Shown here: piece by piece, positions 1-64,000 of the stretch
Position numbering within the stretch: position 1 is the stretch's first letter
How the letters are laid out: the number at the start of each line of letters is the position of its first letter
From: Heteronotia binoei
Taxonomy: Eukaryota
Length of the DNA stretch: 64,000 bases
Assembly (NCBI RefSeq): GCF_032191835.1
Contig: NC_083233.1
Location: 49,104,001 to 49,168,000 of the forward strand
Reading direction: 5' to 3'
Notes under the pieces: model-generated
Told to the model about the DNA's origin: nothing
Database searches by the model: none
What the model saw: only the letters and a program-made list of their open reading frames with translations
Position numbers and translations under genes: made by a program

Positions 1-2
1 TT

Positions 3-131
3 TTGACCTGTACTATTATCCTTGAAGGGTCAGGAATGTTCTTCTACCTGTCCCTTCTAAAGACAAAAGGGAAATCAGTTGTGGAAATCACAGAAGAATT
101 TGAAGTATGGATTGTTTTATGCCAGGTCTAA
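3..131 (+). pseudogene. Degenerate terminal exon of an upstream SLC2A11-like (GLUT11-like) paralog; the rest lies outside the window
   Basis: Frame from position 3 reads LTCTIILEGSGMFFYLSLLKTKGKSVVEITEEFEVWIVLCQV*. It aligns by eye to the last exon of the intact paralog at 17362-17568 (GILGVSGVFIYLYLPETKGKSILEITLAFDK). PETKG is changed to LKTKG and the stop comes early (TAA 129-131). Confidence 0.7.
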
Positions 132-1398
132 CATCCATTTTGATGCATTCAGAGCTAGGACTGCTTATGATGGGGATTAGCAAAGTTAACCACACAAACA
201 GCATATTTGTGTGTCCTCAGCACATAAAAACTTGTTCCCAGCAGCAAAGTTGTCCAGTTCAATATGAATTAAGGATCCAGTGCTTTGTGCAAAAGGGGAA
301 TTTTTGTGCAAAAAACTACCCATCACAGTCCAGCAATTATGAGAGAAGCTGACCCTACTTTTTAGGCTGGTCATCATGTTATATAAGACTTCTTGGATGA
401 GGCAATGCCACAAAGGAAACAATATTGCTTTGTTTGAAATACCAGAACCCCAGGGTCATGCAATAGAAATGACAGCAGAGTTAAGACTGGAGATTAGTCA
501 CTACTTAGACATGCCTAAAGTCCATTCCTACACAATTCAATGATCACTTACATATTAATAAACATTTCCATGCCAGAAACCTCACCTACCTATTGGATTG
601 GACTAGATGCAACTAGCTGATGTACAATTAATCCAATGTCCTTCCAACTGCTGAATGTACTGATAAAAAATTAACTTTGGCCAGTTCGGTGCCAGGTCAT
701 GTTTGTCACACCAAAGAAAGAGGAGAACGAAATGGCAAATTGTGGGGGGGGGGTCACCCGCCCAAAGGGCAGCACTAGATATCTATGAGGAATGAAGAAG
801 TTCTCGTGCTCTCTGGGCTCAGGAAAAATCAGCCTCTTATTTTTCACCCATTAATTTCTATGCCATCTTTCAGGTCATAACCACCAGCTCATTATAAGTT
901 TATGAGACCTTTGACTTGGGTCAAGGCCTTTTTACGTGAGAGAGTGCCTTCCTTAAAGGTTGGAGTTCAGTCAGATTTGTCCTGAGTTTTCTGCAAACAA
1001 CACTCTACCCATCTCCCTCCATTTTCCATTTCACCGAGCTCCATGATCCCACCAGGGATCAAGATGCTTTATTCTAGAAGGAAGAGGCCACTGTGGAACA
1101 ACCTTGTCTATCACCTTTGCTACTTTTGATGTTACAACTTTAATTCTCAGAAGCTCACTGAAATGTCAGTCTTATCCATCATAAAATGCTTACTGTCGCC
1201 GTAATGCTTACTGGCAATTTGGAGGTGAATCTGCTAATCTACTTCCTTGATATATTCTGGTAACAACACAGGATTGCGCCTTCCTACTATTTCCATCACA
1301 GTAATAACCTGAAGATGCACAGAACAGTTACAGTAGATGTGTCTAAAACGCTGTTCACACCCACCTGTTAGATCCACTCACTTTCTGACAGATCACTA

Positions 1399-1695
1399 CC
1401 CTGTTTCCCTGAAAATAAGACCTACCCAAAAAATAAGGCCCAGCAGGATTTCTATGCATAAGCCCTACCCCGATAATAAGACCTAGTGATGGGCGTCGCA
1501 AAAAATTCAGGATAGGATTCCGGGTCTGGAGAGTTATGACAATGTTCCAGAAGATGACTTAACTGTATTTGAATAAATGTAGATTGTTGTATCATACTTA
1601 ATAAAAAATAAAACATCCCCTGAAAATAAGCCCTAGTGTGTCTTCTTGAGAAAAAAACAAATATAAGACAGTGTCTTATTTTCGGGGAAACACGG
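1399..1695. mobile_element. Tc1/mariner (Tigger/pogo-like) MITE
   Basis: TIRs CCCTGTTTCCCTGAAAATAAGAC / GTCTTATTTTCGGGGAAACACGG, flanked by TA at 1397-98 and 1696-97; no ORF. Confidence 0.8.
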
Positions 1696-2199
1696 TACAT
1701 GTGATGGCTTCCTCAGAGTGTATTTCAAATCACATTATTTTAGATATGAAGTCTTGAGGGTTACTTTACAAGGAAACTGGCATGGGAGGGTGGGAAAGAG
1801 GGAAGTTTATTTTACCTCCTTGGAAATAAAAGAAGGTTAAATTTCTCTTCTTTCCTCACTCTGGTTTTTTTCTTGATAAAACAGGGGCTGGGCTGCATTT
1901 CCAAAAGAACCAGAGCTTTTTTTTCTGCCAGAGCCCACAGGAGCGGAGCTCCGCCTGGGCTGGCCAGGGCTCTGGCTGGCCTGACTTGCCATGCAGCAGC
2001 AACGTGCTCCCAGGCCAGGTGGTGTGGCCTAATAGGCAAATGAGCTCCTGCTGGGCTTTTTCTACAAAAAAAGTACTGAAAAGAGCCAAGAACATTATTT
2101 AAATTTTCCTTGGAAGAAGCAATTGTCATGTGTAATTGAGACCTTAGTGGCAGAAGTATCCCTAATTTATTGCATGATGTAGGCTTCCCAACCCTCCCG

Positions 2200-2830
2200 C
2201 CCTGGCGGGGGGCCCCAGGATTTCCAGCCTCTTCCCCCTCTTCCCAAAAAACGGAAGCGGGGGGAGGGGGGGAAACGGCGCCAAGGAGCGTTTCCAAAGA
2301 TGCCGCCTCTTCTCCGTAGCTGCTCCTCTGGCAGGCGATGTTTGAACACAAGCCAGCCGGGCAGACGGTCAGCTGCACCGCGAGGCTCCCGAGCGGAACC
2401 ACACGCAGCTGACTGGGCCTCAGGCCGCTCCCTGCTCTCTGGGGGTGGGGGTCGCCCCTGGAAGGCTCTTTGGAGCAAAGCTGCTCCAGGAACAGGCGGT
2501 CGCTCTCGGCGTTCGACTACCTGGGCTGGGGGTCGTTGGCCGGCTGGGAACGATGCGCTCGGTGCGCTAAGCCTATAGGCATGCGCAGGAGGGCTGTGCG
2601 CGGGGAGGCGGGCGCATGCTCCGTGTGGCGCGTCGCGTCCTGGGACATGTCGGCGGTATCCAAGGTGGTGCTTGGGGTGACGGTGCTGCTGTCGGTCGGT
2701 GCCATGGCCGGCGTTCACATCCAGCAGAGCTGTCTCAGAGAGGCAAGTGGAGGCCCCTGCCCCGTTCGCAGGAAGGCGCCGGCGGAGCCCAAACCGCATC
2801 CCACCCCCCACTCCCGTCACGAGTGCAGGG
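2200..2830. promoter_or_regulatory. CpG island promoter with NRF1-like motifs
   Basis: GC- and CpG-rich; GCATGCGCA at 2579-87 and GCGCATGC at 2612-19 resemble the NRF1 palindrome and lie just upstream of the ATG at 2647. Confidence 0.7.
2647..2742 (+). CDS. PET117: PET117-like exon 1 (cytochrome c oxidase assembly factor N-terminus); exon 2 not found in the window
   Basis: 32 codons, MSAVSKVVLGVTVLLSVGAMAGVHIQQSCLRE, matching my recollection of the vertebrate PET117 N-terminus (MSRSSKVVLGLSVLLTAATVAGVHVKQQ...). Ends in phase 0 at GAG|GCAAGT, a consensus GC-type donor. Confidence 0.7.
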
Positions 2831-3164
2831 TCGCACAGCATTTGACCTTTGGAGTTCAATTATGCTTGTCACAGCCTTCATCTTGGCTCCACCCCTAATG
2901 TCTCCTGGCTCCACCCCCAAAGTCCCCAGATATTTCTTGAATTGGACTTGGCAACCCTAGCATGATGAATTGTTGGAAATTAATTACCCCCTACACCAGA
3001 TAAGTAGCCACATTAATCCATTGAAGTGTGTGTTAAGTGATGTCAAATTGCTTCCCTACCAAAAAAGCCCAGCAGGAACTGACTTGCATATTGGGCCACA
3101 CCCGATTCCAAGTCATTGGAACTGTGTTCCTGTGTGTTCCTGCTCAAAAAAGAGCCCTGCTTCC

Positions 3165-3540
3165 GACTTATAGCAACCTTATGAATTAATGTCCTCCTCT
3201 TGCAAACCAAGGGCTGTGGCTTCCTTGACTGAGTCAATCCATCTCATGTTGAGTCTTCCTCTTTTCCAGCTGCCTTCAACTTTTCCTAACAGTATTGTCT
3301 CTCCCAGGGGCTTCTGGCTTCTCATAATGTGACCAAAGTACGATAGCCTCAGTTTAGTAATTTTAGTTTCAAGGAAGAGCAGGCTTGATTTGATCTAGAA
3401 CCCACTTGTCTTTTTGGCACTCCACAGTATCCCTAAAACTCTCATCCAAGACCACATTTTGAATTAATCAACTTTCATCCTCTTCATTCTCCAGCTTTCA
3501 CATCCATACTTTGTAATGGGAATACTACAATAGTGTGAAT
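3165..3540 (-). mobile_element. RTE/BovB-like LINE fragment
   Basis: Resembles the RT region of RTE/BovB elements on the minus strand (cataatgtgaccaaagtacgatagcctcag...); recognised from memory, degraded. Confidence 0.5.
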
Positions 3541-3550
3541 TATCTTAATT

Positions 3551-4020
3551 AGGGCTTTTTTTTCTGGGGGAACATGGCAGTACGGAGTTCCAGAACCCCT
3601 TCATGGAAACAAAGTTCTCAAAAAATGTTTTAAAGTTCATGAGGGGCTGTTGTGTATTGGTTGTGACTGCTGTTTTGTTATATCTGTTACTTGAAGCATA
3701 CTTCATTGGCCTCCAGGAACCTGATGCCTACATTCCAACTGGCCATTTGGTTAGAACCAGCCAGTCGGGATGAGGCATTTATTTCAGGAAATGCAAATAA
3801 GGATCCTGGAGAGACCAATATGGTGGATTGCCACCCACATAAGGGGGCATGTTTACTCAGCCCAAATGGATATAAGGAGTGGTGTTGCCTGCTTGTGTTC
3901 AGTTCTGCTCTTGATCAATAAACGTTCTTTTTTACCTTAAGCTGGCTGAACTCACTCATTCATTTCTGCTTCGTTTCCCTCTTGAGAGTTCCAGCATCTT
4001 TTTCCAGAAAAAAAGCCCTG
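3551..4020. mobile_element. MITE with AGGGCTTTTTT...AAAAAAGCCCT termini and a ~400-bp internal segment
   Basis: Inverted termini agggcttttttttctgg / ccagaaaaaaagccct; same termini as the palindromic family at 1911, 3060, 8335, 41092, 49215 and 50915. Confidence 0.5.
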
Positions 4021-5129
4021 ATCTTAATCATTCAATTAAAATCAATGTGATAAAATCAGTAATGATATATACAACCACCAACGCAATATGTGAGTCACAG
4101 CTCACTCTGATGCAGATCAGTTTTCACTAATTTCAGTTTTTACTAAGTTCTACTTTTCCATGTGGCCCACGCTCTGGTGTTTCAGCAGGTACCTTAAGCC
4201 ATGCCTATTCCTCCTTCTGGTGTGAAGCCAGAGCCAAAGGATGAAACCAGGACCTAGCCTTGGTGTTGTCTAATAGTGTCACCACGACATGCTTCATTTT
4301 TGGGATTGACTTAGAAGCCTATGGAGCATCAGAGGAGCCAACCAGATAACTTTTTTATTAAACACTATTTTGGCTTTCTGTGCACAGCAGTACCATTTAT
4401 GAAATTTGTAAGCTGAAGTGCTACTTGTAATGTTTTTAGTCACGAGTGCACAGCAGCATTTTTGTAAATTGTAAGCTTCCAGTGTTGTTCTGCTATGAGT
4501 TTCCAGCTTGGAATCATGTATTGTAATATTGTAATATTTTCTTGGGTTGTAACCACCAACTCAATTTTCCTTTAGCTTTATAAACAATCATAAGCAGGGA
4601 TCATTTTGTAGAAAAATAGGTGGTAGAGCTCATCCAGGGATTGTTATGCAGCTACACCTACTATTCAATGGACAAGGTGGGGAGGAGGGGGAACCGTCAA
4701 AAAAGTTCTGGAGCTGTTCTCCTGTGAGCTCCTGCTGAATTCAAGGCATGATCATAAGTATAATTGAAATAGTAAAAAAGAAAGTGTGACATAGTAGATC
4801 CAGATGGGCAGTGTTGGTCTGAAGCAATAGAACAAAGCTGGAGTCTGGTAGCATCTTTAATACCCACAAAGTTTTATTCAGAATGTAAGTTTTGGTGCAA
4901 CAATTGATGGTTTTTCCCTTTGCAGTTTTTACATAGTGTACACTGAGGATCCCTATTATGCTGTAACCGCCAGGAGTGGAGATCTCCTGGGATTATAACA
5001 GAAAGCAGTGGAAGGTGGACTCAATGGTATTACACCCCATTGAGGTTCCTCCCCTCCTCAAACCCCGCCTTCCTCAGCCTCCACCCCACAAATATCCAGG
5101 TATTTCCGACTTTAAAAGAATTCTTACAT

Positions 5130-5720
5130 TAATACAGCGCTCTTCCCCCTGCACACGGGAAAAAAAAATATTAAACTCAACCGGAAGTGGGGATGTGATG
5201 ATGAGCACTCTCCCCTACTCTTCGTTTGGCTTCAGTACATCGCTGCTGGTGTTCCGTCGACGCACTACCTCGGAGCACTTTGGTTCCTGCGAGCATCCCG
5301 TGGGTTTGCTTGTTCAAAGGGCTTGAATGGGCTGATCAGTGTGTCCCATCTCGTGGTGGCAGAAGGCTGTCTTTCTCCACCCTCGGGTCTCTCAGTCTCG
5401 GGGAGGGGGAGGGGGGGAGAGCGGGACGCGGTCGGTCCCGGGCTATGAAGGCTGACAGCTTTACTGGCAGCCTCATTGGCCGTGGGCAATGGGTGGTCAC
5501 TGGCTGACCTGCCTGACCAGCCACTCCGAACTTCGCCCGAAAGTAGTTAATGGTCAACCCATGCAGTAAAATTTAATCGGGGCGCCCTGTGGCGGTTTCC
5601 GAGATGTGGAGGCGAAGCCGGCTGCTCCCAGAGATTTCCCAGTTGCTGCCCAGCCGCCCTCGTTGGAGATGGGGAGCTTTCGCTCCGACCTGGTGAGTCC
5701 CACTGACTTCCTCGTTTCTT
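5130..5720. promoter_or_regulatory. CpG island / promoter of the SLC2A11-like gene
   Basis: CpG-rich; ETS/GABP motif CCGGAAGTG at 5181-89; contains the first coding exon (5669-5692). Confidence 0.7.
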
Positions 5721-8700
5721 GCGGGAGAAAAATAGCCAGAAGCAATGCAATCCTCTGTAGAGATGCTCCAGTCTAAGCCCATTAGAAACAACCTGGAGCA
5801 GCCAACAGAACACAATGTTAGTTCCAGATGTGTGTTAATATGCTGCAGTAAAGTTAAACAGAAGTCCAGTGGTGTGAAGCTCGTTTAGTGGGCCTGTCAC
5901 TCTCTTTCAGCCTACCTACCTTATAGGGTTGTTGTGAAGATAAAAGGGAAAGAGAATGATGTATCCACTTTGAGATCCTTGGAGAAAGGGCAAGATTAGA
6001 AGTCTGCTACATAAATAGATGGCTGACAACATTTATTCTAGCCTAGTGCAAGTGTTTGTAAGTCAGCATTCACTTCATGAAATGCCTTACAGTGTACATC
6101 CATATATGCTTTATGCATGCATTATTAGCCTTTTGTGACATCAGATTTCTATTAGATTCAGTGTAGGATTGTACTATCATTCTGGCTGCCATCCTGGTTT
6201 CAGGTTTTACTGTAACACATGTGTGCATTTTCCTTGTGTGCAATGGCATCCTTATCAATAACTTTGCAGGACTTTTCAGGAAAGGATCCCCTTGTTCTAG
6301 AATACTTTTCTTTATCTGTAAAATGCTGGTGAGTAGTAGCGGGGAAGTAGCTGCAAGTAACTGAACTGATCTCAGGCTGTATGGGAGCTGGTGTAATTTA
6401 TTTTATTTTGCTTATTATCAGTCACTTTTTTCATCAACAAATATTGTACAACTGCTAGCATTTTTGAACTGTGCAAATATTCCTCTGAAACTGAACAGCT
6501 TGTAATTGAAAACAAACCCTGCCTTAGTGAACCTGCCCATGATAGGGTTACTCAGGAGAGCCAGTGTGATGATGAAGTGGTTAGAGTGTCAGACTAGGAT
6601 TTGGGAAAGCCAGGTTTGAATTTCTGCAAGCCTATAGAAGCTTGCGGGGTGTCCTTGAGCCAGTCACTTACCCTCTCAGCCTAACCTACCTAAAACAGAG
6701 GGTAACAGAACAATATAAGCTGCTGTGGATCTCTTTGGGGGAGAAAGATTAAAAGGAAGCAAAGAATTCACCAGTCCAGTAGATATGAAATGAAGCTGGT
6801 TCTTGCCAGTAGATGGCAACAGACACAAACAGTCAGAGAAGCATGTTTTCTCAAGCAATTTTTAAGAAGGTTTTGGGGCCGTCAGTTGTGTAATCAGCAT
6901 TAAAAGCATTTAGACGTAGCCCAGGTGTTTATAATGTTGCTTGGAAAAGTGACAAGGAGACCCAAAGTACTTAGAATGATGATCAACATGACAACACTTT
7001 TCATCTTCACATAATCAATCAAAAGTTTCCCTTGTTATCTATTCTCTTGTCTTAAATCTCTTATTTGCAAATGAATTAGCTGAGCATTTTAAAAGAGAAT
7101 ACGCATTGTAAATCCTAGCATGTTTAATTTCATTGGTGTAAGTTTTACTCATATACTCTTCTGTATCTTCATTTTCCTCTGTGAAGTTAGAAAATATATA
7201 ATTATGATGAGCAGGCATGAGGTGGACTCTCAATATGTTTTTTGTCTTTGTAGATCCAGTACCGAGGCCTATTTCAGATGATTTTAGTGCTAGGAATAGG
7301 TGGAAGCTTCCCTTATGGGTTCCATATTTCAGTAATCAACTACCCCTCCTCGGTAAGCTAATAGCATCTCTATGTCTCTTGGGATTGGATATTCAAGAGC
7401 ACTGAACATCTGTTTGACACTGTGTTTGTGATTCCCTTTTATGCCAATTTCCTGTTGTGAGAGTAGAAAAGAGCAAGAATCTAGTAGCATCTTAAAGACC
7501 CTGTCACAAATTTTGTTAGTCTTTAAGGTGCTACAGGATTCTTGCTCTTTTCTGCTGCTACAGACAGAGACAAACATGATGGTCAACATGACTTTTCATC
7601 TTCACATAATCAATAAAACATCTCTCTTGTTATCCACCCTTGTGGGAGAGAAAATAAGTATCTTGAGTAAAGTCTAAAAAACATTCTGCCAAAAATTTGC
7701 AAGAATTTCTTGTAGGCTTCTGTGAGCAAACTATGGTCCTAATTTCAGGCCACCTTAGTGCCTTTTATCTATTATATTTTCAAAGTATTCATCAAAATGT
7801 TTAGCATAGCATACCTACTGTAATGGTCAGTAGTCCTTGGAGCTTCTGCATAAGAGACTTCCTAAGCTTGCAACACAGGCAGACTGCAAAATCAGAATGC
7901 ATGCATTTATGGGAAATGCAGTGGCTCCCTGTGAGCTTCAAAGCACAGTTCAAGGAGTTGACTTTGAGCATTCTTATTACCCCTAAATTCCAATATCTGT
8001 TAATTTGACCAATTTGGCCCTTCATTGGTTAATAATGTGTGCTTCTGGCTTTTTAAAGAAATGGTTTTCAGGAAATGCTTCAATGGCATATGGATTTTAT
8101 TTATTGATTTGGTAGATTTATATTCCGCCCTTTCCCATGTGGGCTCAGGACAGATTACAGTCACAATAAAACAATTAAAATACAACAATAGCTTAATAAT
8201 ATGCAATTAAAAGAACAAAACACAATAATATATACACAGGCAGGCAGGCACAATTTATAGATTAAGAAGACATAGTATTCGGCCCATTGTGGGGGAGGAC
8301 AATAGATGGTATAAACAGTAAGATCAGAGCCTTCTTTGTAGAAAAAGTCCAGCAGGGCCTCACTTGCATATTAGGTCACACCCCCTGTCACCAAGCCAGC
8401 CGGAACTGTGTTCCTGTGCATTCCTGCTCAAAAAAAAGCCCTGAGTAAGATGGAAGGATGTCCATTTGCCTCAACCAAAAGCCTGGTGGAACAGCTCTGT
8501 CTTACAGGTCCTAATGACAGCTGAGCAAATGCTAGGCTCAGTATTTTTGTTATATGACTCTGAGAGGGTTTTTTGTTGTTATAAATCTGGAAGCTGCCTC
8601 GAGGTTTGTTTGTGCTGGAAGATGCAGGTTATAAATACTTTAAATAAATAGGCTATCTGGCTTTTCTGCATGTCTCTGATTAGAAAAAGCAAACAAAACT

Positions 8701-11700
8701 CATGAGAGGCTGTGACAGCCTGAAGATGTATCTAAACAGACAAAATACTGATTCTCAGAGTGTCCTGATCACTTCACTTGAATGGCAACTAAAAATGGTA
8801 AAATAATATGATATTGTAAAACATGTAATTTTTGTTTACAGTGTATTAAAACGTTTATCAATGAAACCTGGATGGAGCGGCATGGTTCACCCCTCTCTGA
8901 AGAGACTATCTTGTTAATGTGGTCCTTCATCGTGTCCATTTATGGCTTAGGAGGCCTGCTAGGAAGTGTTTCCTGTGGGTACCTTACCACAAGATACAGG
9001 AAGTAAGTATTTCCAATGCCTGGAACATACAAGTCTTCTCAACACTGTTTCAGAAACAGGACTCTTCAGAAATCACCCTCCTGCCTTATTATTTGGGTTG
9101 CATTACTAAAAAGGGACTCTCCATAGCATCTTGGCCTCACAAAAAGGTATCCTTCTATATTCACACTCCTCTACAGTACATTCCTGAGCCTAGCAATAAT
9201 GTCTGGAAGTCTCTACCCCACATGATGTGAGTTACCTGAAGCTGGAGTTGGACCCTGGTTGTGTTGGGATATAAGGAGGAACAGAGAACATTTACCACAG
9301 GAATCAACAACCTTTTGTGATTAACAAGCCAAGCTACAGCAAAATTCAGAATGACATCAACAAAGAGCCAGTATCAGAAAATCCAGTTGCCTAAATGAGA
9401 ACATAAAAATTAACATTGATCATTGACATGCTTGTTAATAATCCATAAAGTTTCTGCAATCCAAACCCTAATTATTGTGAGTATTTTATTAAGCAATGGC
9501 ACACACAAGGCCTTGCAATATGTAATACATGTACACAGGAGCACCCTATGCAGTTTTTTCAGTGTTCTGGCATACAGCTGTACATGATGTGTACTAGGTT
9601 GGATTCCTGGCAACTGTTCACCTGTATCATTTCCCTTTCTGCAAAGCATCTTCCAGAAGCCCTTTATTCCCATAAAAATTTTGCCTGCCATTCCCTTCAC
9701 ATACCAGGTATTATAGCATCACTTATTCTTCTCTAATATGCCCTCACTTACAGATTTCATTTCATTTTTTTTATTGTTGGTTCTATACTGCACCATATTT
9801 GGCTGTAGAACCGTAGGTTGCAGGCCCTAGATTTACCAAATGATAGCTTTGTGCAATATTCATTTGATGTTAGTTGTTTATATTATCCCACCAACTGCAA
9901 GGAAGAATTTTTCTTCACTTTTGTACTTGATCAAAATATGAGGAAGGAAAACCAAGGAGTCCTAAGATTTCCCTCCCTGGAGGATGCAGATGGCTGGCTT
10001 ACCAAGAAGCTCTGGTACATTGTGGTAAACCATCATCTGATTCTACACTTAATCATGCCACAAAGTGAGAAAGCATGCTGTTATAAATTGGAGCAATCAA
10101 GATGGTGCTCAAGAACCCACTGGGAATATCTGATAAGAACATAAGAGAAGCCATGTTGGATCAGGCCAATGGCCCGTCCAGTCCAACACTCTGTGTCACA
10201 CAGTGGCCAAAAAAAAATTATATATATACACACACTGTGGCTAATAGCCACTGATGGACCTCTGCTCCATATTTTTATCCAATCCCCTCTTGAAGCTGGT
10301 TATGCTTGTAGCCGCCACCACCTCCTGTGACAGTGAATTCCACATGTTAATCACCCTTTGGGTGAAGAAGTACTTCCTTTTATCCGTTTTAACCTGACTG
10401 CTCAGCAATTTCATCGAATGCCCACGAGTTCTTGTATTGTGAGAAAGGGAGAAAAGTACTTCTTTCTCTACTTTGTAAACCTCTATCATGTCACCCCGCA
10501 GGCAACGTTTCTCCAAGCTAAAGAGCCCCAAGCATTTCAACCTTTCTTCATAGGGAAAGTGTTCCAACCCTTTAATCATTCTAGTTGCTCTTTTCTGCAC
10601 TTTCTCCTTTTTTTGCCTTTTTAATTGCCTTTTTAATGTTATACTGACTTTGTTGCAGAAAGAAGTGCCAGATGTTCACCAACTTAATCATGCTAGTTGC
10701 TGCACTGTCCATGGCTTTTAGCAAGATGGCCAAATCCTTTGAGATGATCTTCCTTGGGCGCCTCCTTTGTGGAATTGGCATTGGTATGCAGAAAACATCA
10801 TGGCTGCCATAACACTGTGCAGGGCCATTTACAAAAGATTTGTATCCTTGTGGTCAGTCAGATTGACTCCTTAGGGTGTTAGTTTAAGTCCATATACAAC
10901 TCAATTGATGACTTGTAAAATTGTATCTATCTGACTAGCTGACTGAACAGCAGATGAGAGCAGAGAAGCTTTCCTCTGCTGGAGATACAGCTTTCTTCAG
11001 TGAGTTATGCAATGGAAATGTGGAAGAGGGTATTATTATGGGATGGCACCCTTGCTGCCATTTCCAACCTCAAATGTTTGGCTCTGCTTCTCTCCCAAGC
11101 CGTCTGCTGACCACCTACTCCTCTTGCATTCTCTTTCCCAAGGGTTTGTTTTCATGATCAGGAATTCCAGACAGCCAGTATAGTGCAGTGGTTAGAATGT
11201 AAGACTTGGGGGTTGGGGGAGCCTTAATTCAAATATACCTCCAAATCATGAATCTCATGATTCTCTCAGCCTAATCTACCTCATAATGTTGTGAATATAA
11301 AATGGAGGAGGGGAGAACAATGTAAACTACTGAAAGGTCAAAACCATTAAATCAGAAACCATTGTCTAAACAAGCAAGAAATCCTTGTTCTCAAGTAACT
11401 TACTATAAATTTAACTGCAGCCACTCTGTCATAAATGTATTGGATGTCAAAAATTGGATGTCATAAATTCACAAGTATTGGAACCTCAAGACACTTGTGG
11501 GGGGATATTTCAACATAAGTTTAGCTATATATTGAACTATTCACAAGTCACCTTTCAGAGGTGTAAAGCCAATAAAAGGCCAGTTCTGACTGACTGCTAA
11601 GTCAACCAGTACTTATATGCATAATGATATAACAGTTGAACAAAGTTGGAGTCAAGTGTACCTTTAAGACCAACGAAGTTTTATTCAGAACGTAAGCTTT

Positions 11701-14700
11701 CATGTGCTCCAACATTCATATTTTCCCCTCTTTACTTAAGGATTTTCTTTCAACATACACCCTCAATATGTGGGAGAGATTTCACCCAAGAAGCTGCGTG
11801 GTTTTACAAATGCCACAGTGGCTATCTTTTTGACCCTGGGCAAAGTCTCAGGGCAAGTTATTGGCCTCAGGTAAGTGCAGCTACATTAAAATGAAATCAT
11901 TTAAAATGCAATTAATATCTTTGATCACTTAAATTTTGAAGCTGCTTTCCTTGGTCACTGGGATTTGGGTGTTAGGTAGATTCAGTGCTTTGAGCCACCC
12001 CATCCCTGTTCACACCAAGCAGAGGGGCTTAGCTATTGTGTGCCTTGGCTGAGAATCCACATGTATACCCTCCTGGCCATTCATATATGCAGCATTCTGG
12101 TTTCAGGTACAGAATTCAGATTAATGATGTAAACCAGATCAGCTTTTTAAGATTTGCTGATTGCACAGCATGACATTTGACTGCACACTTTTGCATGCTG
12201 ATCTGTTTTCAACAAATTTGATTAAACTCTGCTTGCAAATTTAATCTTTCCAGGATCTGCTGAAGCTAAAAAATAATTCCAGTTCAAAACAAATGCTGGG
12301 TTGAAAATGTAAATAGTAACCTTGAATGTTTTATTTCCCATCTGATTTAATATATGGGACAGTATTTGGAACAATAATAAATTAAATAAGGTTGAAGTTA
12401 CACAGCAGCAACATCTTTTGAATTTCTTAAAATACAAAATACATGATATTTCATACCTCAAATAAAATGTGTTTGTTTCAGAAAGGGAAGAAGTCTGCAC
12501 TGAAAATCGCAGTCTTACAATTGAAAACAGCGATATTTTGACATACAAAACACTGGATTTTTATTTATTCATTTATATTTACCTTAAATTTGTATGCCAC
12601 CCACTCCATACGGACTCTGGGTGGCTCACAGTCACAATCCCACAATACAATACCTTATGGTTATAAAATCAAAACATATATAACAATTTATAATTTAAAA
12701 ACTTAAAAATGGTGCTATAAAATTTCTTACATAGGCGGTCCAGCTTCATTATAGTTCTTAATTCTCTGTATTGCTCTAAATTAAATTTGACACTAGAATT
12801 ATGAATTAATGTTCTTTTAAACTTTTCTGTTGGGAGGGGAGAGAAACAGAACATTTAAATTATTTTGTTCTGTGTTGGTTAGAGTTGTCAGATTCAGTAC
12901 AAGTCTTGTGCACTGCAGAATTGTGGCAGGAAGGCGAACTGGGGCTCACGTGTCTTTCGTAGAGATGTTTGTAACATGTTCTTATTAATTAGGTAAATTC
13001 ATGGAGCAGAGCTTGATTAGCATGATGACTAAAGGGAACCTTCACATTCAGAAGGAGTTAACCTCTAAATACCCGAGCTAGGAGGCAACATCAAAGGAGG
13101 GCTTTGACATCTTTGCCCTATTTGTTGGCCCTTTGGAGCAGCTTGTTGGCTGCTGTGTAAAACAGGATGCTGGACATGGACAACTGGTGTGGTCCAACAT
13201 AAGAAGAGCTTTGTTCTTACATAGCATGGCAGTAATAGAAGTGAGCTTCCTGACTATCAACCTTGCAGCACCTACATTATACAATTAAATTTGCAGTAGT
13301 AAAATTTGGCCCTTAGAAAATCCTGGCTCTCAGAAGCAAGAAAATGTGTGTGCTTGTACTGGATAGGCAGTGATTTGTTTCTACTAATTATTTTCTCAGG
13401 GAAATGTTAGGAAGTGAATCTCTATGGCCTTTACTGCTGGCTTTTACTGGATTCACAACTGTGATTCAACTGGTTACTCTCCCTTGCTTTCCTGATTCTC
13501 CACCATACCTTTTGATACAGAAGGGCAACGAGGAAGCCTTCAAGAAAGGTAGGAGACCTCCTCTCCCCTATTTTATTTCATAACAGTCTTTGTAAGAAAG
13601 ACAGTTTGGAGGTTATGGTGGAAAATATGAAGCGCCCCGTAACTGGGTAAGAATACGTCCATACTGCTGTCATTTGGGGACAGGACTGGTGACAGAACAC
13701 ATGGTGACAAAGAATGCTGGCCTATCATTTATTGTTTGGGACTCCTGGGTATCAGAGTGGCCTCAAAAGTCACAGGTGCCTGTAGCTCTCAGCCCCACTG
13801 CTTAAGTAGGTGCATCTGTAGTTGCCTTATCTTCCATATAAGTCAATTAAAAGTTGGCTGGGCAGATGGATAGATTCAGACATTTAGGTCCTTCCATGCC
13901 GCAGCTATCAAGCAGCTCTGGGGCGAAGGTGACCATCAAGCTGAGATCGAGGACATAAAAAAGGAGAAGGCAGCCATGGCGAGCTCCAAAAGTCTGCGGG
14001 TTCTTGAACTTCTGAAGACTCAGTCCTTGCGCTGGCAGCTCTATGTGATGATCACCGTCATGACCACGTTGCAGCTCTGTGGCATCAATGCAGTTGAGTG
14101 TTTGTTCACCATGGACCCTGCAGCTGTTGGGTTCCTACGTTCATCAGAGATGATGGAATTAAATAACTTGCTGCACACCCAAGCAGGGTTTTGTGGAATC
14201 AAAGAACCCATTCAGGAAAGGAAGCTTAAATAATCATCTAAGAAAATATCTGGAGTTTCCTTGGTTGTGTTTGCAGCCACTTTGGCAACTGAGCCACACA
14301 ATCTGCCCTGCTTTAAATTAGTTCTATGCTAGTGGCATCCCAAATGCATAAATTAGCAGTGTCCTCCCTTTGCCCTGACATAGGCTACTCTGTATTGAGA
14401 ACAGATGTAAAGCTAATACAAGTTTTAAGGGTTACTGGGAAGGATTTAGCCCTCAGTTCTAAACCTCAAGGAAGTAGGAGCATTTCTTTGGTGTCCAAGG
14501 AAGGCAATGATTCTTCAGCCTTTTAAAATGAGACACTTTTCTGACTTACTGTGCTTTTGAGACCTATTATTTGTTTTACAGTCGTATTGAGACTTTTGGA
14601 TTGCTTAAGTCTTATTGAGACTTGAGTGGATTACACTCAAAGGACCTTCACAGTACTTTCCCCCTGCTGATCAGAGAAACTCAGCAATCTCACACTGAAC

Positions 14701-17568
14701 AGGTTCATATTTTATTCTTTGTACTTCCTGTTTATGAATATATAGCATTACTGAGCATCATACTATATTTCATGGCCATTTTGCACATTATATGGAAGCA
14801 AACACATATTTGCCATTCACTGCATACTCTTTCAACTGACCATGTTCACCTCTCCTCTTCCCCCCTCTGAAAGTTGCAACCATTTTTGGGTCCTGACCCA
14901 CAGTTTGAAAACCCATCAGGTAAAGAAATGCTCCATGATACATGCACAAAGACTCCTTGCTACTGCTTGTGCAGAACATTTCCCTGCTTTCATGGGAAAA
15001 AATGGGGGCAGAGAATTCCTGTATATGTGAAACAGTGTGTGTGCATGCTGGATTCAGCCCTCAATTTATGAAACAACTCAAGTTTCTTTTTCTTCCCTTT
15101 TGCCTTTTCAGATCTACTTTTACTCTTTTGAAGTCTTCCGCACAGCCAAGTTTGAAGAAGCCCTCATCCCATACATATCCTTGGGTGTTGGTCTTTGTGA
15201 GTGTATCTCATCTGTATTGTGTGTAAGTTCAGAGCGTGCAGAAGACACTTAAACAGATTGCTTTTCTTGCTCCTGTTTTTACAAAGTCAGGTGAACAGTT
15301 AATGTCCTCACTCCACAGTCTCTTGATTTCCTTTTCCAGAGCTCCCTTATTGAGCGTTTTGGCCGGAAGGTGCTGCTATGGGGAGGCTATGCATTGATGG
15401 TTTTGGTGCTTGCTCTGCTCACACTAACTCTCTCACTCCAAGTAAGTAGAATTAGCCCTACTGTTGAAGAGGGTGCCTCAAACGGCAGATTTGGGGAGCC
15501 ATTAAGACTGGTGCAGTGAGGGAGGCATCCTGACCTGTGACGACACAATCCAAATACTCCATTTCAATGTATCTCTTTGTAGCCTCAAGAAATTGGCTCT
15601 CTCGCCCTGAACTTTAGCTATCTTGGCAACAACTTCACTTAACCAATCACATTTTTCCACTCCTTTCTCACTCTAGCATCGCTTCTTTTGGATGCACTAC
15701 TTCAGTGTCATTCTCATCTTCTTGTTCGTTCTCTTCTATGGAATTGGACCATGTAAGTACCTTAGCATAGAGCATGATAGGGTCCAGCCCAGGAGTTTTA
15801 AAGCCTAGCTTGAATGTCTGAGTAAGTGTAAACAGCCACCTAGGGGTACAGATCCCTGGATAACAAAGTAGGAGTCAAGTAACACCTTTAAGACCAACAA
15901 AGTTTTATTCAGAATGCAAGCTTTCATATGCACGTATACTTCTTCAGATGAGGGAATGGGGTACAGTGAGCAGAAATACATATAGCTGGTGAGTTAAGAG
16001 TATAAACTGATACAAAGTTAGGATCAAATGGCAAATGGTCTTCCAATTTATTACACTATTTTGCCATTTGATCCTAACTTTGTATCAGTTTAAACTCTTA
16101 ACCCACCAGCTATATGTATTTCTGCTCACTGTACCCCATTCCCTTGTCTGAAGAAGTATTCGTGCATACGAAAGCTTACATTCTGAATAAAACTTTGTTG
16201 GTCTTAAAGGTGATACTTGACTCCTACTTTATTCTACTGCTTCAGACCAACATGGCTGCCCATCTGGATTGATCCCTGGATAAATTTACTGTCTGGTACA
16301 GAAAGCCTCTGGCCACTTGGTCAAGAGGAGAGGGAGAAATGACTTGCTATTGCTAGTCTGCTAACAACTGTACAGCTTAGCTACTTCTGGATTAAGCTAC
16401 ATCCCTGTGATTCTTCCACAACCCTCTCTGGTATAATTGTCATGCTGTGGACCTGTGTTTGTGTGAGAGGGGAAGAGAGGGAGATTGGGAATGGTGCTCA
16501 GTGGATGATTAATATATCAAAGATATTACATTTTAGGGGTATGTAAAAGGCCTGCAGGCTGTGGCTGTTCCACTTCATCTACCCCCTCTCCCCATGGATA
16601 AGCTGCAGTACTATGCTGTGGGCCAACTAAAAAAATTTGCTGGGGGTGGTGGTGGATGCAGCCCACTTTCCTAAATGCCCATGTCTCAGCCACATATAAT
16701 ATAGGATGTAGAAGAGCAATGAGGAATCCATGTGCTATGGCATTTGTTCTTTTCTGCTTTCCCCAGCTGGTGCCACAATTTCTGTCATGGTTGAGATCTT
16801 CAGTCAGGCCTTCCGCCCCTCAGCTTTTGTGATTGTGGGGTTTATCAACTGGATGGGTCTCTTTCTGCTCGGGATGATCTTCCCATTCCTTGTGGTAAGA
16901 GATTTGAAACTGGCAATCAAATGAGCAATTTGCACAAAACATTTGGAGAAGCATGAGGTGCATAGACAGCTTCAAGAGGGGGTTAGATAAAAATATGGAG
17001 CAGAGGTCCATCAGTGGCTATTAGCCACAGTGTGTGTGTGTATATATATATATATATACACACACACACATACATTGGCCACTGTGTGACACAGAGTGTT
17101 GGACTGGATGGGCCATTGGCCTGATCCAACATGGCTTCTCTTATGTTCTTATGTGCTCTGTTGTTGTTAAGGCACTGTAATAATATAGTAGCTTGAAGCT
17201 GAAAGACAGGATATTTTTCATCTGAATTCCTGATCAATCCCTAAAAATTCAGAGTGTGGTCCTAATCTAAACATTGGACATAAACTTTAGAAACTTTTGG
17301 GCTTTGAAGATGCTTTAAAGGGAATTCTTATTTTTCTTTTCTCCCTAATTTCTGTTTTCAGGAATATCTTGGACCCTTTTGCTTCCTGATTTTCATGGGA
17401 ATTCTTGGTGTTTCAGGGGTATTCATCTACCTGTACCTGCCAGAAACAAAGGGGAAATCTATCTTGGAAATTACATTGGCGTTTGATAAGTTAAATTACA
17501 GCAAGAAGAAAGCTTTCCCTACAGAGAACAGTTTCCCTAATGCAACAGTATTTTGCACCAAGCTTTGA
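5669..17568 (+). CDS. SLC2A11-like facilitated hexose transporter (class II GLUT, GLUT11-like), 12 exons, 499 aa
   Basis: join(5669-5692,7254-7352,8842-9002,10659-10783,11741-11870,13400-13548,13905-14092,15112-15222,15340-15441,15677-15752,16767-16894,17362-17568) = 1500 nt, open frame, GT-AG introns. Motifs: GIGGSFPYG, N-glycosylation site INET, YVGEISPKKLRG, PDSPPYLL, QLCGINA, ERFGRK, GIGP, PETKGK. Confidence 0.93.
6555..6765 (+). mobile_element. tRNA-derived squamate SINE (Squam3-like)
   Basis: Head agccagtgtg...gtggttagagtgtcagactagga...ggtttgaat and body ctctcagcctaacctacc. Related copies at about 5860-6020, 11172-11335, 17700-17870, 33215-33490, 50330-50440 (-) and 61950-62165. Confidence 0.7.
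10134..10605 (-). mobile_element. 5'-truncated CR1 LINE 3' end
   Basis: ORF 10241-10600 (-) encodes the CR1 ORF2 C-terminus ([31 protein letters not shown]); the 3' tail appears as taagaacataagagaag on +. Confidence 0.9.
12550..12790 (-). mobile_element. L2-clade LINE 3' UTR fragment
   Basis: Reverse complement of the 3' UTR of the L2 copy at 62870-63090, by direct comparison within the window. Confidence 0.75.
15864..16270. mobile_element. Penelope-type (PLE) pLTR insertion with inverted 5' copy: a 171-bp-arm palindrome with a 13-bp TSD
   Basis: Arms 15865-16035 and 16060-16230 (8 mismatches in 171 by hand alignment), 24-nt loop. Perfect direct repeat GATCCCTGGATAA at 15851-63 and 16271-83. 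Confidence 0.85.
16145..16180 (+). ncRNA. Minimal type I hammerhead ribozyme motif (PLE-associated)
   Basis: UGU CUGAAGA A GUAU-ucgugc-AUAC GAAA GCUU ACA: helix I UGU:ACA, intact core with one extra A, 4-bp helix II, palindromic AGCU helix III, putative CUU site. Activity not demonstrated. Confidence 0.65.
16965..17157 (+). mobile_element. CR1 3' end fragment
   Basis: Same 3' UTR as the copies at 10134 and 21449, with a (TG)n(TA)n(CA)n tract and a ttctcttatgttcttatg tail. Confidence 0.85.
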
Positions 17569-18443
17569 CCATGCAATTGCATAATTACCAGCAGGGGGCT
17601 GGGTGGAAATCAGGTCATCTTTACTGCTGTTAAAAGTGAAGCCCTGGCATTAATTGAAGTTTTTTGCATTGCTCTGTCATTCTTGTTACAAAATGTTTGA
17701 GACCCAGATTAAGACCTGATTAATTGCCACCACTAGGTTACCTTGAGTTGGTCATTCTTTCTCAGCCTAACCTACCTCACAGGGTTGTTGTGAGGGTTAA
17801 ATGGAGGATGGGAGATATGCTCCCCTGAGCTCCTTGGAGGAAGTGTGATGTATAATGTACTCAATAAATATTAATTTATGGTTGTGAATTTCATGTGTAG
17901 TCACCATGTGCCTTATCTTTAAGATGGGCTAGAACTTCCCTGGGTAGTTCTGGCTCTTGTCAAGTTCCAGTGCCATATAATACAGATCATAAATTACACC
18001 TCAGGAGGCTTCCCAATATGAGAAATATCTAAACTAGCCAGTTTCTCTCTTGCAGGGTTCTGTCCTATATTCACCCACACAGACACAGTAGAAATGGATG
18101 TAAGGGACTACCTTTTGACAGGTCGTCTGCAAGAGCTCAGCCTTCTGGGAGGGGAGGTGCAGGCTGGGGCTCAAGGCTGCAGTGGCTGAAAAAAGCAACA
18201 TTCTGCATTGCTCTTGCAGAGTTAGCTCTGATATCTGAGTTTGTATAACATTAAGAGTGCATGGCTGAGGCTAGTTAGAAGGCCCACACTTAGATTAAAA
18301 CAAACATGCCCCTAGAAATTTCACTTTTGAATGAGCCCCAGCAGTGTAAATCTCCTTATTGGAGCTCCACCACAGAGGAGATCCATGGAGTCCTCCCTGC
18401 TTAGGGTTGCTGGGTTCCTCCAGGCTATGGGGAGATGGGGGGC

Positions 18444-18634
18444 AGGGTTGCCAGATCCAGGTTGGAAACTCCTGGAGATTTGGGGACAGAGCCTGGGGAG
18501 GAGAGAACCTCAGCAGGGTACAATGCCATGGAACCCACTCTCCAAAGCATCCAGTTTTGCCAGGGGAACTGATCTCTGGAGATAAGTTGTAATTCTAGGG
18601 GATACCCAGGTCCCACCCAGACGCTGGCATCCCT
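18444..18634. mobile_element. MITE with AGGGTTGCCA...TGGCA(A/T)CCCT termini
   Basis: Short TIRs and a conserved body; further copies at about 2850-2959, 4970-5110, 45290-45441, 45780-46018 and 56257-56467. Confidence 0.65.
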
Positions 18635-18999
18635 ACCTGAGCCTGCTCTGTATTTAGGACTCCCCATCCAGTGCAAATCAGTGGCTTCAGACTCCAAATT
18701 AATGAAACATTAGCAACATTCTCCAGGCAATGTGAAACAAGAGGTGGGAATAAATATCCAAGCACTGACAAGATTTTATTGGACTTGACACATAATATAA
18801 CGTTAATTATATAGCTATCTAAAGAATCCCCCAAAGCTTGTCTGTCTCTATTTCCTAGGCTCTGGCCTGACGGTTAGTATGTAAGCTAGGAGTGGCTGTG
18901 AAGGTCTCTAGGGCCGAGTCCACGGAGCAGAGCAGAGACTGTTGCATCTTTTTGACTCTACTACTTCACTTGCTAAGTTCATGCCACGTGTGTTGGAGA

Positions 19000-19720
19000 T
19001 CGATTTCCAGCATTGCTGCGAAACCAGACTTTGGTGGCGGGTCATACATTCACCCGACACCCCCTCACTAAACTCCGGAAGGGATGACGTGAAGGAAGTG
19101 GAGTGCCATGGGAGATGTGCAGCCGGGCACGGACACCCTTCTTAGCGGGGCTGCTTGGAGATACGCCGCGCGCGGGTAGAAGGGGGCAGGGCTGCCGCTG
19201 GCCCTTTAAGCGCGTGCCCGTGAACAGCCTACAAAGCTGAGAGGCGCTCGGCTTTCTGCTCAGTGGGTGTTGCCGCCGCAGCCGTCGAGATGCCGATGCT
19301 CGTGATTAACACCAACGTGAGCCGCCAGGCCGTACCCGAGAATCTGCCCGGGGAGCTGACCCAGCAGCTAGCCAAGGCTACTGGCAAACCAGACCAGGTG
19401 AGCGTCGACGTGACATGGGAGCCTGCCTGGCTGGCTTCTCCCGCGCAGCCTTCCTTGGCAGGCCGGCCAGCGCCAGGGGAGGAGGATGGGTTGCGCTACT
19501 TTGGCCTCCCAGCGCTGGTTGCAACTTGCATTAACCTCATGTCTCGAAGTCGTGAAATGGACAGAGATTGGAGTAAAAAATCCACTGCACGAAGGTGCAG
19601 GATATTTTCATGTTATAAAAAATTCATTTTGATGTTGCTAATTTGGAGGCGGGGTAACGACGGCACAAAGCGCGGCGTGAGTGAAAGAGCGGTTTACTGC
19701 AGATCGAGATGGCAATTATT
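19000..19720. promoter_or_regulatory. MIF CpG island promoter
   Basis: CpG-rich; TGACGTGA (CRE-like, overlapping ACGTG) at 19085-92; GC boxes before the ATG at 19290. Confidence 0.7.
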
Positions 19721-21112
19721 GAGGCTGATCTAAAAAATCTTTATAATTAACCCAGCCTCGGAATAGAAGCAGCCTGACGCTCTGTCATTGCTCATTTCCT
19801 TTGCAGTATATTGCAATCCACATCGTGACCGACCAGCTGATGACTTTTGGGGGCTCGGCCGAACCATGTGCCCTGTGTAGCTTACACAGTATCGGCAAGA
19901 TAGGTGGGCCGCAAAACAAGGCTTACTCGAAGTTAGTGTGTGAGCAGCTTACTAAATACCTGCAAATACCTGCGGACAGGTGAGATGTACAGATCTTGTA
20001 TTTATGACTTTACTGAAACTCAGTGCGAATTATACAGTGTAAATCAATGCAATTGGAGTAGCATCACAGAAATTTGAAACTATACAAAAAGTAGATGTGC
20101 AGAAAATGATATTAAATAAGTAGTACATAAGGCAGTGGGAGTAAGATAATACGTACAGTAATGTAATGAGGAAGTTAGGTTCAGGTGGGTAGCCATGTTA
20201 GTCTGAAAGTTTGAGTCCAGTAGCACCTTTAAGACCAGCAAAGTTTTATTCAAGGTATAAGCTTTCACATGCAAGCACACTTCTTTGGATACAGTGTAAC
20301 TATTACATATAGGTAGGGAGAGGGCTAGTTTCCAGGAAGGGCTAGTTTGAGTCATGATGCATAGTACTGCGTGATTATAGTTGAGATTGGATTAAGGCTG
20401 TTGTTAAGACCTGTGAATAGCTGTAAATTAGCATACAAATGCAAGAGTTAAGAAACAGATGTGAGAACTTGTTTGAGTCCAGTGGTACCTCCAAGTCTAG
20501 CAAAGTTCAATTTTCAGTGTAAGTGACAATGGAGAGACTTGACTTCAGATACATTGAAACATATTTCCTCAAACATTACATATAAGTGAGGGGGTAGTTG
20601 CTAGGAAGGGCTAATTAAAGTCAAGATGCATAGGTAACTGAGCAATAAATACAGCTAAAATTGGAATAACAGATTTGGTGAGACCTGAGAATAATAGCAA
20701 ATTAGCATACAGATAATAAAGGAGTTAATATGTGCAAACTAAGCTTGAGACTAGTGGCACCTTTAAAACCAACTCCCTCTCCTCTCTCTACTTAATGGCT
20801 GAGGATGTCTTGTTTCAAAAGTGTGCTTACACACAAAAGCTTATACCTTGAATCAAACTTTGTTGTCCTTAAAGGTGCCACTAGGCTCAAACTTTGTTCT
20901 GTAATAAGGAAGTATTCTGGATGAAAGGTATCTACTAGTTTTTGGTCAAGTTGTTGCTCTCTGCATGGGAGCCAGCCTCGCTAATATGGATGGGAATGAT
21001 CTCTAGTGGCAATCACCTTCATCTGCTCTTGGTTTCTTTTCACAGGGTCTACATCAACTATTACGATATGAGTGCTAGTAACGTGGGGTGGAACGGATCC
21101 ACCTTTGCATAG
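19290..21112 (+). CDS. MIF: Macrophage migration inhibitory factor, 3 exons, 115 aa
   Basis: join(19290-19397,19807-19979,21046-21112) = 108+173+67 nt. [10 protein letters not shown] start with catalytic Pro2, CALC motif, KIGG, C-terminus [10 protein letters not shown]. Confidence 0.97.
20181..20905 (-). repeat. Tandem array of ~270-bp PLE-type units plus an inverted copy, in MIF intron 2
   Basis: Anchor GAGTCCAGT(A/G)G(C/T)ACC-like at 20213, 20475 and 20747 (periods 262 and 272). Shared internal anchors aggaagggcta, gatgcatag, aaattagcatac. Inverted + copy at about 20800-20905. Confidence 0.75.
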
Positions 21113-21256
21113 ATCTCTCAGTGGCCTCCCTAAGGGCCTGTTGTGTCCTTTGTGCACCTCAGCTACCATGGCCAAGCCCACCTCCCTAATGCAAGCAACT
21201 TACTAGTCTCTTGTGTGCATCATAGTTGTAACATTCCACCATACCAATGGAAAAAC

Positions 21257-21262
21257 AATAAA
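21257..21262 (+). terminator. MIF poly(A) signal
   Basis: AATAAA 145 nt after the stop codon. Confidence 0.6.
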
Positions 21263-21448
21263 AGCCTAGATGGATGTTGACTTTTGCTGAAACATTTTTT
21301 GGGGGGTAGCATTTCCCCGGCTCATAAAGAAGAGGTGAAAGTAAAGAGGGGATATTATTCTACAACACTGAGTGGCTAGGATGTCAAGGTTAGCTGCGGT
21401 AGACAATTGAGGGCTAAGAAGGAGCTTATTATTTCCAGCACATAGCCT

Positions 21449-22605
21449 GGAACATAAGAACATAAAAGAAGCCATGTTAGATCAGGCCAATGGCCCATCC
21501 AGTCCAACACTCTGTGTCACACAGTGGCAAAAATTTTTATATATACACACACACACACACACTGTGGCTAATAGCCACTGATGGACCTCTGCTCCATATT
21601 TTTATCTAAACCCCTCTTGAAGGTGGCTATGCTTGTGGCCGCCACCACCTCCTGTGGCAGTGAATTCCACATGTTAATCACCCTTTGGGTGAAGAAGTAT
21701 TCCTTTTATCCATTTTAACCTGTCTGCTCAGCAATTTCATCGAATACCCACGAGTTCTTGTATTGTGAGAAAGGGAGAAAAGTACTTCTTTCTCTACTTT
21801 CTCCATCCCATGCATTATCTTGTAAACCTCTATCATGTCACCCCGCAGTTGACGTTTCTCCAAGCTAAAGAGTCCCAAGCGTTTCAACCTTTCTTCATAG
21901 GAAAAGTGTTCCAGCCCTTTAATCATTCTAGTTGCCCTTTTCTGGACTTTCTCCAATGCTATAATATCCTTTTTGAGGTGTGGCGACCAGAACTGCACAC
22001 AGTACTCCAAATGAGACCGTACCATCGATTTATACAGGGGCATTATGATACTGGCTGATTTGTTTTCAATTCGCTTCCTAATAATTCCCAGCATGGCGTT
22101 GGCCTTTTTTATTGCAAATGCACACTGTTTTGACATTTTCAGTGAGTTATCTACCACAACCCTAAGATCTCTCTCTTGGTCAGTCTCTGCCAGTTCACAC
22201 CCCATCAACTTGTATTTGTAGCTGGGATTCTTGGCCCCAATGTGCATTACTTTGCACTTGGCCACATTGAACCGCATCTGCCACGTTGACGCCCACTCAC
22301 CCAGCCTCAACAGATCCCTTTGGAGTTCCTCACAATCCTCTCTGGTTCTCACCACCCTGAACAATTTAGTGTCATCCGCAAACTTGGCCACTTCACTGCT
22401 CACTCCCAACTCTAAATCATTTATGAACAAGAGCATGGGACCCAGTACCGAGCCCTGCGACACCCCACTGCTTACTGTCCTCCACTGCGAAGACTGCCCA
22501 TTTATACTCACTCTCTGCTTCCTATTACTCAGCCAGTTTTTGATCCACAAGAGGACCTGTCCTTTTACTCCATGACTCTCAAGCTTTCTAAGGAGCCTTT
22601 GATGA
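21449..22605 (-). mobile_element. 5'-truncated CR1 LINE with reverse transcriptase region
   Basis: ORF 21678-22550 (-), 290 aa, with QGSVLGP and FADD motifs. C-terminal frameshift (KRNTSSPKG versus KRKYFFTQR in the copy at 10241); CR1 tail at 21449. Confidence 0.93.
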
Positions 22606-23797
22606 AATGTCTAGTTATGTCTGGATGCCATGTGCTTTAGGAAGCAGTGACCAGACTCTGCAGTAAGGAATGCAGATGTCAATTAAGGTTGCAGTCCTAA
22701 GCACATTTTACTAACTTGGGAGCTCTGTTTAGTAGGACTTTCTTCTGAATAAACACACATTGGATAGGTCACTGGGGTTGAAATGGGCTTTCTTGGGCAC
22801 AAGCATGAAGATAGGAGTTCTTCCATATCCCTTTATTTAATATTTCAGTATTTCATACATCATACACATTTGACCATTTGCCTGATGGGCAATATGAACA
22901 AAAGCTTTGTCCAGCCTCAAGATACTTGTGGTAGTTTATAGTACAATTGCTTTGGTAAATTATACTCTATGGCACAATATCTTTGGCAGATATTGCACTG
23001 TAGGCACCCTGTGTTCAGCAATAAGCACAAACTGAGCTGAAATGAAAACTGGGCAACCTGCTCATACGGGTGATTCTCTGCAGCCTTTAGAACTGTGATC
23101 TATGAGAACTTAACCCAAATTGGAAGTTTTTTATTCAGAATCTTGAAAGCAGATGGATTAATTTAAATAGATTTCAAAGCTTAAAAGGCAACTCTTTAAA
23201 GCTGGAAAGGCAAGAATGGGGTAAAGTTCCAAGCCTTTGCTCTTAATGTCTGCTATGTCTTGCTGAGGTTCATTATCTATTTAAAATAATTAGAATAATT
23301 ACAAAAAAAACAAGCTTAAAGGCAAGAAAACAAAGAGCTGAGATGAGCATGGTAGCAGCTCTTCGTGCATAACACATGTAAAGCCTCTGTCCACATCTTC
23401 GGCCATCCTGTTCTCCCTTTTGCATGCAGTTTACTGCAGAGGTTTCTCCAGGACAAAGTCCAGAAACAAAGCAAAGGTGACAGTGCACACTTTCCTCCCA
23501 ATTTCATGACAAACTTCTCCACCCACATACACACCCATCCTGTTTATCAGCCCATTGTAGGAAACTGGGTGCCCTGGAACTAAAACCAGCCAGCACTCAT
23601 GTGCACGCACATAGCCAGTCAAATGTGTCTCTGGTGCCAGTTGCATTGGCAAATGGATTAAGAAGCTGGTACAGGACCCTTCTTCAGTTGAATGTTTTCA
23701 TGTCTAGCACATACACGCTTGTTAATAATCCAGCAGCAACTTGCAAGCATGGAACGGTTGCTGAAGAAAATACTTCCTCAAACCTATTGACAGCCAT

Positions 23798-23946
23798 AGA
23801 ACAAAGTTGGAGTCCAGTAGCACCTTTAAGGCCAACATTCTGAATAAGCTTACATTCTCAATAAAACTTTGTTGGTCTTAAAGGTGCTACTGGACTCCCA
23901 ACTTTGTTCTGTTGCTTCAGACCAACATGGTTGCCCACTTGGATCC
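23798..23946. mobile_element. Short PLE-type insertion with inverted 5' copy and 11-bp TSD
   Basis: Arms 23798-23837 and 23870-23910; ATTGACAGCCA (23786-96) versus ATTGATAGCCA (23947-57). Confidence 0.8.
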
Positions 23947-25109
23947 ATTGATAGCCAGTTATAGATGCACCCAATTGCATTTTTCTATTTGAATTAAACT
24001 CTCATCCACTGTGTTGTGCTTAATTTGCAAACCTTTATATAATGTGGCACTGTAATTCATGGCAGACTAGACTGTGTGCCTCCCGCATTTACTTACTGCA
24101 TTTTCCTCCCACTTTCAACCAAAACTGGCTCCCAGACAGGATTGCCTGAGGGCAAAGAAAAAGTCTGGTCCTTTTATTAGAGGCTTAAAGTGAGGAAATG
24201 GGTAGCTGAAGCTTTTCATTGCATGAAGCCAGATGATCTCTCATTAAGCTTGTAGTGGAGAGAGAGGAACCCTCCCCCCCAGTTGCTAGGTACTCCCAAA
24301 TTGTCTCACAGGAATAAATCAAAACAAATAAGCGAGTTCAGCACTACTGGTCCTAAGAGAGATTACTAGCAAAAGCAGGGAGAGGAGAGACCTGATCATT
24401 AAGGGCAGAAACTTTGGGCACGTTTGCCCTTGCAGGTGACAGACATTCACTGGACACAAGAAGATTGGAAACTAACAGCTGTGATTTGACAATCTCCCCC
24501 CACCCAGTAGAAAAATAATGGAGGAGTTGGTGCAGTTTCAAAGGATGGGTTCACTGGGGTGAAATGGGCATAGTTTTGAAGACTTCCCTCCAAAAAACAG
24601 AGAATATGAATATTATATTAACATTGCAGTGTAAGAAAGAAGAGAGGGTGGATTGGGGTTGGACATTAAACATGCCCCATTGCCAAGTAAGCTGAGAGTG
24701 AGTGTATTTTACAAGAACCCTTCACTGTAGTCCAATCTCCTTGAGGAAGGACCAGAGTGCATGCTTTGCCTAGGGAAGGTTCCACGTTCACTGAACCCTG
24801 GCATCGCAGCATTCAGGCTAGACAAAGAAAAGCCCACTAAGTGAGCCCCAGACATTTGTCAATGACTGCAATTTTTGGAATTGTCCTGGCTTGTGGTGGA
24901 ATGGATGGACGCCGAGAGTTGTCCAGGGCTTCCTTTTGCGAGCTGTCAAGTGGGTGCGGCATAAAGATGCGAGCAGCCAAGAAGTACTCGAGCTGGGACA
25001 GCCATGAATCATGCGTGCCCTGCCCCCTGATGTCCCCGTGGACTGACAGTCAACTTGTTAGGGGACAGTTGGTACACGAGGGACCAGGGCCAAGGCATGC
25101 CCTCTAATT

Positions 25110-25666
25110 CAGGGGTGTCAAACTCATTTGTTATGAGGACCGGATCTGACATAAAAGAGACCTAGTTGGGCTGGGCCATCTGTGTACCTACTTAAAATTA
25201 GGTAGCAGAGAGATAAATTTTATCAAGAACACAGACAAACACAAATATATATTTTAAAATCTTAAAACATGCTTAAATAGTTAGCACTCATTGGTCTTAA
25301 AGGTGCTTTCTTTTGTATTTTTTCCATGGGATCCAGGGAACTGGGCAAAGGAAGCTCTGGCTCTTTCCTTCCTTTCCCAGGGATTTGGAGGGGGAGGGAG
25401 CCTCAGGCAGTAAAAGGAAGAGAGGCTTGGCTCAGTAGCTCTGCTGTGCAATTGAGAGCCTGGCAAAGCAAGCTATTTCTCCCCAAGGGAGGAGCCTCAG
25501 CCAAGGGAGAAAATAGGTTTTGTCATGTAGCTCCTGTGCAATTGAGCAAACCTTGCAAAGCAAGCTGTTACGCTGAAGGGAGCAAGATATAGGGAGAAGG
25601 AAGCAGATGACAGCCAGTTGCTCGGGGGCCTGATTCGGGCCCGGAACTGCATGTTTGACACCCCTA
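25110..25666. mobile_element. hAT-type MITE upstream of DDX51
   Basis: TIRs CAGGGGTGTCAAAC / GTTTGACACCCCTA; 8-bp TSD CTCTAATT / CTCTAATA. Confidence 0.85.
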
Positions 25667-25679
25667 CTCTAATAAAGAG

Positions 25680-26310
25680 AAAAGTGGGGATCACTCCGAA
25701 CGCGCGAAACAGCAGGGGTCACTCGTGCAAGCCCACGTGAACCAAGGGAACGAGTGGGCCATGTGGACTCATAAGATGGGGGAAGGGCTGTTGGCGATCA
25801 TCGATTTCAGGGGATTCCCAGAACAAAAGGGAACCCTCACAGTTTCCGGTCTTTGCGCGCCTCGTGGTATGTGTGCATTTTTTCAAAAGCTGCATGTTAA
25901 TGACAGAAACATGGGTCTTCTGTTTAGTCCCGCATGGAGACTCGGGGTTGGAATATTACATCTCGCTGCTAAAGGCTGAGTTTTTGCCCACTCTATAGTT
26001 TTTGTACGTGCACGTCTCGTTCGAATCTCAGAGGGAACGGCTTTTGCAGTGGCACCTCCGACTGCCGGGAGCGTTGAAAGCAAGCTCCAGCTGGCGCACC
26101 GTTGTTTCGTCATCAGGAAGCGCCGAGCAGAGAAGAAAGGGCTGCTGTGGCGTGCGATGGCGCTGTTCCTTGTTCAGAGGTAAGAATCACATGGCCACTT
26201 CAGGTGCGTGGCGATCCCCGGTTGGGGGTCGGTAGGCCTAATGGGAGGGAGGTGTACGTTTTAGGTCAGCATTCACTTTAAGCGTTCTGACCGTGTCAGC
26301 AAAAATCCGT
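25680..26310. promoter_or_regulatory. DDX51 CpG island promoter
   Basis: CpG-rich segment containing the ATG at 26157. Confidence 0.65.
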
Positions 26311-29300
26311 AGAGGATGCTTTTCAGCAGGCTTGAATAGTATGAGTTTGCTTCTTTCTGATAGGTTCTGAAAGTTCACAGTGGTCTTCCCTATAGGAGTT
26401 CCTTGAGTCAGTTTTGTTTCCTGTGTTGTTCTACATCCACGTGCAACCAGTAGGAAAGGTTTTCTGTGGGCATGGGATATAGCATCAGCAGTGTGCCTGA
26501 TATGAAAAGCTGTTTCTGCTTTCCATCTAATCCAGAGAGCACGGTTATTTCCTGAGCTAATGTTTGTGTTTAACAGTGGATTGGATCCGTGTGAATAAAA
26601 TTAAATTTTATTCAGGCCACACAAAAGGCAAGAGTTTGTAGTGGGGATCCAGTGGACCAATTGGAAGGGGGAAAATCTTTTGAAGGGTGGGATCTTCCAT
26701 GTGAGGTCAGGTTTATTAGAGGTTGGGGCAGTTCTGAATCTGTGCTTGTTCTTGGATTGTCAGGTTACATGTATGATCTGGAGTGCCTTTTTGTCAGCTT
26801 TTGCTGGTATGTCTCTTTAGCCCTGGAAAATAGATACCTGATGTCTTACTAATTAAGGTGGAAACTAGACTACTGTATTGGGACTACCTCTGAATATGGT
26901 TCAGGAACTCATATAGAATACTACCACTGCTGTTGGATGTCTTCTGGCTGTTAGACAATCTTAGGATCTCCTGGCTATACCATGCGCACTGCCATATGAT
27001 AATTATTGCTATTCTTGTACTCATACAGCATTTATATTGAAACCCCTACATTGGCTGCTGGAGTGTTTCTGAACTCCATTCAAAATGCTGGTTTTCAGCT
27101 GTAAACCCCTGGACAGTCTAGGCCTGGGAAGGCTTTGGGAATATCTTGTCTTTCATGCAAACCTCCCAGAGGCCCTTCTTCAGTTCCATCCTATGGGAAG
27201 ATCTACTTGGCCTCCACAAGATGTTGTGTGTGTGGCTGTCAGGAAATCTGGGGGTTTCTCCCACCAATTGTTCATTTGGCTTCTTCTGTGATGGTATTAA
27301 GAAGCTAAAAAAGGATATTCTGTCAAATGCCTTTGGAAGATAGCAGTTTCAGCTATTGCTATTGTGGGCTGTAGTAGCTTTTGTGTTAATTCTAATGTGT
27401 GGCTTGAAGATATTTAATTGAATTGTTCTCTACTCCATTTTCAGAGTAAAATTATGTTAATAAGCAAATGATAAACTTGGCTGTTGTAGCTAATAGCTAT
27501 AGACCTGACACGGAGCGCCCTGATTTTTTTTCTCATTCCCCTTTGAAGAAATCTTAGGCTAGGAGCTTTCACTTTATCTTGTGGCAGCAAATTATGTACA
27601 TTAAGGATGTGTGAAGATGTGCTTTCTTTCACAATTCCTGACCATGTAGCCAGTAATTGTCATTGGATGACACTGAATTCTGGTATTACATGAGACAGCA
27701 AAATCTTTGTACCTGCACTCTCCATATACTGGTAACTTTATGAACTTCTCCCATGTTCCCCCAACTTTTTTCTATACCAAAAAGCTCCAAACAGCTTAGC
27801 TTTTTCTCATAGGGAAAGTACTGTACCAGTTTTTCTCATTTCTTCCAACTACAGTATCATCAAACCGAAGGGGGAGATAGGGCAAGCAGAGTAATATATA
27901 GTTCCTACTAAAGGTTCATATAATACTAGAAACTACAACTTTATTATGTTGCATTTTGTATCACATCTGGGTTAGAGTTAGAGACCACTTGCTACTCTTG
28001 AACTTCATTGCATCCAGAAACTGAAGTTCTTACTTGCAACAGCTGGAAGGGACCTTTCTACATTATGATGGGACTCACTGATGACTCCCATGTTGCAGTG
28101 CCGTACTGTAGAACAGCTGTAGCCATTGTATAATCCACAGATACACTGGTGATGAAGAGGGTGAGCCAGAAGACCAGTCTCAGGTGCTCTTGCAGCGGCT
28201 GCAGGAAAGGACAAGAGCCCGCCAGCTGCAAAAACAGAAACAGGGTAAGACAATTTCTGCAGAGCTAACAAAAACAGAGAATGAAATCTCAGGAGTGAAT
28301 TCTGAGGAGGAATCACAGCCAAAGACCAAGAAGAGAAAAAGGAGATCAAATGATGGATTTCCTTGCACAAAAGACCAAAGAAAGCCAAATAGGCAGCCAC
28401 AAGCTGATGAGAAGGAAAGTCCTGGAGAGGAAGATGGTTTGAGTAAGAGCAGAACTCCAAAGAGTGGAGGGAAGTCCAAAAGGCCACGAAGAAGAACTAA
28501 AGCAGGTATGTAGACGGAGGCTAAGCTTGATTTCAGGGACCAATGTTTGGGGGTTTGTTAAAATTCCTGTCGCATTCTCATTGTACACTGCAGTTGGAGG
28601 AGATCACTTTTATGAGGGGCATAGTCTGACTCGCATGATATTTTATGGATTGGTCCTTGCTTTCATAAAGAGCATATTGCAGGAGCAGTCTACTTGTGCA
28701 AACAACATAATGTTACTGCATCATGTTACTCACATAATAGTTTAGGAGTTCCTTCTGCAAACAGCAGCAGAAACACCCAAGCAGGGCAATCTGTTTCAAG
28801 CAGCTGCTGTTGTGTCTTTCATAAGTCTTCTTGTGTGAGCAGCTGTTGAGATGAATTAGCCCTAGTTTCCTTCCCTCAATGTAAAGTACATAGCCATGTG
28901 CCTTCTTGACTTTCGGGCCAGTGGGTTTTGTCTTTATCTTTGGAGATCCTCCCATAAGCATATGGAGGCACCCCTTAGGTTCAGCCACCCCAATGTTGCC
29001 TTTGACATCGGAAGTCCTTTATGGCATGAGGCCCCTGGGAATGCTGCAAGAACCCTTTTCTCTTAGTGCTCTTCCAAATTCAAATAATTTGTGGTATTTA
29101 TGTATTTCTTACCAAAATGTTGGCTAACTAGGAAGTGATGATAACTTGAAGAGTCATTTGGACAACAGTTGTACAGCAGCAGCAGGAGATAAAGAGGATA
29201 GCTCTACACCTACAGAGAAAGACAGCCAAAGAAGAGAGGAGCAGAAGACATTGGATCAGAAGGGAACTCCTCTGCCTTCTCCTGTGATTGTCCTCAGCAC

Positions 29301-32300
29301 TTCAGATAAAAAAGCTGTAAAGAAGGTAACCCACTGGCTGGAGCTGATTGCAAGTATTCTTTGTACCATAATGTTTAAGATGCATATGGAAGCAAACTGG
29401 CTGAAGTGATATTTGTTTCTGAGTAGATTGTTGAATGTCAGGGTGCTGGGGTGACTCTTTGTTAAAGCCTTGACTTAACTCTCTTCTAAGCCAATGAAGC
29501 TAGATGCTCATTTCTACTTTCTATCCTAAATCAGCACCAAATTTTGGGCTGGAGGGGAGGATCTTTAAAAAACATGTTAGAAAGCAAATTTTCAATTGGG
29601 AGGTTCGGAGGGGCATTTTGTCTTCAAGACAATTACTCAATGTGCTTTGTTGCCCACAGTAGCTTCCAAACAGGCTCAACTACATATGCGCTTCCTTGGA
29701 TCGGGGCCACAGTTTCAATGCTTTGTCCATGTGACTTGCAGGTGCAGCCTTATTTGCCCCAGTGGCTTGCTCAGCCCAAGCTAGTCCAGAAAAGGATCAA
29801 AGAGAACCTTGTCCCACTCCATGATGTTCCAGAAATCCACCCTAAACTGAGGAAGAAACTGCAAGCAAATGGAATAGAATTTTTGTTTCCAGGTATCCTA
29901 CCCAGGTGGATGATCTCTTATAATAAGAACATCTTTTATTTTGTATTCTGTCTGCAGAGTTTCCAAGCTGCATTTAAGTAGATGGCCAAAGTCTGGGAGA
30001 TGGGTGCATATGGTTTGTTACCAGCTGGTGGAAATCTGGGTTAATTAAATCTTGGTGGGAGTTGCCTGTACCTTTGCAGTTCAGGAACCCAAGTAGACTC
30101 CCTTCCAGTGTGAATTGGGGGGAAGAGGGTTGATACATTCTGGGTGCTGGGCAACTAGTCTTATTCAGAAGTAAAGTGTGTGCTGGTATTTGGTCATCAG
30201 ATCATAGGAAAAGGTCTTAATGTCTCTCCCAAGATTTCAATTGAAGTAGCATTATGTTTTGTTTTAATTTGTTGAACATTTTGGGGCTGCTCTAGAAGTG
30301 TAATTAAATACTTGACTATAGCACTGGATCTGAGCCTGCCATCTTCCCCTGGGACATGACTGTTCTGTGGTTGCATATGAAGGGAAATTAGGACAATTGA
30401 TCCCATTTGTGTGTTGGTGAGAGGTTTGTCTGAGAAGCTTGGTTGGGGTTGGCAGTGGATAAGACCTTTTACTGGAAAAGTGATCCTGTCCTAGTTTGTG
30501 ACTCTCTCTTTCTGTGTTTCCTTTTCAGTTCAGGCACAGGTGATTCCAGCCATTTTGGCAAGTGCAACTGGCGGGTTTTTGGTAACAAGAAATGGTTACC
30601 AGCCAAGTGATATTTGCGTGTCAGCCCCTACAGGCAGTGGTAAAACACTAGCCTTTGTCATTCCTGTAGTACAGGTGAGCTTTGGCTAGAGTGACAGCTG
30701 CTGGGCTGGAAGCCTGTGTGTGTCCTGTGCAAAATCAATGCTGCAATGTGTGTGCTGACTTGGGGGCTTGAAGGCAGAACTGGGGGGAGCTCTACAGACC
30801 TGTGCCTGTTATGTGCTTTCCAAAGAATTACCTGTATGGGCAGGTTCAAGTTCTGTTCAAGTCAGTTCAGAGGTTTGTTTATTTATTTACTTTAGATTTT
30901 TATCCCACCCTCTTTGCAAGTGGACTCAGGGCGTCTAACAATCATTTTAAAATAGCAATATCAGATTACAATTTTTAAAACGATAAAACTTAAACAATTA
31001 AGCAATTAAAACTACATAATTGGTGCTACACAGAGAAATTTTGATACAGGCAGATCACAGCTTTCATTCTTCCGCATTCTAATTATAATATCATAATTGG
31101 TTGACAATTTCTGTGGCTTTGGTCATAGTGTGGAAGTATTTACATAGTGTGGAAGTATTTACATGTTCTATCATGTTTAGGTCTTCTTTTCTCCATCCTC
31201 TTGGGTATTTGGGAAGCAGCCTCAGCATGGTTGTAGAAACTGTGTTCTTTACTTTTGGAATGACATTCCCCTAAATTGTTTCACTAGTATTCTACAAATG
31301 GCCAGTGGTTTGATTGGATAGTTCAAATGAATAAGTGAACTGTAGCCTTCAACCCCATTTGTTGCCTCTGATCTTGAAGGATGCCATGATCGTCCTGTCC
31401 CTTCTTGCCTTAAGTAGCCGAGTCCTGAAGTTCCTGCAGCCTCTGTGGGTTTTTCCTTTGTCACTCATCTCTCTGCCCTCTCTATCCAACCACAGCCCTG
31501 CTGTTTCTGCTACATATTCTGCTTCCCCTCCTTCCTTCCAATAACTCTTCAATAGTTTGCAAAAACTGACCAAAAATTGTGTAACTGAAACAGCCATTCA
31601 TATTGTGCATTAATTTAATTCAGCCACAAAATTTTAATCTGGCTATACCTCAAACTGTTTTGCGCCAAGTTTAAAGCCACTTAGGTAAGAATTTGTAAGT
31701 GGACACCTCTGACTAGCTCATCTAGATCTCCCCAAAAGTGGCCTGCTGAATTTGAAGAATGCAGTATGAAAAACACTTAATGCTTCAAACTAAGAGAATT
31801 TTGCAATGAATGAGTTGCTTGCTTTCATGTATGTATTTGAGCAGACTGAGAACAATAATCTGCCAGCTGTTCCTAAAATTTTGACTCTGTCTTGGCAGGC
31901 CCTGTTAGAACGAGTGGTTTGCCAGGTACGAGCCTTGGCAGTCTTGCCCACCAAAGAGCTAGCACAGCAGGTAAGTTCCTGAATCTTCTGTCCCCTGCCC
32001 TGAATCCATCCTACCCTAGAAATAGGGTTTTCCAACTCACCTCTTGGTTAAAGTGCTGCAGGGGGTTGTGTATGATTTGGAGTTGGAGATCCTTAGTCTC
32101 CTACTCAGATGTATAGCTGAGTTGACTGACAACAAAGGTCTCATTTAGCAGTGAGAAGCCAGGGGGAGGGAATTCAGGGACTGAAGTCTGATTGCTCCAC
32201 CCTCCGGACAACACTGGAAGGGAAGAGTGCCTGTTTATTTATTTGATTTATTTCCTACCCCTTTCCCGCAATGCAGGGCTCAACGTGGCTGACAACATTT

Positions 32301-35300
32301 TCTTTTTAAAATGTACAACTGAACCATAAGGTTCCATCATTAAAACAGATAAAAACAGTTAAAATTTTCACCTTCTCCCAGTACCTAGCAATATTCCAAA
32401 GAGAAAACACCTCACAGACCAATAGCTGCTGAAAATAAAAGTATTAGCCAAAGGCCTGCCAGAACTATTCTTTCTAGACAGGTCCCAGAGGACATGTGTC
32501 TCCTCCAGTAAGGCATTCCACCAGGACGGAGCCATGCATAGAACAGGGGTGCATAGGAAACAAGGGGATGGGATTACAGACCCATGCCAGCACCTATAGA
32601 CTTCACAAACAACAGGCGTCCAGTAAACAACTTTTATTCAACATCTGGTTACAGTTACCATGTTTTCTGGTTGCAGTTCCCAGGAATCATGTCACTTTGC
32701 TCTCCATGTCTGTCATTCCATGCCTTCACCTCCTGCTCTGTCCTCCCACAGACCCCTGTCTTTAGGGCCATCCTCAGCATCTGGATCCTCCCCACTTCCT
32801 GGCACTAGTCCAGGCCCTCTGCATCAGGGAACTCAATCTCCACCATCAATGGCATCTACAGCCAGCCAGCCTCTCCTGACAGTGTTAGTCCTGGCCACAC
32901 CTGGCCCACAGTCTTTCCCTGCTGTGTTGCTTCATCACCTGGGCTTACAGGTGGGTTGTCAAACTCTCCTCACCCCAGGTTAAATCACTCCCTTTTTCCA
33001 GTCCTTACAAGCCACTGCAACCCTCCCCACCAGTTTGTTTTGAGGTGGGGAGGGGTCTCTTAAAGACTCTCAAAGAATAACTCATACCCCAAGATCTTTC
33101 TGGTCTCTAAGGTTCTACTGGCCTTGAATCTGATTGCTTTATTGTAGACCAATATGGCTGCCCTCTGAAACTACCTTCCAAAGCTGTACTATTTATTCAA
33201 GTTGCCTTTGGAGATAGTGAGCCAGTTTGGTGTCATAATTAAGTGCACGGACTCTTATCTGGGAGAGTGGGTTTTAATTTCCCACTCCTCCACATACAGC
33301 TGCTGGAGTTACCTTGGGTCAGTCATAACTCTCCCAGAGCTGCTCTGCTTAAGAACAGTTTCTGTTAGAGCTCTCTCAGCCCCATCTACCTCACAAGGTG
33401 TCTGTTATGGGGAGGGGAAGGGAAAGGAGATTGTAAGCCACTCTGAGGCTCCTTTGAATAGTGAAGGGTGGGGTATAAATCCAATCTCTTCCTCCTCCTC
33501 TTTCTTCTCATGCACAGTTATTGCTTGTCTGACTGGGTTTAACCCCTTTGATTATGCACTCATGTTGTTTCCTCCTCCTGCTGCTTCCTCAGTGATCCAA
33601 AAGTGCAGTTAAGGTGGCTGCTGAGGGGTGACTGAGGCTGGGCTGACTCCTCTGCAAGCTTGTTCTCACCTTTCCCCTGTTTTCCTCATTGACTCCTTCC
33701 TGTAGGTGAGTAAAGTATTCAACATTTACACGGATGGAACGGGATTGAAAGTCGTCCAACTGACTGGGCAGAAGTCTTTTGTGAAGGAGCAAGAGTCTCT
33801 TGCTGAGGAAACGTAAGTTTCATTCTCACCTTGGTGTCATTTGTCTATAATTTTGTTGGGTTGGCTCATTGATTGAACAGATGGTGGTCTTAAAACCATC
33901 TGAGCCACAAGCTCGGAGGAGTGCTCGTCTGACTGTGCTTTCTCTCAATCACTCCAGCCAGGGTTGCCTTCTGAGATTATAGAATCCAGTAGTTGGCTCA
34001 GAACAGTATTGTGAACATTGTGTTTCAAAAAACTCTGAAAGGAAACCCGAGCATTAGCTCACATGGGTGTGTGGGAATTGTTCTTGCAGTGACTTGTGGG
34101 ATATCCTGAATGAAGGATCACAATCCAAAATGAACAAACTCTTGGTCTGGAATTCCACAATTGCTGTGGCTAGCCCTGAGGGGTCCTGGCCCGATGGATG
34201 GCAAGGCCTTTAGGGTTAAGAGATGGCTCCTTAGCATTGCCTGTCCTTGTTTGTCCAGTATGTGCCTTCACATACTCACAAAATGGTGTCAGTTACATCC
34301 CATAGAAAGCTCTCATTCACTGGCATTTCTCAGGCTAACTGGATTTCGCAGTCTGGCAGACATTGTTGTAGCCACCCCGGGGCGCCTGGTGGATCATCTT
34401 CAGCAGAGTCTTCAGTTCAGCCTTAAAGAACTTCGTTTCCTGGTGAGTGGCACATGTTCCTGTCTGAACCCACTGTATACACTTGCAGTGAGCACCTGGC
34501 TGCTTGAGGCCACTGTACTTCTTTCCAGAAGTTACACTATGGACATGTTTGAATCCACACTATTCCTTTATGCAGCTTTTGAGACCTCCTTGCCCTCAGG
34601 AAATAATTTAAATAATTGCAAGGGATCCCATTCCTGCAGCTACTGAGAGGCAACAGAATAAATACTTTTTGAGTTTTGTTCATGTATTGAAAAATATCAG
34701 CCACTTTAAATACAAAACAGAAGCCTCAAGTAGTCCATACTTATAAAAGCAGTGGAATAGAAAGGATATTGAAAAGCAGTTTAAAAGCAGCAGGGGATGC
34801 CCAGGGCCAGGGAGTTCCACAGTGGTGGGGCATACATTCTCAAGACCCTCTTTCTATATATCTTGGTTGTATGAAGTTAGGATGATGGGGACTGTTTTGG
34901 GTTTCACACCTCAAGGAGTAGTCATTTGTGCCACCTGAGCAACTCTCCTTCCAAAGTCCTTTGCCTGTAAAAGGTGCATTCAGAGGAATAGGTCTTTTCT
35001 TGAAACCTCCTCCAGCATTTGCCCTGCAGCAGAGATGGTGTCATCCCCCATAGGCCTTAATCTGTTTACTTGCAAACAAAAATTATATTAGCACAACTTT
35101 GGATCTGGTTTGGGAGGCTGTGCTGGGGTTGTGTGGGTGAGGTGCACAGAGGCTACATTCAAGTCCCCTTAATTCAACTGGGAACATTATGGGCTTTCCT
35201 AACTCTCTCCTGCTGAGATAAATGGGATGTTGACAAAAGTATTTTTCACTTGGCTGTTGTAGTGCACATGTCGGGTTTCTTTCTTTGTGTTTGTGTGAGT

Positions 35301-38300
35301 GGCAGTTTTGTGACCTTCCACTGGCTGAGGCTTTTCAGCTCCCAAATGGAATTGATACGATCCTTATTCCTGTTTCTCAGCTGCGTGTGCTTTTGTAAGC
35401 CTCTGCATGGTTATACTAGGCATGGCTGCATAACCATTCAGTGTGTCAGTAAGAGTTTATTAATCCCTAATCCCATTGTTCAGTTTGGCTTTATTAAAGC
35501 CAAACTGAACATTTGCGGACTTTATCTTTTGCTCATTTGTACATGAGGGTAGATCATTGATGAAGCAGACCGCATGATTGACAGCATGCACCAGGACTGG
35601 CTATCCCAGGTTGTGAAGGCTGTGTACAGACCTGATGAAGGCACTGGACCTTGTCAGCTGTTCAGGAGGGCAGCTCAGGAGCCTATCACAGCAGCCAGGT
35701 GAGTGAGGCAGCAGGGACTAGGACAGAGATGTAGAAAGGTGGTTAACTGACAGCCAGTGGAGGCAGAGGGGCAAAAGATTAGGGTGCCCCTGAAAAAGCA
35801 CAGGAGGCAGAGCAGTGGAGATAACAGCTCCTCATTCTTGGAGGTTCAGTCAGCCTCTTTTATGACTTAAGCTTTAAAACTTCCATGGTCAGCAGTTCCT
35901 GGTAAAGATTCAACACCTGTGCTAGTTCTAGGATGCCCCCATGAACAGGCTGGAACCTGAAGGCTGTCCTATGGATTGCAAACCCATGACATGCAGGCCC
36001 GGTGCTAGAGAAGTCTTTTTGGGTGCGGGGAGGGAGGCGTGGGGCAGCAGTGGCCATGGAAGGCGGTGGCAGGAAGTGTTTTCGGGGAGGCAGTGGCAGC
36101 TCATGGCACCCCTAGGCCAAGTGGCGCCCAAGGTGGCCGCCTACTTGGCCTACTCCCATGTGCCAGCCCTGCTGACATGTAGCTGCATTCCCAGAGAATG
36201 GAACAGGCCTGGTAAAAAGCTGAAGAGCTCCTTTGCAGGAAGTGAATGCCTTCTGTTTTTCAGAGCCTTCTTCCCTCAGTTCCCTCTGCAAAAGCTCCTC
36301 TTCTCAGCCACACTGAGCCGGGATCCAGAGAAGCTGCAGCAACTGGGCCTCTATAAGCCTTGCCTCTTTACTTCTGTCTACTCCAAGATGCAGCCCGATG
36401 GCACTGTAGCACAGCAGGAGACTGAGAAGAAATATACCCTCCCTGAGGGGCTCTCGGTAAGAAATGTGGCTTTTATCACCATAATGCGGATGATTGGCAC
36501 AAAGTCTGGCACCTCCTCTGTCCAAAGAAGTGGCAGTGCATTTGGGGAGAGCCCAAGTCTGCTTGCTTGAGGGGTGTGTGTGTGTGACATGCAACTTTCC
36601 AGCATTCACTTTTACAGAAAGGCAATGACCAAAGTCCAGAAGATGTAAACAGAGGTTAGTATTTCAGGCAGTTCCCTGAAATAATATAGGGCATGGGCCA
36701 GGCAAGAGCAAAAGCAGAGTGACTTGGCTTGGGAAGCTGTTCAGAAAACAAGGCAAATGAGTCAGCAAATGTTTGGCGGCTTCCTAGGCCAACTGATTAC
36801 ACCATCTGCATGCATTCAGTGTTCTGCGGTTATTTCCTAGGATGCTGGTTTTGTGATTGAGCCTCTGTGACTTACGGGTGGAGATCATGTCAGTGGAACA
36901 CATCAACAGTTTTTTGTGATGGATAGAATCATTTGCAGAGATAACAGCCAGGCCTGGTGCATCCATTAGGCTGCAGTAGGTGGCTGCCTGGAGTACCAAG
37001 CTGGGGAGAAAGTGCTGGTTTGGGCCCTCCCACCCTCCCTTGCTTCCAAGCGGGTGGGAATAGTCTGCTCGGAAGTGGCAGCGAGACTCCCGGTCTCAGT
37101 GTGTGTGTTGCCGCCGCCTGCCATTGTTCCGCCTCTAGGATCACAGACGCAAGAGGCATAACAACAGTGGGCAGCAGCAGTGCACACTCTGAGACCGGGA
37201 ACCTTGCTGCTGCCCTCGCTGGTGCTGATATTGGTGCATCAGCAGCACCTTGTCTGGGGTGCCGGCCTTGGGCCACCACTCTAGTGCCACTGCTGATAAC
37301 AGCCGTGAGTAATTTGTAATCTGGTAACTTGTACTTGAGATAATAAAACCTGAAGCCTTGGAGTGGAACACAAAATTCATATCATTGGTGGCAAAAATGC
37401 ACTGAGTGATTTTTTTAATGAGCTTTTGAAAATTAGATTCTTTTAAAGATACGCATGAATGCCATCCTGTTGAGGAGCATGAGCAATTTGGTCTGCTGAT
37501 GGTTTAATGCTTCTGATCCTATCAAGGAATATCAGCTTTGTGGGCAGTGGCTATTTGTTCTTGTTTTCTGCAGCAATATTACGTGCCCTGCAATCTGCGG
37601 TCCAAGCCACTGCTCCTTCTGCATTTTCTGCTGAGAATGAAATTCAGCCGAGTGCTGTGTTTCACCAACAGCAAAGAAACTTCCCACAGGTGAGTGCTGA
37701 GCTTGACACCGGGCTGGGCTGGCTTGAGTCTTGGCTAGCAAGCCAAAAGGTATATCTCTCTTTCCCTCACTTTCCCCAGGTTGTTCCTGCTTGTTCGAGC
37801 CTTTGGAGGAGTGAATGTGGCAGAATTCTCTTCCCGATTGAGTCCAGCAGAGAGAAAACAGGCCCTGAAGGGGTTTCAACAAGGGAAGGTCCAGCTGTGA
37901 GTAGCCACTGAAAGCTTGAGAGTGCAGCTGTTCCATGCAAACCTGCTGGACTGCCCATTGATTGCAGGGGGTGGGCAGGTTTGTTTTTATCCCGATCTAT
38001 TTCCAAGGAGTTGAACACAGCAGACATATTTAGATGCTCCAATCTCTACATCACATTGGCTCTCCAATTAACAATAGAATTGGAGAAGCTAGTGAAGTTG
38101 TGTTGCACCTTCCAGGTTTGCATTAGGAAGTTCCTGGTCTTTTGTCATTTCTAGAGAAACTTACATGAGCCTTGCCTCATTGCCTCTGTTTCTAAATATG
38201 AAAAGCCATTGTTGCTAATCTATGTCTAACCCCCTCCCCCTCTGTATATTAATGGTCAGACATGGTTGGAGGTGTCCTGACTTGGATAGCCCAGGAAAGC

Positions 38301-40068
38301 CTGATTATATCAGGGCTCAGAAAGCTAAGCAGGGTCGGCCCTGGGCAGTACTTGTTTGGGAGACCACCAAGGAAGTCCAGGGTCGCTGCACAGAAGCTGG
38401 CAATAGCAAACCACTTCTGAACATCGCTTGTCTTGCATACCCTATGGGAGTTGCCATAAGTTGGCAACCTGACAGCAAAAAATCTCTCTTCAGAATTACA
38501 ATATTAATAATAACGTGGTGGGAGAAAGTGCTGTCCAGTTACGGTTGACTTATGTTGACCCAGTAGGATTTTCAAGGCACAAGACATTGCGAGATGGTTT
38601 GCCATTGCTTGCCTCTGCATCACAACCCTGGTATTTCTTGGAGGTCTCCCATCCAAATATTGGCCAGGGCTGACCCTGCTTAGCTTTCGAGGTTTGACGG
38701 GATCAGGCAAGCCTGGGCTTTCCAGGTGAGTGATGATAATAGCACAAGCAGCACAAAAGTGAATTAATGGAACAGGAGGAAGGGCATCCGCTTGGCATGC
38801 AGAAGGTTCCGCGTCCAGTCCCCTGGTATCTCCAGGCAGTAGATGATGTGAAAAACCTCTGCCTGAGACCCTGGAGAGCCTCTGCCAGTGTGAGTAGACA
38901 GTGCTAACTATGATGTACCAATGGTCTGATAAGGCAGCTTCATGTGTTAATGTGAGATCCGGAGACTGGCAATCATAGCCAGATCTACTTTGTCCCTGTT
39001 TGGGCTGTGACAAGGTGAGCACTTAATACCTTTCCTTTCAAACAGTTTAATCAGCACGGATGCCACCGCTCGAGGAATTGACATCAGAGGAGTGAAGTGT
39101 GTCATCAGCTATGATGCCCCTCAGTTTATCAGAAGCTATGTTCACCGGTAATGTCTCCCAAGAAAACAGTTTCTTTCCTCCCCACCCTCCCAAAGATTTG
39201 GATTCATTTGTTTCTGAGAGCTTGAAGTCTGAACCGGGCTGCTGGTGAAATGGGCTGTTCTTCTGCTGTCTTCTTTCAGGGTGGGTAGAACAGCTCGTGC
39301 TGGAAGAGCCGGCCTGGCCTTCACCATGCTGCTGAAAGTGCAGGTATGTTGTCTGCTGGCTTCTGGTTTCTTCCCAAAATTTGCGTCTGCTATGAACTGT
39401 GTTGGTTGCAGAGGTAAGTTGCTTGCTCTGCTTCCTGGAAGAGTTTCAAGCCTTGGGGTAGCAACAGCCCTGAAAAGGAAGCCTTCAGGGTCTGGGGTGG
39501 GTGGGACTGAAGCTGTGCTGTCTGGATGCTTTGCTCAATTGCAGGGCTATTTCTAAGAGTCCTTTTGTTTCTTGGGAAGGGGGGTTGGCTGACTGGCTCT
39601 CATTGTCTAGGAACGCAAATTCCTGAAGATGCTGAAAGAAGCTGGCCTTCCTGAGTTGGAACAGCAGCTAGTGAAAAGCGAGAGCCTCAAGCCTCTCCTC
39701 CAGCAGTATGAGGAAGCCCTGGCTGAACTCCAGAAAGTTGTCAAGGTACCACTGGCTTATGGGAGGGGACCTCAACTGTAGACAAAAGTAGGAATCTTTC
39801 ATTTGGAAGTCACTAGCAGCGGAAGAAGCAGCCAGGCATAGCTGACAGCTAAGAGGCCAGACCTCAAGACCACTGTATCAGGGGCAACCTTAGCAATTTT
39901 AGAGAGCACCAGGCCTGCATTGATTGAGTGTGGTGTATTTACACTCATGGGCAGAAGAATGGGCTGAGGGACAGTCTAACAATCAACTTACTGAGGCTCT
40001 CTGAGAACATTAGCCAGGCATGATTTTCTTTGTCTCAACAGGAGGAGCAAGTTATGAAGCGATTCTGA
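26157..40068 (+). CDS. DDX51: ATP-dependent DEAD-box RNA helicase DDX51, 16 exons, 688 aa
   Basis: join(26157-26179,28141-28505,29132-29325,29742-29892,30529-30674,31899-31970,33706-33812,34334-34442,35553-35698,36264-36456,37574-37689,37780-37896,39046-39147,39280-39343,39611-39745,40042-40068) = 2067 nt, open frame. MALFLVQRY start; motifs [46 protein letters not shown]. Confidence 0.96.
26860..27340 (+). mobile_element. Degraded L2-clade LINE fragment
   Basis: Decayed match to the LDYC...LHWLP region seen intact at 63442-63966. Other decayed L2 pieces at about 30880-31040, 32235-32700, 34680-35000 and 46330-46840. Confidence 0.6.
38283..38477 (+). mobile_element. 5S rRNA-derived SINE
   Basis: Head resembles 5S rRNA (agctaagcagggtcggccctgg...gggagacc), followed by a Sauria/BovB-like tail (ggcaatagcaaaccac). 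Third copy at about 45440-45625. Confidence 0.75.
38528..38725 (-). mobile_element. 5S rRNA-derived SINE, inverted relative to the copy at 38283
   Basis: Reverse complement reads gcctgatcccgtc...agctaagcagggtc...ttggatgggagacc plus tail; A-box and C-box-like elements retained. Confidence 0.75.
38775..38950 (+). mobile_element. tRNA-derived SINE (Squam2-like)
   Basis: gcttggcatgcagaaggtt...cctctgcctgagaccctggagagc...ataaggcagcttcatgtgtt; family assignment from memory. Confidence 0.55.
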
Positions 40069-40575
40069 ACAGCCAAGGGAATGGAACAGGTGCTGGTACA
40101 GAAAGCAAGGAGTGTAACATTTGAAAGCAGATACCATTACTAACTCCAAGAGAATGGGGAAGTGAAAGAGGAATGTCCATCTGAAACTTGTGCAGAGCGA
40201 GATGCCAGCCTCCCTTTGTTCTTAGAAGAACAGCAGAACATTTTTAGAGGAAAGGCTCTTTCCCAGTGGGGCTTTAACCCAACCTGAAAAGGCAGAGAGT
40301 CTCCAGTCTCTTCCTGGGAGTAGTCTGACTCCTGTTCAGCCTTCCTGACAGAGTGGTTCACCTTCATTGCCTTGTCGTCTTATCATGGTCTCTTATGGTT
40401 CAATTGTGCTTCCAGCGGTGACTACTGGTGCTCCACGTGAAATGCACTTTCAGTGGGAGAAATAGTATTTAAATTAAAATGGCTTTGTTTCTTGGTATGA
40501 GCAAGATTTTTCCTTGGAGAATTTGTGTTTGTGAGCAAGATGATTAATGGGTGTACTTGGAACAAACTTGGGAGC

Positions 40576-40581
40576 AATAAA
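40576..40581 (+). terminator. Candidate DDX51 poly(A) signal
   Basis: AATAAA about 510 nt after the stop codon. Confidence 0.5.
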
Positions 40582-41807
40582 ATGTTGCAAAACTGCCCAA
40601 ACACAGTATTTCCAGATGCAGTTAGTATACAGGTGGCCATGCCCCATTTAGTGAGACTGAATTACAGGTGTAAATTTCACAATGTATGAAAAAGTACTTT
40701 TTTTCCCCATCTACTGCCAATCACCTTCCTTGTATGATTTGACTTTTGATAATATTAAGGATATTCTCCCCTTTTCTCCTCTCTACCTAATTTTATAAAG
40801 GTAAAGGTGCAAGCACCAATTGTATCCGACTCTGGGGTGACATCGCATCGCAGCATTTTCATGGCAGACTTTTTACGTGTTGGTTTGCCATTGCCTTCCC
40901 CAGCCATCTACACTTTCCCCCAAGCAGTAAGACACCTTGAGCAGAACTCTGGACAGGCAGTATAAAAACTTCCTAAGTCCATAGTTCTTTTTATTGTGGA
41001 GCTATAAAGGAAAAGGCATATCTCCACAATGAAAAGGGGTAAGTCATTTTTTAAAAATGAAAGCTAAGAATTCAGAGAACCTGATAAGCATGGCTTTTTA
41101 GGGCACACTCCACTGATGTAGCCAATGTTCCAAGAGCTGACAGGGCTCTTTTTACAGGGCCTACTGTAAGCTCTTGGAGGATTGGCTACATCAGGGGTGT
41201 GTGGCCTAATGTACAAAGGAGTTCTTGCTACAAAAAAGCCCTGCTGATTAGACTCATAACATTATGATAGTATTTAAATTGCCAGTTTAAAAACCTGAAA
41301 AGCTTCTCCCTGGTAGTGTAGGGGATCGGGGAATAGAAAAAGATATCATTTGTGCAACTCCAGATTCTCTGGATTCTGTGAAGTCTGAGGAAGGCACTAG
41401 AGAAACTAACCAACTGCAACATAATCTCAGTTTTCTAGTGCAAATCTAGTTGTGGGGCTGCTGGAAGGACCTGATTACTGTCATGGGACCCACGAACAGC
41501 CCTGCTGTCTTTCCTGCAGGCTTGGAGTTGCTTTGCCCTTTGCTTAAAGAGCCACCACCCTTCCTCATTTGGCAGAAACCCAAGCTTCTCTGTGAAATTT
41601 CACCACTACAATCCCTAGGAAAACGAGCTTCACATGATTGTTGATGGGGGGAGGTGGAAGAAGAGAATAGAGTCCAAGGTTCATGATTGGTCCGAAGCAA
41701 CAGTAGTTGGGCTGGCCAAGTTACAGGAGGTGCTGCAGAGACCAGTGTCCTGGACTTTAGAAAGCTTTTCTCATCTTTGCTTGCTTTTTGCTCCTGTACC
41801 TGTTGCA

Positions 41808-44800
41808 ATGAGCCTGGAGCTTTACTTGGATCTAATCTCTCAGCCTTGCCGATCTGTCTACATCTTTGCCAAGAAAAATGGCATTCCTTTTGAGTTCAAG
41901 CGTGTGCTGTTATTCAAAGGTAAGAGAAGGAGCTGGATTCACAGACTAGACATAGGGAGTGTCTTGTTTTGCACAGTCAGTAACCCTTGATTTTAACCAA
42001 CCAAGCAATCACACCCTTGGTGGAAACATGGCTGGGGTGGGAATCTTCCAAACCAGGTGTGAGTTTCATTAATCTACGTTAAAGATTTTGCATATATTCA
42101 GAACTAATTAACATTGATTTGAGGAAGAAATTCCCTTTCTGTGTATATTTGACCATGGTGGGGGATTGAAATGGAATTTAACCCTGGTCAGCAAACAAAC
42201 ATCTTCAAGGGCAACTGAGAGCCGCGATAAGCCATTTATTCATTTCATTGATGCATGTGGTTTGGATTATGAGAGCTGGTCTGTATGGTCCTTCCCACAC
42301 TGTGGGTGGTCTTGTTCGGCTGGGTGGTCTTTGCTTTTTTCTCCAGTCAATGCTATAATCAGATGATCTTTATTTCTAAAATATTATGCAGTGGTGAGTT
42401 CAATCTGACAATGAGAAAATAATCAAATTTCTCCTCTTTTTTGTATATACATATATGATATACATATGTATATGAAAAGAGCCCCATGGCACAGAGTGGT
42501 AAAGCTGCAGTACTGCAGTCCTTAGCTCTGCTCACGACCTGAGTTCGATCCCGGCGGAAGCTGGGTTCAGGTAGCTGGCTCAAGGTTGACTCAGCCTTCC
42601 ATCCTTCCGAGGTTGGTAAAATTGAGTACCCAGCTTGCTGGGGGGGGGGGGAGTGTAGATGACTGGGGAAGGCAATGGCAAACCATCCTGTAAAAAAAAG
42701 TCTGCCATGAAAACAGCGTCAACCCAGAGTTGGAAACGACTGGTGCCTGCACAGGGGACTACCTTTACCTTTTTTATATGATATAAGCTAAGTTGTGTGT
42801 GCATTTCCTGCAGTCTCTTACAAATTCCCAGAAAATGCATACATCTGCTATTCTATGGCATGTTAAGAGCATTTGGCAATACGTGTTGATGCTGATGGGC
42901 ATGCACAATAGTGTGTGCACCAAAACACACACACACAAAACCAACGGCTTGCATCTGGCAATTGTGTATGTGATTCTATCCCTAGGCCCTTGCTTGTTCC
43001 TCAATACCTCTGTTACAGTATTGAGTGAATGATAAGAGCTGGCTTAGGGAAAATTACAGGCAAACATATGCACAAAATCCAAGTGTACCCAATGAAGCTG
43101 GGAGCACAGAACTGGATGCTATATAACAGGAGTGGCCAAACTTGATAGTATAGTTTAATACGGTCAAAGACCAATCAGATAGAATATACATTCTAGATAA
43201 AAACGTGCTTTCACTTGCTTAACATAAGAGTCACACAGAATAAACATCAGATATTTTAGAGCCACAAGACATGAATGTCAGATGTTTTAGAGCTGGGAGA
43301 GAGGGAAGCAAATGGGGAGAAGTGGAAAGAGCAACTTTAAATGCAATCTCTATGCCACTGGCAGTCTTGGCTTGGTGAAGACATTTAAAGAGGGAAATGT
43401 CCCAAGCAGGCTGATGGGACAGTGGGGGCCTCAAGAGCCACACAATATGTGTGAAAGAGCCACATGTGGCGCCCAAGCCACAGTTTGGCCATACCTGCTA
43501 TATAAGCTGTATGAGCAAGCCAGCATCTATCTTTTGGCACTGTTCGTTGCTGAGCAGCAACTGTTGACTCCTCTTGTAAACCTACCTAGGGCAACACAAG
43601 GCTGAAGAGTTTGGCAAGGTGAACATCCTCAGGAAAGTGCCAGCTCTGAAAGATGGTGACTTCACCTTGGCAGAGAGGTAAGGGCTGTGTGCCATTGCAG
43701 GGTTCCAGGAATGGAGACCATATAACTCCTGCTAAACTTTTGCAGTGTCTGCAGCAGGGACTTGAGCTTTTTAAGCCTGTGGACACTTCTGGAGGTTGGA
43801 AAAAGGGCAGTGGGGGCACCACTAGAAAATGGCAGTGGCAGGAAGTAGGCCCAGTCAAAATGTCTACCACAGGGAGCAAGCAGAAAGGCTTTTGGAGCAA
43901 GGCTTCCTCCTATGGAAGAGGGTGGTGGTATTTTTAATGTGGTGCTCCCATAGACCCCAAAGATGATGCCTTTTGAAGCACCCCCTTCTCTATTGTGGTA
44001 GAAGAAAGCTAGGACTAGCTTTTTTGCTTTGGAGAAGAAGCAAGTGGTTGCCAGGACACAAACTGACATGGTGCTTTCAGGCACTCCAGGTTCTCAGAAC
44101 TGCAGAAATCTGTTTTCTCCTTTTTTTGAATTTTAATCCATTCAACGTTCTTATAATTGCAGAAAGAGGTGTTGCTGTATATTTTCCAAAGGTTGATAGA
44201 AAGGAAGCAGTTTTTAAACACAGGTTTCTCTTGCAAATTCACCTCTCTACTTTTAGTGTGCTAGTGGTAGCACTACAAAATAGGTGGAACCAGCTATGCC
44301 TGAGTAAACTGTACACTTGTGCAAACTTAGCTACTAATTAAATCATTGCATCTGTTGCCTCAGGCTCCTTCTAGATTGACAGTGGGGGCCCTCTGGGATC
44401 CTTCAAGCTTTTCTAGATGGTAGTTTATAGAAACTGGCCAGTGCTACACTCTCGAGGCAGAATCCCCAAGATCCTCAGGGTGTGCAGAATCCCTCTTGTT
44501 TTCTGGTGCATCAATCTGCTGCTATTTTATTTTTTCCCACAACTTACTTGCTTCCCCTACCCCCTTTCCTTCCCTTGAACAGCATTGCTATCCTTTTGTA
44601 CCTAACAAGGAAATTCAAAACCCCAGATCACTGGTACCCCTCTGATCTGCAGAAACGAGCCCGTGTGGATGAGTATTTGTCTTGGCAGCACATGGCCATT
44701 CGTTTGTGTGGAACCAAAGTGTTCCTGATCAAGGTAAGGATGTTCCTGATCAAGGTAATGAACACCAAAGACGTTCCTGATCAAGATAATGCAAGTCCTC

Positions 44801-47609
44801 TTTCTCCCGCTCCTGCTGTGTAAGGAGCACAGGGCCAAATTGGAGGAGTGTTTGCAATTCCAAGAAGTTCAGTGGCTGTTTTAAGAGTTAAATAAGTAAA
44901 ATGGTGCTTCTTCACACCAAACTAGAGCAAAGAGCTCATCACAGTGGAATGTCAAAGACCCTGGATTCAAGGCACAGTCTACTTAAGCAGCATCGTGTGG
45001 GATTTTGCCTGTACTATTTGGGCTCACAAAGTGCAGTGAAAAAAACATTCTCCCTATGCTTTAAAAACATTATCTCATACTCTTCCTGACATCAGTGAAC
45101 AGCTTATTCACCAGAGAAGAGCACATCCCTAGACAGGAAGCAGTGAGGAGGGCAGACTGGGAAATGTTTGGAGACTCCATTGCAGACAGCCACAGTGCTT
45201 GGGTTGAGATCCCAAAGTTCATATGGCCTGAAATAATCAGCCTTAATAACCCAGCTCCTACACTGCTGTTATAACCGATCTCCAGGTGACAGACTTCAGT
45301 TCACCAGGAGAAAATGGCTTCTTTGGAAGACAGGCTCTATGGCATTATGGCTCATTGAAGTCCCTCCCCTCCCCAAACCTCACTCTTCTCAGTCTATGCC
45401 CCCTGTATCTCCAGGTATTTCCCATCTTGGAGTTGCCAACCCTACCAATATTATCGGAGCTTGGAAGTTAAGCAGGGTTGGCCATGGTTAGTGCTTGGAT
45501 GGGAAACCACCAAGGAAGACACCAGTTGTTATGCAGAGGAAGGCAACGGAAACCACCTCTGCTCATGTCTTGAGCGGAAGGCCCCATTGTCCTGGGGTTG
45601 CCATTAGTCAATTGTAACTTGATGACATTATTATTCATTATAATCTGAAAAAGAAAGCTGAATAAAAAACAAGGGTCTGGCTAACTCAGAGTAGGACCCC
45701 CTCCTTTCTTCAGCAAGAGGAGAATAGGGCAGGAATAAATGGCCAAGCATGTGAAACTGGCTGTCCCCTTTCCCCTTCTAGGGATGCCAGCTTCCAGATA
45801 GGACCTGAGGGTCCCCTGGAATTACAGCTCATCTCCAGACTATAGAGATCAGTTCCTCTTGAGAAAATTGGTGTTTTGCATTTCACCCCACTGATGTCCC
45901 TGTCCTCCCCAGGCTCCATCCCCAAGTCTCCAGAAGTTTCCCAACCCAGATCTGGCCACTCTACCCCCCCCCCCCCCCCGCATCCCCCACCAGTGCCCAG
46001 GGAGGACCTGGCAACCCTACTCTGTTCTTGTACCCCCCCTGGTTGCTGCAGTGTGAGCATGGTAACAGCAGCACCTAGGAAGGCACCAGTTTTTAATTTC
46101 TCTCTTCCCCCTCCTCTCTTGGCTAGGCTTTAGCACCCATTTTTTTGGATGAGCCACTTCCACCTGCCAAGTTAAATGGTGCTCTTGAAGATCTGAATGG
46201 AGTTCTAAAGCAGTTTGAAGAGAAATTCCTCCAGGACAGGCCGTTCATCGTAGGCAATGAGATGTCTTTGGCAGACCTGGTGGCCATTGTGGAACTCATG
46301 CAGGTGAGTGCTTCAGTGTCTGATGACACAAAACATTCTGGATGCCCCTGGCAAGTAAGTGTATGTCCCTAGGAGGGCATTGCTCTCTCGGGACAGTAAC
46401 CTTTTGGTGGTCCCTGGCCCCAAAGATCTCTGGCTCTCCTTGACGTGCGCCAGGGCCTTCTTGGTCCTGATCCCAACCTGATGGAATTCTCTGCCAATTT
46501 CCATCAGGGCCCTGAAGGATCTTATGCAATTCCTCAGGGCCTGTAAAGCAGAGATGTTCCACCAGGCCTTCAATCGGGAACAGTGATGGTTTCATCTCGA
46601 ACTAGCACCCTGTTTGTTTGCTTTGGCTTGCTCACCCCCTCTCCTCTGCCCACAGGGTAGCTGGCAGTCTGTAAGTTGACTAGATATATTATTTGCCATC
46701 TGTTTTTATATTGTTCTAATCTCTTGTATGCTTTTAATTATGTTTTTTTATTATAATTATTTTACTGTAATTATTTTTGAATATGTTGAATATGCTACGG
46801 CAGGGATTGGGCGATGCATACATTTAATAAATCAAATTAAGCAAATAAGCCCCTCACAGAGTTGCAGCAAAGAAGCTCTGCAGTCTAGGGAGGGAGGGGA
46901 TGTCTGTTTTCACTTCTTTGTGGGTCCTCCTCTCTTCAAATTTGAATAAACACTACATTAAGAAGGAAGGTGAGAAAAGATTAACAAACAAAAATACAAA
47001 GGTTTCAGTGGATTCAGCGGGATTTATTTCCTTATTCTTTACTCCATCTCAGGACGGCAAATCAGAGACAGAGAGATGCTTATTAGAGAAGGAAACCATC
47101 AGTGTGCTAAAGGAGAAAATGTTGTCTAGGAATCCAGACTCTCTTATTTTATAACTCTTTTCTTAACTGGAAGACATAGAAATTGCACTTTTGAGATACA
47201 AAATTATTTTCTATGATTTCAAGCAAACAAATTATTAAAGTAGGAATCCAAAAATCACTCAGACAGTTCCATCTGTTGTTGAGGGCCTGAGAGATGTTAG
47301 CCTGAACAAGCAGGCAACTTGAAGTCACTGAAGTCAGAGACTGTCCTTCAAACTGGTCTTATTTACCTGCTAACCTTATTTACCTGCTAACCCACTTTCT
47401 CGCTGCAGCCTGTAGGAAGTGGTTGTGATGTCTTTGAAGGAAGGCCCAAGATGGCAGCATGGCGCCACCGAGTAGAAGAAGCCATTGGCAAGGACCTTTT
47501 CCTGGAAGCCCACGAGCCACTCTTAAAGCCCAAGGATGTGACTGCAGAGAATCTCCCTCCTGAAGTAAAGGAGCAGCTGAAGCAAAATCTGCTAAAGTAT
47601 CTGAAATGA
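41808..47609 (+). CDS. Glutathione S-transferase theta (GSTT1-like, copy A), 5 exons, 242 aa
   Basis: join(41808-41919,43590-43677,44583-44733,46127-46303,47409-47609) = 112+88+151+177+201 nt, the canonical theta-class exon sizes. LYLDLISQPCR with catalytic Ser11, KVPALKDG, ESIAIL, SLADL; AATAAA at 47634-39. Confidence 0.95.
42480..42775 (+). mobile_element. Sauria SINE, near full length
   Basis: tRNA-like head (gcacagagtggtaaagctgcagtac...gagttcgatcc), body ggttgactcagccttccatcc, tail gggaaggcaatggcaaacc...tacctttaccttt. A 3' fragment on - lies at about 40797-40925. Confidence 0.8.
43127..43497. mobile_element. hAT-type MITE
   Basis: TIRs CAGGAGTGGCCAAAC / GTTTGGCCATACCTG; perfect 8-bp TSD CTATATAA. 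A related inverted copy lies at about 47931-48266. Confidence 0.85.
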
Positions 47610-50600
47610 AGCCCCAGGAGGGGCAACTCTCTCAATAAAGCACTTGGTCTTCTCTGTATTGCTTTCAATTCATTGTGACACTGTTGCATAGCTGCCTTCT
47701 CTCTCCCTACTGCTCAGGACAGACAATGCCTCTTTTTTAGTTCAGGTGAAAGGATCCTTGTTCTAGAGGAAAGGGGGCAGATTCTTCAGATTGTACTGGA
47801 TCCATCACATGTGACTGCATGTGGTCAGACTAGGCTAGGTCTGCCAGGTCAAATGTCAACAGGAGCCTTCCTTTCCCCCAGATTTTTGGTCATTTCTATG
47901 TTTGTTCCTGAAACAGATAATGTCTATGACCAGGGGTAGCAAAACTGTGGCTCAGGAGCCACACGTGACTCTTTCACACACATTGTGTGGCTCTCAAAGC
48001 CCCAACCACCCTGTCTGCTAGCTATGAGAAGGCATTTCTCTCTTCAAATCACTTCTCCAAACCAAGCCAGCCGGCAGCTTGGATAATCCATTTAAATAAC
48101 AAGTTGCTTTCTTTCTACCTCTCCTCCCCTCCCCTCCCCCATCTATTTGCCTCCTTCCTGACTGTTCTGCAGCTCTCAAATATCTGACATTCATGTCTTG
48201 TTGCTCTCAAACATCTGAAGTTTATTCTATGTGGCTCTTATGTCAAGCAAGTTTGACCACTATTTGGGGGGGGGGGGGCGGGGTGTTGCATCTAGAGAAG
48301 CCTTATCAGATTTTGTGGTTCTTCTTTACTCTCCTCCTGTGCTAAACCTTGAAAGGGTGGTCAGGGGTAGATTGTGGCCCTTATTCTGCTCTCTTCTGCA
48401 GGCTGGGAGTGATCTTACATGAACCTTTGACAGAGAAAAGGGCCCTTGTTAACTGATTTTTCCTTCTGCGTGAGCTTTCATTGTACTGAGAAGTCCAGAA
48501 GCTCAGATTGTTAAATGTGTTGAGGCTATGAACCAGGCGTAGCACAATTCCATGAAGGCAGAACAGATTCTGCCTCCATAGAATTATGTTATGCCTGGCT
48601 CTGAGCCACAACATAATTAACAACCTGAGCCTCTGGGCTTCTCAGTCCAATCCCAGTTTCACTGTTGTCTTTTGTAAAGGAAATTCCAGTGGATCAACCA
48701 CAGAGGTTTTCATCCTCTGGGCAGATGTATGTGTGATGCTGCTGTTTTTCAGTTGTGTGTCTTAAGCATAGAGAAACATTATAGACATCCGGTGGAGCTC
48801 CAGGTTGGTTTCCTATTGCCTTTGGGCTGTTTTAGGTTTTTCTCAAACTTCCCTAAAATGGTATGCAGCAACTGCTGATGGTTGTGGACAGTGACCACTG
48901 TGGAGTCCACCTTGTGTGGCCCTTTAGGCTTGCTTCTTGCCTTTGACATTGAAAAGGGCCCTTATTAACTCAACCCTCCTCCCAAACAAGGCCCTAGAAA
49001 GGAAGAAAATGAGCTCCCTGAGATGTCATTATTTTTTCTTTAGTATCTAGCCTGGGTCTAAGTTCTGTGCAACTTGAAAACTCCCAGGCACTACTGGCCA
49101 GGACTGGGTCAAATAGAAGTATTAAGTTACCTCTCTGTGAATCTTCTGGATCCTGTAGAGTAGTGTATGTTCTTCTTTAGAGACTTATCAAGTGTAACCA
49201 GAGTTTTGTTGTTAGAAAAAGCCCCACAGGAACTCATTTGCATATTAGGCCACACCCCCTGACCACCATTGTTTCGCATAAGTTTTTTTGTAGGGGGGGG
49301 GGGAACAGCAGGGACATATTTGCATATTAAGCCACACTCCCTGACACCGAGCTAGCGGGAACTGCGTTCCTGTGCATTCCTGCTCATAAAAAAAAACCCT
49401 GAGTGTAACCATCCAGAAGTGGAATTCCAGAACTGGCAGAAGTCTTCCACCTGCATGAATAACACATATACCCTCCATGCCCTAAAGTGATGGAAATGCC
49501 AAGGAAACGTGTTCCCTGGGGGAAAGAGGAATGTACAAATCTATGTACAGGAACAAGCAAGGCCTGCTGGGGAAAATCTCTACCCAGGAACAAGGGAATC
49601 TGCACTCAGAAGAAAGGGCATGAACATATAGAAGAGCTTTGGAGATTGTGGGCAGGGGCCAGAGTTTTCCTTGATTATTTTTTTATGACTTCTATCCCGC
49701 CCTTCCCAACAAGTGGCTCAGGGCGGAGGATTAGACGGAGGATTAGAAGTCCTCCGTATATAGACAGGGTTTTTGTTTTTTTAAAGCAACTATAGATTAC
49801 ATTTTTGTATTTTAAAAACATCTTAAGAGCATGTGCTGGGTTGTAAGGCTGTGAATTGTGACTAGAGATCATATAATTCAGTTTCTGAAGTCAAACAGTT
49901 TCCTACTCAAATTTAGACAGTTAATAATACAGCTTTAGAGAGAATTTTAAAACTTATAATTTTGGGTTGCCGCAGGGGTTCTAAGCTTTGGAACAGCTTT
50001 CAAAAACAAGGTCTACTTGCTTTCAGTTACATTACTAAAAGGGGAATCAAAGACAGCTGAGTTATTGTAATTCATCACTCTAGGTGGGACTGACCTGCCC
50101 TTGGCAACAATTCTGAAACGAGTGCCAATTGTGCCAGCTGCCCATTCACAATCTGGGGCTGGTTGGCAAGAATATATTGCAACTATTTTGAGCACTGTTC
50201 ACTGACTGCTAGTTTGTTTCCAGAAATAGTTCAAGGTGTTGGAACTTATCTTTAGAACCTGTCACAACGCAAGACCCATGTACTTGAAGGGCCACCTCTC
50301 CCTGTATCAACCCCTTTTGGCAGCTCCAGTTCCCAAGGCCTTTTGCCTGTCATTCAGCGAGCTTCTGCAGCAGAGTGAGGATTTAAATTTGGGTCTCCCA
50401 GATCCTAGTCTGAAACTACGATTCCACACTGGCTTTTATGGGATAGTCATGCAAGTTGCCCAGGACTACTGCCAGGCTGGCACTCATGAGTCCTTCCTCA
50501 AAGGCCAAATCAGCCCTGGGAAAGGTTGTGCCCCTCCCTGCTTTTTGCTAACAGAAACCAAGGCTTGAAGGCTGGCAATATTGTTGTGGCTGCCTAGCAG

Positions 50601-50914
50601 TGCTTACTGATGGCATCCATTTCTTAGAGCTTCAGGTGCTGTTTCTATCATTTGGGGGGGGGGTTTAAAACCCTCCCTTTTTTTTTTTAGATTTTAGATT
50701 TTTCTACAAACGTGGGGGTTTTCTCTGGTTTGTAGAAATATATGTCTTGTCTACCCATGGTACTGTTTCTGGATTTAAGTATTCACACATGAGGGCATGT
50801 TGAGAAATAGATATATTGATAATGGTGATAAGAAAGGCCTTTTAAATTTGGATGAGTGTTACAAGTAGGTCTGAGTTGGTAGATGATCCTGAGTCTTCAA
50901 ACTGATGAGCAGGC

Positions 50915-51088
50915 AGGGCTTTTTTTTTGAAGCAGGAACTCCTCTGCATATTAGGTTGATGTAACCAATCCTCTTGGAGCTTATAGTAGACCCTATACTA
51001 AGAGCCCTGTAAGCTCCAAGAGGATTTGCTACATCAGATGGGGGGGGGCCTAATATGAAAAGGAGTTCCTGCTACAAAAATATGCCTT
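50915..51088. mobile_element. Palindromic (fold-back) MITE
   Basis: Nearly the whole element is an imperfect inverted repeat (gcaggaactcct..catattagg / cctaatatg..aggagttcctgc); a sister copy lies at 41092-41243. Confidence 0.75.
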
Positions 51089-51614
51089 GTGAGCAGGTAA
51101 AGCTGTTTCTAATTAGCTCTCATTTTCTATTTTATTTTTTGTTTTCGGATAGAGAAATATAAGTTCTTTTTTGGGGTAGCTGAAAAAGACAAGCGCAAAA
51201 ACAATATTTGAATGTGAAGGGCTGAGTGTATTGTCATTGTGCAAATGTAGGAACTATTAAGGGGTCCAACATTTTGCCACTGAATTAGAAAAGTTACTAT
51301 TTCCAAAAATTTCAGGATACTAAATCACCAGGCTAAATGTAAGATATTTATTTGACTGAAAAGTTTGAACTAATGGTCTCTGAGCTCTGATTCCATTTGA
51401 AAGCTGACTAAGCCAAACAGTACCCAGTTCCACTGCTTGTCTGCCCTGACCTTTGGAATCAAGGGCCTTGATCATCCACGCCTATCCCAACTACGCTTTT
51501 GCTCTGTGCTTTTATTTTTGTAAAAATTCATAACTGGCTTGCTTCAGCCCCCGCCCCACCCCTTGTAGAACATCTGGCACTAGTTGGGTTGGCTCCCAGT
51601 TTTGCAACTCTCTG

Positions 51615-51622
51615 TATATAAA
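51615..51622 (+). promoter_or_regulatory. TATA box of GSTT copy B
   Basis: TATATAAA about 100 nt upstream of the ATG at 51719. Confidence 0.55.
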
Positions 51623-51718
51623 GGTTTCTGTTATTCCCGGGAACGCTTCCTGCCGAAGCAGATCAGCACAAGAGTCCATGTAGCTAGCTGATACTCTCTC
51701 TGCCCAGCTGATACCACC

Positions 51719-54700
51719 ATGGGGCTGGAGCTCTACCTGGATCTGCTCTCTCAGCCCTGTCGAGCCATCTACATCTTTGCCAAGAAGAACAACATCCCCT
51801 TTGAGTTCAAGGATGTGGAAGTGTTTAGAGGTGAGGAGGGGCAAAACTTTGAAGGGAGGGAGAAAGCTGGACTGATATCATGGTTCTTCATTTACTTCCT
51901 GAAGAAATTTGGTCTGTGAAATATAAGCAGTTACAGTGACCCCAAAGGGTGGGTCCTTTATTGCACGCTTTGGGATGGAGTGGGGGTTGTACTTGACAAG
52001 AGTGATCATTACACAGGAGTTTGGTAGCACCTTAAAGACTAAGAAAAACTGATTTCAGTCTGAACTTTGATTAATCAGAGCTCTCTTCCTCACATGCTTA
52101 AAAATGTACATCCATGAGGTTGGGTTAAAAACTCAGAAGAAGGAATGTGGAAAATGTTCCAAAGGGAGGCTGATACAGAATGAGGTCCAATCAAAAGAAT
52201 GATTGGTTCATCTATAATGGGGGGTTGAGACTCCTTCAATCAACAGCAGAGAAAAAGAAAACATCAAATCTAATGCAGGAAGCAGTGAAATAGTGGGTGA
52301 ATTAACAACTATAAGGGGTGGGATATGACAGCTATTGACACCTATAGTGATTTAGGAATCTCAGGTCTCTATTAAGTTAGGTGCGAGTCGTTGTATTGAA
52401 TTTGTTAATTTTTAGTCAACCACCTTCTATAGCATCCCATCTCCAAATGTCTTTTGAAGGAGAACAATAACTTTTAATTATAAGCAGTATGTCCAGGGAA
52501 ACTAACATGTATCCAATGACTCTGGAATAGATTAATGAATCCTGATGAAAAGACAGGATATTCTGTACACCTTCAGTGTTATCTAGCTTGGTAATAGCTT
52601 AGCAAGATTGCCAAGGAACATTCTGTAGAGGAAGGCAATGGCAAATCACCTATCTGCTTCTCGCTTGCCTTGAAAGTCCCTTGATGGGGTCACCATAAAT
52701 TGGTTCCAACTTGATAGCACATGTGTACTCTAAATCCACCTTCCCTCTGCTACCCAGGTCAGATAACAAAGAACCACCATGATAGGTGTTCATCCTGGGA
52801 CCAAGGTACTGATGAGCAGAAGATGGGAACAAGAGATGTTGCTGTATAGAGATAGATCTGAGTCCAGTAGCTCTGTAGAGACCAACCAGATTTTGCAGGT
52901 ATGAGTTTTCGAGCGTCAAAGCTTCCTTCATCAGATACCAAAGGGAACTTTTAAAAGCTCCTACCTCTTAAATCTTGTGGATCTCTAAAGAGTCACTGGA
53001 CTCAAATCTAGCAATATGACTACCTTCTGAACCTGCCTGGAGATAGGTGCCACTTTTGTTGTTTCCTGGGAATATGAGCTCTCAGCCAGTGGGCCTTCTG
53101 CTCAGCAACTGGAGAACCTGCAGTTGTGATCTCTGAAGCTGTGTTGGTTACACTCTGGGTGTGCATTCACACACACTAAATAACATGCTTTGCAACTGGA
53201 TTTTTACTGTGTAAGAATAGCAAGATCCACTTGCATACAGTCACTGTGTGAAAGCACCCAATATGTTTGCTAGCTCTGGTAGGCAGGATCCTGAAGCTGA
53301 GCAGTAGGCAATATTCAAATCGGTTTTGCTTAGACAGGAAAAAGTTTCTCTCTTCAGAGCAACTAGCAAGGAGCACACATACCCTTCATATTATGTGTAA
53401 TTGCATTTATGTTGTCAGATTCCATCCTGGGAATGAAAGCACCAGGTGAAATGAGCCCAGGATCGGCACAGCCAGGTAAACTGCTTTTATGTGATATAAA
53501 AGAGTACTGGTAATCTCAAGGGCTGGCCCAATGATATAGGCAAGGCAGCAATCTAGGCAGTATAATGGAAAAGGACCTTGCTATGGCCAGAAGCACAAGT
53601 CACCAGCACCTCCTTTCATGCTGCTGCTCCAACTGGTCATTTGGCAGTTCCTCCACCTGGGGGGGCTGAGGAGGGGTTGTCATTCAACATATTATTTGTT
53701 TAACTCATATGGCTAGTTTCCCTACTTTGCATACCTGTCCTTGAATTTTTCAGATGCTTCCAGGTGAATATGGCTGCAATCCTATGAATGCTTTCCTGGG
53801 AATAATCCCCAATGAATGAAATGGGACTTCTTTTTGTGTAGAACTGCTTAAGATTGTGCCCTATGGCTCCTGCAATGGTTTTGTGCCAGTGCAGCACTGA
53901 TAAGTGGAAAAGGCTGCAAGTAATCACATTGGTCTAAAGCAAATCCAAAATCAAAAGCTATATAATACCTTTTATTAAAACAAACCAAAATGACACAAAA
54001 GAGCATGCAAGCTTTTGAGTATGCCAGAACTCTTTCACCAGACGAGTGGCTAATAAGCACCACAGGAAAATGAGCCAACGTTCAAGGATTTTTTTATTTT
54101 GTCATTGACATTAGCAAATGTAAATAGAAAAGAGGCAGAATTTTTGCATGGGTATGCATATTTTGCAATACAGAAGTGTTACTCATAATCCATCACATGC
54201 TCTGTGTCACCAACACTGCTACTAAAACCTTTTTGATAATTTGTGCAAAAGCACAACGTGCAGGAGACAGCCAGAGCAGCAGCCTTCACTTCTGACCTTT
54301 TTAAAAGTGAAACAACCAAGAAAGAATTTCCCTTAAGAAACAAGTTGCCAGATGCATGGTTCAACCTCCACTATAAACCAAATTAGATTGTGGCCCTAAG
54401 GTCTATGAGGTGCGTGTGAAAAAGATATACATGTAGATTCTGTGCATGAAAAAGATATACATGTTGATTCTGTCTTGAATGATGCAGATGAAAGATTTAG
54501 AATATCTAAATAGGTTTAGACAATGTGGACCTTGAGCACACTTGCATGCATTTCTTAAGGACCACTAAACATCTTGCTTAGGTCATAGTGGCAAAAGCTT
54601 CCCTGTAGGGATTAGGCAGTGTGCAGAGGGGCCTGAAGAATGCAGTCCATCAACCACTGTTTTGTGAAAGCAAAGAAGGATTGGTCTAGAGCAGCATCTG

Positions 54701-57700
54701 CTGATGTGTATTTTCTTTCCATGCTTCCCCCACAATTTGGAATTTCTGGTTTAATTTTTTTCCTGAGTGACCAGCAAAAGCAATTATCAGTATAAAGATT
54801 GCAAGAGGAGAGTGGGTACCTGGAGCAGTGCAAATGTGAGGAGGGGCAGTGGGCACTTAGAAAGAGGCAGAAGAGGTGTTCCATCACCTCACAGCTAGAG
54901 ACACACCCTCACTAAATTGCATTTCCAGCATTCCTTAGGAGACACCAGGCTGCGATGGCTACAGTTTTATAATAGCCGTTAAGCACCAGAATATTAAACA
55001 CAAATTTGGCTGTGATGCCGAGAGGTGTGTGCAGAGCTGTTTGCACAAGCAAGATTCAGTAAGCCTTGAGTATGCAGCATGAGCCTGCTTGCCCAGCTCT
55101 CTCCAAAGAGAGGGTGAGGCACACATTCTCTTCCCATAAGAGGAGATTCGGGCATGCCATTTTAAAAATCAGAATTCCATCCCTCTTCATTTGCTTATAT
55201 TTCTGTTTACAGTGCAAATATGACCTTGCAGAATCCAAAGGGCAGCTGATGTTGTGGAGATTCTATTCTGCTTACCCAACCTGTGCACACAAACTGTGAC
55301 CTCTTCCAAAGAAATTGTTGGAGCCCTGAGAGGAGCTGCTCTGTTGCTCCAGAGATGAGATTGGCTTCTGATTTTCCTATGTGAAGGACTAAAGATAAGA
55401 CATCTTGCCCTTGTACTTTGCCTTCTGGGCCAGTCCTCTTGCCAGATCCTGCTCTGGAAATCAGTTTAGAACAGTCTCTTTCCATCTGTCTGTCTCTCTA
55501 ATGCAGGGATCACTACCAGGCCACAATTATTTGAGGGATACCTGAGTAGTGCACTTTGGCTGTTACGGAACTAAAAAATGACCTGTTACAGAGATGTCTG
55601 TGATTATGAAACACAACAGCCTGATTATAAAATGTGAAGGTTCACTATGAAGGACAGACAGACCCTGGGGTGTACATCCAGCTACCCACCATGGGAAGAA
55701 AAAAGTTGCATTACATCCATCTTCAACCCAGTGTCATAATTTTTACCATCTCCTAGAAAAATTGTTTGCCTTGCTTGTTTCCAGTGTAGAATCAGGTCTT
55801 CCTTGATTTTTTGGATCTGGACAGATTTTCAAGATCACTAGATGGATACTTGGAAATGGAGAACTGTTTAACTAGAGCCTCTGAAAAAATGTGCACATGT
55901 GGGCACACTTGCCTTGCCTCTACTCCGACTCTAGACTGTTGTTTTCCTTTGTTTTTAGAGCAGCTGCGCAAAATGAATGTGGTAAAGAAAGTTCCTGTCT
56001 TGAGGGATGAGGCCTTTTGCTTATCAGAATGGTAAGAAGGCCACAAAGGAGGAATTCTTTGACCCATAACCTCATAATATGACCCATAGGCTACTTCCCC
56101 ATGACAGATTTTCTCTGCCCTGGCTCTCAAAATGGTATAGGTATTTTTGGAACATTCGCATGATGTGGTCATTTTCCTTCTGTCTCCTTTTGTGCTTTTC
56201 TCTAGTCTGCCCCAGTGATTCCCATATCTGCTTTTCTCCTACCTTTCCAGAGAGAGAGGGTTGCCAGGTCTGTATTGGAAAATACCTGGAGACTTTGGGG
56301 ATGAAGCTGGGAGAGGGCAGGGGAAGGGAGGGGCCTCAGCATAGTACAATGCTGTAGAGCTCAACCTTCAAAGCAGCCATTTTCTCCAGGAGAGCTGATC
56401 TCTGCCAGCTGGGGATCAGTTGTAAAAGCAGGAGATCTCCAGGCCCCATCTGGAGGCTAGCAACCCTATGAGAGCAGGTTTGCCTACAGTGTGGACAGGA
56501 AGAACTGTTTCTCAAACTCCTCCCCCAATCTCTATTATCTCTCAGTATTCCCTTGCATTTGTATTCCCCGCAACCATCACCCCCAGGCTTCTCACTGGCT
56601 TTAAAAAAACACTCAGATGTGGGTATACCTACTAGCATAATTTTTATGTCAGTGATGAGTGCACCCCAGGGGATCATCCTGGTGTGGAAGCAGCCTTGAG
56701 AATGCAATATTGAGACAGGCAATACTCAGTATTGTAGTGAGCCAATAATAATTTGAGGACAAGGAGGGATATATAAATGTGCAGAAAAGAACAAGAGTCC
56801 AGTAGCACCTTAAAGACTAACAAAATTTGTGTCAGCTTTTGTGAATCACTGCTCACAGACAAACACAGCTGCCCATCTTGGTCTATAAATCTGTACAGAA
56901 ACCCTCCCCAGCCACTTTCATTCTTGGATTTGGGCAAAACATTTTGTAGGAGAGGAAGGGTGTTCTACAGCTGGGGGGGTAGCTATAAAAACAATTTAAT
57001 TCTGGCCTTATGATACAAATCCTCCAGACTTTAGAAGATACCATCCTGGTGTTTAGGACTGCAACAGGGTAGAGGGGAAGTTGTAGTCAGGTGGCTGAGT
57101 CATGCTTCTAAAATAGCTTTATGCAAGCAAGTCTTTATTGGAGGGACTTTAACTGAGCAAGCTGCCCATTTAATTGGACAGCTGACTACACTGGTTCAGA
57201 GACAAATGTCAGCTATAATCTTATTTCTCTCCTCCCTCTTTGTCTTCCCTTACTCTCTTGGTAGCATCGCAATCCTTCTGTATCTGAGCCGCAAGTACAA
57301 CACTCCAGACCACTGGTATCCATCTGACATACAAAAACGAGCAAAGGTGGATGAATATCTCTCATGGCACCAGACAAACATCCGATCCAATGCTCCCAAG
57401 ACAATGTGGATCAAGGTGAGGGATCTGAAGGGTGCCCTGTGCCCTCCATTGCTTGGCACAGAGTCATGACGGTACAGGAAAAGCTGAGGTCCTCTTTCCC
57501 TTCCCCATTCTGTGTTTCTTGGTCTACTGATTTAACCCCTAAGGTTTACTAGAATGAACTTGAATTCTTTTCAGGAATGGCAAATGTCCATTCATCCCCC
57601 TCTTGCATATTTTCTTCTGTACACCTCCTCACTACCACACTACTCTCTTCCTCCCCATGCACAGTCAATGTTGACCCTCTATTGCCTCTCCTGTTTGGGT

Positions 57701-58951
57701 CTCTCACCCACCTTCTGATGGACTGCTCTCTTTTTAAAAAATGTAGTCTGAGCTTTTGAGCAGCCATCTCAGCATGGAATTTCATGTTATCAACTCAGTT
57801 CCTTAGTCCCATTGCTTACCATATCTTTGGAATGCTTCTCCTGGTTGCCTCTTTTCTCTTTCCTGATGGTGTGTATAAATTCCACACAAACAGCACTTCC
57901 TACGCTTTTCTAATATTTATGGGGTGTTTAACACAGTTAAGCTGGGGAGTTCATGTTCAAAAACTGTCCATCTCATCTAGGTGTTGATACCTCTCTTCAC
58001 GGGCCAGCCGCTTCCCTCTGAGAAGCTGCAGGAGGTCATGGAGGGGTTGGCAACTTCCCTGAAGCAGTTGGAAGATGTGTTCCTTCAGGACAAACCTTTC
58101 CTTGTGGGTGATGAGATCTCTCTTGCAGACCTGATGGCTATTGTGGAGCTTATGCAGGTAAGGCCTGGATGATAATAAAATTCAGGCCCAGGAAAGGCTG
58201 GTTCTTTAGTAGTTGCTTGTCTCCACTCCCACTTGGCACTTTCCAGGCTGAGCTCTGGTGTGGAGCATTTGTCAAAAGGTAACCAGTGGATGTTCAAATG
58301 ATAGAAGCTGTAACCTCAGTAAGCAATGAACCACAAGCAGGGGCCTGCCGTAGTGCAGAAGGGCAATGGTCCAAATTGACCCAAATGGGTGAGTCAAACC
58401 AAGGGCAAGCATGGTACATGAGAAAGCAAATTACATCCCAAACTTCCACACTTGCTTTGACTCTCCAATCCTAATTCCAGAAAGACCTAATTTGCCCTTC
58501 TGAGTTTTAATCCCTGTGTCAGAATGCAGCATTGGCATAACCTCAGCCATTAAACAGTACAAAGACAGCCCCAGAATGAGCCCTGGCTGCAATGTCAGTG
58601 GGAGTTATAGAAGAGGGGTATGGTTGCTGTAGGGACATGGAGCCTGAAGACATAGTTACAGGGGCTAGAGGCATAGGAAAGGAACATCTCTTCATATATA
58701 TGAAGTTCTGCATTTACCCTGCATTTGTATACATCTATTCCATTCTGCAGCCCGTTGGGGTTGGATGCAACATCTTTGAGGACAGACCCAAGCTAGCAGC
58801 ATGGCACAGAAGGGTGGAAGAAGCAATTGGAGAGGAAATCTTCCTACAAGCACATGAACTGATCCTGAACATTCAAAAGCTGAGCACGATACAAATCAAC
58901 CCACAGCTGAAGGAGCAGTTGGGCCCCCTGCTGCTGAAGATACTGAAATGA
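51719..58951 (+). CDS. GSTT1: Glutathione S-transferase theta (copy B, avian GSTT1-type), 6 exons, 256 aa
   Basis: join(51719-51830,53419-53475,55959-56031,57265-57415,57981-58157,58751-58951) = 771 nt, open frame. [58 protein letters not shown] closely match my recollection of chicken GSTT1. Exact orthology is not proven. Confidence 0.9.
52898..52939 (-). ncRNA. Second-subfamily minimal hammerhead motif (partly decayed)
   Basis: GGUAU CUGAUGA A GGAAGCUUUGACGCUC GAAA ACUC AUACC: 5-bp helix I, canonical core, CUC site; helix II and the helix III palindrome are imperfect. Confidence 0.5.
53419..53475 (+). CDS. Extra 57-nt symmetric (phase 1-1) exon of GSTT copy B
   Basis: ttgtcag|ATTCCATCCTG...GCACAGCCAG|gtaaac; encodes (D)[18 protein letters not shown], similar to the DSVLGKKP... 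insert I recall in chicken GSTT1. Confidence 0.75.
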
Positions 58952-60762
58952 ATAAAAGTGTTTCAGAGGGAACAGGTGCCCTTGAGTGGCAGTGTCTATC
59001 CAGCCTTTCTTGTACATGGGGGCTATCTGTCTCTTTAAGAGATTGGCTATGTATTCAGAACATCATGGTTAGCTGACCTCATCCAAGGAGTTCTTAGGAA
59101 TTCATGCCATGCCTGCTGCAATTTCACAACATAGCCTAGGCCCTTTTCATAGCATCAACAATTAGAACTTCACCCAAAACTACCTGTTTTGCTTTCCAAA
59201 ACACTACATCGAAAGCACTGTAAATAAACTTGGCAGGTTGTTCTATTTATCCTCACCTCTATGCTTTGCTTGATATATGGCAGCCATGCTATTTCTAGAT
59301 GAGTAACCATGCTTGTTTGTTGCAGCATCAACATCTGATGCTCTGACTGAGCATATAAAGACATTATGCTGAGCATATAAAGCTGACCCTGCTACTGACT
59401 GCCCAATAGGTGGGTTCCATTTCAGACAGCAGGGGCAACCTGCCCCGTGACCCTTCCTGCCACATTCAACCCCTTGGTTTCTTGTGGAGACAAAGTAGAG
59501 GATCCCATTTGCAGTGATGAGGGATCCCTGGATGAACGTATCAAACTGATTTCTAGTCAATCAGACCATGGAGTCTAGTACAGTATTGCTTACTCCAACT
59601 GACAGGAGCTCACTGTGTGCATATGGACCCAACTAGTCATCAATACAGCAGCCGGTAATATGTCAAAAGTGTAATCAGCTTTTCTGCGCCATCTCTTCTA
59701 ATTCCACTCTTTACTGTAACCACTATTTCTTGTTGCTTCCCCCCCCCCCCCACGGATAGGTCCCATGATCCAAATAATAGATATTTTTTAGTGAGCCTCT
59801 CTTCCTTTTTTCACCACTAGATACAGCCCTTTGAGGTTGCACATACTTGGCTGCCAATGTACATGACAAAATTAGGAATTTCCCTCAGATTATAGTGCTG
59901 GAAGCCATGAGTCCTGCCCTGAAGCAACAAAGGACTGGTGAAATCATTAACTTAACTGGACAGCTGGTGGTTTAAAGTGGCACAAGCATTTGAGTTTCAC
60001 AGAAATTCTTCACTAGACAATTGACACTTGCTCCTCCTACTTTTACTCAGTATTGTTTCTAAAGGTAAGACCTACTTTTTTTTAGCAGCCAAGCCACCTG
60101 TTTGTCTCCACAAGAGGAAGGGTTGCCATTTCTGGCTTGAGAACTTCCTGAGAATATGAAGATGCTGCTTGCGGAAGGTGAGGCTTCTCAGAAGGGATGT
60201 GATACTCTAATCTATCTTTTGCAACTGCCATTTCTTCCAGGAATCTTTGTTGTCTGGAGATTAGTTGTAATTTCAAAAAAACTCCAGGTCTTACCTGAAG
60301 CCTGGTAATACTAACAAAAGATCCATCACAGTACACAATGTAGGTCCTTCCAAAACAAGTAAGACAAATACTTTCCTTTTCTGAAGGGAGTGGTTGATTT
60401 TCGTCTTCTGCTAACAACACATTTTACCTCTAATTTTCTGCATCTGTAAACAATGTTATGCTCTTTGATGGTCAGAGCAAAAGCCCTACGCAGATTCTCA
60501 TATGAAGGTCAACTTTTCCCCATCCCAAAAGAAAATGGTGTCTTTGGACCTGGAGCAACAGGAATGGAATTGCTAAGGTTAAAGAGCAACCAGAGCAGGA
60601 ACATCTACCACACTCTCCCCTGATTGGCCTGTCAGGTTCTTTCTGTACAAGCTGTTTACCTTGTAGACCAATCAGATGCTTAGGAAGATGTTTCTGTTGG
60701 TCCCACTGGTGGGGGAGGTCACACTACTGGACTCTCCCAGCTGGCTTCCTCCTGCTGCAGTG

Positions 60763-60871
60763 ATGCTGGAACTATATTTAGACCTACTCTCCCAGCCCTG
60801 CAGGGCAGTCTACATCTTTGCCAAGAAGAATAACATCCCTTTCATGGTGAAAAACATAGACATGCTTAAAG
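60763..60871 (+). CDS. Glutathione S-transferase theta copy C, exon 1 only; the remainder is not in the window
   Basis: [36 protein letters not shown]+G|gtaatc; CCAAT boxes at 60623-27 (reverse) and 60668-72. Confidence 0.88.
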
Positions 60872-62184
60872 GTAATCAGGACTGGGACAGAGTTATCTGA
60901 AATATACTTTTCTTAGTCTTATGACACATCTTTTGTGTTAAAACTGTTACATTAATCTTTTAGGAGTTTGTCCTTGATTAGTTTCAATGGGACAGGAGAG
61001 AGGACAAAATATATAACAGGAGTCCAATGGCAATTTAGAGTTTAACAACATTTATTTTGGCATATGGTTTCATTAGTCAGAGCTCACTTCTTCAGATACA
61101 CACCTATTTGGGATGGTTATCTTCTTCCATCTTTAGGAGGGATGATCATGGTGTGGTGAGGGAGGAAGGCAATACCTGCCTGGCCAGCCAGATCAAACAA
61201 ATCAATCCTGGAGATCAAGGGAGTGACAGATGTCCCAGCCAGATCGCCTTCACATGCACTTCATCATATACATGAAGTATATATTGATAAACATGACGAA
61301 TATATATATTAAAAACAGCAAACAACAGGAAGGTGGGAGAGATGTTACACCTTTACAGTGTAGTCAGTTGAAGTAAGATCATGGGTAATTTTGGGGATCT
61401 GCCAGGGACATCAGCATGCAGAGCCTGTGGATATTGGTCTTCCTTTCTTGCTGCTTGTCATTTGGCCATTAGAAGTCCAATCTTGCATTTTGCTCTCTCT
61501 GCTGTCTACTCCCCACCCCACCCCGAGTCTCAACCTGACAAAGCCGAAAGACTTATCTCTAGTGCACTCATCTTCTTTGTAGCTTCAATATTTCCATCAC
61601 CTTTTTTCTGTCCATTCTATGAGAGTGTTTCTTTCCTTGGAAACCACTGAGGGCTTGTTTTTGCAATTTCCTGCTTTCCACTCATACCACAGATTTCACT
61701 TCAATAATGCAATATGCTATACTGCTTTACTGCACACTCTTTGGCCTTCAGAACTAAAATAATCTCTTGCCCTCTCCTATTAACTTGGAGGACAATGTAC
61801 ATTCTAAGCTGCTTTCCAAACATTAGATGACTGCTTCAACCCCACTCTCATTGAGGATTATTGAATCCTACAATTTTTACTGCCTATTACCTCATACCAT
61901 TGTGTTCCTTAAGCAATAATTTGCTATTTCAGTGATAATTATTAGAACTATCGCAGCATAGTAGCTAGAGTGACAGACAAGGATCGAGTACACTTGGGTT
62001 CAAGTCCCCCAGATGGAGCTTACTGGGAGACCTGCAGCCAGTCACCCTCTCACAGCTTAACTTACCTCACAGGGTTGTGGTGAGCATAACATTCAAGAGG
62101 AGAATGCCATGAATGCTGTTCAGAGCTCCTTGGAGAAAGGGTGGGATAAAAATGTGACAGATAAAGCATTACCCATTGTTATAA

Positions 62185-63100
62185 TGATGAGCCATTCCAA
62201 ACTTTGTGGGAAAACTCTCTGACTATGGAAGCCCAGGTGGCAGCCACTGCTAAGTCTGCCTTTTTTCATCTGCAGCGAGCACGACAGTTGGCCCCTTACC
62301 TGGAGCACCGCAATTTAACAATGGTGATCCATGCTATGGTCACCTTGACGATAGACTACTGTAATGCCCTCTACATGTGGTTACCTTTGATTCTGACTCG
62401 GAAGACTGCAGCTAGTGCAGAAAGCTGCAGTGCAGTTGTTAATGGGGCTCCCTCGATGGGAGCACATTCAACCGGGGCTGCGAGAGCTGCACTGGCTGCC
62501 TATAGTGTACTGAATCTGCTTCAAAGTGTTGGTATTGAGCTTTAAAGTCCTATATGTCAAGGACCTGTCTATCTAAGGGACCTCCTTTCCCCATATATAC
62601 CCCAGAGAGCACTGCGTTCAGGAAGTCAACATCTGTTATCCATCCCCGGACCAAGGGAGGCCAGATTATGCTCTACACGAACAAGGGCCTTCTCGGTGGC
62701 AGCCTCTAATTTATGGAATGCACTCCCAGAGGCCACAAGAGCCCTGTGGGATCTCTCCCAATTCCGCAGGGTCTGTAAAACCGACCTTTTCTGGCTGGCC
62801 TACAGTAACTAATGCACGTGGAGCTGCCACTACTTTGCCGCTGAATACTATCATATATTTATATGACACCCAATAGAGCTATACAGAGAATTAAGAGCTA
62901 AAATGAGCCTGGACCACCTTTGTAAGAAATTTTATAGCACCAGGTTTAAGTTTTAAATTATAAATTGCTTATGTGTGTTGATTTTATAACAATAAAGTAT
63001 TGTTATTGTTATATTATGACTGTGAGCTGTCCAGAGTCCATATGAGGAGTGAGAGGCATACAAATTTAAGGTAAACAAATAATAATGAAAAAATAAATAC
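62185..63100 (+). mobile_element. L2-clade LINE 3' fragment
   Basis: ORF 62204 reads ARQLAPYL...VIHAMVTLTIDYCNALYM, followed by frameshifted remnants and an AT-rich 3' UTR/tail. Confidence 0.8.
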
Positions 63101-63197
63101 CAGATAGGAAGTTATCTTTGATTAAAGCCACAGAGACAGCCCTGCAGCCAGGATTTTTTTCATCGGAGGGCATTTAAAGTCTTTACTGGCAGTGGCT

Positions 63198-64000
63198 AAT
63201 AATAATAATAATAATAAGTTTTATTTATACCCCGCCCTCCCCGCTGGGGCAGGCTCAGGGCGGCTTACAATCTATCATGATGTAGTATCATGATATGACA
63301 ATACAGGTAAAATCAATACACAATATAAATACAAATATAAATACAAATACAGATACAAATATAAATTAATGTTAAAAAGCTAAAAACTATATGGTGGTGC
63401 TACAGTCTCTATTTATACAGGCAGCGTAATATTCAGTCTGGTCACGTCTTGAAGGCTTCTTGGAAGAGGACGGTTTTGCAGGCCCTGCGGAACTGGTTGA
63501 GGTCCCACAGGGCCCGCACCTCCCCCGGTAACTGATTCCACCATTGGGGCGCTTTTATGGAGAAGGCCAGCTCCCTAGTTGTTTTAAGTTTGGCCTCCTT
63601 AGGCCCAGGGATTTCCAAAAGATTTTGTGAACTGGAACGCAGTGCCCTCTGGGGAACATACGGAGAGAGGCGGTCCCTAAGGTAGGCAGGTCCTTGGCCA
63701 TATAGGGCTTTATAGGTGATAACCAGCACCTTGTAACGAACCCGGTACACAATTGGCAGCCAGTGCAGTTCCCGCAGCCTAGGCCACACGTGTTCCCACC
63801 GGGGTAGTCCCACTAGCAGACTGGCTGCTGCGTTTTGCACCAGCTGTAGTTTCCGCGTTCGGTACAAGGGCAGCCCCATGTAGAGGGCATTACAGTAGTC
63901 TAATCTCGAGGTGACCGTTGCATGGATCACTGTTGCCAGGTCACCTCGTTCCAGGAAGGGGGCCAACTGCCTTGCCCGTCTAAGATGAAAAAAGGCGGAT
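63198..64000 (-). mobile_element. L2-clade LINE 3' part with (TTA)n tail
   Basis: ORF 63442-63966 (-) reads SRLDYCNALYMGLP...KLQLVQNAAA...LHWLP; (aat)n at 63198-63217 on + marks the tail. Confidence 0.85.

What the first reader, a model, noticed from the sequence alone, without database searches (positions are those of the whole stretch)
2560..2748. Orphan PET117 first exon and NRF1-type promoter sitting between two SLC2A11-like paralogs
Seen: an intact 32-codon PET117-like exon with donor and NRF1-like motifs in a CpG island. By eye I found no PET117 exon 2 (RL..GV.RD.ERQ..K.EN) anywhere in the following 61 kb. The exon ends in phase 0, and transporter exon 2 (7254) starts in phase 0. Established: PET117 is a two-exon complex IV assembly gene normally next to KAT14, not in the SLC2A11-MIF cluster. 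Inference: a transposed promoter plus exon that may splice in frame to the transporter, giving a chimeric GLUT with an extra N-terminal hydrophobic segment or a captured housekeeping promoter.
Basis: partly seen in the sequence, partly recalled or inferred. Interest (0 to 1): 0.75.

Follow-up and report, generated by a model that had tools for sequence, protein, structure and literature searches.

The report
Stray copy of PET117's start
This is a young, partial DNA copy (promoter, first exon and a stub of intron) of the mitochondrial assembly gene PET117, dropped next to a sugar-transporter gene in Bynoe's gecko. The complete PET117 gene sits intact on another chromosome, so the copy is most likely an ordinary gene fragment, and whether it feeds a hybrid transporter transcript could not be tested.

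Summary
Window 2647-2742 (+) is an intact 32-codon PET117 first exon (Pfam PF15786, E 5.9e-6). It ends in phase 0 at a GC donor and lies in a CpG island holding the window's only two NRF1-core octamers. No exon 2 and no KAT14 occur anywhere in the window.

The window is Heteronotia binoei chromosome CM063335.1 (100% identical to a fetched locus). The same assembly has a complete two-exon PET117 beside KAT14 on chromosome CM063338.1. Window about 2335-2845 is therefore a paralogous partial copy, 94-95% identical to its parent: 312 bp of promoter, exon 1 and about 100 bp of intron.

The copy is absent from the matching spacer in Paroedura picta, Gekko kuhli and Sphaerodactylus townsendi. It lies inside a repeat-rich block of about 1.9 kb specific to Heteronotia. 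It arose at DNA level, not as a retrocopy, and is too diverged from the parent to be a misassembly.

The in-frame splice to transporter exon 2 (7254) is geometrically possible but unsupported. No sequencing run was listed. The annotated products are 499 and 400 aa, with no roughly 523-aa chimera. Nothing indicates selection on the copy.

Verdict: an ordinary lineage-specific gene fragment that may still act as an orphan promoter. The chimera remains a minority possibility.

The parts
2335..2646 (+). Copy of the PET117 promoter (312 bp upstream of the ATG), the core of a CpG island
   Evidence: 95.1% identical to L001 9689-10000, the region upstream of the intact H. binoei PET117. CpG observed/expected is 0.81.
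2579..2586 (-). NRF1-type core octamer GCGCATGC
   Evidence: One of only two exact matches in the 64 kb, with 0.38 expected. The site lies in a block conserved in the PET117 promoters of three gecko sequences.
2612..2619 (+). NRF1-type core octamer GCGCATGC
   Evidence: It lies 28 bp upstream of the ATG.
2647..2742 (+). Copy of PET117 exon 1: 32 codons, ATG to a phase-0 end, encoding the hydrophobic N-terminal segment
   Evidence: Pfam PF15786, E 5.9e-6. It is 93.8% identical in DNA and 90.6% in protein to the parental exon, with 6 base and 3 residue differences. Mean Kyte-Doolittle hydropathy over 19 residues reaches 2.14.
2743..2748 (+). GC-type splice donor (GCAAGT)
   Evidence: Identical to the donor of the intact PET117 genes of Heteronotia and Sphaerodactylus, whose introns end in ...tttcag.
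2743..2845 (+). Remnant of the 5' end of PET117 intron 1, where homology to the parent ends
   Evidence: The alignment to L001 10097 to about 10160 is 93.6% identical where aligned, with 33-bp and about 16-bp insertions. Nothing matches the rest of the 1.77-kb parental intron or exon 2.
2846..2960 (.). Dispersed-repeat piece abutting the end of the PET117 homology
   Evidence: 91.3% identical to L001 4864-4750 in reverse orientation. Weaker partial matches occur at window 56257-56314 and L001 8329-8358.
1400..3343 (.). Heteronotia-specific block of about 1.9 kb (repeats plus the PET117 piece) in the spacer upstream of the transporter
   Evidence: Paroedura L004 8412|8443 corresponds to window 1399|3343. 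Gekko kuhli L005 8472..8706 corresponds to window 1352..4066. Inverted copies of one repeat family lie at 2021-2061 and 3062-3102.
5669..5692 (+). Native exon 1 of the SLC2A11-like transporter (8 codons) in its own CpG island
   Evidence: Sequence. It is identical to the start of the annotated 499-aa product P0122, and the same start is kept in the Paroedura, Sphaerodactylus and G. kuhli orthologs.
7254..7352 (+). Transporter exon 2, the first annotated acceptor downstream of the PET117-type donor, phase 0
   Evidence: Sequence. tblastn of P0122 residues 9-42 gives 97% identity.
18..104 (+). Relic copy of a transporter last exon, the only trace of the upstream paralog in the window
   Evidence: 58.6% identical to the last exon of the downstream gene. 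Orthologous relics are present in G. kuhli and Sphaerodactylus, with a weaker match in Paroedura.

Best explanation
Window about 2335-2845 is a lineage-specific, DNA-level partial duplicate of the 5' end of PET117. It comprises the CpG-island promoter, exon 1 and about 100 bp of intron 1. It was copied from the intact PET117-KAT14 locus on chromosome CM063338.1 of Heteronotia binoei into the spacer upstream of an SLC2A11-like gene on chromosome CM063335.1.

Shown: the copy cannot make PET117, because exon 2 is missing, and the parental gene supplies that function.

Inferred: the copy is most likely a selectively neutral gene fragment that still has what a promoter and first exon need (a CpG island, two NRF1-type cores, the ATG and the ancestral GC donor). 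It may therefore fire at some level as an orphan promoter. Any spliced product would most simply join the first downstream acceptor, transporter exon 2 at 7254, in frame.

My odds:
- Partial duplicate with an intact parent elsewhere: above 0.95.
- Transcribed at all: about 0.5.
- In-frame chimeric mRNA at a detectable level: about 0.2.
- A selected function: about 0.05.

How the piece was copied is not resolved. It is embedded in repeats, and no target-site duplication or transposon ends could be assigned.
For: - Window 1-27568 equals L003 4333-31900 (H. binoei GCA_032191835.1, CM063335.1) with no mismatch.
- The same assembly encodes the 80-aa PET117 (P0001) as a compact two-exon gene of 2.0 kb. 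A KAT14-like acetyltransferase gene starts 118 bp downstream, on CM063338.1. Sphaerodactylus has the same arrangement.
- DNA homology between window and parent covers only 2332-2770, continuing with indels to about 2845.
- No exon 2 and no KAT14 exons are in the window.
- The copy differs from the parent by 24 substitutions and several indels, so it is a separate locus.
- The piece is absent from the orthologous spacer in Paroedura, G. kuhli and Sphaerodactylus, whose flanks align colinearly across the empty site.
- It includes promoter and intron sequence, so it is not a retrocopy of the mRNA.
- Promoter, exon and intron are about equally diverged: 95.1, 93.8 and 93.6% identity.
- Changes polarised with Sphaerodactylus fall on both copies: about 8 on the fragment and 5 on the parent.
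- The annotated transporter products are 499 and 400 aa only.
Against: - The ORF, the ATG and the GC donor are all intact. The island keeps a CpG observed/expected of 0.81 against 0.87 in the parent. Both NRF1-type cores are kept. These are compatible with continued use.
- With only about 5.5% divergence, intactness is also the neutral expectation, so this is weak evidence for use.
- CpG columns differ 3.8 times as often as other columns. That is less than the 10-fold expected for methylated DNA (P = 1.4e-4) but compatible with 5-fold, so the methylation state is undecided.
- No read data could be consulted, so neither transcription nor the assembly at this point was checked independently.
Confidence: 0.82

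Rival explanations
1. The copy is a working alternative promoter and first exon of the SLC2A11-like gene. Transcripts start in the captured NRF1-type CpG island and splice from the GC donor at 2743 to exon 2 at 7254. They encode a transporter whose first 8 residues are replaced by the 32-residue hydrophobic PET117 N-terminus.
For: - The copy is on the same strand as the transporter, 4.5 kb upstream of the first annotated acceptor. Both exon ends are in phase 0.
- The donor is identical to one that works in the parental gene.
- The CpG island and both NRF1 cores are retained.
- Human SLC2A11 uses three alternative first exons (PMC12347752).
- A Gekko japonicus gene model of 710 aa (P0199) joins upstream exons to the orthologous exon 2, so this acceptor is at least modelled as taking upstream donors.
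Against: - No chimeric product of about 523 aa is in the protein cluster or on record for the gene.
- No RNA run was listed.
- The native 8-codon exon 1 is conserved in all four geckos.
- The copy is confined to one lineage.
- The copy has 3 residue changes in 32 codons and no sign of constraint.
- An extra hydrophobic segment ahead of TM1 could disturb the transporter's topology or targeting (inference).
Confidence: 0.12
2. The exon is an assembly artefact: reads of the true PET117 locus were wrongly joined into the SLC2A11-MIF region.
For: The homology ends abruptly next to repeats. No reads could be laid on the region.
Against: - The copy differs from the parental locus in the same assembly by 24 substitutions and several indels. 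Misplaced reads would be near-identical.
- There is no N in the window.
- The flanks are colinear with three other geckos.
Confidence: 0.03
3. It is the real first exon of PET117, with exon 2 lying more than 61 kb away or on another scaffold.
For: The exon, ATG and donor are intact.
Against: - A complete compact PET117 whose exon 1 differs from this one exists elsewhere in the same genome, and its exact product is the annotated protein.
- Gecko PET117 introns are 1.3-1.8 kb.
- The intron homology stops after about 100 bp.
Confidence: 0.01

Closest known systems
PET117 (cytochrome c oxidase assembly factor; Pfam PF15786), here the H. binoei gene XP_060109568.1 next to KAT14
   Same: The promoter, exon 1 (N-terminal hydrophobic segment) and GC donor are 94-95% identical to the parental gene. 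The human gene is likewise two exons and 81 aa (PMC5429353).
   Different: It lacks exon 2 (residues 33-80, profile positions 26-67) and the KAT14 neighbour, so it cannot encode PET117.
Partial (DNA-level) gene duplicates, that is gene fragments carrying a promoter and first exon, the raw material of chimeric genes
   Same: It is a copy of only the 5' end of a gene, including non-transcribed and intronic DNA. It was placed upstream of an unrelated gene on the same strand, the parent is intact, and the copy is lineage-specific.
   Different: No transcript or fusion product has been shown here. Classic examples recalled from memory (for instance Drosophila chimeric genes) have expression evidence.
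Alternative first exons of SLC2A11/GLUT11 (human exons 1A, 1B, 1C)
   Same: A short first exon would replace the extreme N-terminus and join exon 2 in frame (PMC12347752).
   Different: This one is foreign, adds a 32-residue hydrophobic segment, and its use is unproven.
Orphan CpG islands (CpG islands away from annotated gene starts)
   Same: It is a CpG-rich island (observed/expected 0.81) with transcription-factor motifs, not attached to a complete gene.
   Different: Its origin is known (a copied housekeeping promoter). Its methylation and activity are unknown.

Membership tests
PET117 gene (PF15786) | N-terminal hydrophobic segment matching the family profile | tested here: met
   Profile positions 2-25, E 5.9e-6, 26.8 bits against a cut-off of 27. 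90.6% identical to H. binoei PET117 residues 1-32.
PET117 gene (PF15786) | Charged C-terminal two thirds (exon 2, profile positions 26-67) | tested here: not met
   tblastn with residues 33-80 of two gecko PET117 proteins gives a best E of 0.12 in the window, on both strands. Nothing is found in L003 either.
PET117 gene (PF15786) | Conserved position immediately upstream of KAT14 | tested here: not met
   KAT14 exons of L001 and L002 find each other but find only repeats in the window. The parental loci have KAT14 118 bp downstream.
Partial DNA-level gene duplicate | An intact parental gene elsewhere in the same genome | tested here: met
   The window is identical to GCA_032191835.1 CM063335.1. 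PET117 lies on CM063338.1 of the same assembly.
Partial DNA-level gene duplicate | Homology includes promoter and intron, so it is not an mRNA retrocopy | tested here: met
   312 bp upstream of the ATG and about 100 bp of intron align to the parent.
Partial DNA-level gene duplicate | Empty site at the orthologous position in relatives | tested here: met
   Absent in Paroedura, G. kuhli and Sphaerodactylus, with colinear flanks.
Partial DNA-level gene duplicate | Distinct from the parent, so not a misassembled copy | tested here: met
   24 substitutions in 447 aligned bases, plus several indels. Not checked with reads.
Alternative first exon of the SLC2A11-like gene (chimeric transcript) | Same strand, usable donor, and phase compatible with exon 2 | tested here: met
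Alternative first exon of the SLC2A11-like gene (chimeric transcript) | Junction reads or cDNA joining 2742 to 7254 | not testable with these tools
   No run was listed for window 2300-2900, so read laying could not be used.
Alternative first exon of the SLC2A11-like gene (chimeric transcript) | An annotated product carrying the PET117-type N-terminus | tested here: not met
   The gene's longest product on record is 499 aa. Cluster members are 499, 400 and 710 aa, and none carries PET117-like words.
CpG-island promoter with NRF1 sites | CpG observed/expected above 0.6, GC above 0.5, length above 200 bp | tested here: met
   0.81, 0.68 and 491 bp.
CpG-island promoter with NRF1 sites | NRF1 recognition sequence | tested here: inconclusive
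   Two exact core octamers, the only ones in the window. The full 12-mer is matched only with 2 mismatches and is not above chance. Binding was not tested.
CpG-island promoter with NRF1 sites | Transcription starts or an unmethylated state | not testable with these tools
   No reads were available. The CpG decay test is ambiguous, at 3.8-fold.

The most novel reading that the evidence does not exclude
In Heteronotia the captured PET117 promoter and first exon is used as a new start for the SLC2A11-like gene. This would put a sugar/urate-type transporter under a respiratory-gene (NRF1-type) promoter and give it an extra N-terminal membrane or mitochondrial-anchor segment. It would be a recently born chimeric gene with a known parent, a known age bracket and an empty site in sister genera.
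Probability: 0.1. Interest if true: 0.6.

Novelty: new member of a known kind. Interest (0 to 1): 0.3.

Why it matters
As it stands, this is a well-documented example of a common event, a partial gene duplication that leaves an orphan promoter and first exon. It mainly matters for annotation: it should not be called a PET117 gene, and it could seed spurious fusion models. If the piece turns out to be transcribed into the neighbouring transporter, it would be a young chimeric gene whose parent, insertion site, empty sites in relatives and every diagnostic base are already known. That would make it a convenient case for studying how a captured housekeeping promoter rewires a neighbour.

Tried and rejected
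- Read evidence: the look-up of sequencing runs on window 2300-2900 listed none. Read laying, the junction test and a DNA-depth test for the paralog were therefore impossible.
- Earlier notes of the scan held nothing on PET117 or KAT14, nor by sequence.
- Exact look-up of the 83-aa read-through ORF (2647-2898) found nothing on record.
- Exon 2 by motif search and by tblastn: absent.
- KAT14 in the window: only repeat hits.
- Transposon capture: inverted copies of one repeat family flank the piece at 2021-2061 and 3062-3102. The family is common in the window, and no ends or target duplication could be defined, so this is left open.
- Two-piece templated insertion from the parental locus: window 2846-2960 matches L001 4864-4750 in reverse at 91%, close to the fragment's divergence. 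It also has weaker repeat-like matches elsewhere, so this is undecided.
- Origin of the extra GC-rich 2140-2331: no match to the parental locus or the other loci.
- CpG-decay test for germline methylation: 3.8-fold excess at CpG columns, rejecting 10-fold but not 5-fold, so it is inconclusive.
- Constraint test with Sphaerodactylus as outgroup: too few changes to decide.
- Rfam and tRNA scans of window 1-8000: nothing in the block.
- The full NRF1 12-mer is not above chance.
- The third large protein search was not spent on more PET117 orthologs, because the empty sites already bracket the age.

Full report
**What is there.** Window 2647-2742 on the + strand reads as 32 codons from an ATG with no stop.
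- The peptide matches Pfam PET117 (PF15786) at E 5.9e-6 and 26.8 bits. This is just under the curated 27-bit cut-off and covers profile positions 2-25 of 67.
- A word-indexed protein search with the read-through ORF returned only two proteins. Both are 80-aa PET117 homologs of geckos: Heteronotia binoei (P0001, 91% identical) and Sphaerodactylus townsendi (P0002, 88%).
- tblastn of these against the window finds residues 1-32 at 2647-2742 (E 1.6e-13). Nothing better than E 0.12 is found for residues 33-80 on either strand.
- The exon ends after a complete codon. It is followed by GCAAGT, a GC-type donor.
- The working PET117 genes of Heteronotia and Sphaerodactylus have exactly the same GC donor, and their introns end in a normal ...tttcag acceptor. 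The donor is therefore ancestral, not decayed.
- The exon sits in a CpG island: GC 0.68 and CpG observed/expected 0.81 for 2332-2822, against 0.16-0.21 in the flanks.
- The NRF1 core octamer GCGCATGC occurs only twice in the 64 kb, at 2579-2586 and 2612-2619, with 0.38 expected. The full 12-mer consensus is matched only with two mismatches, which is not above chance.

**Where the window comes from, and the parental gene.**
- In both geckos PET117 is a compact two-exon gene of 2.0 and 1.6 kb. A KAT14-like acetyltransferase gene starts 118 bp downstream.
- A profile-free search with the transporter's last exon, followed by a word search with a full-length representative, led to the H. binoei SLC2A11-like protein P0122.
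- Its locus L003 (GCA_032191835.1, chromosome CM063335.1) is identical to window 1-27568 without a single mismatch.
- The window is therefore H. binoei. Window base 1 is CM063335.1 position 49,104,001, and the exon lies at 49,106,647-49,106,742.
- The intact PET117 (L001) is in the same assembly on a different chromosome, CM063338.1, at about 18.97 Mb.
The parental locus exists, and exon 2 is there, not here. KAT14 exons are not in the window.

**Extent and divergence of the copy.**
- BLASTN aligns window 2332-2770 to L001 9689-10124.
- The multiple alignments carry the homology, across insertions of 33 bp and about 16 bp, to about 2845. It stops there against a dispersed-repeat piece at 2846-2960.
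- Nothing in the window matches the remaining roughly 1.7 kb of the parental intron.
- Identity to the parent is 95.1% in the promoter, 93.8% in the exon and 93.6% in the intron stub. Both copies are about 62% identical to the Sphaerodactylus promoter.
- The copy carries 24 substitutions and several indels relative to the parent. That rules out misplaced reads of the parental locus.
- Because it includes non-transcribed promoter and intron, it arose at DNA level and not from mRNA.

**Age and insertion site.**
- The orthologous SLC2A11-like to MIF loci of Paroedura picta (L004), Gekko kuhli (L005) and Sphaerodactylus townsendi (L006) were fetched.
- None of them contains PET117-like coding or DNA sequence.
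- Their intergenic DNA aligns colinearly with the window on both sides. Paroedura 8412|8443 corresponds to window 1399|3343. G. kuhli 8472..8706 corresponds to window 1352..4066.
- The PET117 piece therefore lies in a block of about 1.9 kb that only Heteronotia has. The rest of that block is repeat-like.
- Flank identity between Heteronotia and G. kuhli is 81-88%, against about 94.5% between copy and parent. This fits an insertion after these genera split.
- The copying mechanism is unresolved. Inverted copies of one common repeat family flank the piece. A 115-bp stretch next to it matches, in reverse, a site 5 kb upstream of the parental gene at 91%. Neither a transposon structure nor a target duplication could be established.

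**Relation to the transporter.**
- The downstream SLC2A11-like gene is on the same strand. Its native exon 1 is 5669-5692 (8 codons, GT donor), in its own CpG island. Exon 2 starts at 7254 in phase 0 and ends at 7352.
- The first exon encodes a segment hydrophobic enough for a membrane helix, with a 19-residue hydropathy mean of up to 2.14.
- Human SLC2A11 is known to use three alternative first exons (PMC12347752).
- A G. japonicus model of 710 aa joins upstream exons to the orthologous exon 2. The geometry is therefore plausible.

**Direct support for the splice is lacking.**
- No sequencing run was listed for the region, so junctions, starts and DNA depth could not be examined.
- The gene's longest product on record is 499 aa. 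The 90% protein cluster holds only H. binoei X1 (499 aa) and X2 (400 aa, starting inside exon 4), and no chimera of about 523 aa.
- The native 8-codon start is conserved in all four geckos.

**Selection and activity.**
- Six base differences in the exon give three residue changes.
- Polarised with Sphaerodactylus, about 8 changes fall on the fragment and 5 on the parent. The rest are ambiguous.
- An intact 32-codon frame after about 6% divergence is the neutral expectation.
- CpG columns differ 3.8 times as often as other columns. This rejects a 10-fold methylation-type excess (P = 1.4e-4) but not a 5-fold one.
- The island is therefore well preserved, but its germline methylation state is undecided.

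**Verdict.**
- The 'orphan, transposed promoter plus exon' reading is supported, and can now be stated as a fact about the H. binoei assembly.
- The 'chimeric GLUT or captured promoter' reading remains an untested minority possibility.
- The most likely state is a young, selectively neutral gene fragment that may still behave as an orphan CpG-island promoter.
- The human PET117 gene is likewise two exons and 81 aa on chromosome 20 (PMC5429353).

Noticed in passing
window 18-104 (+); L006 7774-7914; L005 4386-4520; L004 6344-6407: A relic copy of a transporter last exon sits between the two SLC2A11-like paralogs. It aligns at 81-88% DNA identity in G. kuhli and Sphaerodactylus, with a weaker 77% match in Paroedura. 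A 710-aa Gekko japonicus gene model (P0199) runs through its counterpart into exon 2 of the downstream gene. It could be an old pseudo-exon or an alternative terminal exon of the upstream paralog.
   Followed up: partly
L001 10097-11866; L002 10097-11439; window 2743: PET117 intron 1 is a GC-AG intron (donor GCAAGT) in both gecko PET117 genes and in the copy, a conserved non-canonical donor.
   Followed up: partly
window 7454-7564: A long near-perfect hairpin in transporter intron 2 gives sub-threshold matches to many unrelated microRNA families (best 32 bits against a gathering score of 117). It is most likely a palindromic repeat, not a microRNA gene.
   Followed up: no
window 10133-10217, 17075-17155, 21452-21533; L001 19530-19748: A 67-bp unit tandemly repeated in the KAT14 region of the parental locus recurs at 95-99% identity in introns of the transporter and of MIF. 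It appears to be a young dispersed satellite-like repeat.
   Followed up: no
window 3182-3394 (-): A 71-residue open frame resembles, from memory, the C-terminal end of a LINE ORF2 of RTE/BovB type. Part of it (3343-3394) lies in DNA shared with Paroedura. This was not tested against any library.
   Followed up: no
window from about 26157 onward (L003 30489-31900): A DEAD-box helicase gene (688-aa product; Pfam DEAD, ResIII, Helicase_C) follows MIF on the same strand in all four geckos.
   Followed up: no
window about 10660 onward (transporter exon 4): RefSeq isoform X2 of the transporter (P0200, 400 aa) starts inside exon 4 and would lack the first transmembrane helices. UniRef lists two records with the X1 sequence, whose 5' exons could not be seen with these tools.
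   Followed up: no

What the first reader, a model, noticed from the sequence alone, without database searches (positions are those of the whole stretch)
20181..20905. Retrozyme-like ~270-bp tandem array inside MIF intron 2
Seen: two full diverged units and the start of a third (periods 262 and 272) on the minus strand, then an inverted copy. Each unit is built on the same end sequence as the hammerhead palindrome. Cores are decayed: unit 1 reads GUAU CCAAAGA A GUGUGC..GAAA GCUU AUAC, and unit 2 keeps CUGAAG only. Established: tandem hammerhead-bearing repeats of a few hundred bp (non-LTR retrozymes, PLE partial tandems) give small circular RNAs. Inference: this is a fossil of a squamate retrozyme or non-autonomous PLE family whose intact members may exist elsewhere in the genome.
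Basis: partly seen in the sequence, partly recalled or inferred. Interest (0 to 1): 0.7.

Follow-up and report, generated by a model that had tools for sequence, protein, structure and literature searches.

The report
Penelope retrotransposon tail with doubled UTR
This is the decayed, cut-off tail of a Penelope-like jumping gene inside an intron of the MIF gene; its two repeats were already doubled in the parent element and the self-cutting RNA motif between them is broken across the family, so it is likely an ordinary insertion and not a circle-making retrozyme.

Summary
The repeat is real: two diverged units (188 of 248 aligned columns identical), a partial third head and an inverted arm, in MIF intron 2. 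It is one 724-bp insertion (20176-20899) between 14-bp direct repeats, with a tail at one end only. Elsewhere in this genome the same two units follow the stop codon of an RT + GIY-YIG Penelope-like ORF. They are fixed positional paralogues: order B then A in 36 of 36 pairs, never more than two in 82 groups, and each unit is closer to the same position in other loci (0.81-0.82) than to its neighbour (0.75). The inner 'hammerhead' is a chimera of the ribozyme's 5' half and the ORF end; it was complete in 0 of 38 copies. Exact-pattern scans found no unit-length array with the intact hammerhead half. A side result: three UTR forms suggest the element inserted its own end into its UTR and then doubled it.

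The parts
20162..20175 (+). Left copy of a 14-bp direct repeat, likely the target-site duplication
   Evidence: 1 mismatch to 20900-20913; 0 of 200 random window positions reach 14 bp at <=1 mismatch in boxes of the same size
20176..20208 (-). Penelope-type 3' tail extension, present at this end only (12-nt deletion against a relative)
   Evidence: Alignment to L075; tail described in PMC8557442 and PMC11167929
20209..20292 (-). Terminal minimal type I hammerhead (about 20255-20292; CUGANGA box mutated, GAAA kept; predicted cut between 20259 and 20258) and the conserved end sequence behind it
   Evidence: complete cores at this position in 13 of 52 terminal-type copies
20293..20470 (-). Unit body A (second, distal copy of the 3' UTR)
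   Evidence: Mean identity 0.809 to second-position bodies, 0.743 to first-position bodies; tree
20471..20552 (-). Inner joint: hammerhead 5' half fused to the last ORF codons and UTR start, then a second copy of the end sequence; never has the GAAA box; 16-nt deletion in this copy
   Evidence: (0 of 38 joints with a complete core)
20553..20742 (-). Unit body B (first, ORF-proximal copy of the 3' UTR)
   Evidence: Mean identity 0.814 to first-position bodies, 0.754 to second-position bodies; follows the GIY-YIG stop in relatives
20743..20773 (-). Remnant of the end-sequence piece that lies just behind the ORF stop in longer copies; the 5' truncation point of this insertion
   Evidence: relatives continue into the ORF end
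20770..20899 (+). Inverted, 5'-truncated copy of the element's 3' end (end of body A, broken hammerhead, end sequence, no tail); overlaps the direct arm by about 4 nt
   Evidence: Local alignment to L014; inverted repeat I2; junction unique among 40 scored places
20900..20913 (+). Right copy of the 14-bp direct repeat
19290..21112 (+). Host gene MIF: exons 19290-19397, 19807-19979, 21046-21112; the insertion lies in intron 2, its direct arm antisense to the gene
   Evidence: intron 1 junction seen in RNA reads

Best explanation
The stretch 20176-20899 is one 5'-truncated, 5'-inverted copy of the 3' end of a Penelope-like retrotransposon (RT plus C-terminal GIY-YIG), and its two units are that element's own doubled 3' UTR, likely written in one event by reverse transcription of a linear element RNA rather than by going round an RNA circle. 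Shown: the 14-bp flanking repeat, the tail at one end, the inverted arm, the ORF upstream in relatives, the fixed order and separate ancestry of units B and A, and the broken inner ribozyme. Inferred: the element's enzyme nicked AT-rich intron DNA, began copying at the tail, copied hammerhead, unit A, joint and unit B, and stopped about 30 nt into the next end piece; a second priming event or template switch added the inverted arm with about 4 nt of microhomology; the copy then decayed by roughly 10 percent. Inferred for the family: the doubling arose once in a master element by a template switch from loop II of the hammerhead to the last codons of the ORF, which removed the GAAA box, so only the terminal ribozyme could ever cut and no cut-to-cut unit RNA could be released. 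This copy is predicted to have no ribozyme activity and no function.
For: Flanking 14-bp repeat, 0 of 200 controls. Unit bodies have 1706 and 1734 first-look candidates in the genome, best scored relatives 84-88 percent. GIY-YIG C-terminus directly upstream of the first unit in 21 of 36 two-unit loci; Pfam GIY-YIG in L065 (above cut-off) and L069 (below cut-off, E 6e-4), RVT_1 and GIY-YIG in related-subfamily copies L058 and L056; L152 carries N-terminal, RT and EN pieces then B and A, L160 RT and EN pieces then B and A. In 38 loci picked by the endonuclease end, a unit body follows in 33. Order B then A in 36 of 36; at most two full bodies in 82 locus/strand groups; identity within a locus 0.752 versus 0.807 and 0.816 at the same position across loci; nearest neighbour at the same position for 66 of 68 bodies. 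Tree of 70 bodies splits by position, 2-3 label changes against about 23 shuffled, 0 of 500. Complete core in 0 of 38 joints and 13 of 52 terminal copies. Unit start preceded by the ORF-end type joint in 87 exact matches, by the GAAA half in 1, and that one lacks the 5' half and is single. Architecture matches published PLE insertions.
Against: Loci were picked by likeness to these units and only the best 40 per DNA search were scored, with 1.5-kb flanks for most, so rare arrays could be missed. No copy of this subfamily with a 5' pLTR and an unbroken ORF was found; L152 and L160 are frameshifted and interrupted, so autonomy is read from decayed copies. 15 of 36 two-unit loci show no ORF end upstream (truncated or interrupted). 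Two of 68 bodies break the nearest-neighbour rule, one matching its own neighbour (L090, 0.843), which fits an early stage of the doubling but also local copying. RNA reads show two low-count 'goes back' joints of 267 and 273 nt; I read them as reads from other copies, which was not proven. The RT mechanism steps are inferred from other PLEs.
Confidence: 0.9

Rival explanations
1. The locus is a fossil non-LTR retrozyme: a roughly 270-290-nt hammerhead unit that was copied from an RNA circle into tandem arrays by Penelope enzymes in trans.
For: Unit length, low GC (0.37), tandem layout, hammerhead per unit in outline and a long flanking repeat fit the published description; retrozymes derive from PLE pLTRs and occur in 4 of 5 reptiles sampled. 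Two low-count backward joints of about one unit in RNA reads.
Against: Circle copying predicts near-identical neighbours and variable copy number; neighbours are the least alike pairs (0.752) and number never exceeds two. The inner core is never complete (0 of 38). Two intact GAAA halves at periods 247-308 occur only in three short minisatellites of 33, 40 and 76 bp. Units follow an ORF stop. The 267-nt joint links paralogous positions in mid-body, not the cut site.
Confidence: 0.04
2. The two-unit piece spread as a non-autonomous, ORF-less Penelope derivative with its own master copy, and this locus is one of its copies.
For: Many copies carry little or no ORF (15 of 36 two-unit loci without the endonuclease end); non-autonomous PLE derivatives are described.
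Against: All 39 other best places for the junction region stop at the junction (query 1-84 at most); 5' ends of copies are scattered from the UTR to the ORF's N-terminal part, as for 5' truncation of a full element.
Confidence: 0.05
3. The tandem arose at this locus by local duplication or a one-off template jump during this insertion.
For: Partial tandems made at insertion are common in PLEs.
Against: Each window unit groups with the same-position units of other loci, and the whole two-unit stretch aligns collinearly to L075 (469 identities, 104 mismatches).
Confidence: 0.01

Closest known systems
EN+ Penelope-like elements, Neptune-like (Craig et al. 2021, PMC8557442; passages read)
   Same: RT then GIY-YIG; CX4CxxC linker motif in L069, L056, L058; 5' truncation; adjacent inverted truncated copy; tail at one end only; hammerhead in the terminal repeat.
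   Different: The tandem here lies behind the ORF as a fixed, inherited doubling of the 3' UTR with a chimeric inner ribozyme, not a fresh partial tandem. Clade rests on the linker motif alone, which Nematis shares; no RT tree was run.
Anolis Poseidon PAc (Frangieh et al. 2024, PMC11167929; parts 1-2 of 4 read)
   Same: Lizard PLE with a hammerhead at the pLTR end, AT-rich targets, and a tail between two internal RT start sites; the two arms here end at two such points.
   Different: PAc belongs to the Penelope/Poseidon clade; no doubled UTR is described in the parts read; sequence likeness to PAc was not tested.
Minimal PLE hammerheads (Cervera and de la Pena 2014, PMC4209133; parts 1-2 of 4 read)
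   Same: Long helix II, short helix I, palindromic helix III, mostly single motifs from truncated PLEs, pairs on opposite strands 100-700 bp apart.
   Different: All three motifs at this locus are broken.
Animal non-LTR retrozymes (Cervera and de la Pena 2020, PMC7229834, passages; Li et al. 2026, 10.64898/2026.07.22.740005, parts 1-3 of 5)
   Same: Few-hundred-bp AT-rich tandem unit related to a PLE pLTR.
   Different: No two consecutive complete hammerheads, no arrays above two, units diverged by position, and attached to an ORF.
Adineta vaga Penelope insertions with inverted pLTRs and 8-10-bp TSDs (Arkhipova et al. 2013, PMC3846280; passages)
   Same: Direct plus inverted terminal repeats, optional tail, TSD, microhomology joints.
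   Different: Different clade and host; longer flanking repeat here (14 bp).

Membership tests
Non-LTR retrozyme | [quoted passage not shown] 2026) | tested here: not met
   0 of 3 motifs complete at this locus; 0 of 36 two-unit loci with both cores complete, 0 of 38 inner joints complete
Non-LTR retrozyme | Head-to-tail arrays of interchangeable units with variable copy number | tested here: not met
   At most two full bodies in 82 groups; units split by position; 11 exact two-unit signature matches at 11 separate places, none chained
Non-LTR retrozyme | Non-coding element not attached to an ORF | tested here: not met
   Units follow the GIY-YIG stop codon in 21 of 36 two-unit loci; RT upstream in L152, L160
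Non-LTR retrozyme | Abundant unit-length linear or circular RNA | tested here: inconclusive
   Patchy, low depth over the bodies and no clustered read ends at the cut site in three cDNA runs, about 6 percent of each read, not circle-enriched and with fixed differences from this genome
Non-LTR retrozyme | Self-cleavage in vitro | not testable with these tools
   Needs a transcription assay
EN+ Penelope-like element (3' fragment) | RT and C-terminal GIY-YIG in one ORF upstream of the terminal repeat | tested here: met
   Met in family members, not in this truncated copy; frames are broken in all copies seen of this subfamily
EN+ Penelope-like element (3' fragment) | Minimal type I hammerhead in the terminal repeat, on the ORF strand | tested here: met
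   Complete cores in 13 of 52 terminal-type copies; decayed in this copy; Rfam does not detect the minimal form
EN+ Penelope-like element (3' fragment) | 5' truncation with adjacent inverted copy and a 30-40-bp tail at one end | tested here: met
   inverted arms also in L149, L171, L174, L177
EN+ Penelope-like element (3' fragment) | Target-site duplication | tested here: met
   14 bp, 1 mismatch, 0 of 200 controls; no empty allele was available to confirm it
Neptune clade | CX2-5CxxC linker between RT and EN | tested here: met
   Motif found in L069 of four copies of this subfamily scanned (the other three gave none: broken frames or range) and in L056, L058
Neptune clade | Placement in an RT phylogeny | not tested
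   No reference RT set was on hand

The most novel reading that the evidence does not exclude
This family preserves, in one genome, an aborted birth of a retrozyme: a Penelope element first inserted about 52 nt of its own end, starting within 2-4 nt of the hammerhead cut site, into its own 3' UTR between 9-11-bp direct repeats, then doubled the whole UTR, and the doubling stayed tied to the ORF only because the break fell inside the inner ribozyme. The self-inserted piece would then be a genomic footprint of hammerhead cutting in vivo, which RNA-seq has not shown for the Anolis element.
Probability: 0.25. Interest if true: 0.5.

Novelty: new member of a known kind. Interest (0 to 1): 0.2.

Why it matters
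The locus itself is an old, inert retrotransposon fragment. It matters modestly as a caution: a hammerhead-bearing tandem of about 280 bp can be the doubled UTR of an ordinary Penelope element, and comparing units by position tells the two apart. The family's three UTR forms could be used to test how PLE terminal repeats grow and how retrozymes arise from them.

Tried and rejected
Rfam found no hammerhead in the window and Tandem Repeats Finder missed the array: both are too strict for it, so they say nothing against it. My first tandem pattern covered periods 247-277 only and would have missed the family's usual period of about 290; one search extended it to 308. Three arrays found that way were checked as possible intact retrozymes and rejected: they are 33-, 40- and 76-bp minisatellites at single loci, with no unit showing both catalytic boxes in the printed arrays (read by eye). 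L184, the one place where a GAAA half precedes a unit, lacks the 5' half and is single. L158 and L149, flagged as having extra heads, are two-unit copies interrupted by other insertions. I considered reading the inner joint as a hammerhead with a longer helix III; rejected, because its 3' part is the ORF end and UTR start seen in single-unit copies. The backward joints in RNA reads (267 nt; 273 nt) have 2-7 reads per run and unmatched letters between the sides; not taken as circles. The intron 2 splice joint was not listed although exons 2 and 3 are covered; unexplained. The tree for the three UTR forms clusters by form but is unrooted and weakly resolved, so it does not give the order; 16 of 60 loci could not be staged and were left out, and L065 may be mis-staged. 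The Terminon paper (PMC5850863) was not held. No supplements were read; Li et al.'s tables of reptile retrozyme families could bear on whether this unit is listed there.

Full report
Observation. The heads at 20209, 20471 and 20743 and the inverted arm are in the sequence. The two full units align with 188 identities in 248 columns, score 208.5 against a shuffled maximum of 51.5. The host gene is MIF: exons 19290-19397, 19807-19979 and 21046-21112 splice at GT-AG to a 115-codon frame, exons 1 and 2 hit Pfam MIF, and the repeat lies in intron 2. None of the three hammerhead-like motifs at the locus has both catalytic boxes.

One insertion. A 14-bp direct repeat with one mismatch flanks the structure (20162-20175, 20900-20913); 0 of 200 random positions gave 14 bp. 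Between the repeats, the minus strand reads: inverted arm, about 31 bp of end sequence, body B, joint, body A, hammerhead, end sequence, tail. The inverted arm (20770-20899) is the 3' end of an A unit without the tail and overlaps the direct arm by about 4 nt. This is the layout described for Penelope-like elements: 5' truncation, an adjacent inverted copy and a 30-40-bp tail at one end (PMC8557442, passages; PMC3846280, passages). In the Anolis element the tail lies between two internal RT start sites (PMC11167929, parts 1-2).

The family. Each body has about 1700 first-look candidates in this 2.63-Gb genome; the best scored relatives are 84-88 percent alike, so the family is abundant and old. 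In many of these loci the sequence upstream of the first unit translates to the C-terminus of a GIY-YIG endonuclease ending just before the unit. A search with that peptide gave 150 scored matches of 6268 candidates; long frames hit Pfam GIY-YIG and RVT_1. Most of those long-frame copies belong to related subfamilies with other 3' UTRs, and L058 has a hammerhead on both sides of its ORF. For this subfamily, 38 loci picked by the endonuclease end were read further: a unit body follows in 33. L152 holds N-terminal, RT and EN pieces followed by B and A; L160 holds RT and EN pieces followed by B and A. All such frames are broken. A CX4CxxC linker motif points to the Neptune clade, though Nematis shares it and no RT tree was run.

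Retrozyme or doubled UTR. I collected 118 bodies of at least 120 nt after dropping 13 loci that repeated a place or were near-identical duplicates. Of 82 locus/strand groups, 46 have one body and 36 have two; none has more. All 36 pairs are in the order B then A; 21 have the endonuclease end upstream. In 34 close pairs, neighbours are 0.752 identical, while first units of different loci are 0.807 and second units 0.816; 66 of 68 bodies have their nearest relative at the same position. A tree of 70 bodies splits by position (2-3 changes against about 23 shuffled, 0 of 500), with matching subgroups on both sides, as expected if the doubling was inherited through successive master elements; bootstrap values were rough. 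Pairwise distances put the masters' A and B about 8 percent apart and each copy's decay near 10-11 percent. Circle copying predicts the opposite pattern (inference).

The inner motif is not a decayed ribozyme. Across copies it is the hammerhead's 5' half, broken at loop II, joined to the last ORF codons and UTR start. A complete core follows 0 of 38 joints but 13 of 52 terminal-type positions; 0 of 36 pairs have two. This fails the published criterion of two consecutive complete motifs (Li et al. 2026, parts 1-3). Genome-wide exact patterns agree: two GAAA halves at periods 247-308 occur only in three short minisatellites; the body signature in tandem occurs 11 times, never chained; the unit start follows the ORF-end type joint 87 times and a GAAA half once, and that one is a single unit with half a hammerhead. 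Exact patterns miss decayed arrays, but a young intact array of this family should match. The inversion junction of this locus is not spanned by any other of 40 scored places, against a non-autonomous master of this shape.

RNA. Three raw cDNA runs and one contig set were laid on the gene and three runs on a single-unit copy. The reads carry fixed differences in MIF exons, so they are not from this individual and perhaps not this species; about 6 percent of each run was read; the libraries are not circle-enriched. Depth is high only over the shared end sequence, from reads of many other copies; the bodies are patchy with near-zero stretches; no cluster of read ends lies at the cut site. Two backward joints of 267 and 273 nt have few reads and unmatched letters, and the first joins paralogous mid-body positions. 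This is weak evidence either way.

How the UTR likely grew. Three forms exist: ORF stop followed directly by one body (8 exact matches; L045, L170, L179, L183); the same with a piece of about 52 nt of the element's own end inserted between two copies of a 9-11-bp repeat (173 exact matches, which include inner joints; L010, L146); and the doubled form seen here. The inserted piece starts 2-4 nt upstream of the predicted cut site, which is also beside the helix III palindrome, so it does not by itself show cutting. A tree of 44 staged loci clusters by form (0 of 500 shuffles for the empty and doubled forms) but is unrooted and weak: self-insertion then doubling is the simplest order, while repeated deletion between the direct repeats remains possible. 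Searches for a printed description of such a doubled PLE UTR found none (listings only, open-access library only).

Verdict. A real feature, but the 3' fragment of an ordinary Penelope-like element with a family-wide doubled UTR. The locus is predicted to be inert. Interest 0.2; the family's staged UTR history is the only part that could interest a specialist. Earlier scan notes on other genomes describe similar Penelope-derived tandems; they were seen after my reading was formed and were not checked. Nothing was noted earlier for this genome or sequence.

Noticed in passing
L097:1843-3002 (G000 C16, 54.736-54.737 Mb): Minisatellite whose 40-bp unit is the bare minimal hammerhead, 29 copies; two alternating variants, one keeping CUGAAGA but not GAAA, the other keeping GAAA but with C3 changed; no unit has both. 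Whether neighbouring variants could complement each other in a dimer fold was not tested.
   Followed up: partly
L098:2628-3459 (G000 C1, 8.791 Mb): Minisatellite of 74-76 bp, 11 copies, from a Penelope end; stems kept, GAAA kept, first box changed at G8-A9.
   Followed up: partly
L099 (G000 C5, 13.395 Mb): Minisatellite of 33 bp, 22 copies printed, holding only the 3' half of the hammerhead.
   Followed up: partly
window 4829-4897, 7508-7541, 11638-11706, 15862-15944, 16143-16266, 23798-23912, 56795-56828: Other fragments of the same Penelope end sequence; 23798-23898 is a near-perfect hairpin; motifs with both catalytic boxes at 16148 (+) and 15947 (-), on opposite strands about 200 bp apart.
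   Followed up: no
window 61090-61257 (-): Truncated 7SK RNA-like sequence, 90 bits, above the Rfam cut-off; likely a pseudogene or repeat head.
   Followed up: no
window 38286-38383 (+) and 38617-38735 (-): Two 5S rRNA-like pieces below the Rfam cut-off, in opposite orientation.
   Followed up: no
window 17000-17154 and 21452-21592: Two young copies (95-96 percent alike) of another repeat in inverted orientation on either side of the MIF gene, each with a CA/TA microsatellite.
   Followed up: no
L058:1663-5152 (-): A full-length-looking Penelope element of a related subfamily: repeat with hammerhead, broken RT + GIY-YIG ORF with a duplicated C-terminal piece, repeat with hammerhead.
   Followed up: partly
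window 19980-21045: No exon 2-exon 3 splice joint was listed in the RNA lay although both exons are covered and the intron 1 joint was seen.
   Followed up: no
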